Assembly: GCA_015228995.1 (NCBI GenBank)
Contig: JADGCM010000001.1
Span: 1 to 46,469, forward strand
Direction of reading: 5' to 3'
Length of the DNA: 46,469 bases
Source: Magnetococcales bacterium
GTDB lineage: Bacteria; Pseudomonadota; Magnetococcia; Magnetococcales; JADGCH01
In this document: piece by piece, positions 1-46,469 of the stretch
How positions within the stretch are numbered: position 1 is the stretch's first letter
How the letters are laid out: the number at the start of each line of letters is the position of its first letter
Program-made: the position numbers and the translations under genes
Notes under the pieces: generated by a model
What the model was told of the DNA's origin: nothing
The model's input: only the letters and a program-made list of their open reading frames with translations
Databases searched by the model: none

Positions 1-558
1 GAGATCGGTCTATTTTTGTTGTTAGGGTTGTCGTGGCGGGTGTGGAGTTATCGGGCTGGTCAGACCGTCATGGCTGGTATGGATGTGTCGCTGATTGGAC
101 TGATTTATTGTGTCATCCCGCTGTTACAACTGCATGCCATCTACACTGAGCCACAGGGTAAGTTGTGGTTGTGTTACCTCATGGTGGTGGTATGGGGTAC
201 CGATATCGGTGCCTATCTCATTGGCCGTTGGTTGGGAAGACACAAACTGGCCCCGATGGTCAGCCCTGGTAAAAGTTGGGAGGGGGCTTGGGGTGGTTTG
301 CTGGTTGCCGCACTGGCTGGGTGGGCCATGATCGTGCTTTTATCCCTGACGCTAACAACCCAATCTGCTATCATGCTCAGCGTCGGTTTGTCCGTTGTGG
401 CGCAGGTGGGAGATTTGATTGAGTCGTTGTTCAAGCGCGAGGCCGGTGTCAAAGATGCCGGTCAGCTCATCCCAGGGCACGGGGGGCTGCTGGATCGGTT
501 GGACAGTTTGTTATTTGCGGCACCAGGGCTGTTTATGTATTTGACGGTGACGCGTTGA
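1..558 (+). CDS. cdsA: Phosphatidate cytidylyltransferase (CDP-diglyceride synthase), C-terminal part; the 5' end lies outside the window
   Basis: Frame 1 is open from base 1. C-terminal CTP-transferase signature GKSWEGAWGG...LFKREAGVKDAGQLIPGHGGLLDRLDSLLF. Multi-pass hydrophobic sequence. Sits upstream of dxr-rseP-bamA as in many proteobacteria. Confidence 0.9.
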   Translation, partial: EIGLFLLLGLSWRVWSYRAGQTVMAGMDVSLIGLIYCVIPLLQLHAIYTEPQGKLWLCYLMVVVWGTDIGAYLIGRWLGRHKLAPMVSPGKSWEGAWGGLLVAALAGWAMIVLLSLTLTTQSAIMLSVGLSVVAQVGDLIESLFKREAGVKDAGQLIPGHGGLLDRLDSLLFAAPGLFMYLTVTR

Positions 559-1739
559 CGGCACAGCGGGCGGTAAAACGGATTGCTGTGTTGGGGTGTA
601 GTGGCTCGATTGGTCGTAGCACGCTGGCTGTTGTGGCGGCCTATCCGCAGCGATTTCGTGCGGTTGCACTGGCTGCGGCCCATTATAGTGAGCGTTTATT
701 GGCCCAAGTGAGGCAATTTCAGCCTGAGGTGGTGGCATTGCAGGATATGGCAGCAGCCACTCGTCTTGCTGCTGATTTGATGGATACACCTATCCAAGTG
801 TTGTCTGGCGAGGCAGGTGTGGCGACGGTGGCGGCGTGGCCAACAGCCGACTTGGTGGTGTCGGCGGTTACCGGTTTTGCCGGCCTAGCACCGACCTTAC
901 AGGCAATACGGGCCGGTAAAGATGTCGCGCTGGCCAACAAAGAGTGCTTGGTGGCGGCCGGGCAGTTGTTCATGGATGAGGTCCGGCGTCACGGCGTGGC
1001 GCTGATACCGATTGATTCAGAGCACAACGCTGTTTTTCAGGTGCTGAACCCACAACACGAGCTCCGACAGATCATCCTGACGGCGTCAGGGGGGCCGTTT
1101 CTGGGATGGGATAGGGATCGGTTGGCACGGATTAGTGTCGAGCAGGCGCTGCATCACCCCACCTGGACCATGGGGGCTAAAATTACCATCGATTCGGCCA
1201 CCCTGATGAACAAGGGGTTGGAGGTGATTGAAGCCCACTGGCTGTTCGGTGTGGCAGCTGAGAAGATCGCTGTTATTGTGCACCCAGAGAGCGTCATTCA
1301 CTCGATAGTTGAGTACCAGGACGGCTCAATGTTGGCTCAGATGGGTGTACCAGATATGCGTACGCCTATCGTGGTGGCGTTGGCTTGGCCAGAGCGGGTG
1401 ACACAGCCAATGTGTCGTCTTGATCTGACGCAGTTGTCCCAGCTGACGTTTAGGGCGCCGGATCGTGCTGCGTTTGCCTGTTTGGATTTGGCCTATCAGG
1501 CGCTGCGTACGGGTGGTTTAGCCACCACGATACTGAATGCTGCCAACGAAGTAGCGGTGGCTGCCTTTTTGGCCGGTCGTATCGGGTTCACGGTAATCGC
1601 CGATGTCATCAGGGCCACGTTGGAGGCTGTTCCGAACCAAGAGGCTGGTTCGTTCTCGGTCGTCTTCGAAGCAGACCGACTGGCACGCGCTACGGCGCAG
1701 CGTTTTGTTGATCACTGGGATGATCGGGGGATTGGATAA
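555..1739 (+). CDS. dxr: 1-deoxy-D-xylulose 5-phosphate reductoisomerase
   Basis: Motifs VLGCSGSIGRSTL (NADPH loop), LANKECLV, IDSEHNAVFQ, LTASGGPF, MGAKITIDSATLMNKGLEVIEAH. TTG start overlaps the cdsA stop (TTGA). Confidence 0.95.
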   Translation: MTAQRAVKRIAVLGCSGSIGRSTLAVVAAYPQRFRAVALAAAHYSERLLAQVRQFQPEVVALQDMAAATRLAADLMDTPIQVLSGEAGVATVAAWPTADLVVSAVTGFAGLAPTLQAIRAGKDVALANKECLVAAGQLFMDEVRRHGVALIPIDSEHNAVFQVLNPQHELRQIILTASGGPFLGWDRDRLARISVEQALHHPTWTMGAKITIDSATLMNKGLEVIEAHWLFGVAAEKIAVIVHPESVIHSIVEYQDGSMLAQMGVPDMRTPIVVALAWPERVTQPMCRLDLTQLSQLTFRAPDRAAFACLDLAYQALRTGGLATTILNAANEVAVAAFLAGRIGFTVIADVIRATLEAVPNQEAGSFSVVFEADRLARATAQRFVDHWDDRGIG

Positions 1740-1745
1740 GAGATC

Positions 1746-2861
1746 ATGAATACCGTTTTCTGGGCCATTGTTGTTCTTGGCGTCCTGATCTTTGTGCATG
1801 AGCTGGGCCATTTTCTGTTAGCCCGCTGGGCGGGTGTGCGGGTGTTGGTGTTCTCCCTTGGTTTCGGCCCAAAACTGATTGCTTGGCGGGGTCGGGGAGG
1901 GGAGCAGGCCACCGAATATCGCATTTCTGCGATTCCCTTGGGGGGGTATGTCAAAATGCTGGGTGAGGTCGATGACCCAGATATGCCGATTCTTCCCGAG
2001 CAGCGTCCGTTCGCCTTCAACTATAAATCAGTTGAGAAGCGCTTTGCTATTGTTGCTGCTGGTCCGATTTTTAACTTCTTATTTGCCATTGTGGCACTGA
2101 TTGTCGTCCATTTGGTGGGGGTTGCCGAGTTATTGCCAGTGATCGGCTCGGTGCATCCGGGACTGCCAGCGGCAACGGCTGGCATTCAAGCCGGGGATCG
2201 AGTGGTGGCGATTGGTGGCCAGTCCATAGATCGCTGGGATAAGCTCAAACAGCGCGTTAGTGCAGCGGCGACTGGTGAGCGGTTGCGTGTGGCGGTTGAT
2301 CGTGCCGATGCCGATCACGCCGGACAACGGTTGACACGCCTTGAATTCGAACTGTTGCCGCAGGCGCAGGAGACGCGCAACCTCTTTGGCGAATCGGTTT
2401 CAACGATGGTAATTGGCATTACCCCGTCTGGAGAGACAGAGTCGGTCCGCTATGGGGTGTGGGACTCCCTGGTGCGGGGGGTAGAGAAGACGGCGTGGAT
2501 GATTGATGTGACGGTTACTGGCGTTTGGAAAATGATCACCGGGGCCATTCCGGCGGACCAGATTGGTGGTCCGCTGATGATTGCGGAGCTGTCTGGCAAG
2601 AGTGCCTCCCATGGTGCAAGTAATTTGTTGTTTTTTATGGCTTTTATATCGGTCAATCTCGGTATTCTCAACCTATTACCAGTACCGATCCTGGACGGCG
2701 GCCACCTGTTTTTCTTCACGGTTGAGAAGATAAAGGGGGCGCCTATTAGTGATCGGGCACAGAATTGGGCCAATCGATTTGGGATGACCGTGTTGGCGAG
2801 TTTGATGTTGTTTGCCATTTACAACGACATCATGCGGCTGGTTGCAGGGCGCGCAGAATGA
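1746..2861 (+). CDS. rseP: RIP zinc metalloprotease RseP (site-2 protease, single-PDZ form)
   Basis: HELGHF zinc motif at the N-terminus, central PDZ-like segment, C-terminal LNLLPVPILDGGH motif. Conserved position between dxr and bamA. Confidence 0.92.
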   Translation: MNTVFWAIVVLGVLIFVHELGHFLLARWAGVRVLVFSLGFGPKLIAWRGRGGEQATEYRISAIPLGGYVKMLGEVDDPDMPILPEQRPFAFNYKSVEKRFAIVAAGPIFNFLFAIVALIVVHLVGVAELLPVIGSVHPGLPAATAGIQAGDRVVAIGGQSIDRWDKLKQRVSAAATGERLRVAVDRADADHAGQRLTRLEFELLPQAQETRNLFGESVSTMVIGITPSGETESVRYGVWDSLVRGVEKTAWMIDVTVTGVWKMITGAIPADQIGGPLMIAELSGKSASHGASNLLFFMAFISVNLGILNLLPVPILDGGHLFFFTVEKIKGAPISDRAQNWANRFGMTVLASLMLFAIYNDIMRLVAGRAE

Positions 2862-5161
2862 CGCGGGCTCGTTGGCTCATAACCGTTTTGGCGGTGGGGA
2901 TGACGTTATCGACTGTGGTAGCCACCGCTGCTGACAATACTGTTGACAGGGGCGCCAGTGGCAGTATACGCATTGAGGGCAACCAACGTATTGAACTGGA
3001 GACCATTCGCAGTTACTTGCCGGTCAGCGTTGGGGGGGTAGCCGACGCCGATACGGTACGCAAGATCATTAAAGATCTGCATGCGACTGGGTTCTTCAAG
3101 GATGTGGCGGTAGAACAGGATGGCGCCACTTTGGTGGTGCGCGTCGAAGAAAATCCCATGGTGGACGGGGTCACTTTTGAGGGCAATCAGGCTTTCGGTA
3201 AAGAAGAGCTGGACAAGATGGTCCAGGTGAAGTCGCGCTCGATTTACAATCGGGCTAAGATGGAAAAGGATTTAGCCACCTTACGTCAAGCATACCGTAT
3301 CAAGGGGCTGTTTTTAGCTGAAATTGAGGCAGTTGTTAAACCGCAGGGACAGAATAGTGTCAGCTTGGTCTATCGGATCAGCGAGGGCGAGAAGTCAAAG
3401 GTGCGTTTGGTGCGCATCATCGGCAATCAGAATCTTTCTTACAAGGAACTGCTCAAGAAACTGATGATGCAGCCGTCGGACTGGATGTCTTGGCTCACCG
3501 AAAATGACACTTATGACCGGGAGAAACTGCTGTTTGACCAATCACAGCTGCGTAACAGCTACCTGGATCAAGGCTATGTGCGGGTCAGTGTCGAGTCATC
3601 GGTGGCTGAAATGACGCCGGATCGCCGTGCCTTTGTCGTTACCCATGCCCTGCATGAAGGGGAGCGCTACCGTGTCGGCAGCCTGCGGATCAGCGGTGAC
3701 TTTAACGAACTGCCGGAGCAGCAGTTGTGGGAGAAGATGGAGATCCACGAGGGGGAGTGGTATTCGCGCGAGACCTTGCGGCAGTCGATCGAGAACCTCA
3801 CCGATATTGTCGGTAATTTTGGTTATGCCATGCTGGATATCCAGCCCAATATGCAAATCGATGATGATCAGCGTCTGGTCAATATCGACATCCAGATCAG
3901 CAAGGGGCGGCGGTTTTATGTCAATCGCATTGAGATATCCGGTAATAGCCGCACCCAGGATCAAGTCATCCGCCGTGAAATGCGTTTGGTAGAGGGAGAT
4001 CGCTTTTCGTCTGCGAGTGTGCGTCGCTCAAAGGAACGATTGCAGAGCCTCAACTTCTTCGACAAGATTGAGGTAACCACGCCGCCTACGGATCAGCCGG
4101 ATCGTGTCGATCTAAAGGTCGATGTCAGCGAAAAATCGACCGGTGCTTTCACGGTCGGTGCCGGTTTTTCGTCTGTCGATAAGCTGGTTGGAACGGCGAG
4201 TATCAGCCAAAACAACTTTCTTGGCCGTGGCCAGCGCATGTTGTTTTCTTTTACCTTGTCGTCAAAAAATACCGAATTTGATCTCTCTTTTACCGAGCCC
4301 TATTTCATGAATAAAGACGTTTCAGCCGGCTTCGATGTTTTTAATCGTAGCACGGATCGGCTGTCGACGTTGTCGTTCAAACAGCAGAGTTATGGTGGGG
4401 CGGTGCGTCTCGGTTTCCCCATTTCGGATCGTCTATCGGACCGTCTGAGTTACTCACTTGCTAATATTAATATCACTGAGGTGAGTGCCAGCGCTAGTGA
4501 AGTACTGAAGGCCCAAAAAGATCTGAGTCCGTACCTGCAGTCCATGATTAGCAATACCGTCAATTGGAGTGATTTAGACAGCGCGTTGATGCCAACGAAG
4601 GGGCGGACGCATCGTTTGACCACTGATTTCTCTGGCTTGGGCGGTGATGTCCGGTTTGGCCGTGTGGTGACGGAACATAACCTCTATCATAACCTAATCG
4701 GCAAGGACGATTTGGTGGTGCATGTTGGTGCCAAAGCGGGGGCCATTGTTGGTTGGGGTCAGGGGGAAGTGCCCATGTTTGAGCGCTTTTATCTCGGTGG
4801 ACCCCGTAGTATACGTGGTTTCAAACAGGGCGGTATTGGGGCTAGAAGCGCCAAGGATGACCCATTGGGTGGCACGGCGTTTGGGGAGCTGCATACCGAG
4901 TTGTTGTTTCCATTCCCTGGGCTGGGAGATAAGGGGGTGCGGGGCGTTACTTTTCTGGATGTCGGCATGCTGACTGATCTGGACCGTAATGCAGCGACGA
5001 ATGTCCAGGGGGCTTCCAGTGCCCCGCGGGTATCGACGGGTGTGGGGGCGTTATGGAATTCGCCGTTTGGGCCACTTCGTTTTGAGTTTGGCTTCCCGTT
5101 GGTAAAAGAGGACTACGACAAGAGTCGGTTTTTTGATTTCAGCGTTGGGACATCTTTGTAA
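2858..5161 (+). CDS. bamA: Outer membrane protein assembly factor BamA
   Basis: 767 aa from the ATG at 2858, which overlaps the rseP stop (ATGA). Signal-like N-terminus MTRARWLITVLAVGMTLSTVVATA, POTRA-type repeats (IRIEGNQRI, VTFEGNQAF, IRIIGNQNL, IEISGNSRTQD), C-terminal beta-barrel with RGF motif (PRSIRGFKQGGIG). The ORF-track start at 2765 lies inside rseP and is rejected. Confidence 0.93.
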   Translation: MTRARWLITVLAVGMTLSTVVATAADNTVDRGASGSIRIEGNQRIELETIRSYLPVSVGGVADADTVRKIIKDLHATGFFKDVAVEQDGATLVVRVEENPMVDGVTFEGNQAFGKEELDKMVQVKSRSIYNRAKMEKDLATLRQAYRIKGLFLAEIEAVVKPQGQNSVSLVYRISEGEKSKVRLVRIIGNQNLSYKELLKKLMMQPSDWMSWLTENDTYDREKLLFDQSQLRNSYLDQGYVRVSVESSVAEMTPDRRAFVVTHALHEGERYRVGSLRISGDFNELPEQQLWEKMEIHEGEWYSRETLRQSIENLTDIVGNFGYAMLDIQPNMQIDDDQRLVNIDIQISKGRRFYVNRIEISGNSRTQDQVIRREMRLVEGDRFSSASVRRSKERLQSLNFFDKIEVTTPPTDQPDRVDLKVDVSEKSTGAFTVGAGFSSVDKLVGTASISQNNFLGRGQRMLFSFTLSSKNTEFDLSFTEPYFMNKDVSAGFDVFNRSTDRLSTLSFKQQSYGGAVRLGFPISDRLSDRLSYSLANINITEVSASASEVLKAQKDLSPYLQSMISNTVNWSDLDSALMPTKGRTHRLTTDFSGLGGDVRFGRVVTEHNLYHNLIGKDDLVVHVGAKAGAIVGWGQGEVPMFERFYLGGPRSIRGFKQGGIGARSAKDDPLGGTAFGELHTELLFPFPGLGDKGVRGVTFLDVGMLTDLDRNAATNVQGASSAPRVSTGVGALWNSPFGPLRFEFGFPLVKEDYDKSRFFDFSVGTSL

Positions 5162-5194
5162 TCATTTGTTTGAGAGGTCGAAGGGCAACTATTT

Positions 5195-5740
5195 ATGTCG
5201 AAACCTATGGTTAAATATTCTCTTTCCGTGTTGTGTGCTATGGGCCTAGTTGGTGCTGTGGCGACCTCAGCGCCAGCGGCGGATGCTCGCTTTGCCTACG
5301 TCGATACGCCCAAGGCGATTGCCAATTCTGATCCAGCCAAGCGGGCGCGTGAGATTTTGCAACGCATGCTGGAAGAAAAGCAGCGTGCTTTGTCCCACCG
5401 GGAAGACGAATTGAAGCGCATGCGTGACGATCTCGAAAACAAGAAGAGTTTGATGTCACCGGAAGCACAGACCGAGCTGGCGGAGCGGTTCCGCTCTAAG
5501 TCGTTGGAATTTCAGCGCCTGTTAGAAGACAACCAGCGCGCTCTTGATAAAGAAAATGCCATGTGGACTCAAAAGATCACCCGTGGGTTGCACAAGGCCA
5601 TTGAAGAGATTGGCAAGGAGAGGGGGTTCAGCGTTATTTTTGGTAAAGGACAGGTGCTTTATGCCAGTTCTGGGGTAGATGTGACCGATCAAGTAACCGA
5701 GCGTCTGAATAGCCAGCGTGATTTATTCAATAGTCGATAA
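5195..5740 (+). CDS. skp: Periplasmic chaperone Skp (OmpH family)
   Basis: Signal peptide (…GAVATSAPAADA), charged coiled-coil-like body, position directly after bamA. Confidence 0.85.
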   Translation: MSKPMVKYSLSVLCAMGLVGAVATSAPAADARFAYVDTPKAIANSDPAKRAREILQRMLEEKQRALSHREDELKRMRDDLENKKSLMSPEAQTELAERFRSKSLEFQRLLEDNQRALDKENAMWTQKITRGLHKAIEEIGKERGFSVIFGKGQVLYASSGVDVTDQVTERLNSQRDLFNSR

Positions 5741-5755
5741 AGAGAAGAGGTTGTC

Positions 5756-6247
5756 ATGCCTGCGACAGAGCTATTCTCACCACAGGAGATCTTGCGCAGT
5801 TTGCCGCATCGCTATCCATTTTTGCTGATTGATCGTGTGGTAGCCGTTGAGCCCGGGCAGCGTATTGTGGCGATCAAAAACGTTACCTTCAACGAGCCGC
5901 ATTTCACTGGTCACTTTCCAGACCATCCAGTGATGCCGGGGGTGCTCATTTTAGAGGCGATGGCGCAGGCGGGCGCCTTGTTAGCCCGTTATACCGATCC
6001 TGACCATGTTGCTGGTCGGTTGGTCTACTTTATGGCCATTGATCATGCGCGGTTTCGTAGGCCGGTGATACCTGGAGACCAGTTGCAGATTGAAATGACG
6101 CTATTAAAGCGGCGGCGCGAAGTGTGGCGTTTTAGCGGCCAGGCCTTGGTGGCTGGTCAATTGGCTGCGGAGGCTGAGGTGATGGCTATGACGCGTGACC
6201 GAGAGCCGCCCCAGTCAACATCGCTGGTAACGGAGCAATTGCCATGA
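5756..6247 (+). CDS. fabZ: 3-hydroxyacyl-ACP dehydratase FabZ
   Basis: LPHRYPFLLIDRV and FNEPHFTGHFPDHPVMPGVLILEAMAQ hot-dog motifs. The stop overlaps the lpxA start. Confidence 0.95.
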   Translation: MPATELFSPQEILRSLPHRYPFLLIDRVVAVEPGQRIVAIKNVTFNEPHFTGHFPDHPVMPGVLILEAMAQAGALLARYTDPDHVAGRLVYFMAIDHARFRRPVIPGDQLQIEMTLLKRRREVWRFSGQALVAGQLAAEAEVMAMTRDREPPQSTSLVTEQLP

Positions 6248-7029
6248 GTAACCAAGTTGAGATTCATGCAACGGCCGTCGTTGATCCGGCGGCTCAACTC
6301 GGTCAACGGGTGCGTATCGGTCCTTACGCCGTGTTGGGTCCCGACGTCGTTTTGCACGACGATGTTGATGTTGGGGCCCATGCGGTCATTGATGGCCATA
6401 CCGTTGTTGGTGAGTTTACCCGCATTTCCAGCTTCTCCAGTATCGGTTCGCCGCCACAAGATGTGCATTATACCGGCTCCCCGACCAAAGTCGAAATTGG
6501 GCGCCATTGTGCGATCCGTGAATATGTCTCCATTCATCGTGGTACCGAGAGCGGTGGTGGGCTGACACGGGTTGGCGATCACTGCATGATCATGGCTTAT
6601 GCCCACGTTGCCCACGACTGCCGCGTCAGCGATCATGTCATCATGGCCAATGGGGCGACCTTGGCGGGGCATGTCGAAATTCAAGAGTACGCTGTCATTG
6701 GTGGTCTGACCGCCGTGCATCAGTTTGCCCGTGTCGGACGCAATGCATTCGTCGGTGGGGCTTCGGCTATTTCGATGGATGTGGTCCCTTTCGCCTCAGC
6801 GGCGGGTAATCGTGCCAAGGTGATCGGTGTCAATGTGGTGGGTCTACGGCGGCACAGTTTTTCCGAAGAGTTGATTAAAAACATTCGTCACGCGCATCGA
6901 TTAATCTTCCGCTCTAATTTGCGTTTGGAGCAGGCCATCGAAGAGATTGAGCGCCAATGTCCCCACAATACCGAGACACAGTGCATCCTTGAGTTCCTGC
7001 AGACCAGTCAGAGGGGTATTTGCCGCTGA
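6244..7029 (+). CDS. lpxA: Acyl-ACP--UDP-N-acetylglucosamine O-acyltransferase LpxA
   Basis: Left-handed beta-helix hexapeptide repeats (IHATAVVDPAAQLGQRVRIGPYAVLGPDVVL…), a HIAHDC-type motif (HVAHDCRV), C-terminal helical domain. Confidence 0.93.
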   Translation: MSNQVEIHATAVVDPAAQLGQRVRIGPYAVLGPDVVLHDDVDVGAHAVIDGHTVVGEFTRISSFSSIGSPPQDVHYTGSPTKVEIGRHCAIREYVSIHRGTESGGGLTRVGDHCMIMAYAHVAHDCRVSDHVIMANGATLAGHVEIQEYAVIGGLTAVHQFARVGRNAFVGGASAISMDVVPFASAAGNRAKVIGVNVVGLRRHSFSEELIKNIRHAHRLIFRSNLRLEQAIEEIERQCPHNTETQCILEFLQTSQRGICR

Positions 7030-7889
7030 TAGCTGCACCCACCACGGATAGTCCCCTTGCTAGCAGGATCGGCTTGATTGCCGGGAGTGGTTCCTTGCCG
7101 ATCTTGTTTGCGCAGCAGATGCGCCGCAGTGGCGGGGTTGCGTTAGTTGCCGTTGCCCACCGAGGTGAAACCGATGCCGCTTTGGCAGAATGGGTAGATC
7201 AGCTGTTGTGGGTGCATCTGGGTCAATTCCAACGTATTATCCAGTTTCTCGCTGAACAGCGTGTCGAGCAGGTAGTGATGTTGGGAGGGATTAACAAGAC
7301 CCGTATTTGGCGCATCCGTCCCGATGCGTTGGCATTGCGATTGGTGACGCGGTTGCGTCACCTGCACGATGATTTGTTGTTGCGTGCGATTGCCCAGGAA
7401 TTTGAGCAGCGTGGCATGCGAGTGCGGGGTATTGGTGAGCTGATCCCGCAGCTGTTGGCCCCTCCTGGTTGTTTGACCCAGCGTCAGCCTACTATGGCTC
7501 AATGGATCGATATTCGTATCGGTTGGCATGCCGCACGACAGCTGGGACAACTTGATATTGGTCAGGGTGTTGTTATTCATGATCGGGTGATCGTGGCGGT
7601 GGAGGCCATAGAAGGGACGGATGCCATGATTCGTCGTGCCGGAGCGCTGGTCTCTCATCCAAGCGTGTGCGTTAAGGTAGCCAAGCCCATCCAGGACGAG
7701 CGCCTTGATCTGCCCACTGTTGGTCCCAATACAATTGAGGCGTTACACCAAGCTGGCATTGATGTATTGGCCATTGAAGCGGGCCGTACTCTGATTCTTG
7801 ATCTGGCAACCACCATCCAGATGGCCGACCGTTATGGCATGGTCCTGTTTGGTTGTACCGGCAAGGAAGGAGAGCTTCTATCGCTGTGA
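7020..7889 (+). CDS. lpxI: UDP-2,3-diacylglucosamine pyrophosphatase LpxI (DUF1009 family)
   Basis: RIGLIAGSGSLPILFA N-terminal motif, IGQGVVIHDRVIVAVEAIEGTDAMIRRAG, VKVAKPIQDERLDLPTVGPNTIE. TTG start overlaps the end of lpxA. Follows lpxA as in LpxI-type lipid A clusters. Confidence 0.85.
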   Translation: MPLIAAPTTDSPLASRIGLIAGSGSLPILFAQQMRRSGGVALVAVAHRGETDAALAEWVDQLLWVHLGQFQRIIQFLAEQRVEQVVMLGGINKTRIWRIRPDALALRLVTRLRHLHDDLLLRAIAQEFEQRGMRVRGIGELIPQLLAPPGCLTQRQPTMAQWIDIRIGWHAARQLGQLDIGQGVVIHDRVIVAVEAIEGTDAMIRRAGALVSHPSVCVKVAKPIQDERLDLPTVGPNTIEALHQAGIDVLAIEAGRTLILDLATTIQMADRYGMVLFGCTGKEGELLSL

Positions 7890-7893
7890 TGGT

Positions 7894-8739
7894 ATGACCG
7901 CCACCCCCCTCACTCAAATCTGTGTGATCCTAGACCGGCCTGCCCATGCTGGCAATGTCGGTGCGGCGGCGCGGGCCATGAAGAACATGGGGCTTAGTCA
8001 GCTGCGGCTGGTGGCGCCGCGCCAGTTTCCTCATCCAGATGCTCTGCATTTTGCTGTCGGGGCCAGTGACATTATTGAATCCGCCCAACAATTTGCAACG
8101 ATTTCCGATGCGGCGGCCGATCTGCATGTGTTGGTGGCCACGAGCAATCGTCCCCGTGGACAACGACAATTGGTGGTAACCCCACGGCAGCTGGGTGCAC
8201 AGATCGCCGGCTTGTTGTCTGTGCCAACACGACGTCTAGGATTGTTATTCGGTACCGAACGGACTGGCTTGGAGACAGTCGATGTCGAGCGGGCCGACAT
8301 TCTGTGCAACATTCCGACCTCTGACTATGGCTCCCTAAACCTAGCCCAGGCGGTGCTGATTGTCGCCTACGAGATTATGCTTGGGCTGTCGGTGGGGCAA
8401 TCTTTTGCCGCCAATCCTCTGGAGGGAGAGGATAAAGCCACCGTTGCCCAGATGGAGAGGCTGTTTCAACATCTAGAGCAGGTGTTGCTAGATATCGATT
8501 TTGTCCGGCCGGGGCAGCAACGGCATCTGATGGGTAGTCTCAAGGCTGTCTTACACCGCGCTGCTCTGGATCGGCGTGAGGTAGCTATTCTGCACGGCAT
8601 TTTAACGGAGGTCATCGCATCAAGGCAACGAGCGGTCGCACGTGGTGATACGCATGGAGGTATCCTTCCCCCTCACCCCCAAGCCCCCTCTCCCACATGT
8701 GGAGAGGGGGAGCATGATGATCAAGTTTCTTCCCAATGA
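7894..8739 (+). CDS. trmJ: SpoU/TrmH-class tRNA (cytidine/uridine-2'-O)-methyltransferase, TrmJ-like, with a repeat-derived C-terminal tail
   Basis: ILDRPAHAGNVGAAARAMKNMG, LLFGTERTGL, IPTSDYGSLNLAQAV motifs. The ATG at 7894 lies 4 nt after the lpxI stop; the ORF-track start at 7798 lies inside lpxI. The last ~25 aa (…LPPHPQAPSPTCGEGEHDD…) are encoded by a REP-like element. Confidence 0.85.
   Translation: MTATPLTQICVILDRPAHAGNVGAAARAMKNMGLSQLRLVAPRQFPHPDALHFAVGASDIIESAQQFATISDAAADLHVLVATSNRPRGQRQLVVTPRQLGAQIAGLLSVPTRRLGLLFGTERTGLETVDVERADILCNIPTSDYGSLNLAQAVLIVAYEIMLGLSVGQSFAANPLEGEDKATVAQMERLFQHLEQVLLDIDFVRPGQQRHLMGSLKAVLHRAALDRREVAILHGILTEVIASRQRAVARGDTHGGILPPHPQAPSPTCGEGEHDDQVSSQ
8668..8710. 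repeat. Truncated copy of the same REP-like element inside the 3' end of trmJ
   Basis: ccctcaccccc-aag-ccccctctcc-cacatgt-ggagaggggg. The left half matches the 41360 element and a 10-bp inner stem is retained. The outer right arm is absent. Confidence 0.65.
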
Positions 8740-9518
8740 GCATTGTCAGGTTATCTGTTGCAATTGATGACGCGGTGCTGGATACCCCGCTAGAACTTCC
8801 CGCATCCGCTAGGGCTGAGCTGGCTGATTGGCAAGTGACTCCGGGTGCAGTGGTCACAATACAGGATAGCCGAGGGCTGTTTTATCGGGCTCATTGGCAT
8901 CACGATGGTACCCATCTACGGCCATTCGAGCGACTGCCAGAAAATGTTGAACCGCGCTGGCCACGACGCCTGTTCCAGGCCATTCCCGACCAACAACGGA
9001 TGAGCTGGATTGTCCAAAAAGGAGTTGAACTGGGGGTGACCATGGTGCAGCCGTTACACACCGCGCATTCCAACCCATTTCCTGATGGGGAAGCCGGACG
9101 GCAACAGCTACGGACTTGGCGCAGGCTGGCCCTATCCGCAGCCAAACAGTGCCGCCGAGCAGTGATTCCAGAGATCCGGGCGCCGCTACCGTTGTCGCAA
9201 CTGTTAACAGAGTGGCGACAGTCATCTGATAACGTCAGGCGGCTTCGTGCTGACGTGCGTGGCCTACGCTGGCCGTTGTCGGACTGGACCAGACAATCTT
9301 TTCAGCAACCTATTGATCTGCTCATCGGACCAGAGGGGGGATGGAACGAGCAAGAACGGCAGCAGACCGATGCCAGCGGTGTGGTGGCCATTGCCTTAGG
9401 ACCACGCGTGCTGCGCACCGAGACGGCAGCAGTCGCTGCATTGACCATTCTGATGATGATGGATGACGTCACTCCGTCACAGCTATCAATACCGCCACTC
9501 TGCCTCAACCACAGTTAA
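8736..9518 (+). CDS. rsmE: 16S rRNA (uracil1498-N3)-methyltransferase RsmE
   Basis: RMSWIVQKGVELGV and LLIGPEGGWNEQE motifs typical of RsmE. ATGA overlap with trmJ. Confidence 0.85.
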   Translation: MSIVRLSVAIDDAVLDTPLELPASARAELADWQVTPGAVVTIQDSRGLFYRAHWHHDGTHLRPFERLPENVEPRWPRRLFQAIPDQQRMSWIVQKGVELGVTMVQPLHTAHSNPFPDGEAGRQQLRTWRRLALSAAKQCRRAVIPEIRAPLPLSQLLTEWRQSSDNVRRLRADVRGLRWPLSDWTRQSFQQPIDLLIGPEGGWNEQERQQTDASGVVAIALGPRVLRTETAAVAALTILMMMDDVTPSQLSIPPLCLNHS

Positions 9519-11786
9519 AGCAATCATGTTGACGATACGCCGCACCGTGGCAGTAGGCGTCAGGACATGTACCGGTCTGGCGGCACCCAGTAGGATTGGA
9601 CCAACGGTCAGATTATCGCCCGCAGCGATTTTAAGCAGGTTAAAGGCAATATTGGCCGCATCCAGGTTGGGCATGACCAGCAGATTGGCGCTGTTTTTTA
9701 GGCGAGATTCAGGCATGACACGGTGACGAATCTGTTCGTCCAACGCTGCATCGCCGTGCATTTCGCCATCTACCTCTAGTTGGGGAGCCCGTTCATTGAG
9801 TAGTCGTAACACTTCACGCATTTTGATGGAGGAGGGGCTCTCTTCGCTGCCAAACGAAGAGTGTGACAACAAGGCCACCCGCGGTGTGATACCGAAGCGA
9901 CGGATGACTCCACAAGCAAGCAAGGTGGTTTCGGCAAGCTGTTCGGCGCTCGGGTTGTAGGTCACATAAGTATCGGTGAGGAACAGCGTCCGTCCCGGCA
10001 GCATCAGCAGGTTCATGGCCGCATAATGGTTGACGTTAGCGGCGTAACCAATCACGTCAGCGACGTAATTACGGTGTAAGGTGTGGTGGTCGAGTGTGCC
10101 ACACACCAAGCCATCGGCATCTCCCAGACGCACCGCCATGGCCCCGATCAGCGTATTGTGGCGAAGCATTTCGCGCCTAGCATAATCGCTCGATACCCCT
10201 TTGCGTGCCATCAGATGGTAATACTCCCGCCAGTAACGATCAAAGCGGGGGTGGTGGTCCGGGTCAATGACTTCAAAGTCGACCCCTATTTCTAGCCGCA
10301 GGCCAGCTTGTTCGATCCGTTCGACAATGATGGCGGGGTGGCCAATCAAGATCGGTTGTGCCATCCTTTCATCGACGATCACCTGCACGGCTCGTAACAG
10401 CCGCTCATCTTCCCCTTCAGCCAGTACAATGCGCTTCGGCGCCCGTTTGGCTTGAGTGAAAATCGGCTTCATGATGATGCCGGAGTGATAAACAAACTCG
10501 TTTAGATGGTCGATATAGCGTTCAAAGTTGGCCAGCGGTCGAGTAGCCACCCCTGACTCCATGGCAGCACGTGCCACTGCGGGAGCAATTTTGACAATCA
10601 GACGCGGGTCAAACGGCCTTGGGATCAGGTATTCTGGACCGAAGCCGGTCAATGGTTCGCCGTAGACCTCTTGCACCACATCGGACATTTCGGCTTGGGC
10701 CAGCTCCACCAATGCTTGCACCGCCGCTAAATTCATGGCATCGGTGATGGTGGTGGCACCGACATCCAGGGCGCCGCGAAAGATAAAAGGGAAACAGAGC
10801 ACATTATTGACTTGATTGGGATAATCAGAGCGTCCCGTGGCGATCATGGCGTCAGAACGGACCGATTGTACCAGCTCAGGCATAATTTCCGGTGTCGGAT
10901 TGGCCAAAGCTAGCACCAGTGGTCGTGGTGCCATACTCGCCACCATAGCGCTGGTGACCACGCCACCAGCCGACAGGCCAAGGAACACATCGGCATCAAC
11001 CATGACCTCCGCCAAGGTACGGGCAGCGGTGGTTTGAGCATAACGAGATTTAATTTCATCCATGCCAACAGGGCGGCCAACGTAGACGACACCATCAATA
11101 TCAGTAACCCAGATCTGCGCCGGGGTTAGACCTACTTTGACCAATAAATCCAGGCAGGCCAACGCCGCCGCTCCAGCACCAGAGGTGACCAGTTTGATCT
11201 GTTGCAACGACTTACCAGCCAACTTGAGGCCATTGATAATGGCCGCCGCGACCACGATGGCCGTACCATGTTGATCATCATGAAAAACCGGTATCTTGAG
11301 CCGTTCACGCAACTTACGCTCGATATAGAAGCACTCTGGAGCCTTGATATCTTCCAGGTTGATACCGCCAAAGGTTGGTTCAAGAGCAGCAATGATGTCG
11401 ATCAGCCGGTCTGGATCGGTTTCAGCGATTTCAATATCGAAAACGTCAATGCCGGCAAAACGCTTAAACAGCACCGCTTTGCCCTCCATGACTGGCTTGG
11501 CTGCTAACGGTCCGATGGCTCCCAACCCGAGCACAGCACTACCGTTGGTGACCACACCAACCAAGTTAGCGCGTGCTGTTAGAGTGTTGACCTCAAGCGG
11601 ATCAACCACGATGGCTTCGCAGGCTGCTGCCACCCCTGGTGAGTAGGCCATCGATAGATCGTACTGATTGGTCAGCTGTTTGGTGGGCTGCACCGCGATC
11701 TTACCCGCCTTAGGTTGGCGGTGGTAATAAAGGGCGGCCTGACGCAGATCGACAGCGGGGCGAGATTTGGGGTCAGTGGCTACCAT
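9486..11786 (-). CDS. maeB: NADP-dependent malic enzyme (malic enzyme domain plus phosphotransacetylase-like C-terminal domain)
   Basis: 766 aa from the ATG at 11786 (MVATDPKS…). N-terminal malic-enzyme motifs ([32 protein letters not shown]) and a ~330-aa PTA-like C-terminal half. The 3' end overlaps the convergent rsmE by 33 nt. Confidence 0.92.
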
Positions 11787-12199
11787 AGTTTGGGTCTCAG
11801 GCTGCCACCCTGGAGCGAAGCGTTCCAAGTGCCCCCAGAACCCTCAGCACTGTCACAGTACGACCACTGCCCCTTCAGACTGTAGTCGCTGTCGGTAGGT
11901 GCCCAGGTCACCCTGCCCCAATAGTGGGTACCCAATTTCTTATCGTTGCAACGCTGTTCAGAAGTGGGTTGCAGCCAAGTGAGGTACAAGGCACCACTGG
12001 GAGTCATGTTACCAGAAAGGGTTCCATTAAACTTGGGGTAACTACCAGCGACGCTTCCATCTGGACTCACGTCAAGATAAACGGGGCCGAAGTCGGAACT
12101 CCAGCTGCTGCGCCCCGGGGCGACGTCGTCCGCTATAGCTACCCATGTAGCGATACCAAGCGGAACGCTGACCCATGCGATTACGCTCCATTTCATCAT
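11780..12199 (-). CDS. Hypothetical secreted Trp/Gly/Ser-rich protein (139 aa)
   Basis: Signal peptide MMKWSVIAWVSVPLGIATWVAIA. No family recognised. The stop overlaps the maeB start by 7 nt. Preceded by the 42-nt promoter-like repeat. Confidence 0.6.
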   Translation of the reverse strand: MMKWSVIAWVSVPLGIATWVAIADDVAPGRSSWSSDFGPVYLDVSPDGSVAGSYPKFNGTLSGNMTPSGALYLTWLQPTSEQRCNDKKLGTHYWGRVTWAPTDSDYSLKGQWSYCDSAEGSGGTWNASLQGGSLRPKLW

Positions 12200-12270
12200 A
12201 GTTCATCCGTATAAATTATGGGACCAAATTTTAAGGCAACAAGCCCGTGTACAGCCCTATCAATGCCGCT

Positions 12271-12312
12271 ATCATGACAACAAATTACAACCGATGCAAC
12301 ACCTTATCAATA
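12271..12312 (-). promoter_or_regulatory. Copy A of a 42-nt repeated promoter-like element upstream of the secreted Trp-rich protein gene
   Basis: 39/42 identical to 26407-26448. On the minus strand it reads TTGATA (12310-12305), 17 nt, TAATTT (12287-12282), followed by GTTGTCATGAT. Confidence 0.5.
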
Positions 12313-12355
12313 CCAATTCTTAAGTCAACGTACCCTAGCGATTAACAATATAGGG

Positions 12356-13294
12356 CTATCGTCGAGAAAAATAGGTAGTGGCAATCTGCTGATGTAGCTG
12401 CCCTAAAGCGAGTTGCAGATCGTCCATGAATTTACTCAAACCGTGCTGCATGAGCAGTGATAAATCACTCTCTTCTATCATCTGTTTGAGCTGTTCTACA
12501 TGCTCAAGGGGGTGAGTGCTGTTTACCATTGTTGTGAGAGCCAAGGCAATTTCATGCATGCAGTAGTAAAAAGTACGCGGGAACAGACGATCACGCAGCA
12601 GAAACGACAGGACGTCAATGTCAGTAATGCGTGGGTTGATTTGGCGCCGATACATCTGTTCCCCAGAAACACAACGCAATAGGTTGAGCCACTGAATCTG
12701 GGCAAACGGAAACGGTCCATCCGAAGTATGGAGTGCCAGGTAGCTTGATCGAACATCAAGGATACGGGTAGTCATATCTGCCCTTTCCAAATGCTGACCA
12801 ATACGGAAGAAATCAAAGGCCGTTCCACGTGATAAGGTACCAGTTAATAGCCCAATCAGCTCCTGACATTTACGGATGACAACACGCAGAAAGCGGTCCC
12901 AGTGGCCAGTTTCAATACCATTGTCGGCGTATTCGCGTATGTACAGGTAGAGCTGGTTAAGGCTTTCCCAGAACTCACGAGGAAATATGTCGCGTATGGT
13001 GCGTAGGTTATTGCGCGCATAGGTAATGGAGCTGAGTAAGGATGAATGATTGTCAGGTTGGCTGATAAGGAACGCGAGCACAGACGATTCATTACTCTGC
13101 TGACATAGAGAGTGGAATAGCTCACTATTACCGGTAATGGTAACCAGCTGTTCCCAGCCAAAATGCGGATGGGCACGACAGATAGGTAGATCAAGAAGCA
13201 TCGTTTTGGTAACGCTAATCAATCGAGCACCATTCTCAACCCGTTCCAAGTTACGTCCCATCCAGTAAATATTTTCAGCAACGCGCGATAGCAT
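12356..13294 (-). CDS. Alpha-E domain protein (DUF403 family)
   Basis: N-terminal LSRVAENIYWMGRNLERVENGARL signature of the alpha-E superfamily. All-helical. Start lies 2 nt after the stop of the upstream ATP-grasp gene. Confidence 0.88.
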   Translation of the reverse strand: MLSRVAENIYWMGRNLERVENGARLISVTKTMLLDLPICRAHPHFGWEQLVTITGNSELFHSLCQQSNESSVLAFLISQPDNHSSLLSSITYARNNLRTIRDIFPREFWESLNQLYLYIREYADNGIETGHWDRFLRVVIRKCQELIGLLTGTLSRGTAFDFFRIGQHLERADMTTRILDVRSSYLALHTSDGPFPFAQIQWLNLLRCVSGEQMYRRQINPRITDIDVLSFLLRDRLFPRTFYYCMHEIALALTTMVNSTHPLEHVEQLKQMIEESDLSLLMQHGLSKFMDDLQLALGQLHQQIATTYFSRR

Positions 13295-13296
13295 GA

Positions 13297-14739
13297 CTAG
13301 TCCTCCACAATCCAGGTGTCTTTACTTCCTCCACCTTGAGATGAGTTGACCACAAGCGATCCTTTGCGTAGGGCTACCCGTGTCAACCCGCCTGCTGTGA
13401 CGTATGAATGGCGACCTTGAAGGATGAATGGACGTAGGTCAACATGGCGAGGTTGGACACCCTCATCGGTCAAAGTCGGTACCGTTGACAGCGCAATTGT
13501 TGGTTGGGCGATGTAGTTGCGAGGATTATTCCGGATGCACCAAGCCATTTTTTCACGTTCTTCTGTAGTTGCGTAGGGACCGATCATCATGCCGTAACCG
13601 CCCGATTCATTGGCTGGCTTGACGACCAGTTGGTCAAGATGTTCCAATACGTACTGCCGGTCGTTGGCGTCAAGACATTTCCAGGTTTGGACATTGGGCA
13701 ACATAATCTCTTCTCCGAGATAGTAGCGAATCACCTGTGGAATATAGGCATAGACTACTTTATCGTCCGCTATCCCGGCTCCTGGGGCATTGACCAATGC
13801 CACACGGTGGTTGCGCCAAGCCCGTATTAATCCTGGTACACCTAAACAAGAGTCGGAGTGAAATACCTCTGGATCTAGAAACAGGTCATCAACACGGCGG
13901 TAAATGACATCAACCCGTTTCGGGCCAGCAATGGTCTTCATATAGACACAGTCGTCATCGCCAACCATCAGGTCGCTGCCCTCGACCAGCTCAATGCCCA
14001 TGCGTTGGGCCAGATAGAGATGTTCAAAATAGGCAGAATTATAAATGCCAGGCGTCAACAACACCACTTGTGGGTGGTCATGAGGGCGTGGGGTGAGCGA
14101 CGCCAACATATCATATAGTTGCGAAGGATAGTCATCAACAGGAACGATGTTATGGGTATCAAATAGTTCTGGAAAAACTCTTTTGGTTACCAGGCGGTTT
14201 TCCAGCATATAGGAGACGCCAGATGGCACGCGCAAATTGTCTTCCAATACGTGCAATACCCCGTGCTGGTCCCGTATCAGATCACTACCGCAGATGTGAG
14301 CCCATACCCCCCAGGCCAATTTCATACCCACACATTGGGGACGAAAATTTTTCGAGTCAGCCAGTAGTTCAGCTGGAAAGACCTTGTCGCGGATGATGCG
14401 CTGTGATCCATACAAGTCACCAATGAACATGTTAATGGCTGTCATGCGTTGAATCAGACCTGCCTGAGTGTGTTGCCACTCCGATTTGGCTAACAGGCGC
14501 GGAATAATATCGAAAGGCCAAACACGGTCAATATTGTCACCATCGGAATAAACCGTAAAAGTAATTCCAAGATCGATAATGGTATTGTTGGCGTCCTGTT
14601 GGCGTTGTTGCAGTGACTGTTCACCCAACTCAGATAGATAATGATGCAAGGCTGACGTACTTGGACGTGCCAAGCAGTCCGAATTGATCATCTCATCGAA
14701 AGCTGTTGTACGCTGATAACGGGTCCAATCAATAGTCAT
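13297..14739 (-). CDS. Circularly permuted ATP-grasp type 2 protein (DUF404/DUF407 family amidoligase)
   Basis: 480 aa. Its sequence pattern parallels the N-terminal half of the 18408-20933 protein (e.g. VDVIYRRVDD / VDVVVRLIDD, ALVNAPGAGIADDK / AVVNPPGAAILENQ). Start chosen at the ATG at 14739 because GAGGAGGA lies 7 nt upstream; the alternative ATG at 14760 adds 7 aa. Confidence 0.88.
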   Translation of the reverse strand: MTIDWTRYQRTTAFDEMINSDCLARPSTSALHHYLSELGEQSLQQRQQDANNTIIDLGITFTVYSDGDNIDRVWPFDIIPRLLAKSEWQHTQAGLIQRMTAINMFIGDLYGSQRIIRDKVFPAELLADSKNFRPQCVGMKLAWGVWAHICGSDLIRDQHGVLHVLEDNLRVPSGVSYMLENRLVTKRVFPELFDTHNIVPVDDYPSQLYDMLASLTPRPHDHPQVVLLTPGIYNSAYFEHLYLAQRMGIELVEGSDLMVGDDDCVYMKTIAGPKRVDVIYRRVDDLFLDPEVFHSDSCLGVPGLIRAWRNHRVALVNAPGAGIADDKVVYAYIPQVIRYYLGEEIMLPNVQTWKCLDANDRQYVLEHLDQLVVKPANESGGYGMMIGPYATTEEREKMAWCIRNNPRNYIAQPTIALSTVPTLTDEGVQPRHVDLRPFILQGRHSYVTAGGLTRVALRKGSLVVNSSQGGGSKDTWIVED

Positions 14740-15053
14740 GGTACGATCCTCCTCATCCATGTCATTTACCGTCTACATATATGATGATAAAGCAATGATC
14801 GCGCCACTACGCTATTGCATTGTTGATAGAGATCTTTTGAGCTGCTTGTGACTGTAAAAATGGCCATTATGTATAAATAATAGGCACCTCGTTTATGACA
14901 ATGAACATAAAATAAGCACATCATCACTGTTAGAACGCGTAAAACAGCCTGTGGACTCTGCTTGCGTGGTTGGCGCGTCTTTTGTTGTAGTGTTTTTGGT
15001 AATGATCGTGCGATAGGCACATCTATTCCTAAAATCTGACCTTGGAGCCCCCC
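14740..15053. promoter_or_regulatory. Divergent A/T-rich control region between the two ATP-grasp/transglutaminase operons
   Basis: About 310 bp with no long ORF, visibly A/T-rich, flanked by outward-facing genes that each have strong SD sequences. Confidence 0.5.
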
Positions 15054-18000
15054 ATGACCATACGTGTTGCCATACGTCATCAGACCCATTATCAATATGA
15101 CCGGGCGACGCTGCTGTTGCCCCACGTCTTTCGGCTGCGTCCAGCGGCTCATTGCCGCACGCCGATTCGAAGCTACACGCTGCGAATCACGCCTGAAAAC
15201 CATTTCTTGAACTGGCAGCAAGATCCATTCGGTAACTTCCTGGCTCGCGTGGTTTTTCAAGACAGGACGCGCAGTATGCACATTGATGTTGAGGTGATCG
15301 CCGACATGACGGTGATTAATCCATTCGATTTCTTTGTCGAGGAGTCGGCCGAATTCTACCCCTTCTGCTACGACACTGGGGAAAAACAGTCGTTACAACC
15401 CTATTTGGAGATTGATGATACGGGTCCGTTAGTGCATCAGTGGTTGGCCGATGTGTCACGTCAGCGGCAAAAAACGGTGGGCTTTTTGGTAGCGCTGAAC
15501 CAGCATTTATGGCGATCAATCCGTTATACTATCCGTTTAGAACCTGGCGTGCAGTCCTGCGAAGAGACGCTCAACAAGCGGAGTGGTTCATGTCGTGATA
15601 CGGCTTGGTTACTGGTACAGATCATGCGCCATCTCGGCTTGGCGTCTCGGTTTGTTTCAGGTTATTTGGTGCAACTTAAGCCGGATATAGCCTCTCTCGA
15701 CGGACCATCAGGACCAGTAAGTGATTTTACCGATCTACATGCTTGGGCTGAGGTTTATGTGCCAGGTGCCGGTTGGATTGGGTTAGATCCAACCTCTGGT
15801 CTGTTTGCTGGTGAGGGACATATTCCTCTGGCTTGTACACCTCATTATCGTGACGCTGCTCCAATTATCGGTGATGTTGAAGCGTGTGAGAGCACCTTCT
15901 CTTTTGATAACCAAGTCGTGCGTATTCTAGAAACTCCACGCGTTACCAAACCATACAGAGATGAGCAATGGGCAGATATTCAGGCATTGGGTCGTCAGGT
16001 AGATGAGCAATTATTACAACAAGATGTACGTCTCACCATGGGTGGAGAGCCTACCTTTGTTGCTATTGATCACCCAGATGACCCAGAGTGGAACTTTACT
16101 GCCGACAGCCCCAAAAAACGGCAACTGGCTGGCGATTTATTGCGCAGGCTACAACGTTGTTTTGCCCCCGGTGGCTTACTTCACTATGGCCAAGGTAAAT
16201 GGTACCCAGGCGAGCCGTTACCACGTTGGCGTCTAAGTTGTTTTTGGCGTCGAGACGGCCAACCGCTCTGGCATGACCCGGCATTATTGGCTATTGAGGA
16301 CCAGTTATCCCAGTACGATATTGACCATGCTAGGTGTTTTATCGATAGGCTTGCTACAGCCTTAGGTATCGAGAACCAGCATGTTTTGACCAGCTACGAA
16401 GATCCTTTTTATCATGTTTGGCAAGAACAGCAATTGCCAGACAATATTGATCCCTTGGCGTTAGATCTGACCGATGCATCGGAGCGGCAGCGGCTGGCGC
16501 GCGTTTTGGAGCAAGGGCTTAATACGCCAGCTGGTTTTGTGTTGCCATTGCGATGGCATGAACGTCGTCGGTGTTGGTGCAGCAGCCGTTGGCCATTACG
16601 ACGAGGGCAGCTATTCCTATTGCCAGGCGATTCACCCATGGGATTGCGGTTGCCAATCGATTCGTTGCCTATCGAATCAGCAACGATTATTCACACAGCC
16701 CTTTGTGTTGAGCCTCGTCAGGGTCGGTTGCATTTATTCATGCCGCCAATAGAGCTGTTGGAACAGTGGTCGGCGCTGGTGGCCGTTATTGAGACAATAG
16801 CAGCTGAGCTACAACTGCCTGTTGTATTGGAAGGTTATGATCCGCCACAAGATGAACGGCTGCAACGTCTGTTAGTGACACCAGATCCAGGTGTCATTGA
16901 GGTCAATATCCATCCAGCTGCATCCTGGCAAGAGCTAGAAAATATCACCGTTCTGCTCTATCAAGAGGCACGGTTAGCTCGACTGGCCACTGAGAAATTC
17001 ATGCTTGATGGTCGCCACAGCGGTACCGGCGGAGGTAACCATGTCACCATCGGTGGCCCCACTCCAGTGGATAGCCCGATGCTACGTCGTCCTGACCTAT
17101 TACGCAGCCTCATCACTTACTGGCAGCACCATCCAGGACTTTCTTACCTCTTTTCTGGGCTGTTTATCGGCCCTACTAGCCAGGCTCCACGCATCGATGA
17201 AGCGCGCATGGAGGCGCTATACGAGTTGGAAATAGCTTTTCAACAAATGCCAACCGGTGAAGTGACAACACCTTGGCTGGTTGATCGGTTGTTGCGTCAC
17301 TTGTTAGTTGATTTGACTGGTAATACCCATCGTGCAGAGTTTTGTATCGATAAACTTTATTCTCCTGATGGTCCATCGGGTCGTTTAGGACTGGTGGAGT
17401 TGCGTGCTTTTGAAATGCCCCCTCATGCTCACATGAGTTTGGTGCAGATGTTGTTATTGCGTGGATTGATTGCTTGGTTTTGGCAACAACCCTACCATCA
17501 CCGATTGGTACGTTGGGGTACCGAGTTGCATGACCGGTTTATGCTGCCTTATTACGTGGTGCATGATGTACGTGCCGTATTCGCCGATCTGCGCCGTGCC
17601 GGATTCAATTTTCAGGACAGTTGGCTTGATCCATTTTTGGAATTTCGTTTTCCGCGTTACGGAGTGGTGCGTCTTGATGAAATCGAGTTGGAGTTGCGTA
17701 TGGCCATTGAGCCATGGCATGTGTTAGGGGAAGAGGTGACTCGTGCCGGTACCGCCCGTTTTGTTGATTCGTCTTTGGAGCGGGTACAGGTGCTCTGTTC
17801 TGGTTTGACGGAAGGGCGGTATGTGTTGGTCTGTAATGGCCGCCGTGTGCCCTTGCGTGACACATCGCGCCACGGCCAAGCGGTGACTGGGGTGCGTTAC
17901 CGGGCCTGGAAGCCAGCTTCGGCTCTTCACCCGACTATTGGGGTGCATACGCCACTGGTATTTGATGTAATCGACACATGGAACGGTCACTCTATCGGTG

Positions 18001-18275
18001 GATGCACCTATAATGTTTCTCATCCTGGTGGCCATAGTTATCAACAATTTCCTATCAATAGTTATGAGGCTGAGGCCCGTCGCACCAACCGGTTTCAGGA
18101 GTTTGGTCATACCCCTGGGGTTCTGATGCCTCTACCAGAGATCGTTCGTTTGGGTCGCTTCTACCCCAATGGCCAGCCACCACAGCCGATGGAACCGCCG
18201 CAGGAAGAGCCTTCAGAGGAATATCCACATACGCTTGATCTGCGATGTGCTAACCGTCATGGCTGGACCGACTGA
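15054..18275 (+). CDS. Large transglutaminase-family protein: Bact_transglu_N-like region, transglutaminase core, and DUF2126 (glutamine-synthetase-like putative amidoligase) region
   Basis: 1073 aa. N-terminal IRHQTHYQYDRA (typical Bact_transglu_N start). Cys-His-Asp core GSCRDTAWLL … DLHAWAEVYVPGAGWIGLDPTSG. Long C-terminal region of the kind found fused to this core (DUF2126). GGAG lies 8 nt before the ATG at 15054. Confidence 0.85.
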   Translation: MTIRVAIRHQTHYQYDRATLLLPHVFRLRPAAHCRTPIRSYTLRITPENHFLNWQQDPFGNFLARVVFQDRTRSMHIDVEVIADMTVINPFDFFVEESAEFYPFCYDTGEKQSLQPYLEIDDTGPLVHQWLADVSRQRQKTVGFLVALNQHLWRSIRYTIRLEPGVQSCEETLNKRSGSCRDTAWLLVQIMRHLGLASRFVSGYLVQLKPDIASLDGPSGPVSDFTDLHAWAEVYVPGAGWIGLDPTSGLFAGEGHIPLACTPHYRDAAPIIGDVEACESTFSFDNQVVRILETPRVTKPYRDEQWADIQALGRQVDEQLLQQDVRLTMGGEPTFVAIDHPDDPEWNFTADSPKKRQLAGDLLRRLQRCFAPGGLLHYGQGKWYPGEPLPRWRLSCFWRRDGQPLWHDPALLAIEDQLSQYDIDHARCFIDRLATALGIENQHVLTSYEDPFYHVWQEQQLPDNIDPLALDLTDASERQRLARVLEQGLNTPAGFVLPLRWHERRRCWCSSRWPLRRGQLFLLPGDSPMGLRLPIDSLPIESATIIHTALCVEPRQGRLHLFMPPIELLEQWSALVAVIETIAAELQLPVVLEGYDPPQDERLQRLLVTPDPGVIEVNIHPAASWQELENITVLLYQEARLARLATEKFMLDGRHSGTGGGNHVTIGGPTPVDSPMLRRPDLLRSLITYWQHHPGLSYLFSGLFIGPTSQAPRIDEARMEALYELEIAFQQMPTGEVTTPWLVDRLLRHLLVDLTGNTHRAEFCIDKLYSPDGPSGRLGLVELRAFEMPPHAHMSLVQMLLLRGLIAWFWQQPYHHRLVRWGTELHDRFMLPYYVVHDVRAVFADLRRAGFNFQDSWLDPFLEFRFPRYGVVRLDEIELELRMAIEPWHVLGEEVTRAGTARFVDSSLERVQVLCSGLTEGRYVLVCNGRRVPLRDTSRHGQAVTGVRYRAWKPASALHPTIGVHTPLVFDVIDTWNGHSIGGCTYNVSHPGGHSYQQFPINSYEAEARRTNRFQEFGHTPGVLMPLPEIVRLGRFYPNGQPPQPMEPPQEEPSEEYPHTLDLRCANRHGWTD

Positions 18276-18297
18276 CAAAGCCAAGCACATTGACCTT

Positions 18298-18407
18298 TCG
18301 ATATATTTTCGGTAACGTAGCACCGTCGATATCTGAGTAACTGGCGAAGATTCGATAATCAAGTTTTGGAATGGGAGTGCTGTTTTTCTTAAAAAGGATG
18401 TCGATAT
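18298..18407 (+). promoter_or_regulatory. Cluster of four TCGATA(T/A) motifs in the intergenic region before the fused ATP-grasp/alpha-E gene
   Basis: TCGATAT at 18298, 18326 and 18401, and TCGATAA at 18352. The last copy abuts the TTG start at 18408. Confidence 0.4.
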
Positions 18408-20933
18408 TTGACCAAGGAGCAGTTTTTTTACTACCGTCCCCCAGATGGATATGACGAATTCTTCACTTCAGATGGTACTCCACGAGATCATCTAGGCCCA
18501 ATTTTCAGCCGTATGAGTGATTGGGGACTCTCCCACATGGGACAGTTGCGCGATAAAGCCAAACGACTCCTGTTGGAAAATGGTGTTGCTTATAACGTTT
18601 ATCACGATCACCAAAGCGTGATACGTACCTGGGACCTCGATATATGGCCACTGGTGATTGCCGAAGCAGAGTGGTTGCAGTTGGAGCGGGGGCTAAAGCA
18701 GCGTTATCGCTTACTGGAGCGGTTGTTTGCTGATTTGTATGGTACCCAGGATGTTATCCGTACTGGCTTGTTGCCAGCTGAGTTGATTTTTGCCGATGCG
18801 GCTTTTTCGCGTCCATGCTATCGTCTTCCCCTGGCAGTGCAGCAAGCGCTGCCATGGTATTCAGTAGATTTAGCGCGCAACACAGATGGCCGCTTCTTGG
18901 TGTTGGGGGACCATTTCCAAAGGCCGACTGGTCCTGGTTATGCCCTGGAAAATCGCCAGATCTTTGCTAGGTTACTGCGTAATGTTTTGAATGAACACCA
19001 AGTAAGACTATTAAGGCCATTCTTTGCGACGTTGCGAACCAATCTAACGGGATCGGCTTGTCAGCCGCGTGAGGATCCGCAAACGGTTTTGTTAACCTCT
19101 GGGCCACAGGACGCACTTTACTTTGAGCATACCTTCTTAGCCAACTATCTTGGTTTGACACTGGTACAGGGAGAGGATCTGGCTACGCGTTCTGGCCGCG
19201 TCTGTTTGAAGACACTGGATGGACTCCACACAGTTGATGTCGTTGTACGCCTGATTGATGATCGATTGTGTGACCCATTGGAGCTGCAAGAAAACTCCTG
19301 TGTTGGTGTCGCCGGCCTACTACAAGCGATCCGTGGTCGGCGTGTCGCCGTTGTCAATCCTCCCGGGGCTGCCATACTGGAAAATCAGGGACTATTGGCT
19401 TGGTTGCCACAACTGGCGCGTCACTTTCTTGGAGAGGAATTGTTGCTCGCGTCCACACCTACTTGGTGGTGTGGCGATCGTGACCATCTTGCCTATACAT
19501 TGGACCATCTCAACACCCTCATTATCAAATCATTAGGCTGCGTGCGCTCTTCTCCTCCCGTATTTGGTGATCAGCTATCGGCAACGGAGCTGTTGGCGAT
19601 ACGGCAGCGCATTCTGGCACAGCCTGCGTCTTTTATCGCACAAGAACGCATTACACCGTCGACCATGCCGGTTATGACAGATCACCACTTGGTTCCAGGC
19701 CATGTGCTTTTGCGCACCTTTTTGACTGCTGGTAGTGCTGGCACAGAAGTCATGCCTGGGGGATTAGCGGCTGTATCAACCCGTTCAGCACAGGTACCAT
19801 TTTTTGATAATTATGGTGGTATCACCAAAGACGTTTGGGTGCTTTCTTCATCACCCGTCGCACGTGGAAATAGGCAATCTTCCGGTCCTTTATTGCAGCC
19901 TTCTATTTTTACCGGCGAACTTTCCAGTCGGGTGGCGGAAAATCTGTTTTGGCTTGGGCGTTATGCCGTGCGCGTTGAAAATGCGTTACGATTGCTACGT
20001 ACAATCTTACTATTACCGCCGGAAGAGAGGGATACGGATAGTCATTTGATGCCGCGGCGAGCAGTGCGTACTTTGTACCGGGCGGCGACCTCATTGACAT
20101 TAGCGTCTCCAAATTTTAAGGAAGGGGAATCCGAGCCATATTGCGTAGATCCAGAGTCTGATATACGGCGTATGATATTGTCGTCAGACGACAATGGTAG
20201 CATTAGTACTACTGTTAAGACATTGATTCAGACCGCATACCGTGTACGTGACCGATTGTCCAGCGATACTTGGCGTGTCATTAACCGGATCCATGATATC
20301 TTATTACACCTAGAGGGATTACATCACCTTAATGATACGGTAGATGATATTGAGTCCCTGTTAACTTCATTGACGGCATTTACTGGCCTATCTATGGAGA
20401 ATATGACGCGTGGTATCGGTTGGCATTTTCTTGGCTTGGGGCGGCGTTTGGAGCGATCTCTTTTCACGATTGATCTACTCCACACCACCTTGGTACATTG
20501 CGCCGATCCCGATGAGGAGCAGGTGTTATTGGAGGCATTACTAAACATCACTGATAGTATTATTACTTATAGACGGCGTTATCGCAGCCATCTCGCCATG
20601 AAACCAGCACTCGATCTGATTCTACAGGATGAGTCCAACCCACGTAGCTTATCTTTTCAGTTGGTCGAACTGCAGCATCATATTGACCAGCTACCCAGAT
20701 TGCAACCGATGCCCGTCTTTCGTACTCCAGCAGGACGGACTATCCTGGAGGTGGTCAGCCTATTGCGGCTCTCTGATACCGATCTGTTGACACTGACAGA
20801 TGACACAAATGGTCGACCCAACTTGGAGGATTTACTGACACGTATGAAGCAGTTATTGCCGCTTCTATCAGCAGAACTCTCTCATAACTACTTCCAACAC
20901 GCTTTGCCAGTGACTCGACAGAGTAGGTTTTAG
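18408..20933 (+). CDS. Fusion protein: circularly permuted ATP-grasp amidoligase (N-terminal half) plus alpha-E domain (C-terminal half)
   Basis: 841 aa. The N-terminal ~480 aa are paralogous to the 13297-14739 product. The C-terminal part begins LSSRVAENLFWLGRYAVRVENALRLL (alpha-E signature). The TTG start is the only in-frame start upstream of conserved N-terminal sequence (YDEFF…). Confidence 0.85.
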   Translation: MTKEQFFYYRPPDGYDEFFTSDGTPRDHLGPIFSRMSDWGLSHMGQLRDKAKRLLLENGVAYNVYHDHQSVIRTWDLDIWPLVIAEAEWLQLERGLKQRYRLLERLFADLYGTQDVIRTGLLPAELIFADAAFSRPCYRLPLAVQQALPWYSVDLARNTDGRFLVLGDHFQRPTGPGYALENRQIFARLLRNVLNEHQVRLLRPFFATLRTNLTGSACQPREDPQTVLLTSGPQDALYFEHTFLANYLGLTLVQGEDLATRSGRVCLKTLDGLHTVDVVVRLIDDRLCDPLELQENSCVGVAGLLQAIRGRRVAVVNPPGAAILENQGLLAWLPQLARHFLGEELLLASTPTWWCGDRDHLAYTLDHLNTLIIKSLGCVRSSPPVFGDQLSATELLAIRQRILAQPASFIAQERITPSTMPVMTDHHLVPGHVLLRTFLTAGSAGTEVMPGGLAAVSTRSAQVPFFDNYGGITKDVWVLSSSPVARGNRQSSGPLLQPSIFTGELSSRVAENLFWLGRYAVRVENALRLLRTILLLPPEERDTDSHLMPRRAVRTLYRAATSLTLASPNFKEGESEPYCVDPESDIRRMILSSDDNGSISTTVKTLIQTAYRVRDRLSSDTWRVINRIHDILLHLEGLHHLNDTVDDIESLLTSLTAFTGLSMENMTRGIGWHFLGLGRRLERSLFTIDLLHTTLVHCADPDEEQVLLEALLNITDSIITYRRRYRSHLAMKPALDLILQDESNPRSLSFQLVELQHHIDQLPRLQPMPVFRTPAGRTILEVVSLLRLSDTDLLTLTDDTNGRPNLEDLLTRMKQLLPLLSAELSHNYFQHALPVTRQSRF

Positions 20934-20944
20934 CTAGGTGAAAT

Positions 20945-21823
20945 ATGCGCTACCGGATTGAGCACATGACCCGTTATCAGTACAGCGATGTTGTTACTGT
21001 CTGTCACAATTTTGCTCATTTAGTTCCATGTTCTACTAACAATCAAGATGTTATACAACGTACCCTACACGTAACACCTGCGCCGGCTGTGATGTATGAG
21101 GCCTACGACTATTTCAATAATTGTACCCATTATTTTGAGATTTTGGAACCGCATCAGCAATTGGAGGTTTTAGCGAGCAGTGAAGTAGTTGTTTTACCCC
21201 GTACGACATTGTCGTGGCCTACCATTTACTATTGCTGGGAGCACGTGCGCGATCTATTACACCGGTCGGACGAGCCAGAAATTTGCTGTAATCGGCAATT
21301 CATGCTTGATTCGTCGTTGATTCGGCGCAGTGATCAGCTTGTGCAATTTGCTTCTGGCTCATTTTTGGCGGGGCGGCCGCTATTGGAGGCGGTTAGCGAT
21401 CTGATGCAGCGCATTTACCGCGAGTTCACTTATCGTGCCTCTGTCACAACGATCACAACGCCATTAGAAGAGGTCATGAAACATCGTCAGGGTGTGTGTC
21501 AGGATTTTGCTCACGTGGCAATTGGTGCTCTGCGTGCTATTGGTTTAGCGGCTCGGTATGTGAGTGGTTATCTAGAGACATCGCCGCCACCGGGTAAACC
21601 GCGTTTAGTGGGGGCTGACGCTTCACACGCTTGGTTTGCCGTATTTGTGCCCGGGCAGGGTTGGATAGATTTTGATCCGACCAATAACCTATTGCCGCAG
21701 GAGAGACACATTACGCTGGCCACAGGACGTGACTATGCCGATGTGGCGCCACTCAAAGGAGTCATCTTGGGCGGTGGTCAGGAGACACTATATGTGTCAG
21801 TGGACGTCGCACCACTGGGGTAG
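20945..21823 (+). CDS. Transglutaminase-family protein (Bact_transglu_N plus transglutaminase core)
   Basis: MRYRIEHMTRYQYS N-terminus. Catalytic motifs RQGVCQDFAHV, DASHAWFAVFVPGQGWIDFDPTN. Confidence 0.88.
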   Translation: MRYRIEHMTRYQYSDVVTVCHNFAHLVPCSTNNQDVIQRTLHVTPAPAVMYEAYDYFNNCTHYFEILEPHQQLEVLASSEVVVLPRTTLSWPTIYYCWEHVRDLLHRSDEPEICCNRQFMLDSSLIRRSDQLVQFASGSFLAGRPLLEAVSDLMQRIYREFTYRASVTTITTPLEEVMKHRQGVCQDFAHVAIGALRAIGLAARYVSGYLETSPPPGKPRLVGADASHAWFAVFVPGQGWIDFDPTNNLLPQERHITLATGRDYADVAPLKGVILGGGQETLYVSVDVAPLG

Positions 21824-21890
21824 GCAGTCACAAAAAAATTACGAATAAGCTACCTGGGCAGTTACCTTAAAACGGGACATTCTGAACGAG

Positions 21891-22661
21891 TCAGCGCCAG
21901 TTGTTGCGCAATTGACGCAAGGCGGCAAATACCGCTGCTCCACTCTGGCCAGCTCTGTCGAGGTACTGAGCCATGTTGGTGGTATGACAACGTAGGAATG
22001 GGTTGATCTGTTTTTCCTGCTCCAAGCGAACGGGCAGGGTCGGTTGCCTCTGATGTACCAGGGTGTTGGCGTGCTGGTAGAACTGTTTCAAGCCTTGATG
22101 ATCGGGTTCTAAGTGGAGGGCAAACTTCAAATTAATCAGTGTGTATTCATGCCCGGCAAATAGACGCCAATTCCCTGGCAGAGCCATCAGTCGTTGCAAC
22201 GAAGCCCACATCTGATCGGCGCTTCCTTCAAAAAGACGCCCACAGCCACAAGAAAAGAGCGTATCGCCGCTGAAGAGAGCATCTTCTGTGTGGTAGACAA
22301 CGTGACCCAATGTGTGTCCGGGAGTCTCCAACACCGTAACGTCTTGATCACCCAGCCGCAATTTATCGCCGTCTACCACTGCATGATCAAGGGGTGGTAG
22401 GCGATGGGCATCCGCTGCGGCTCCTATGACCTTTGCTTGGTAGCGTTGTCGCAACAACTCGACGCCGTCGATATGATCGTTATGGTGATGGGTGATGAGA
22501 ATATGAGATAAACTGACGCCATAGCCATCCAAAAATGCAATAACCGCCTCCGCCTCGCCCGGATCGACGGCAGCCATTTTTCCTGGTAGGGTAGGAAACA
22601 GCCAGACGTAATTATCCTGGTGTACTAAAACTGGAATGACCACAACGCCTTGTTGGGACAT
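21891..22661 (-). CDS. gloB: Hydroxyacylglutathione hydrolase (glyoxalase II, metallo-beta-lactamase fold)
   Basis: ITHHHNDHIDG (HxHxDH), TPGHTLGHV, CGCGRLFEG motifs. About 255 aa, as is typical for GloB. Confidence 0.9.
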   Translation of the reverse strand: MSQQGVVVIPVLVHQDNYVWLFPTLPGKMAAVDPGEAEAVIAFLDGYGVSLSHILITHHHNDHIDGVELLRQRYQAKVIGAAADAHRLPPLDHAVVDGDKLRLGDQDVTVLETPGHTLGHVVYHTEDALFSGDTLFSCGCGRLFEGSADQMWASLQRLMALPGNWRLFAGHEYTLINLKFALHLEPDHQGLKQFYQHANTLVHQRQPTLPVRLEQEKQINPFLRCHTTNMAQYLDRAGQSGAAVFAALRQLRNNWR

Positions 22662-22677
22662 ATCGCACTCCTCACGG

Positions 22678-25600
22678 TTACACTATCTCGCAGCATTCTT
22701 CACCCCGTTTTCCAGATCCTGGATGAAGATAGGCGGTCAGTGCTTCTTGAATAGGAATAGATGCCGTTTGCAAATCAGCCAACTGTTGCTGTACTCTCCC
22801 CCACGACCGCTGCCGCACCGCCTCATGTAATGTCGCCGTGCATTTTTTCATTTCTGGGAAGAGAACATTCATGACAGAGCCGTGGAGAACATGGGACGTG
22901 GCCCGAACCTGTTCGTAGTCTGCCTCGCGCAGCCCGCGTTCCATCGTGCGTATTAACTCGGGTAGTTGATCGGTGAGGAGTTGGACAACTTGCTGCAAAT
23001 CTTCCTCCTCTAGCCCAGTCGATTGTAAAATAGCGATGACATCCAGCTGGTTGCTACGAGCTGGTTCGACTGGTTCCGGGTGTAGGCTGGCTGTTGTGGT
23101 GGCAACAGAAAAGTATCGGTCTAGCATGAGCCGTAAGTCATTGATGAAAACCGGTTTAGAGAGAAAATCACTCATGCCCGAGGCCTCTCCGGCCTGCCGA
23201 CTCATCTGGGTAATATCAGCGGTAAGGGCGATAATAGGGATGGGTGCGCGCCCCTGCTGCTGCTCCCACTTTCGGATCAGGGAGACGGCCTGATAGCCGT
23301 CCATGACCGGCATTTGACAGTCCATAAAAATGAGGTCGAAGCTATTTTGCTGAAACTGTTCCACAGCCTGTTGGCCGTTACAAGCCGTCAGACAGCGATC
23401 GCGGCTACATCCTACCTTGGCAAGCATTCCAAGTACGACTGTCAGGTTGGCTTCCTGATCATCAACGACGAGAATGGAGGCAGAAGCGTACGTTGGTTGT
23501 GGGGTGTGGGCCAATGGCATTGCTATCGTGGGTTGTACCGCATGATCATTACGTGGCTGTAGTAGGGTACAGATCTTGTTGTGGAGTTGATCTTCACTGA
23601 AGGGTTTCCTCAGACATAGGGTATTACCAGGAAGTTCCGCCGCTTGGTCGAGTCCTTGATCTAATCGATCTATAAGGAGCAAAAAACATAGTTCTCGTCC
23701 AATAGCGCGCAATTGCGCCAACCCTTGTAATTTATCCTCACCCGGCCACTGATTGATAATTACCAACCGGTAAGGGGTACCTCGATTGGCAGCATCTGCC
23801 AGCATCGAACAGGCAGACTGCAACTCATAAGCATCATTGTAAATAACATTCCAGGTTTCGAGAGCGTCATGGAGCATGGCTGATTGTAAACCAAGACTGC
23901 CCACAATCAAGGCATGCGTGCCACTCAAGCCACTTTGAGGAGGGGGTACCACTAGTTGATCTTGTTCCAGCAACTGAATAGTGAAATGGAAAATAGAACC
24001 TGAATCTGCAAATGGATTGGCATCAACACCGATGCTACCGTTCATGAGCTGTATCAGGCGTTGGCAAATTGTCAATCCCAGGCCGGTACCGCCATACTGG
24101 CGCGTTGTGGAAGTGTTGGCCTGGACGAAACGCTCAAAAATCTGTTCTCGATCATTGACTGGGATACCAATCCCAGTGTCTCGGACTTCAAATAAAAACT
24201 CAATCCATTGACCTTCGCGACTTACGGGACCGCCATGAAACTCTACAGTGCCCCCTCTAGGGGTGAACTTGATGGCATTGTTGATCAAATTGATGAATAT
24301 CTGACGCAGACGATTCGCATCGCCACACACGGATACAGGGACCTTACTTGGAAAAAATGAGGTTAATTCAATATTTTTTGCGTGTGCAAGTGGGGCCATA
24401 TTCATGGCAATGTCGTCTAACAGGGTACGCAGATTAAAAGGAGCACTCTCTAATTTGAGTTGATCGGCTTCAATCTTTGAGTAGTCTAGGACATCATTAA
24501 TTAAATAAAGCAACATCTTTCCAGAATTTAATGCCAGCTGCACTTGCTCGCGATAAGATTGTTGTAAATCGGAATCTTCGAGCAGCTCAAGTATGCCGAG
24601 GACCACATTGATAGGAGTGCGAATTTCATGACTCATAATGGCCAGAAAATTACTTTTAGCCTCAGTGGCCTGCTCGGCTTGTTCTTTGGCATGGCGCAAG
24701 GCATCTTCCATTTGTTTACGCTCAGTGATATCGGTGGCAATGCCGCAGACAGCGTAGGGCCGACCGCTGTCATCCCGTAGTGGGAACTTGACAGAGATGT
24801 AAATATGCTCACCATCGTTCTGCGGCACGATCTCGTCAATTTGGGTAGGCGTCTCAGCCGACAATGCAAGACGATCATTAGCTTGTAATGTGGCAGCTAT
24901 CGTAGATGGGAAGATGTCATAATCTGTTTTACCCAGGATATCCTCATTGGTAATGCGAAATAACGCTTCGTATTGATGGTTGATGAACAGATAACGTCCT
25001 TGCAAGTCTTTCATAAAAATGACGGACGAGGTGTTGTTGAGGATGTCTCGGAGCTGTTGTTCACTGGCTTCTAGGGCACGCTCCATCTGTTTTTGTTTGG
25101 TAACATCCCGGAAAGCAACGACTACTCCATTCACCACTCCAGACTTAAAGATGGGTGAGGCGGTTACGGATACAGGAAAACAGCTTCCATCTCGACGCCA
25201 AAACCATTCATCCTGCGAAGTCATGACGCTGCTCCGATTTAATACCTCGTATATGGAACAGGCAGAGGGGGGGTAGGGGGAGCCATCGCTATATGAATGA
25301 TGGAATAGGGCATGGGCAGCCTGTCCCATCATCTCCTCTTCTTGCCACCCCAGTAGTGTCAATGCGGTGGGATTGGTGAACGTGATACGCCCCTGCCGAT
25401 CAATGACGTAGAGACCCTCGGCGAGGGTGGCAGCAATCTCTCGTAAACGGTGGTAAGATTCCTGGGCTTGTGCTGTGCTGCGTCTATTCTCAGCTTGTAA
25501 GGCCGTCACCACCAGGCTGATGATGGTGTGCGTTACCATGTAAACCCATAAAACCAATAAATTATATTCACCTCCGAGATGAAAGGGGTCATTGCCAAGT

Positions 25601-26358
25601 CCCACACCCAAGGCGGATAGAACCGTTCCCACCAGAACCGTCACCGACGCGCCAATAATACCGAACCGCATAGCGGACCATATCACAATCAATGCGGGAA
25701 GAAATGTCAGCATGAAGTGATGGGATGATAAGAAGATGAACCAATTCAACCCAAACGATAACGCCAGGATGATCGCAACTTCGAAGCGCTGCTGGTGGAA
25801 GAACTGACATGTGTTCCGAGACAGTGCCACTAGGAGGGGAGTCGCTAGGAGTACCCCGGTGGTGTCTCCCATCCACCAAGTGAACCAAGCCGGAGCGATA
25901 TCTGCCATGAGGAGGGTACCATTTAACCACAACAAGGCAACGCCACCACTGGCTGATAGAGACATGCCCACCATACCTGTTACCATCAGCCATACTGCAT
26001 CGAGTTTATGGTCAAACTCCCAGTGAAAGCTGGAATGGCGTAGCCACATTGCCGTCAGTAAAGGTCCGGCGGTGTTACCAACAGCGACACCACAGGCAAA
26101 AAGAGGGGATAACCCGGTGTGGAGATTCACTAGGAAGGCGCCGAGATAAACTGCTGGCCATAATGGGGTCCCCCAGCGCAGTAATGCCGCGACGGCGATG
26201 CCGGTTGGTAGCCAAATCAGGGTAATGTGCTGACCAACAGCAGGCATGGCCAAGCCAAGACGGCCGAAAACGTAGTAGGCCGCTGTTACCAGTACCACCT
26301 GGATAACCGATTGGGCCACGAGAGAACGCGATATGGGCAGCACTCCATTTTTTGCCAT
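22678..26358 (-). CDS. Hybrid sensor histidine kinase: MASE1 membrane domain, PAS domains, HisKA/HATPase, degenerate receiver-like region, REC, HPt
   Basis: About 290 aa of multi-pass N-terminal membrane sequence (MASE1-like). PAS-like segments (…GLYVIDRQGRITFTNP…, …VIFMKDLQGRYLFINH…). H-box SHEIRTPIN, G-box GGTGLGLTICQRL. REC ILVVDDQEANL…DLIFMDCQMPVMDG…KPV. C-terminal HPt SHVLHGSVMNV. Confidence 0.9.
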   Translation of the reverse strand: MAKNGVLPISRSLVAQSVIQVVLVTAAYYVFGRLGLAMPAVGQHITLIWLPTGIAVAALLRWGTPLWPAVYLGAFLVNLHTGLSPLFACGVAVGNTAGPLLTAMWLRHSSFHWEFDHKLDAVWLMVTGMVGMSLSASGGVALLWLNGTLLMADIAPAWFTWWMGDTTGVLLATPLLVALSRNTCQFFHQQRFEVAIILALSFGLNWFIFLSSHHFMLTFLPALIVIWSAMRFGIIGASVTVLVGTVLSALGVGLGNDPFHLGGEYNLLVLWVYMVTHTIISLVVTALQAENRRSTAQAQESYHRLREIAATLAEGLYVIDRQGRITFTNPTALTLLGWQEEEMMGQAAHALFHHSYSDGSPYPPSACSIYEVLNRSSVMTSQDEWFWRRDGSCFPVSVTASPIFKSGVVNGVVVAFRDVTKQKQMERALEASEQQLRDILNNTSSVIFMKDLQGRYLFINHQYEALFRITNEDILGKTDYDIFPSTIAATLQANDRLALSAETPTQIDEIVPQNDGEHIYISVKFPLRDDSGRPYAVCGIATDITERKQMEDALRHAKEQAEQATEAKSNFLAIMSHEIRTPINVVLGILELLEDSDLQQSYREQVQLALNSGKMLLYLINDVLDYSKIEADQLKLESAPFNLRTLLDDIAMNMAPLAHAKNIELTSFFPSKVPVSVCGDANRLRQIFINLINNAIKFTPRGGTVEFHGGPVSREGQWIEFLFEVRDTGIGIPVNDREQIFERFVQANTSTTRQYGGTGLGLTICQRLIQLMNGSIGVDANPFADSGSIFHFTIQLLEQDQLVVPPPQSGLSGTHALIVGSLGLQSAMLHDALETWNVIYNDAYELQSACSMLADAANRGTPYRLVIINQWPGEDKLQGLAQLRAIGRELCFLLLIDRLDQGLDQAAELPGNTLCLRKPFSEDQLHNKICTLLQPRNDHAVQPTIAMPLAHTPQPTYASASILVVDDQEANLTVVLGMLAKVGCSRDRCLTACNGQQAVEQFQQNSFDLIFMDCQMPVMDGYQAVSLIRKWEQQQGRAPIPIIALTADITQMSRQAGEASGMSDFLSKPVFINDLRLMLDRYFSVATTTASLHPEPVEPARSNQLDVIAILQSTGLEEEDLQQVVQLLTDQLPELIRTMERGLREADYEQVRATSHVLHGSVMNVLFPEMKKCTATLHEAVRQRSWGRVQQQLADLQTASIPIQEALTAYLHPGSGKRGEECCEIV

Positions 26359-26406
26359 CGATACAGCCTCTGCAAATAAATCACGTTATACTCATCCAGA
26401 GCCATC

Positions 26407-26448
26407 ATCATGACAACAAATTGCAGCCGATGCAACACATTATCAATA
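26407..26448 (-). promoter_or_regulatory. Copy B of the 42-nt repeated promoter-like element upstream of the MASE1 hybrid kinase gene
   Basis: On the minus strand it reads TTGATA, 17 nt, CAATTT, then GTTGTCATGAT. It lies about 50 nt upstream of the kinase ATG (26358). Confidence 0.5.
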
Positions 26449-26639
26449 TCCAGGGTTGGTTAAGAAATATCGTTGAACCAGCTTGCCAGTTGAGGTACCT
26501 TGTCGAAGCGGTGTCTTTCTGTGGTCCTTACAAAAAAGCTATTCTCATAAGTGAACGACAAAATTATTTCTATTTTCATTCCTGAACGCAACAACAGCGT
26601 TTATAGGGTGGCGGCGTAAGCTGTGATTAGTCTGTAGTA

Positions 26640-27107
26640 ATGAACGACCAGGGAGTGCATGACGACGCATCCGACCTCCATTTCTTAGCGGCTGAGCAAG
26701 CGGGGATGTTGCTGGCGCTGCTGGCAGCGGCGGACAGCGGCCAGCGGGATGAAATCCCAGTGGGGGCCATCGTCTGTGAGCCGTTGGGTTGGGTGCTGGC
26801 TGAGACTGGCAACGACTCCGCCGCCAGTCATGACCCGTTAGGTCATGCCGAGATCCGGGCGCTGCGCCAAGCGGCGCAGCGCCGTGGTAATTACCGACTA
26901 CCGGGCAGTTCCCTGTTTGTCACCTTGGAGCCCTGCGTGATGTGCCAAGCAGCGATTGAACTGACACGCGTCGAACGTGTCGTCTTCGCCGCCCACCGTC
27001 ACGAGGAGGAGACAACACCAAGCACCGCTTATGCTACTGCCAGTTTGCAGATGATACGCCGGTTTTTTGCTCCAAAGAGAGAACTTGCCCGCCCTCTTCC
27101 CTTGTGA
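26640..27107 (+). CDS. tadA: tRNA-specific adenosine deaminase (CMP/dCMP deaminase fold)
   Basis: Zinc motifs HAEIRAL and PCVMCQAAI with the correct spacing. 155 aa. Confidence 0.85.
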   Translation: MNDQGVHDDASDLHFLAAEQAGMLLALLAAADSGQRDEIPVGAIVCEPLGWVLAETGNDSAASHDPLGHAEIRALRQAAQRRGNYRLPGSSLFVTLEPCVMCQAAIELTRVERVVFAAHRHEEETTPSTAYATASLQMIRRFFAPKRELARPLPL

Positions 27108-27123
27108 CAGGAGGCGAGGGCGG
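27088..27123. terminator. Candidate bidirectional hairpin, possibly a degenerate REP-like copy, between the convergent tadA and Cys-rich protein genes
   Basis: The left arm ccgccctc (27089-27096) pairs perfectly with gagggcgg (27116-27123); adding c at 27088 gives a 9-nt arm matching 8 of 9. The intervening sequence, with the end of the left arm (ccctcttcccttgtg), resembles the inner part of the 41360 element. No U-tract. Confidence 0.3.
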
Positions 27124-27132
27124 TGAAGAGTC

Positions 27133-27507
27133 CTACTGACACTTATTCATGTCGGGACGATCATTGGCGCAGAAATTAGGACCGGTGGCATCGGCCTTAC
27201 CATCCGCGTTAAAACCACCCACCAACTTCTCGGCGCCAAAAGCAGCGGTGATACCCTTATATTTGGTGATGTCGGTGCGGTCGTTGTCGCAAGCCTTTTT
27301 GGCCAAATCCAAACATTCCTGCTTGCTAGCAGCTGGCTTGGCTTGGGTGCAAGAGGGTTTACCCTCACACTTCTTATAAGAATCGGCCTCTTTACCAGCG
27401 CAGGCAACGCGCGTGTAGGTCAAGTTGCAATCCTCAGCAAAAGAGGGCAGTGCCAAGCCCAACACCACAGCGAAAGAGGCTGTTGCAATAGCAAGTTTCT
27501 TCATCAT
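27133..27507 (-). CDS. Hypothetical secreted cysteine-rich protein (124 aa, 8 Cys in the mature part)
   Basis: Signal peptide MMKKLAIATASFAVVLGLALPSFA. GGAGA about 10 nt upstream of the ATG at 27507. The ORF-track TTG start at 27546 adds a non-signal extension. No CxxCH or other motif recognised. Confidence 0.6.
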   Translation of the reverse strand: MMKKLAIATASFAVVLGLALPSFAEDCNLTYTRVACAGKEADSYKKCEGKPSCTQAKPAASKQECLDLAKKACDNDRTDITKYKGITAAFGAEKLVGGFNADGKADATGPNFCANDRPDMNKCQ

Positions 27508-27724
27508 GATCAGCGTCTCCAAAATGTGCTCGTCCAGTGATTCCAAACCAGGTCATTCGTTGACGGTTCGCTCGTCAGCGATGGCCGCCTCCTCACCTAT
27601 TGGTAGACGAGATTCCCCAAATCCTGGCAAAAAGTCAAGTCATCTTCTTGGCCTTACCTCATTTTAGCGATTTTTGTTGGTTTCCAATTGATTTTTTCCG
27701 GTCATGGGTGTACTCAGCAGGGTT

Positions 27725-29182
27725 ATGAAGAAAGTCTTTCGTGATCCCATCCACAACATGATCGCGCTAGAACGTGACGACGCTCTGTCCGGGAACGATC
27801 CCGTCGATTGGGGCGACTCCATGCTACTAGCCTTGATCGATACGCCGGAAATGCAGCGCTTAAGGGCTATTTTACAGCTCGGACCAGCGCGGTTGGTCTA
27901 TCCATCGGCGGAACATTCACGCTTTTCCCATTCCCTGGGCGTTATGCAGTTGACTAAGCGTATCCTACGCACGCTGTTGCAACTCTATCCCGGCTGGTTG
28001 TCGCGGCAGCAGTTACTGACGATCAAGGTGGCGGCACTGGTACACGATATTGGTCATGGTCCTTATTCGCATATTTTTGAAGAAGTGGCGGCTAACATGC
28101 CGGCGCACGAGGAGTGGGGCTGGCGAATCCTATCTGGAGACACCACTATTCACCGCGAAATCGATCAGCAATGTCAACGATTGGGACTATCCGAAGCGGC
28201 TTTCATGGCCGATTTGCAGGCGATCTTGGGCGACAGCAGTAACTCTCCCAAGCCTTTTGGTGGCCAGTTGATTGCTAGCCAGCTTGATGCGGATCGGATG
28301 GATTATCTATTGCGAGATGCCCATTGCACCGGCGTTGTCTATGGTCATTACGACCTAGAATGGCTGCTCCATAGCCTGCGCATTGGCCTAGTCAACGATC
28401 AACCGCGTCTCTGCGTTGACGTCACCAAGGGAATGACCGCCCTGGAAAGCTATATTGTGGCCCGCGACGATATGTATCGTCAGGTCTATGACCATAAAAC
28501 GGTACGTGCCTTCGAGGCGTTATGGGTCCATCTGTTGCAGACGGTACAGTGGTACTGGCGCGATACCGGCGTCTTGCCACCGGAAACGCCACCGGAATTG
28601 CTCCAATTCCTTCAAAATCTATACCACGGTAATGAGTTATCTGTTGCCCACTATCTAGCGCTGGATGACGCCGTATTGGCTTACGCCATCCAGCATTGGG
28701 CCACCGCACTACCCAATAACCACGTCGCTTTGTGTGAATTGCGCTGTAAATGCCGCATGCTGCGTCAGCGTCAGTTGGTTTATCGCCGTCTACGTTGGCA
28801 GCAAGATCAATCGGAATGGTTGACGTCACCGGCAGCAACAGAGGCCATATGGCAGTGGTTTCAGCAGGGGGCCGATACCCCAATTGATGTTATTGATTTG
28901 GACGGGACGACCTATCAGGTACCATTACACCTGCTGGTCTACATCGATCACCTCAATCACGCCCCTTACACCCATCAACACTATACTGCTGGTGCCGCTG
29001 ACCCCATTTACGTGATCGACAATGCCGGACGGGTACGAGCAGCCGAGCAGGTATCGGCACGGATCCATTTCTTGGGGCAGAATCCCCATCAGGCGGTACG
29101 GGTATTTGTTGATCCACGGGCGTTACCGTCCGTCCGTCAGCTGATCACCAGCCAACTACCGTGGCTATTTACTTCTGACTAA
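27725..29182 (+). CDS. HD-domain phosphohydrolase (COG1078 / SAMHD1-like dNTP triphosphohydrolase family)
   Basis: FRDPIHNMI start typical of this family, FSHSLGVMQL, LVHDIGHGPYSH, DADRMDYLLRDAHCTGV. The start could also be the ATG at 27704. Confidence 0.85.
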   Translation: MKKVFRDPIHNMIALERDDALSGNDPVDWGDSMLLALIDTPEMQRLRAILQLGPARLVYPSAEHSRFSHSLGVMQLTKRILRTLLQLYPGWLSRQQLLTIKVAALVHDIGHGPYSHIFEEVAANMPAHEEWGWRILSGDTTIHREIDQQCQRLGLSEAAFMADLQAILGDSSNSPKPFGGQLIASQLDADRMDYLLRDAHCTGVVYGHYDLEWLLHSLRIGLVNDQPRLCVDVTKGMTALESYIVARDDMYRQVYDHKTVRAFEALWVHLLQTVQWYWRDTGVLPPETPPELLQFLQNLYHGNELSVAHYLALDDAVLAYAIQHWATALPNNHVALCELRCKCRMLRQRQLVYRRLRWQQDQSEWLTSPAATEAIWQWFQQGADTPIDVIDLDGTTYQVPLHLLVYIDHLNHAPYTHQHYTAGAADPIYVIDNAGRVRAAEQVSARIHFLGQNPHQAVRVFVDPRALPSVRQLITSQLPWLFTSD

Positions 29183-31160
29183 CAACCAGTTGCTCCATAC
29201 CGGGTCCGGTGAGTCGTAGCGCTTTCTCCAACGAGCCACTACCCTGAGCCATAGTCCGATAGACGGCATAGTTGTGCAGCACCTTTTGCACGTAGCCGCG
29301 CGTCTCACTGATCGGGATAGTCTCTATAAACAACAACGGGTCGGTGTTACGGCGCTCTTGTTGCCACTGACGGGATCGCCCGGGGCCGGCATTGTAGGCT
29401 GCTACCGCCAGCACCATATCGCCATCAAACTGCTGTAACATCCGATGGAGGTAGGACTGCCCGAGGCTGAGATTATAGGGGATCTGTTTGAGGTTGATAG
29501 CCGTGGCCAGTGGCAGGCCCAGCTTCTTGGCCTCTTCACGTGCGGTAGCAGGCATCAGCTGCATTAATCCCATAGCACCCGCTGAGGAGATGACCCGCTG
29601 GGAAAAGCGGCTTTCTTGGCGGGTCACGGCCCAAATCAAAGCTGGATCCAGTAGCCATCCCTGACTGGGCAGCCAATTGGGGGTTGGATAAAGTCCGCGC
29701 CACATCGGTTCGCCGCCTTCCGTGAGCAGCGATTCAGCGATACGGGTCGCCTGATTGGGGGCCTGAAATTCCAGCGCCAAGCAGACCAATTCACGTTTAC
29801 TGATCCCATAACTACGTCCTAACTTATCTACTTCAGCGCCATTGTGATAGCCACGACCAACGTCTCGTAGCAGACGCATCCGGCGTAACTCACGATGAAT
29901 CGTTTCTGGCTGTCGCATCAGGTCGGGGCAGGGGACAGCACTGGTCATAGCTGGCCAGACAACCTCGCCGCGCTGTTTCTCCAATGCCAGCATCCCATAG
30001 AGGGTTTCTGGATGATGTGCCGCCTGTTCCAGCAACAGCTGTTGCTGCGGGTCGTTGCCTACCATCAGGCGTGCCGCCCATACAGCTCCTTGAGTGCGTT
30101 GATGGGCCGTTTGCCCTTCAGTAGCCAAAGTACGAAAACGGGCACCAGCTGTCGTTATGTCCCCTTGTAAATGGGCGATCAAACCGGCATACCAGAGCGA
30201 ATCAGACCACTTGCTGCCACGTTCCTGGACATTGAGTTCAATCAGACTGCGTGCCTGAGAATTATTCTTTTCCTGTTTATCTTGGAACAATAATTCCCGT
30301 ACCAGCTGCAAACGGGCCTTATGGCGACTCTCCTCTGGTATATACTGGGCCTCTGGAGATTGTAGTAACTGCATAGCCATGGTATGGGGCTGTTGGCGTA
30401 ACAACCCTTCCAGACGTGCCTGCCACAAATCAGCTGAAGTGGCTTGAGGAGCGGGGAGGGCACGGTATAGATCTTCAAAACGGGGGTTGATTAGATAGGC
30501 GGCTTCCACCACTTGCCAGTAACGCTGCCGTGCCGCAGGCAGTTTACTGATCACCACATGCAGGGCCTCAATGCGATCTCGACGCAACAACACCCGGGCA
30601 CGACTCTCATGTTCTTCTGGTGTCAGCCGCAACGCCAGGGGTTGGGCCAATTGCTCCAGCTTGGTCGATAGGGCATGGCCGTGGCTGTAATAACTCCGCC
30701 ACAACGGTTCTGCTTCCTGGTATAAGGCGCGTGCTAGCAACAATTCCAGATAGCGGCCCTGCATCTCTGGGGTACGGTTGGGGCGTTGTTTCAGCCACGC
30801 CAATATCTCATCGTCGCTCCCTTGCTCAAGTATATGGGTGTCCATCAGGGTGCGTACTTTGGCCGCATGGGCATGATCAGGCCACAGCTGCAAAAAACGG
30901 CGCAACTCGGCCAATTTTGGCGTACGATTACCATGTTCGAGCAGTTCAAATTCGAGGTATGAGTGCAGCAGCTGATCGCGTGGCCAGAGACTGCGATCCA
31001 TGACTGGGGTGTTCTCAATCGGTTGGCCGCTATCCAACAACTGGAATAAGTTCCGATAGGCCGTGGTCACCTCAGTGTCGGAGTCGGTGTGGCCAACTGT
31101 CACCGCAAGCGCCACGATGGCTAGGGTGGGTATAAATTTGGACGAGTAGGACACGATCAA
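29169..31160 (-). CDS. slt: Soluble lytic murein transglycosylase (Slt70-like: superhelical N-terminal domain plus SLT domain)
   Basis: C-terminal SLT motifs WAVTRQESRFS, GLMQLMPATA, AAYNAGPGR. Long helical-repeat N-terminal region with a signal-like start. TTG start overlaps the ftsY stop. Confidence 0.88.
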   Translation of the reverse strand: MIVSYSSKFIPTLAIVALAVTVGHTDSDTEVTTAYRNLFQLLDSGQPIENTPVMDRSLWPRDQLLHSYLEFELLEHGNRTPKLAELRRFLQLWPDHAHAAKVRTLMDTHILEQGSDDEILAWLKQRPNRTPEMQGRYLELLLARALYQEAEPLWRSYYSHGHALSTKLEQLAQPLALRLTPEEHESRARVLLRRDRIEALHVVISKLPAARQRYWQVVEAAYLINPRFEDLYRALPAPQATSADLWQARLEGLLRQQPHTMAMQLLQSPEAQYIPEESRHKARLQLVRELLFQDKQEKNNSQARSLIELNVQERGSKWSDSLWYAGLIAHLQGDITTAGARFRTLATEGQTAHQRTQGAVWAARLMVGNDPQQQLLLEQAAHHPETLYGMLALEKQRGEVVWPAMTSAVPCPDLMRQPETIHRELRRMRLLRDVGRGYHNGAEVDKLGRSYGISKRELVCLALEFQAPNQATRIAESLLTEGGEPMWRGLYPTPNWLPSQGWLLDPALIWAVTRQESRFSQRVISSAGAMGLMQLMPATAREEAKKLGLPLATAINLKQIPYNLSLGQSYLHRMLQQFDGDMVLAVAAYNAGPGRSRQWQQERRNTDPLLFIETIPISETRGYVQKVLHNYAVYRTMAQGSGSLEKALRLTGPGMEQLVVSQK

Positions 31161-32059
31161 TTGCCGCCAAAAAGGGCCGAGGCAAATTCGGCTGGTTGAA
31201 AGGGCTTGAGGTCGTCAATCCCCTCGCCAACCCCTACATAACGAATCGGTAGTTGAAATTGCTCATGAATTCCCACCACCACCCCGCCACGAGCGGTGCC
31301 ATCTAATTTGGTGATGATCAGTCCGGTCAAGCCAATCATGCCATGAAACGCCTTGACCTGATTGATGGCATTTTGACCGGTGGTGGCATCCAGTACCAAC
31401 CAAACATCGTGTGGCGCCGTAGCCTGCTGTCGTGTCAGGATACGTTGGATCTTTTTGAGCTCTTCCATTAGGTTGTCACGGGTATGCAGTCGACCGGCCG
31501 TATCGACGATCAATAGATCACAACCGCGCGAGACCGCAGCAGCGTGGGCATCGAAGACCACTGAGGCACTATCGGCATTTTGTCCCTGGGCAATGACCGG
31601 ACAGCCCGCCCGCTGTCCCCATATCTTGAGCTGATCGACGGCAGCGGCGCGAAAGGTATCACCGGCTGCCAGCAATACGTTCTTGCCTTCCTCCCTGAAT
31701 TGCCAAGCCAGCTTGCCAATAGTGGTTGTTTTGCCAACGCCATTGACCCCGACGATGAGAATGACATGGGGCCGGTGGGCGCAGGTCCAAGGGGACTGAT
31801 GATTGGACAGTCGCTCCTGAATCACCACAGCCAGTGCTTGCCGAAAACGGTCGGCGTCGTGTTTTTCGCGCTGACGGGCATCCTTGATGATGGCGGCCGC
31901 AACCTCAACACCAAAGTCAGAAGTAATCAATAGGGCCTCTAGTTCCTCAATGACGGCATCATCCAGGCGCGCCCCTATAGGGAGAATGGCATCGAGTTTT
32001 TCTGCCAATACCTGCCGTGTTTTCGACAGACCCTCTTTTAAGCGCTGGAAAAAGGACAT
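31157..32059 (-). CDS. ftsY: Signal recognition particle receptor FtsY (short form, NG domain only)
   Basis: GVNGVGKTTTIGKLA, AAGDTFRAAA, DTAGRLH, TKLDGTARGG GTPase motifs. Confidence 0.93.
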   Translation of the reverse strand: MSFFQRLKEGLSKTRQVLAEKLDAILPIGARLDDAVIEELEALLITSDFGVEVAAAIIKDARQREKHDADRFRQALAVVIQERLSNHQSPWTCAHRPHVILIVGVNGVGKTTTIGKLAWQFREEGKNVLLAAGDTFRAAAVDQLKIWGQRAGCPVIAQGQNADSASVVFDAHAAAVSRGCDLLIVDTAGRLHTRDNLMEELKKIQRILTRQQATAPHDVWLVLDATTGQNAINQVKAFHGMIGLTGLIITKLDGTARGGVVVGIHEQFQLPIRYVGVGEGIDDLKPFQPAEFASALFGGN

Positions 32060-32094
32060 AGCCAGATTACCCCTCCTTTGGCGAACCGTCTCTT

Positions 32095-32313
32095 TTAGGC
32101 GGTTGGTAACAAACCAAATCTATTTAGAAATTGTTTAATCTCTTGCTCTTTATCTTGGAACGACCGGACTCTACCCTCAATCTCGTAGGGACTTTTTCCG
32201 GTCATATCGGCTATGGCAGCGCTGATGGATTCCAGATCAGCTTTAAGTTGTTCCAACTGCGCAATGTCTGCCGGAGTAAGGGTCGGGTAGGGCTTCATAG
32301 TCTGATGGTTCAT
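32095..32313 (-). CDS. Hypothetical small helical protein (72 aa)
   Basis: ATG at 32313 with GGAGA about 8 nt upstream. Predicted helical, charged sequence (…ADIAQLEQLKADLESISAAIADM…). Overlaps the 3' end of the cupin ORF in another frame. Confidence 0.45.
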   Translation of the reverse strand: MNHQTMKPYPTLTPADIAQLEQLKADLESISAAIADMTGKSPYEIEGRVRSFQDKEQEIKQFLNRFGLLPTA

Positions 32314-32668
32314 TTTCCATCTCCGTGTCTTCGTGGGTGTAAGCTGGACTGCAACAGCAGAGAATATGCAGCGGTGCTTCCTCCAAGGCAGTGACACTGT
32401 GGGGCACACCAGGCGCAATGCGTATTGTGTCACCCGCTCTGATGACAAAACAATCATCGCCCAGGTTCATGCTGCCAACTCCGCTGGTAACGTGGTAGAT
32501 CTCTTCCGTTATCCGGTGGCGATGTCGGTGTGTCTGCTCACCGGGCCAAACAATTGCCTCGGCTAGGCTTTGATAGCCATGACCATGCACCCGAGGGTGC
32601 ATCAGCTCGCGGATTTCCGAGCCATCCTTGGTGCGATACGCGGACACATTCTGGTAGCTTGTTTTCAT
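32243..32668 (-). CDS. Cupin domain protein
   Basis: Cupin motif 1 PGEQTHRHRHRITEEIYHVTSG and motif 2 GDTIRIAPGVPHSV. Start taken at MKTSYQN (32668). The upstream part of the ORF-track entry (to 32911) crosses the divergent promoter region. Confidence 0.75.
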   Translation of the reverse strand: MKTSYQNVSAYRTKDGSEIRELMHPRVHGHGYQSLAEAIVWPGEQTHRHRHRITEEIYHVTSGVGSMNLGDDCFVIRAGDTIRIAPGVPHSVTALEEAPLHILCCCSPAYTHEDTEMENEPSDYEALPDPYSGRHCAVGTT

Positions 32669-32857
32669 AGTCCAACCATAACAACAGCTAAAAACGGCCA
32701 TCATAATTGTTGATTCCTTGTTGGTCAAGCCGGAAACGACGTTCGTGCCGACTGCTGGTTCAGTTGTGAGTCCTTGTATGACGTGACACATTCGGGCACA
32801 ATGAGCCCCTGCGGCAGTAAAGGTTATGACACGATTAACTTGAGTGGGGTGTTCAGT

Positions 32858-33445
32858 ATGGATAACAATGAGGCCATGAAGTGGTATCGCCGAGCCGCTG
32901 AGCAGGGACATGTTCAGGCTCAGTTCGACCTAGGGTCGCTTTGTGAGCAGCAGCACGATCACCAGCAGTCGGCCCAGTGGTATCGTATGGCAGCCGAGCA
33001 GGGGCACGCTCAAGCTCAGTTTAACTTGGGTGTTCTGTGCGACAACGGTCAGGGGGTAGCGCAGGACGACGGTGAGGCGACGCGCTGGTACCGACTGGCG
33101 GCTGAACAGGGGTTGGCTGTGGCGCAAATGACGCTGGGCAACCGTTATGGTGCTGGCCGGTGTGTGCCACAGGATGACATGGACGCCGTAAAGTGGTACC
33201 GCTTGGCTGCCGATCAAGGGCTGGCCGAAGCCCAATTTAACCTAGGCGTCATGTATGACCGAGGCCGTGGTGTGCTCCAGGACGATCAGGAGGCGATTAA
33301 GTGGTATAGCCTGGCGGCTGAACAGGGGTTAGCCGTGGCCCAGTTTAACCTCGGGCTGGTGTATGGTCGATGGCGTCATTATGACCGGGAGGCCAAGTGG
33401 TATCGTGTTGCCGCTGACCAATGGCAACGCGTCCGCCCAATTTAA
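32858..33445 (+). CDS. Sel1 (SLR/TPR-like) repeat protein, N-terminal fragment of a frameshifted gene
   Basis: Five or more 36-aa Sel1 units (AxKWYRxAAEQGxAxAQFNLGxxY…). The frame ends at TAA 33443-33445 in the middle of a repeat unit. Confidence 0.75.
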   Translation: MDNNEAMKWYRRAAEQGHVQAQFDLGSLCEQQHDHQQSAQWYRMAAEQGHAQAQFNLGVLCDNGQGVAQDDGEATRWYRLAAEQGLAVAQMTLGNRYGAGRCVPQDDMDAVKWYRLAADQGLAEAQFNLGVMYDRGRGVLQDDQEAIKWYSLAAEQGLAVAQFNLGLVYGRWRHYDREAKWYRVAADQWQRVRPI

Positions 33446-34136
33446 CCTCGGTATGATGTATATCGGTGGTAAAGGGGTGCCACAGAGCGACGATGAAGCG
33501 ATCCAGTGGTGGTTAGCGGCTGCCCAACAAGGCTTAGTAGTTGCCCAGTTCAACCTCGGCGTTATGTATCAAAAAATCGATGAACGGCAACAATCTATCC
33601 GGTGGTACCGTGCTGCTGCCGATCAGGAAGAGGTAGAGGCCCAATTTATCCTCGGTAGGATGCACGACGCAGCGCAACCAAGCCTGCTGCCCCAATTTCG
33701 TTCCAGCGTCAGCACAGCTTACGACATCAACTTCGATAACACGCACCGTTCCAGCCAACCGCCGTCGCCAGATGATAATAGCGCCGATGTGGCTGCCGCC
33801 GAAGCAGGGGACATTGAGGCCCAAGTCAACCTCGGTATTATGTATGCCCAAGGGCAGGGGGTGCCACGCAACGACGCCGAAGCGGTTAAATGGTTCCAAA
33901 AAGCGGCTGATCGTGGCCATGCGCAAGCCCAATTTTTACTCGGCATGGCGCATGCGCTCGGCCTGGGTGTGCCCCAAGATTTGGTACAGGCTTGTCTGTG
34001 GTTTTATCTGGCGCTGTTACAGGGAGAACCGGACGCCATCGACGCCTATAATCACCTAGTGATGAACATGACCGCCGAACAGGTAGCCCAGGTGCAAGGG
34101 TTGCTGCGCAGTCAGATGGCTCCTGCGGAAGAATAG
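33363..34136 (+). CDS. Sel1 repeat protein, C-terminal fragment (Sel1 sequence resumes at about 33423 in the +1 frame)
   Basis: The frame carries GNASAQFNLGMMYIGGKGVPQSDDEAIQWWLAAAQQG… and further Sel1 units. The first ~20 codons of the ORF overlap the upstream fragment and are not Sel1-like. Confidence 0.7.
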   Translation: MVDGVIMTGRPSGIVLPLTNGNASAQFNLGMMYIGGKGVPQSDDEAIQWWLAAAQQGLVVAQFNLGVMYQKIDERQQSIRWYRAAADQEEVEAQFILGRMHDAAQPSLLPQFRSSVSTAYDINFDNTHRSSQPPSPDDNSADVAAAEAGDIEAQVNLGIMYAQGQGVPRNDAEAVKWFQKAADRGHAQAQFLLGMAHALGLGVPQDLVQACLWFYLALLQGEPDAIDAYNHLVMNMTAEQVAQVQGLLRSQMAPAEE

Positions 34137-34139
34137 CAG

Positions 34140-35255
34140 CTGAAAATTCTCTACCTCACCACCGAAGATTGGTATTTTTGCTCACACCGGTTACCCATCG
34201 CCCGCGCCATGGTGGCAGCGGGTTGGGAAGTGGTGGTAGCCACCCACGTGGTCAACCATGGGGCCATCATTGAACGGGAGGGATTCCGTCTTATACCGAT
34301 CCGCATGCGTCGTCAATCCCCATCGCTATGGTATGAGTGGCAATCGTTGCGTGAGTTGGTGCAGATTTACCGCCGTGAACAGCCGGATGTTGTCCACCAT
34401 GTGGCCTTACGACCGGTATTTTTTGGTACCTTGGCGGCCCGATATGTTGGATTGCCCCGGGTGATCAATGCCCTGACAGGATTGGGGTACCTCTTCACTT
34501 CTGCAGATTGGCGGGCCCGTTGGTTGCGCTATTGGATTCAGCCCATCTTGCGTGGCCTGCTGCGGCATCAATCGGTATCGGTTATCGTCCAAAATAGCGA
34601 CGATCAGGGCGCCATCCGCAACCTAACCGGACTGACCGAACAACAAATAGCCTTGATCCCGGGATCGGGTGTCGATATTCAGCACTTTACACCACAGCCA
34701 CAACCAGAGTACCCTGGTGGTGTGATCGTCGCAACGATGGTCAGCCGCATGCTGCGCGATAAGGGCGTGCCCGAACTGGTGCAAGCTGCTCGGCTGTTGC
34801 AGCAGTGGCAGATACCGGTACGCATCCAATTGGTTGGTGCCCCCGATCCGGACAACCCATCGACGTTAACTCGTGAGCAGCTACAGGTTTGGGATGCGGA
34901 AGGGGTGGTGTCGTGGCTGGGTGAACGCAGTGATATTGTGCAGGTGTGGGCGGAGGCACACCTTGCCCTGCTGCCCTCACATCGGGAAGGGATGCCTAAA
35001 TCGCTATTAGAGGCAGCCGCCTGCGGCCGGCCCTTAATCACCACTGATGTGCCTGGTTGTCGTCATTTGGTCACCGATGGCATTGACGGCTTGCTGGTGG
35101 CGGTCAACCAACCCGAGCAGCTGGCACGGGCGATTGAACGATTGGTGCGAGATGCCGATCTGCGCCGGCGTCTTGGAGCGGCGGCACGTGCTCGGGTGGA
35201 ACGTTATTATGCTGAAGAGGTCATTGTGCGGGAAACGATGAGGTTGTACCAGTGA
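34140..35255 (+). CDS. Glycosyltransferase, family 1/4 (GT-B fold); probable non-canonical CTG (or ATT) start
   Basis: C-terminal EGMPKSLLEAAACGRPLITTDVPGCRHLV (E-x7-E region). The conserved N-terminal strand LKILYLTTEDWYFCSHRLPIARA is in frame upstream of the first ATG (34209) and bounded by TAG at 34134-34136. Confidence 0.8.
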   Translation: MKILYLTTEDWYFCSHRLPIARAMVAAGWEVVVATHVVNHGAIIEREGFRLIPIRMRRQSPSLWYEWQSLRELVQIYRREQPDVVHHVALRPVFFGTLAARYVGLPRVINALTGLGYLFTSADWRARWLRYWIQPILRGLLRHQSVSVIVQNSDDQGAIRNLTGLTEQQIALIPGSGVDIQHFTPQPQPEYPGGVIVATMVSRMLRDKGVPELVQAARLLQQWQIPVRIQLVGAPDPDNPSTLTREQLQVWDAEGVVSWLGERSDIVQVWAEAHLALLPSHREGMPKSLLEAAACGRPLITTDVPGCRHLVTDGIDGLLVAVNQPEQLARAIERLVRDADLRRRLGAAARARVERYYAEEVIVRETMRLYQ

Positions 35256-36433
35256 ATCTTCATAAATTTCAATATTCGATTCTTAAAATAATGTCTCTGG
35301 TCACTCTGGTGGTGGTGCTGACCTCCTGTGCTCCGATGGGTTTCATCAAGCCACAGCTAACCACACAAGAATCGTTAGCGGAGTTGGATGAATTGCGGCT
35401 TCGGCTACGCAATGGCATGACCTGGAGCGGTAGCGAGCAGGCCCAATATCGTATCCTGTTGGGACAGTTATTGCGTAGCGATGCCGTGCCGGTTGTATTG
35501 GAACGGTTTATCGACGATCTCTTACAGCCCGATCCATCCGCTCATGGCAGCGTTTTGTTCGGTGCGAATATGATTGTCTTTGCCGATGTGGCCGATGATC
35601 CACGCTTTGCCGCCCAGGTTATGGTCGGGTCACGTTGGTCCGATCTGTTGCGCCAAGTGGCGTTGCGTTATCCCTTTCCGGAATCACAACCCGCTTCCTG
35701 TCACCCAGTGGCGGCCTTTATTGGTGCTTCTATGCGGGCTGAACAACAGCAACTGGCGGGCGACAAGACACCAGCGGTCCAAAATCAACATTTGGCCCGT
35801 TTGATATCATGGCGCCGGCAGGCACTGCCGTTGTTGATTCGGATTTACAATCAGCGCCCCGAGACGTTTCATCGCACCGTTGCCGGGCAAGAATGTTTTA
35901 GCCGTTATGCGGCGGCCATCGCCGACTCATTAGATCCCGATTATCTGCTGGAACGTAAAAAAAGCGGGGTGGCGTTCCAATCTGGAGATGGACACCAAAT
36001 CGTTGGTCGACGCATTGGCTGGATGCGGCAGCATAGCCAGCCTGGTTCCGAATTGTGGAACAATGTTGAGGAGTTAATGGCCAAAATGCACGTTGATCCA
36101 ATTCCCATGGAACGCTCCTGGTATGCCCAGGAGGTGCGTATCATCAATGGACCAGAAAACCGAGACCGATTTGAGCTCCAAGATCGCCAATATATCTTTC
36201 GTGATGGGTCGTCCAATCGCTACAACAGCACCTTGCTCCTCAACAGCGGCGCTGCCGGGATTCCCTGCCAAGGGCCAGGCAAACTCTATGCTGGTTTTGT
36301 CGAGGATGTCTCGACCGGTCTGTTTACAGTGGAAGAAAAATCAGCCAAACCGGGCATGACAGACAAAGAGCGATGGAAACTGGATCACCCACTGGTCTTT
36401 GAGTTTATGTTTTGTGAGCCGAACGCCCATTGA
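35252..36433 (+). CDS. Hypothetical lipoprotein (393 aa)
   Basis: Lipobox VVLTSC after a K-containing N-region. GTG start overlaps the glycosyltransferase stop (GTGA) and the stop overlaps the queG TTG start. No family recognised. Confidence 0.6.
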   Translation: MNLHKFQYSILKIMSLVTLVVVLTSCAPMGFIKPQLTTQESLAELDELRLRLRNGMTWSGSEQAQYRILLGQLLRSDAVPVVLERFIDDLLQPDPSAHGSVLFGANMIVFADVADDPRFAAQVMVGSRWSDLLRQVALRYPFPESQPASCHPVAAFIGASMRAEQQQLAGDKTPAVQNQHLARLISWRRQALPLLIRIYNQRPETFHRTVAGQECFSRYAAAIADSLDPDYLLERKKSGVAFQSGDGHQIVGRRIGWMRQHSQPGSELWNNVEELMAKMHVDPIPMERSWYAQEVRIINGPENRDRFELQDRQYIFRDGSSNRYNSTLLLNSGAAGIPCQGPGKLYAGFVEDVSTGLFTVEEKSAKPGMTDKERWKLDHPLVFEFMFCEPNAH

Positions 36434-37542
36434 AGGAGATTATCCGTCAACTGGCTTACGAGGCTGGTTTTGATTGTGTTGGCTTTGCCGCTCCTGCAGC
36501 ACCACATCATAGCGACCGTTTGCCGTTTTGGCTGGCTGAACGGCGCCACGGCGATATGAATTGGCTGGAGCGGAGTGCAGCTAAGCGGTTGCAGCCCAGT
36601 CGTTATCGTGCTGATGTGGGCACCATCCTGGTATTGGGTCACCACTATCGGCCGCAGCCGGCTGGCCCGATGGCCAGCCCGATGAGTGATCAGATTGCTG
36701 CTTATGCCTGTCGTTCAGACTACCACGACCAATTGCGACATAAAATGCAATTGCTGGCTGATCGTATCATCTCTGTCGTCGGTGATAGTGGGAGCATACG
36801 GAGTTGCGTTGATAGTGCCCCCTTGATGGAAAAACCGCTGGCGGTAGCCGCCGGCATCGGCTGGCAAGGCAAAAATAGTTTGCTGGTATCGCGCCAGTTT
36901 GGTTGTTGGTTGTTGTTGTGTGAACTGCTGTTGCCATGGTCATTACCGGCCGATCAACCATTACCGCAGTCCCATTGCGGCAGCTGCCAACGCTGCCAAC
37001 GGGCCTGTCCCACCGCTGCTCTTGATCAAGCTTATTGGATTGATGCCAGCCGTTGTCTTGCCTATCTGACCATCGAATACAAGGGTACTCTGCCACGACC
37101 GTATCGTTCGGCCATGGGCACCCGTATCTACGGCTGTGACAGTTGTCTGAGCGTCTGTCCCTGGAACCGTTTTACCCCAACTCCCCGTCACGACCCTACC
37201 GCACAGCAGCTACAAACAACTTGGCAATCACTGACCTTGCCGGCCTGCGCGGCGCTGAATGAAGACGGCTTCCGTGCCCTGTTTCAACAGACCCCATTGG
37301 CACGTATAGGGCTGACGCGGCTGTTGCGCAACGTCGCTGTGGCGTTGGGCAATTGGGGGCAACCAGAAGCTATCCCAGCTTTGATTCATTTGCTACACCA
37401 CCATGAGCCATTGGTGCGTTCTCATGCGGTGTGGGGGCTGGCACAGTATGCCCCCCATAGCCAATCAACACAACAGGCCCTGCAACAAGCAACCCTTGAC
37501 GAGACCTCGCCGGAGGTACGCGCCGAACTGGCGCTCATCTAA
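36430..37542 (+). CDS. queG: Epoxyqueuosine reductase QueG
   Basis: Two 4Fe-4S ferredoxin motifs (CGSCQRCQRACP, CDSCLSVCPWN), a GWQGKNSLL motif, a C-terminal HEAT-like repeat (LLHHHEPLVRSHAVWGL). Confidence 0.88.
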   Translation: MKEIIRQLAYEAGFDCVGFAAPAAPHHSDRLPFWLAERRHGDMNWLERSAAKRLQPSRYRADVGTILVLGHHYRPQPAGPMASPMSDQIAAYACRSDYHDQLRHKMQLLADRIISVVGDSGSIRSCVDSAPLMEKPLAVAAGIGWQGKNSLLVSRQFGCWLLLCELLLPWSLPADQPLPQSHCGSCQRCQRACPTAALDQAYWIDASRCLAYLTIEYKGTLPRPYRSAMGTRIYGCDSCLSVCPWNRFTPTPRHDPTAQQLQTTWQSLTLPACAALNEDGFRALFQQTPLARIGLTRLLRNVAVALGNWGQPEAIPALIHLLHHHEPLVRSHAVWGLAQYAPHSQSTQQALQQATLDETSPEVRAELALI

Positions 37543-38791
37543 CAGGCGTGTGGGCAGGCGTGCTATTGGGTAGCAGCATAGAGAGCAGTGCTGCGGCCGC
37601 TACAAAGCCAGTTGACCACCATAAACAACTGACAAATCCTGGTAGCTGGCCACCCTGCACTTGATAGACCCAACCGGACAGCAGCGTGCCGGTGAGACGT
37701 CCGGCGGCGTTGGCCATGTAGTAAAAGCCAACGTTCATAGCCACCTTGTCATGGTCGGACCAGGCCAAGATCAGGTAGGAGTGCAGGGACGAATTGATGG
37801 CAAAAACAGCACCAAACAAAAACAGACCGGTGATTAATACTGCATCCGGCCGCCAGCCTTGCAGCAGACCTAAGGCGATGCCAGCTGGTAATACCGCCAA
37901 AAGCAAAGCCCAGTTACGGGCACTGCTACCTTGTGGACCCGCCCCCTCATGGCCTCGCCGTAGGAGCAGAGGGGCGCCAGCCTGCACTATCCCGTAAATA
38001 ATTACCCACAAAGCGAGAAAACTGCCTACTTCAACGTGATTCCAGCCAATCACCGACTGTAAAAACACCGGTAATCCTACCACAAACCAAACATCACGGG
38101 CCCCGAACAGGAAAAAACGAGCCGCCGACAACACATTGATGGCGCGCGTTTTCGAGAAAATCTGACTAAATTTGGCTTTTTGTTGCGCCACTCCCATCTG
38201 AGCAGGTAATAACCACCAAGTGATCCCATAGACTACGCATAACACCGTTGCCATAGCGGCCATGGTCCAGCGGAAACCAATCAGATAGAGCAACAGCCCA
38301 CCGAGAAAAAAGCCAACGCCTTTGAGGGCATTTTTGGAGCCAGTGAGCAAAGCCACCCATTTTAATAACCGGGAGTCGCCGCCATCCCCTTTGGGGAGTA
38401 CCAGCTTGACGCCAGATTTGGCACTCATTTTATTGAGATCTTTGGCAATGCCCGATAGTGCCATAGCGCTCATGACGTAGGATACCGTTAACCAAGCCGG
38501 ATCGACCGCCAACATGCCCAGTGCCACCACTTGCAACAGACCACCCATCACCATGGTACGGTTCAGACCGACATGAGAGGCGATCCAGCCACCTATGCCG
38601 TTGGTGATGATGCCAAACACCTCATAAAAGAGGAACAGCAACGCGATATCAAGAGGACTGAAGCCCAACTGATGAAAATGCAACACCACGAGGGTATGGA
38701 GAGCGCCATCGGTGAGTGTAAAAAACCAATAGGCCAATACAATAATCAGGTAGAGTTTGGAGTCTTGAGAGCGCGTTGCTGTATCATTCAT
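37535..38791 (-). CDS. arsJ: MFS transporter, ArsJ-type organoarsenical (1-arseno-3-phosphoglycerate) efflux permease
   Basis: 418-aa, 12-TM-like MFS protein directly downstream of a GAPDH gene within an arsR-acr3 operon, which is the diagnostic gapdh-arsJ pairing. Confidence 0.78.
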   Translation of the reverse strand: MNDTATRSQDSKLYLIIVLAYWFFTLTDGALHTLVVLHFHQLGFSPLDIALLFLFYEVFGIITNGIGGWIASHVGLNRTMVMGGLLQVVALGMLAVDPAWLTVSYVMSAMALSGIAKDLNKMSAKSGVKLVLPKGDGGDSRLLKWVALLTGSKNALKGVGFFLGGLLLYLIGFRWTMAAMATVLCVVYGITWWLLPAQMGVAQQKAKFSQIFSKTRAINVLSAARFFLFGARDVWFVVGLPVFLQSVIGWNHVEVGSFLALWVIIYGIVQAGAPLLLRRGHEGAGPQGSSARNWALLLAVLPAGIALGLLQGWRPDAVLITGLFLFGAVFAINSSLHSYLILAWSDHDKVAMNVGFYYMANAAGRLTGTLLSGWVYQVQGGQLPGFVSCLWWSTGFVAAAALLSMLLPNSTPAHTPVR

Positions 38792-38796
38792 GGTGA

Positions 38797-39813
38797 TTAA
38801 CCCATCATTGCGGCGACTTTATCGGCCAATTCTACCATACGATTGGCGTAACCCACTTCATTATCGTACCAGGACATGATCTTGACGTGGGTACCATCCA
38901 CCACCATGGTGGATAGGGCATCAATGATCGAAGAACGCGGGTCGTTGTTGTAGTCGATTGAGACCAGCGGTAGCTCCTCATAGCCGAGAATCCCCTGCAG
39001 AGGCCCCTCAGCGGCAGCTTTCAATAAACCGTTAACCTCGGCAACCGTTGTTGGACGCTCTACCTCAAAGACCATATCGGTTAAGGAGGCATTCAGCAGC
39101 GGTACCCGCACCGCTGTGCCATCAATTTTACCCTTCAATTGGGGAAAAATTTGGACGATGGCCCGCGCTGATCCGGTGCTAGTGGGAATGAGTGATAGAG
39201 AATTGGCGCGTGCCCGGCGCAGGTCTTTGTGACCCAGGTCGATGATGGTCTGGGTATTGGTGATGTTATGGATGGTGGTCATGCTGCCACGGCGAATGCC
39301 AAGCGATTCCAGCATCACTTTGACCACGGGCGCTAGACAATTGGTGGTGCAGGAAGCGGCGGTAACGACGTCATAACGACTTGGGTTGTATTGATCATCG
39401 TTTACCCCAACGACAACATTCAAGGCGGCATCGTCCTTTACCGGACAAGCGACCACCACTTTTTTGACCCCTTGGTCGAAATAGGGCTGTAAAGCGGCCA
39501 TGGTTTTGAACCGGCCGCTACATTCCAACACCATATCAACACCTAAGTTGCGCCAATCGATTTGAGCCGGCGTGGCAATCATGCTGTAACCTAATTTTCG
39601 ACCCTCAATGACCAAATGATTGCCATCGGCTGCGACCTCCCGATCCCAGCGACCATGCACCGAATCGTACTTGAGCAAATGAGCGGCACACCCGGCATCG
39701 CCAAGAATTTCGTTGACATGGACAAATTCCAAGTGGGGGAGCCGCCCCCAAGCCGCCCGCAAACCTAGGCGTCCCATACGACCAAAACCATTGATGGCAA
39801 CACGAACTGTCAT
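38797..39813 (-). CDS. gap: Glyceraldehyde-3-phosphate dehydrogenase, ars-operon-associated (ArsJ partner)
   Basis: [12 protein letters not shown] loop, catalytic [21 protein letters not shown]. Sandwiched between acr3 and arsJ with 2-5 nt gaps. Confidence 0.9.
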
Positions 39814-39815
39814 CG

Positions 39816-40853
39816 TTAAAACCCTTTCTTCTTAAACCACAAAGCAACACTAACCAGAGTAATCAATACCGGTACTTCGACCAACGGTCCAATGACCGTA
39901 GCAAACGCTACCGGAGAGGCTAAACCAAACGCTGAAATGGCGACGGCGATCGCCAACTCAAAGTTATTGCTCGCCGCTGTAAACGAGAGCGACACCGCCC
40001 GCGCATAGTCGGATCCTATCCAGCGACTCATGGCAAAACTGATAAAAAACATCACCACAAAGTAAATAGCCAGTGGCACCGCAATGCGTAACGCATCGAC
40101 CGGTAGTTCTAATACCATACCACCCTTCAGACTAAACATCGCTGCAATGGTGAATAACAGCGCCACCAGAGTTATGGGAGCAATTTTTGGCAAGAAATAA
40201 TTTTGGTACCATTGGTCACCCTTGCTACGACGCAGCAACAGTCGGGTCAAGAAGCCGCCGCAAAAAGGCAACCCGAGATAGATGGCCACAGCCGAGGCGA
40301 TGGTACTAAAAGAGACCTGGACTACTTGACCAGTTAATCCCAACAACGGTGGCAATAACGTTAGAAAAAACCAAGCATAGAGACTGAAGAACAGCAACTG
40401 AAACAAGCTGTTGAAAGCGACCAATCCGGCTACATATTCATTGGACCCCCCCGCCAATTGGTTCCAAACAATGACCATCGCGATGCAACGCGCCAAGCCG
40501 ATCAAAATCACGCCGGTCATATAGGCCGGGGAGTCGTGGAGGAATAGTACCGCTAGGCCGAACATGAGCACCGGACCAATCAGCCAATTTTGTACCAGCG
40601 ATAGCAATAGGACGCGTCGGTCACGAAACACTTCTCCTAACGATTCGTAGCGGACACGTGCCAGTGGCGGGTACATCATCAGGATCAAGCCAATGGCAAT
40701 TGGCACATTGGTGACACCGATGGACCAGCTGTCTAACGCAGTGGGCAGGCCTGGTAACAGTCGGCCCGACAGCACTCCAATTATCATGGCCAAAAAGATC
40801 CATAAGGTTAGGTAACGATCCAGAAAGGAGAGTCGCGGTTGGCAGGGAGTCAT
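39816..40853 (-). CDS. acr3: Arsenite efflux permease, ACR3 family
   Basis: N-terminal [20 protein letters not shown] typical of ACR3. About 10 TM segments. ATGA-type overlap with arsR. Confidence 0.88.
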
Positions 40854-41215
40854 GTCGTCACCTCTGCGAAGCCAGCACAGCGGCCGGGACGATCCGCCAT
40901 GGTGCGTAAGCGGGCCTGATCATCGGAGAATGGCTCCATAGCTAAGTTTCCCTCTGCGGTAGCCTTGAGAATGGTCGTGGCCCAGGAGGGCAAATCAGGA
41001 TGAATACGGTAGTGTACCCAATGGCCCACACGCCGATCCTGTACCAGACCACTCTGACGCAATAACGCTAAATGGCGCGAAATTTTGGGTTGTACCACGC
41101 CAAGCGCATAGCCAAGCTCACACACGCACAACTCACCCTCGTTGACCATCAAGACGAGACAACGTAGCCGCGTCTCATCCATCAGGGCCCTAAAAAGAAC
41201 CAACGGCTCCATCAT
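40850..41215 (-). CDS. arsR: ArsR/SmtB family metalloregulator (arsenite-responsive repressor)
   Basis: ELCVCEL metal-binding Cys motif followed by a winged-helix region ([17 protein letters not shown]). First gene of the ars operon. Confidence 0.88.
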
Positions 41216-41251
41216 TGTCCAATACTCCCTGGTTTCATATCCGATAGGTCA

Positions 41252-41290
41252 CATATATCTCTTATCAGATATACTGTCAACCATATATCT
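41252..41290. promoter_or_regulatory. Candidate ArsR operator/promoter region
   Basis: Imperfect inverted repeat ATATATCT-CTTATC-AGATATAC (41253-41274), plus a direct repeat of CATATATCT (41252-41260 and 41282-41290), 37-75 nt upstream of the arsR start. Confidence 0.4.
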
Positions 41291-41359
41291 ACCAAACACC
41301 GATTTTTTCATTGCTGCATCGCCCATCTGTCATTATCTTGCTTAGTGCCTTTTATTTTA

Positions 41360-41406
41360 CCCTCACCCCATCCCTCTCCCCTTGTGGGAGAGGGATGGGG
41401 TGAGGG
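41360..41406. repeat. REP-like perfect palindrome (21-bp arms, 5-nt loop) of the GEG/PSP type
   Basis: ccctcaccccatccctctccc-cttgt-gggagagggatggggtgaggg. Located in the arsR/ychF divergent intergenic region. Confidence 0.85.
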
Positions 41407-41434
41407 GTGTTCGTCATTTGCTAGCGAGGATGTT

Positions 41435-42544
41435 ATGCCATTAAGATGCGGTATTGTTGGTTTACCTAACGTGGGCAAATCGACTATTTTCAATGCGTTG
41501 ACTTCAGCTGGTGCCGAAATGGCCAATTATCCTTTCTGTACCATTGAGCCCAACGTCGGGGTGGTTGGGGTGCCCGATGACCGGATGGAACAGCTCAACG
41601 AACTGGTTAAACCGCAACGACTGGTACCGACCACAGTTGAGTTTGTTGATATTGCTGGTCTGGTCAAAGGTGCTAGCCACGGGGAAGGGTTGGGCAATCA
41701 ATTTCTCGGCCATATCCGCCAAGTCGATGCTATTACCCATGTAGTGCGTTGTTTTATCGACGATGACATCACCCATGTGCATCAGCGGGTCAATCCGGTA
41801 GACGATATTCAAGTCATCGATACCGAATTGATGTTGGCCGATTTGGAAAGTGTGCGCCGCCGTCACGATACCCTGATCAAAAAGGCCCGTTCCGGTGATC
41901 GCTCCTCTCAGGAAGCGGTGCAGAGTTGTGAACGATTGTTGACGGCACTTGACCAGGGGATCCCGATACGACGCTTGACACTCAACGATGACGATCAGGC
42001 CCTGTTGCGTGACCTGTTTTTGCTAACGGCTAAACCGGTGCTTTATGTCTGTAATGTCGCCGAGCAAGAGGTCGTGCGTGCCAGCCAACCCGATCAGCAT
42101 CCGTTGGTAGAACAGGTACGCACCATTGCCAGCCAAGAGGGGGCGGATGTAGTGGTTATTTGTGGCAAAATCGAAGCTGAGCTCATGGATTTACCAGCAG
42201 AGGAGCAGCAAGCCTTCCTGGCCGATATTGGTCTGAGTGATTCCGGCTTACATCGGATGATCCATCATGCCTACCAGTTGTTGGGGTTAATTACCTATTT
42301 CACCGCTGGTCCCAAGGAGGTGCGGGCCTGGACCGTTGCTAACGGGGCCACCGCTTATGATGCCGCTGGCGTTATCCATAGTGATTTCCAACGCGGCTTT
42401 ATCCGAGCCGAGGTGATTGGCTACACCGACTTTATCACTTGTGGCGGCGAACTAAAGGCGCGTGAGCAGGGGCGGTTTCGCCTTGAAGGACGCGACTACC
42501 GCGTCGTTGATGGCGATATCATGCACTTCCGGTTCAATGTCTGA
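41435..42544 (+). CDS. ychF: Ribosome-binding ATPase YchF (Obg-like)
   Basis: [19 protein letters not shown]-loop, [23 protein letters not shown]-terminal TGS-like …[26 protein letters not shown] lies before the ATG at 41435. The ORF-track GTG start at 41345 reads through a REP hairpin. Confidence 0.93.
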
Positions 42545-43022
42545 TCCATGGCCGATCCAGCGTATTGTCTCTGGAGGACAAACAGGAGTGGATCGAGCTG
42601 CCCTCGACTTTGCAATCCACCATCACATCGCTTGTGGTGGCTGGTGTCCACGAGGGCGGTTGGCGGAGGATGGCACCATTCCGGAGTGTTACCCCTTGCA
42701 AGAAGCGCATAGTCGACGTTATGCCGAACGTACCCGCCTCAATGTCATGGACTCCGACGCCACCCTGATCTTGCATCGTGGTGCGCTGAGGGGAGGGACG
42801 GCACTCACTTGGCGGTTTGCCAAGCAGCACCATAAACCCTGTTTGGTCATCAACTTGGCACGTTGTGCCGATGTGCCTGAATCATCCAGTGGTGCGAAAA
42901 ATTGGCTTATTGAACAGGCTGTTGCAGTTCTAAACATCGCCGGCCCCCGTGAAAGTGAAAATTCTGGCATCTACCAGCAGGCTTTTTCCTTTATTAAGTC
43001 GATTTTTATGTGCTATGTTTAA
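42537..43022 (+). CDS. SLOG-superfamily protein, putative molybdenum-carrier / circularly permuted YpsA-like family
   Basis: IVSGGQTGVDRAALDFAI…GGWCPRGRLAEDG motif characteristic of that family. The ATG at 42537 overlaps the ychF stop by 8 nt. Confidence 0.7.
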   Translation: MSDPWPIQRIVSGGQTGVDRAALDFAIHHHIACGGWCPRGRLAEDGTIPECYPLQEAHSRRYAERTRLNVMDSDATLILHRGALRGGTALTWRFAKQHHKPCLVINLARCADVPESSSGAKNWLIEQAVAVLNIAGPRESENSGIYQQAFSFIKSIFMCYV

Positions 43023-43085
43023 CGTTAGATCGCGTTGGTCTTTCGTGATACTGTATATTGAGAGCGTGAACGAGGAAAAATAATA

Positions 43086-45023
43086 ATGAGCACAGTAAAC
43101 AGTTACCCAGTCCCAACAGAAGTTGCTTCCCACGCCCACATTGACGCGTCGGGTTATCAGGCTATGTATCAGCGTTCCGTCACCGACCCGGAAGGGTTCT
43201 GGGCGGAACAGGCTACCCAGCTGATCCACTGGTTCAAACCATGGGATCGGGTGTTGGAGTATGATTTCTCCAAGGCACAAATCCGTTGGTTTGATGGTGC
43301 CCGCACCAATGTTGCCTATAATTGTCTCGATCGCCATTTGGCGACTCGGGGAGATCAGGTCGCTATCATTTGGGAAGCAGACGATCCGTCACAGGGCAAA
43401 AAAGTGACTTATCGCGAGCTGCACGAGCAAGTCTGTCGTTTTGCCAATGCACTCAAGGCACGTAATGTCCATCGTGGCGATCGGGTTTGTATCTATATGC
43501 CAATGATCCCGGAAGCGGCGGTGGCGATGTTGGCTTGTGCGCGCATCGGTGCCGTTCATTCGGTGGTGTTTGGTGGCTTTTCGCCAGAATCACTCAAGGA
43601 TCGCATTCTTGACTCCGATTGCCGGGTGGTTATCACCGCCGATGAGGGGGTGCGTGGAGGACGGCCAGTGCCACTGCGGCGTAATGTCGACCAGTCCCTG
43701 CTCTCTTGTCCCAATGTCCACACCGTGTTTACGATCCGTCACACCGGTGGCCATGTCTCCTGGCAGGAGGGGCGTGATGTTTGGTATCACGAGGCCATGG
43801 CAGCGGCTGCCACGGAATGTGCCGCCGAAGAGATGGAAGCCGAGGATCCATTATTCATTCTCTATACCTCGGGTTCGACCGGCAAGCCGAAAGGGGTGCT
43901 ACACACCACCGGTGGTTATATCCTCTACGCGGCCATTACCCACAAATACATCTTTGACTATCACGACGGTGATATTTATTGGTGTACCGCAGATGTTGGT
44001 TGGGTGACCGGGCACACCTACATCGTCTACGGACCACTGGCCAATGGCGCCACCACCCTGATGTTTGAGGGCATTCCTAACTATCCAGATGGTTCGCGAC
44101 TGTGGCAGGTGGTGGATAAATACCAAGTCAATATCTTCTACACTGCTCCCACGGCGATTCGTGCCTTAATGGCGTTGGGAGACGATCCGGTACGTAAGAC
44201 CAGCCGTCGTTCATTGCGTCTGCTGGGAAGTGTCGGTGAGCCGATTAACCCGGAGGCCTGGGAATGGTATTACCACACCGTGGGTGAGGGACGCTGCCCC
44301 ATCGTCGATACTTGGTGGCAAACTGAGACCGGTGGCATCTTGATCACCCCATTGGCGGGTGCAATCGCCCTTAAACCGGGTTCGGCAACACGCCCCTTCT
44401 TCGGTGTGGTACCCGCCATTGTTGATAGCAGTGGTCAAGTTTTGGAGGGTCCATGCAGTGGTAACTTGGTCATTACCAAGCCCTGGCCCGGTATGATGCG
44501 TACCGTGTATGGAGATCACCAACGTTTCTTCAATACCTACTTCTCGACCTATCCGGGCACCTATTTCAGTGGCGATGGTTGCCGTCGTGACGAAGATGGT
44601 TATTACTGGATCACCGGTCGCGTCGACGATGTGATCAATGTTTCTGGCCACCGGTTGGGAACGGCTGAAATCGAGAGTGCCTTGGTACTACATCCATCGG
44701 TAGCCGAGGCTGCTGTGGTCGGTTTTCCTCATCACATAAAAGGGCAGGGCATTTATGCTTACGTGACCCTGATGAAGGGAGTGGAGTCCAGCGATGCCAT
44801 GCGTAAAGAGCTGATCAATCTGGTGCGCAAAGAGATCGGTCCATTTGCCACCATTGATGTCATCCAGTGGGCTCCTGGCCTACCCAAAACTCGTTCTGGT
44901 AAAATTATGCGGCGCATCCTGCGTAAGATTGCTTGTAACGAGTTGGATAGCCTGGGTGATACCTCAACACTCGCTGATCCGACGGTGGTGCAGGATTTGG
45001 TCACCAATCGGCCGAGCACGTAG
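43086..45023 (+). CDS. acs: Acetyl-CoA synthetase (AMP-forming)
   Basis: 645 aa. [31 protein letters not shown] motifs. N-terminal [16 protein letters not shown] is typical of Acs. Confidence 0.95.
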
Positions 45024-45037
45024 TTAAGATTCATTAT

Positions 45038-45074
45038 CCCCTCCTCCTCCCTCAACGAAGGAAGGGGAGGGGGC
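45038..45074. repeat. Polypyrimidine/polypurine imperfect hairpin downstream of acs
   Basis: cccctcctcctccctc-aacgaagga-aggggaggggg. About a 10-bp stem if two G-U pairs are allowed. Begins 15 nt after the acs stop. Confidence 0.4.
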
Positions 45075-45081
45075 AGAAGGT

Positions 45082-45090
45082 GGGGGGGGG
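45082..45090. repeat. G9 homopolymer tract
   Basis: tGGGGGGGGGt read directly. It lies 29-37 nt upstream of the ATG at 45119 and inside the GTG-initiated extension of that ORF. Confidence 0.9.
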
Positions 45091-45118
45091 TGCCGTGGCT
45101 CTATTTACTGAGCGTCTG

Positions 45119-45547
45119 ATGACCTTGAGAGAGAGGTTGCGCACTGAAGAAAATTTATCTAATTTATTCAAATATTTTATGGATAACTTGGCCGAAGACC
45201 CGGAATTTCGCACCTCTTGTGAGTTAACCGAGTTTGATATGCTGTTTGAGGTGATGAGTGCCACCGTACAGGAGCGCATCGGCAAGCAGAAACTCAATAA
45301 GAGTCAATATTTGGCATTGAAACTACCGGAGGATCCCAGCTTCTACCATGCTGTTTGCGGCAAGACGTTTGCGCTGGTGGTCATGGCCTTCTACTTCGAA
45401 GATCTTGGTATGGGGCTGATCGCTTGTAGTGGCAGTGCCGTCAAACCAAGGGGACAGATGATATATGGTCGGTTCACCACCATCAAGACCACCGTGCCCA
45501 AGGATCGACTGTCGATCACTCCAGACCAGTCGCGGCGGTTGCATTAG
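45119..45547 (+). CDS. Hypothetical protein (142 aa from the ATG at 45119; a GTG at 45080 would extend it through a G9 tract)
   Basis: Open frame with no family recognised. Convergent with the SNF2 gene. Confidence 0.45.
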   Translation: MTLRERLRTEENLSNLFKYFMDNLAEDPEFRTSCELTEFDMLFEVMSATVQERIGKQKLNKSQYLALKLPEDPSFYHAVCGKTFALVVMAFYFEDLGMGLIACSGSAVKPRGQMIYGRFTTIKTTVPKDRLSITPDQSRRLH

Positions 45548-45554
45548 GGGTCTG

Positions 45555-46469
45555 TTAATCGATCTGACGCATCAGCGCCAGTAGGTCATCAACAGTGACG
45601 CGGGCGCTGACATCACTACCGTCCAACAGGCTGTCGGCTAGGTCGCGTTTGGTCTGGTGCAGGGCGACGATTTTCTCCTCAATGGTCTGCTTGGTTACCA
45701 AACGATAGATGGTCACCGGCCGCTGTTGGCCGATGCGGTGGGCACGGTCCGAGGCTTGGTCTTCTACCGCTGGGTTCCACCACGGGTCCATGTGGATAAC
45801 ATAGTCTGCCGCTGTCAAATTAAGTCCGGTCCCGCCCGCTTTCAGGCTAATGAGGAACAGATCCCCCTCACCAGACTGAAAGGCTGCGACACGCTCTTTG
45901 CGTTCTTTGGCCGAGGTGCTGCCGTCTAGATACTGGTAAGAGACCGAATGTTGATCAAGATAACCGCGGATAATGGTCAAATGATCGACAAACTGACTGA
46001 ACACCAGTGCTTTGTGGTGGTTGCTTAATAGTTCAGAGACGATATCCCCAAACAACTCCAATTTGGCACTTCCTAAAGTGCTATCCGGTACCACCAAACG
46101 ACTGTTGCAGCAAAAGCGCCGCAGCTTCATGATTTCAGCCAATACCTTTAGGCGATGCACTTCGGTTGGCCCCTGCAACGATTCTAATTGACGCAGCGCA
46201 TTCTGACGCAACACCTCATACATGGCCTTTTCTTCGGCACTGAGGTTCACTTCTAGTACAATCTCGGTACGTGGCGGTAATTCGCTCAATACATGGCTTT
46301 TGAGACGCCGCAGGACAAAGGGTTGAATTAGTTTCTTGAGACGCTGTGCCGCCGCTTTGTCTTGGTATTTCTCAATCGGTGTCGCATACTCACTATTGAA
46401 ACGTTCCTGAGAACCCAATAGACCCGGGTTGATAAACCGAAATAGATTCCACAATTCCGATAGGCGATT
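45555..46469 (-). CDS. SNF2-family DEAD/DEAH helicase, C-terminal part (N-terminus outside the window)
   Basis: End of the SNF2_N region (…LKKLIQPFVLRRLK…) and Helicase_C motifs (ALVFSQF, LISLKAGGTGLNLTAA, DPWWNPAVEDQASDRAHRIGQ). The frame is open to the window edge. Confidence 0.88.
   Translation of the reverse strand, partial: NRLSELWNLFRFINPGLLGSQERFNSEYATPIEKYQDKAAAQRLKKLIQPFVLRRLKSHVLSELPPRTEIVLEVNLSAEEKAMYEVLRQNALRQLESLQGPTEVHRLKVLAEIMKLRRFCCNSRLVVPDSTLGSAKLELFGDIVSELLSNHHKALVFSQFVDHLTIIRGYLDQHSVSYQYLDGSTSAKERKERVAAFQSGEGDLFLISLKAGGTGLNLTAADYVIHMDPWWNPAVEDQASDRAHRIGQQRPVTIYRLVTKQTIEEKIVALHQTKRDLADSLLDGSDVSARVTVDDLLALMRQID

Follow-up and report, generated by a model that had tools for sequence, protein, structure and literature searches.

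The five genes at positions 12356-21823 of the window (the whole 46,469-nt stretch of Magnetococcales DNA that was analyzed) are one recurrent unit of variable order and orientation, not two independent modules. The locus is a well-preserved new copy of a common, already described and functionally uncharacterized gene neighborhood. Its role is probably that of a nitrogen-limitation-induced system forming and cleaving amide bonds, and we assign a probability of about 0.5 to a single five-gene ligate-and-cleave system of this kind.

Genes, domains and catalytic residues

A sequence-only reading of this DNA had described five ORFs in two divergent operons around an A/T-rich control region. The genes, the motifs quoted from them and the catalytic codons were all confirmed at their coordinates, and a profile search gave strong Pfam matches for all five proteins, bearing out the domain assignments. 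The features are listed below (TGase, transglutaminase).

12356..13294, minus strand: stand-alone Alpha-E protein of 312 aa, encoded second in the minus operon (Pfam Alpha-E 9.3e-80, full length)
13297..14739, minus strand: circularly permuted ATP-grasp ligase of 480 aa, encoded first in the minus operon (Pfam CP_ATPgrasp_2 7e-160)
14740..15053, no strand: divergent control region, 314 bp, common to both operons
14791..14806, minus strand: candidate sigma-54 (-24/-12) promoter of the minus operon, TGGCGCGATCATTGCT
14971..14986, plus strand: sigma-54-like element of the plus operon, TGGCGCGTCTTTTGTT, in which GT replaces GC at -12
15054..18275, plus strand: TGase-DUF2126 protein, 1073 aa (Pfam Bact_transglu_N 7e-23, Transglut_core 6e-19, DUF2126 E = 0)
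18408..20933, plus strand: fused ATP-grasp/Alpha-E protein, 841 aa (Pfam CP_ATPgrasp_2 8e-128, Alpha-E 2e-69)
20945..21823, plus strand: stand-alone TGase, 292 aa (Pfam Bact_transglu_N 3e-21, Transglut_core 9e-21)

The ORF of the small ATP-grasp (13297-14760, minus strand) is wider than the 480-aa form chosen; ATG 14739 is its most likely true start because AGGAGG lies 8 nt upstream. Within the ORF of TGase-DUF2126 (15042-18275, plus strand), ATG 15054 was taken as the start because of a GGAG ribosome-binding site and the alignment of homologues. For the fusion we kept the long, 841-aa form, which begins with TTG, because its N-terminus is conserved in homologues. The small ATP-grasp and Alpha-E genes are 2 nt apart, and the three plus-operon genes, all on the same strand, are separated by 132 nt (TGase-DUF2126 to fusion) and 11 nt (fusion to small TGase). 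The GC content is 42% between the operons (14740-15053) and 52.8% in the entire window. Housekeeping genes surround the locus on the Magnetococcales contig.

The Cys-His-Asp triads of both TGase-fold enzymes, previously read as intact, are indeed so. Cys180/His229/Asp245 of TGase-DUF2126 (protein numbering) are invariant in 12/12 homologues, and Cys185/His228/Asp244 of the small TGase in 58/58 orthologues; the Cys codons, at 15591-15593 and 21497-21499, respectively, are both TGT. The small TGase matches PDB 3ISR (1.3e-14). TGase-DUF2126 has more than 8000 homologues, with 60-67% identity across at least 10 phyla and 87% to the nearest Magnetococcales homologue, and an invariant GGEPTF motif was seen in it.

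The DUF2126 region had been called glutamine synthetase (GS)-like. The Pfam annotation agrees with this, and Foldseek on a poor AF2 model (pLDDT 53) returned weak GS matches (E 0.025-0.5); 8FBP (probability 0.97, E 0.025), 9N4X, 5DM3, and 2WGS were the only non-TGase matches with appreciable probability for this poor model. The sequence and profile tests, however, did not reveal similarity to GS: no GS, GCS2, Amidoligase, or Pup_ligase match appeared in Pfam even at E ≤ 10, a profile search of the PDB with the DUF2126 protein found TGases only, and hhalign against a Pfam-validated GS sequence gave a probability of 2%. The GS-likeness is weakly supported, by annotation and by weak fold matches of a model. 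In our reading, DUF2126 is a putative, probably ATP-dependent, carboxylate-amine ligase and the third ligase of the set.

The two ATP-grasp/Alpha-E units of the window are paralogues, as had been proposed, with 33% and 23.5% identity. PDB 3N6X is matched by the small ATP-grasp (E 7e-159) and by the fused copy (E 6e-78). The small ATP-grasp retains 40 of the 49 family-invariant residues and shares 49-66% identity with its counterparts in related loci, including ones directly before the gene for the proteasome-like protein Anbu; judged by sequence, it is of the type found in Anbu operons. In the stand-alone Alpha-E protein, SRVAENxxWxGRxxER and GxxLER are both retained, as are 13 of 24 columns that show no variation in the fused family. 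In an AF2 model of the fusion (pLDDT 82, pTM 0.76), the Foldseek neighbors of the ATP-grasp half were 3N6X, glutathione and homoglutathione synthetases, Cp1B, and glutathionylspermidine/trypanothione synthetases; on this model, the characterized neighbors are all small-molecule amide ligases. Alpha-E matched no solved fold in the structure comparison. Phosphate release from ATP has been reported for a Yersinia bercovieri ATP-grasp of the same family (PMC6376114).

Gene neighborhood, candidate promoters and nitrogen control of homologues

We compared 83 related loci, 57 of them with full flanks. TGase-DUF2126 followed by the fused ATP-grasp/Alpha-E protein and a TGase was the order in 45 of the 57 fully flanked loci, and the small ATP-grasp and Alpha-E pair adjoined TGase-DUF2126 in 27 of them, in four orientations and several phyla. 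The head-to-head form is retained, between unrelated flanks, in three Magnetococcales relatives (L081-L083); in L082 and L083 the cluster lies beside Cas2-like and AIPR/AAA_21 genes. This recurrent adjacency, the three relatives and the co-regulation of the genes in Burkholderia cenocepacia, described below, are our reasons for treating the five genes as one unit. The earlier picture of a double module with one half missing its transglutaminase therefore does not hold, the inventory being that of BCAM1233-1237. With two ATP-grasps (PF14403/PF04174), Alpha-E domains (PF04168) adjacent or fused to them and two TGases with triads, the locus has the composition of the circularly permuted ATP-grasp/Alpha-E/transglutaminase neighborhood (Valas & Bourne, 2008; Iyer et al., 2009). 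It also has the domains, order, and strand of the triad TGase-DUF2126, fused ATP-grasp/Alpha-E, and TGase.

The linkage to Anbu in many genomes, to which attention had been drawn, is real in 16 of the 83 loci, where Anbu often comes directly after the small ATP-grasp and Alpha-E pair, but about 80% of the loci are without it. Anbu proteins of the related loci match solved Anbu structures (E 3e-66). In agreement with the first reading, which saw no Anbu and no precursor gene, tblastn with an Anbu query validated against PDB 5LOY (E 3e-66) found no homologue in the window; an Anbu operon in the strict sense is ruled out for this locus. A Zn metallopeptidase (Peptidase_Mx) follows ATP-grasp and Alpha-E in L036, L045, and L047, in the slot held elsewhere by a TGase. 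No conserved small ORF was found in or beside the clusters of the related loci, and genes for export, resistance, or tailoring are not conserved near them.

The first reading had overlooked a clue to regulation: candidate sigma-54 promoters in the window, and control of homologues by NtrC and nitrogen limitation. Across both strands of the 46-kb window, TGGCGCGATCATTGCT is the sole match to TGGCAC-N5-TTGCW with at most one mismatch. It faces the small ATP-grasp gene, whose ATG follows about 50 nt downstream; its -24 GG and -12 GC are preserved in L081, and L082 and L083 have a similar element. The control region shares conserved blocks with L081, the 87%-identical relative, and TGGCGCGTCTTTTGTT falls within the best-conserved intergenic block common to the two. 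The homologous position in L082 reads TGGCGTCATTTTTGCC, and TGGCGCGTCTTTTGCT lies upstream of the TGase-DUF2126 gene in L070. As a sequence motif, the sigma-54 signature of -24 GG and -12 GC is thus present for the minus operon and partly so for the plus operon, with GT at -12. Sigma-54 motifs occurred upstream of 22/79 TGase-DUF2126 genes, 16/40 small ATP-grasp genes, and 43/652 control regions, an enrichment of 4-6 times (Fisher p about 1e-7 and about 1e-8 for the two genes, respectively) among loci that are not phylogenetically independent and include numerous Pseudomonas. Neither an activator gene nor an activator binding site was identified within the window.

The contiguous genes I35_5080-5084 of B. 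cenocepacia H111 are all reduced at limiting nitrogen when ntrC is mutated (-3.1 to -9.4; PMC5491218 and its supplement), and the main text of that study states sigma-54 and NtrC dependence for I35_5080-83. Nitrogen limitation induces Pseudomonas putida PP_2688-2685 (ATP-grasp, Alpha-E, TGase, Anbu) 11-37 times, and their promoter serves as a nitrogen-limitation sensor (PMC7801951, PMC8050072, PMC3325844). As the first reading had stated, our literature searches found no published substrate, product, or phenotype for any member. Anbu has no known function according to PMC8665760, and Rv2411c and Rv2567 of Mycobacterium tuberculosis, failed candidates for making GABA-trehalose, do not produce it (2026 preprint).

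Proposed role and alternative explanations

The explanation that we propose starts from the observed domains, catalytic residues, co-inheritance, and promoter motifs, and takes nitrogen and NtrC control from the literature on homologues. The genes would encode a cytoplasmic set comprising a pair of circularly permuted ATP-grasp ligases with one Alpha-E partner apiece (a separate protein in one case, fused in the other), a bifunctional Cys-His-Asp TGase-fold and DUF2126 protein, and a stand-alone Cys-His-Asp TGase-fold enzyme. By analogy with the homologues, an NtrC-type activator would turn on the two divergent operons from sigma-54-type promoters at limiting nitrogen. The ligases would convert a carboxylate into an activated acyl phosphate and join it in an amide bond, of the peptide or gamma-glutamyl type. 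The thiol enzymes would hydrolyze bonds of that class, as peptidase or amidase and possibly with release of ammonia or an amine, a role that we infer because Peptidase_Mx occupies the TGase slot in three loci. The net outcome would be ligation and cleavage in one pathway that salvages or redistributes nitrogen.

As substrate, a small peptide-like or amino-acid-derived metabolite is more likely than a protein; we infer this class because of the Foldseek neighbors, the lack of a conserved small ORF, and the occurrence of Anbu in only 16/83 loci. Proteins are the usual substrates of transglutaminase-fold enzymes. This habit and the three associated kinds of peptidase (TGase-like, Peptidase_Mx, and Anbu) are at least as compatible with a peptide or protein substrate as with a small molecule. 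Spending ATP on nitrogen-containing amides during nitrogen starvation is also not obviously adaptive.

For protein tagging, suggested by the first reading, the support is no greater than for a small molecule or peptide as substrate, the characterized structural neighbors of the ligase all being small-molecule enzymes. In a pupylation-like process, which we regard as possible if somewhat unlikely, the ligases would build or attach a tag of non-ribosomal amino acids or peptide, or else a gamma-glutamyl isopeptide, on target proteins, the TGase-fold enzymes would deamidate or de-conjugate like Dop, and degradation of the tagged proteins, by Anbu in genomes that have it, would recycle amino acids in nitrogen starvation. 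The logic of PafA and Dop is a carboxylate-amine ligase plus a deamidase or isopeptidase, and the pairing here resembles it. The Anbu-bearing loci, the two further peptidase types linked with the system, and the nitrogen-limitation induction of homologues, which suits amino-acid recycling, point the same way, and the hypothesis is treated in the Anbu papers, which credit it to Iyer et al. (2009). It is opposed by the failure to find a conserved tag or small ORF in the related loci or a Pup_ligase match in Pfam, by the lack of Anbu in the window and in most related loci, and by a report in which Anbu showed no peptidase activity and the operon proteins formed no stable complexes (PMC6376114). 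Protein marking under nitrogen starvation with a tag that no gene encodes appears unlikely: ATP-grasp/Alpha-E proteins would extend target proteins by amino acids or by a short peptide of non-ribosomal origin, an isopeptide link would be made by the GS-like domain, the TGase-fold enzymes would edit or remove it, and Anbu or a Zn peptidase would be added in some genomes. If it existed, it would be a functional counterpart of pupylation or ubiquitylation in at least 10 phyla, and Anbu would gain a substrate.

The three ligase-type domains and trimming enzymes could instead make a specialized peptide natural product, built by ATP-grasp and GS-like ligases without a non-ribosomal peptide synthetase and matured by the thiol enzymes, much as the same-fold ligase Cp1B (PDB 9CJN) builds E-64. 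This is improbable given the TGase-DUF2126 identity of 60-67% over at least 10 phyla, atypical for secondary metabolism, the housekeeping setting on the chromosome, the homologues within the NtrC regulon, and the lack of conserved export, resistance, or tailoring genes nearby. That two functionally unrelated modules lie back-to-back by chance in this genome is very improbable: although about half of the fully flanked loci have the pair away from TGase-DUF2126, and P. putida has it in a different operon together with TGase and Anbu, the adjacency recurs across phyla and orientations, persists in three Magnetococcales genomes with differing flanks, and is joined by co-regulation of all five genes in B. 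cenocepacia. An anti-phage or conflict system, which movement of the cluster as a unit among contexts and its neighbors in L082/L083 could suggest, is hardly credible in view of the extreme sequence conservation, the broad phyletic spread, the nitrogen regulation of homologues, and a search with PADLOC models that matched none of the five proteins.

Comparison with known systems

Among the closest known systems is I35_5080-5084 (BCAM1233-1237) of B. cenocepacia H111, which has the same five components, the equivalence resting on annotation names. Its order is ATP-grasp, Alpha-E, TGase, TGase-DUF2126, and fusion, whereas the genes of the window form two divergent operons and the TGase comes last; dependence on NtrC and sigma-54 is experimental there and is predicted here from promoter motifs. 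The Anbu operon (P. putida PP_2688-2685, Y. bercovieri, P. aeruginosa; Valas & Bourne, 2008; Fuchs, 2017; Piasecka, 2018) has the same type of ATP-grasp and Alpha-E pair as the minus operon. Unlike that operon, the window has no Anbu, its minus operon has no TGase, and the pair is coupled to the TGase-DUF2126 operon.

M. tuberculosis presumably has both sets: Rv2566-Rv2567-Rv2569c, which we take to be the TGase-DUF2126 "long conserved protein," the fused ATP-grasp/Alpha-E protein, and TGase, and Rv2411c-Rv2409c, which we take to be separate ATP-grasp, Alpha-E, and TGase genes. To our knowledge, both remain uncharacterized. The two sets are presumably located apart in that genome.

With the Pup/PafA/Dop/proteasome system the locus shares a similar logic, namely an ATP-dependent carboxylate-amine ligase, an amidase or isopeptidase, a proteasome-family particle in some relatives, and a link to nitrogen starvation. 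It has neither a Pup-like gene nor a Pup_ligase match, and its thiol enzymes are of another fold, so that it is at most an analogue of pupylation and not a member. The ATP-grasp half is structurally like glutathionylspermidine synthetase/amidase (GspSA) and the glutathione synthetases (Foldseek E 2e-8 to 1e-4) at a sequence identity of 11-14%. Those enzymes have no Alpha-E partner, and the amidase there is of the CHAP type, whereas the putative amidase in the window is transglutaminase-fold; in GspSA a ligase is paired with a cysteine amidase that acts on the same amide bond.

Genes, start codons and catalytic residues

The five reading frames proposed by the sequence-only reading were all recovered exactly in the window, and the profile check gave very strong Pfam assignments for them.

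Genes of the cluster, with Pfam support
12356-13294, minus strand: Alpha-E (9e-80)
13297-14760, minus strand, start ATG 14739: CP_ATPgrasp_2, the small grasp (7e-160)
15042-18275, plus strand, start ATG 15054: Bact_transglu_N, Transglut_core and DUF2126, the TGase-DUF2126 protein (DUF2126 E = 0)
18408-20933, plus strand, start TTG 18408: CP_ATPgrasp_2 and Alpha-E fusion (8e-128, 2e-69)
20945-21823, plus strand: Bact_transglu_N and Transglut_core, the small transglutaminase (TGase)

The start codons picked in that reading are also those best supported by ribosome-binding sites and homologue alignment. The ATG of the small grasp lies 8 nt downstream of AGGAGG, and that of the TGase-DUF2126 gene has a GGAG ribosome-binding site and is common to all homologues. 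In the fusion, the first 43 residues read from the TTG match the conserved N-terminus of the homologues (YDE...RPHW), so the 798-aa database call, which begins 43 codons late (window 18408-18536), is too short. The call for the fusion of the nearest relative, L081 (803 aa), appears truncated likewise.

The quoted motifs proved correct: both cysteine codons (15591-15593 and 21497-21499) are TGT, and the Cys-His-Asp triad is invariant in 12 of 12 large and 58 of 58 small transglutaminase homologues. Identity between the paralogues within the window is 33% for the grasp domains, 23.5% for Alpha-E and 28% for the TGases; the copies are old paralogues. Of the 49 residues invariant in the fused family, the small grasp retains 40. 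A variable linker of ~70 residues between the N- and C-terminal parts of DUF2126 (alignment columns 548-624) is present in all other aligned homologues and missing in the window protein (gap at 16596-16610, residues ~545-550 of the 15042 ORF) and its 87% relative.

Conservation and setting of the five-gene unit

We took 80 TGase-DUF2126-centred loci from named genomes (Alpha- to Zetaproteobacteria, Desulfobacterota, Bacteroidota, Verrucomicrobia, Acidobacteriota, Actinobacteria, Nitrospinota, and Poribacteria) and mapped the five domain types by tblastn. The order TGase-DUF2126, fused grasp/Alpha-E, small TGase was found in 45 of the 57 fully flanked loci, and the small grasp and Alpha-E pair adjoined in 27, placed divergently upstream as in the window (11), co-directionally upstream (6), co-directionally downstream (6), or convergently (4). 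In three Magnetococcales loci the head-to-head form persists while every flanking gene differs. This persistence amid changed flanks, together with the recurrent adjacency, indicates that the five genes have been inherited and moved together. The picture of two separate modules thus gives way to one five-gene unit, and chance adjacency of two modules is unlikely. The lack of a transglutaminase in the minus operon, which the sequence-only reading had pointed out, is normal for the head-to-head arrangement.

The closest homologues are in Magnetococcales MAGs (large protein 87% identical), with magnetosome genes on the contig of the nearest relative; over the distance from Proteobacteria to Planctomycetota, Bacteroidota, and Actinobacteria, the TGase-DUF2126 protein keeps ~60% identity. 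The window flanks are housekeeping genes (dxr, rseP, bamA, skp, rRNA methylases, malic enzyme, gloB, ftsY, queG, ychF, acs). The cluster is not a mobile island, despite a somewhat lower GC at 12-26 kb than in the left flank (0.46-0.52 over 12001-26000, which holds the cluster, gloB and a MASE1-PAS hybrid kinase, vs 0.55-0.57 over the housekeeping genes at 6001-12000). An Rfam scan of 11.5-22.8 kb gave no match.

Neighbours of the cluster
21891-22661, minus strand: hydroxyacylglutathione hydrolase (GloB-type), immediately downstream of the plus operon
22678-26358, minus strand: MASE1/PAS/HisKA/receiver/Hpt hybrid kinase (1226 aa), downstream of the plus operon, past gloB
11780-12199, minus strand: 139-aa ORF downstream of Alpha-E, its N-terminus (MMKWSVIAWVSVPLGIATWVAIA) resembling a signal peptide

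A large PAS hybrid kinase occupies the matching position in L081, without gloB, and the association of the kinase with the cluster may be lineage-specific. The 139-aa ORF, which shares bases with the malic-enzyme ORF when the latter is read at its longest, looks secreted and falls outside the conserved set; it was rejected as a cluster component, having no Pfam or PADLOC match and being absent at the L081 position. The flanks of the Magnetococcales loci L082 and L083 are entirely unlike those of the window and L081. They carry defence-type genes, in L082 a Cas2-like ORF (6839-7120) and an AIPR and AAA_21 pair (17973-21083).

Anbu, a proposed ancestor of the proteasome, has no homologue anywhere in the 46-kb window; the sequence-only reading had stated its absence from the cluster copy. 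It adjoins 16 of 83 loci, its identity being checked against solved Anbu structures (E 3e-66), and often directly follows the small grasp/Alpha-E pair, which makes the minus operon one of the Anbu-operon type. At 7 of the 83 loci, a gene for a Zn-ribbon and Peptidase_Mx (PF15887) protein lies beside the system.

Zn-ribbon and Peptidase_Mx genes in related loci
L036:6197-7210
L045:4428-5411
L047:6484-7536
L037:6048-7142
L067:15437-16585
L075:8782-9813
L078:8633-10099

In three loci this gene runs in the same direction as grasp-Alpha-E and comes after it, where a transglutaminase stands in other genomes, which suggests that one hydrolase has been exchanged for another. This interchange, and that with Anbu, speaks for a hydrolytic role of the thiol enzymes.

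When 1865 small ORFs from 84 clusters and their surroundings were clustered, no conserved precursor or tag gene emerged, only antisense artefacts within Anbu genes and Pseudomonas-specific neighbours. A small Lys/Glu-rich ORF (MAKPNYSFAKRQRDLAKEQKKEEKLQRKK...), on the minus strand ~100-300 nt beyond the small TGase, is shared by Pseudomonas loci (L050, L051, L060), outside which it was not seen.

Control region and nitrogen limitation

The A/T-rich control region shared by the operons was borne out (314 bp, 42% GC vs 52.8% in the window). It contains TGGCGCGATCATTGCT (14806 to 14791, minus strand), the sole match in the window to the sigma-54 consensus TGGCAC-N5-TTGCW at <=1 mismatch, oriented toward the grasp gene, whose ATG follows ~50 nt downstream. 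The 87% relative retains the GG and GC of this element, and the counterpart at the same place in L082 and L083 is TGGCACAATGGTTGCG. The plus operon has TGGCGCGTCTTTTGTT upstream, within the best-conserved intergenic block, its -12 element reading GT; at the homologous position L082 has TGGCGTCATTTTTGCC, and in a locus from Comamonadaceae (L070) the sequence is TGGCGCGTCTTTTGCT. With GG/GC fixed, <=2 mismatches, and upstream regions of neighbouring genes as controls, a sigma-54 motif was found upstream of 22 of 79 TGase-DUF2126 and 16 of 40 small grasp genes, vs 43 of 652 controls; the Fisher p-values (about 1e-7 and about 1e-8, respectively) overstate the case because the loci are phylogenetically non-independent. 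Scans for sigma-70 promoters and terminators did no better than on shuffled sequence. Divergent transcription from predicted sigma-54-type promoters is supportable. Candidate activator-protein binding sites are ATAGGCAC, present twice in the control region (14881-14888 and 15013-15020), and AACAGCCTGTGGACT (14943-14957), which is conserved with L081 and lies between the two sigma-54-like elements.

In Burkholderia cenocepacia under nitrogen limitation, mutation of ntrC lowers all of I35_5080-5084, and the authors list I35_5080-83 among common sigma-54/NtrC targets (PMC5491218). Nitrogen limitation raises four Pseudomonas putida genes 11-37-fold: PP_2688 (circularly permuted ATP-grasp), PP_2687, PP_2686 (TGase), and the proteasome-beta (Anbu) gene PP_2685. 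The PP_2688 promoter behaves as a sensor of this limitation (PMC7801951, PMC8050072, PMC3325844); PP_2686-2688 belong to a grasp/Alpha-E/TGase/Anbu operon (PMC8050072). Control of the family by NtrC or nitrogen limitation is thus supportable wherever it has been measured, and with the sigma-54 wiring this names the condition for a product search.

Ligase folds, rival readings and known systems

The model of the fused grasp/Alpha-E protein (pLDDT 82, pTM 0.76) was searched against the PDB with Foldseek. The grasp half matched 3N6X (E 9e-32, target TM 0.87) and, at E 2e-8 to 1e-4, eukaryotic glutathione/homoglutathione synthetases, the E-64 ligase Cp1B, and glutathionylspermidine and trypanothione synthetases, these named relatives all being small-molecule carboxylate-amine ligases. 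The Alpha-E half had no informative fold match (best E 0.13).

The label "GS-like amidoligase" given to DUF2126 fared less well. DUF2126 alone was matched in Pfam at E<=10 with the whole region and three sub-regions, a profile search of the PDB returned only TGases, and hhalign of a 22-sequence DUF2126 alignment with a Pfam-validated glutamine synthetase sequence detected no similarity, so homology by sequence was rejected. Foldseek with the poor AF2 model of TGase-DUF2126 (pLDDT 53, from a 12-sequence alignment) found the transglutaminase-like protease 3ISR (E 5e-7) and several weak glutamine synthetase matches (probability up to 0.97, E 0.025-0.5), which given such a model are a hint only. 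With these tests negative, the label is an annotation-level claim with weak fold support. No glnA occurs in the fetched loci.

What can be supported is a cytoplasmic system of five genes, in which three domains are of ATP-dependent ligase type and two of thiol hydrolase type. The former would form and the latter cleave amide bonds in a small peptide-like or gamma-glutamyl-type metabolite, possibly for nitrogen salvage or redistribution; we give this overall picture a probability of about 0.5. In its favour are the structural relatives of the ligase, the absence of an encoded tag, the optional Anbu, and the NtrC-regulon company. A pupylation-like system that marks proteins is a serious rival, which we hold to be clearly less probable; three kinds of peptidase are associated with the ligases, and protein recycling is needed precisely during nitrogen starvation. 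Phage defence and secondary metabolism are unlikely. PADLOC and NCBIfam searches of the cluster proteins gave no match. Among bacterial enzyme systems without assigned function, the gene set is one of the best conserved and most broadly distributed, and it is tied to Anbu.

Work on the Anbu operons found no peptidase activity for Anbu, no stable complexes of the operon proteins, and phosphate release from ATP by the Yersinia bercovieri ATP-grasp; these papers name tagging, de-conjugation, degradation, and ammonia production as proposed roles (PMC5666114, PMC6376114), and a 2021 survey still listed Anbu without known function (PMC8665760). Rv2411c and Rv2567, expressed as candidates for GABA-trehalose synthesis, were both negative (2026 preprint). 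Our literature search found no mention of DUF2126, PF14403, PF04168, or PF04174, one of PF09899 (the DUF2126 accession) in a Mycobacterium leprae genomics paper without functional work on the family, and no defined reaction for any orthologue, in line with the sequence-only reading.

The ATP-grasp/Alpha-E/transglutaminase neighbourhood has reportedly been described since 2008-2009, and the window copy is a typical member from an uncultured lineage that adds nothing unique. The family is an important problem, and solving its chemistry in a tractable organism would allow thousands of genomes to be annotated together; the window locus offers no easier access than the copies in Burkholderia or Pseudomonas, and the B. 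cenocepacia cluster has the same five-component inventory.
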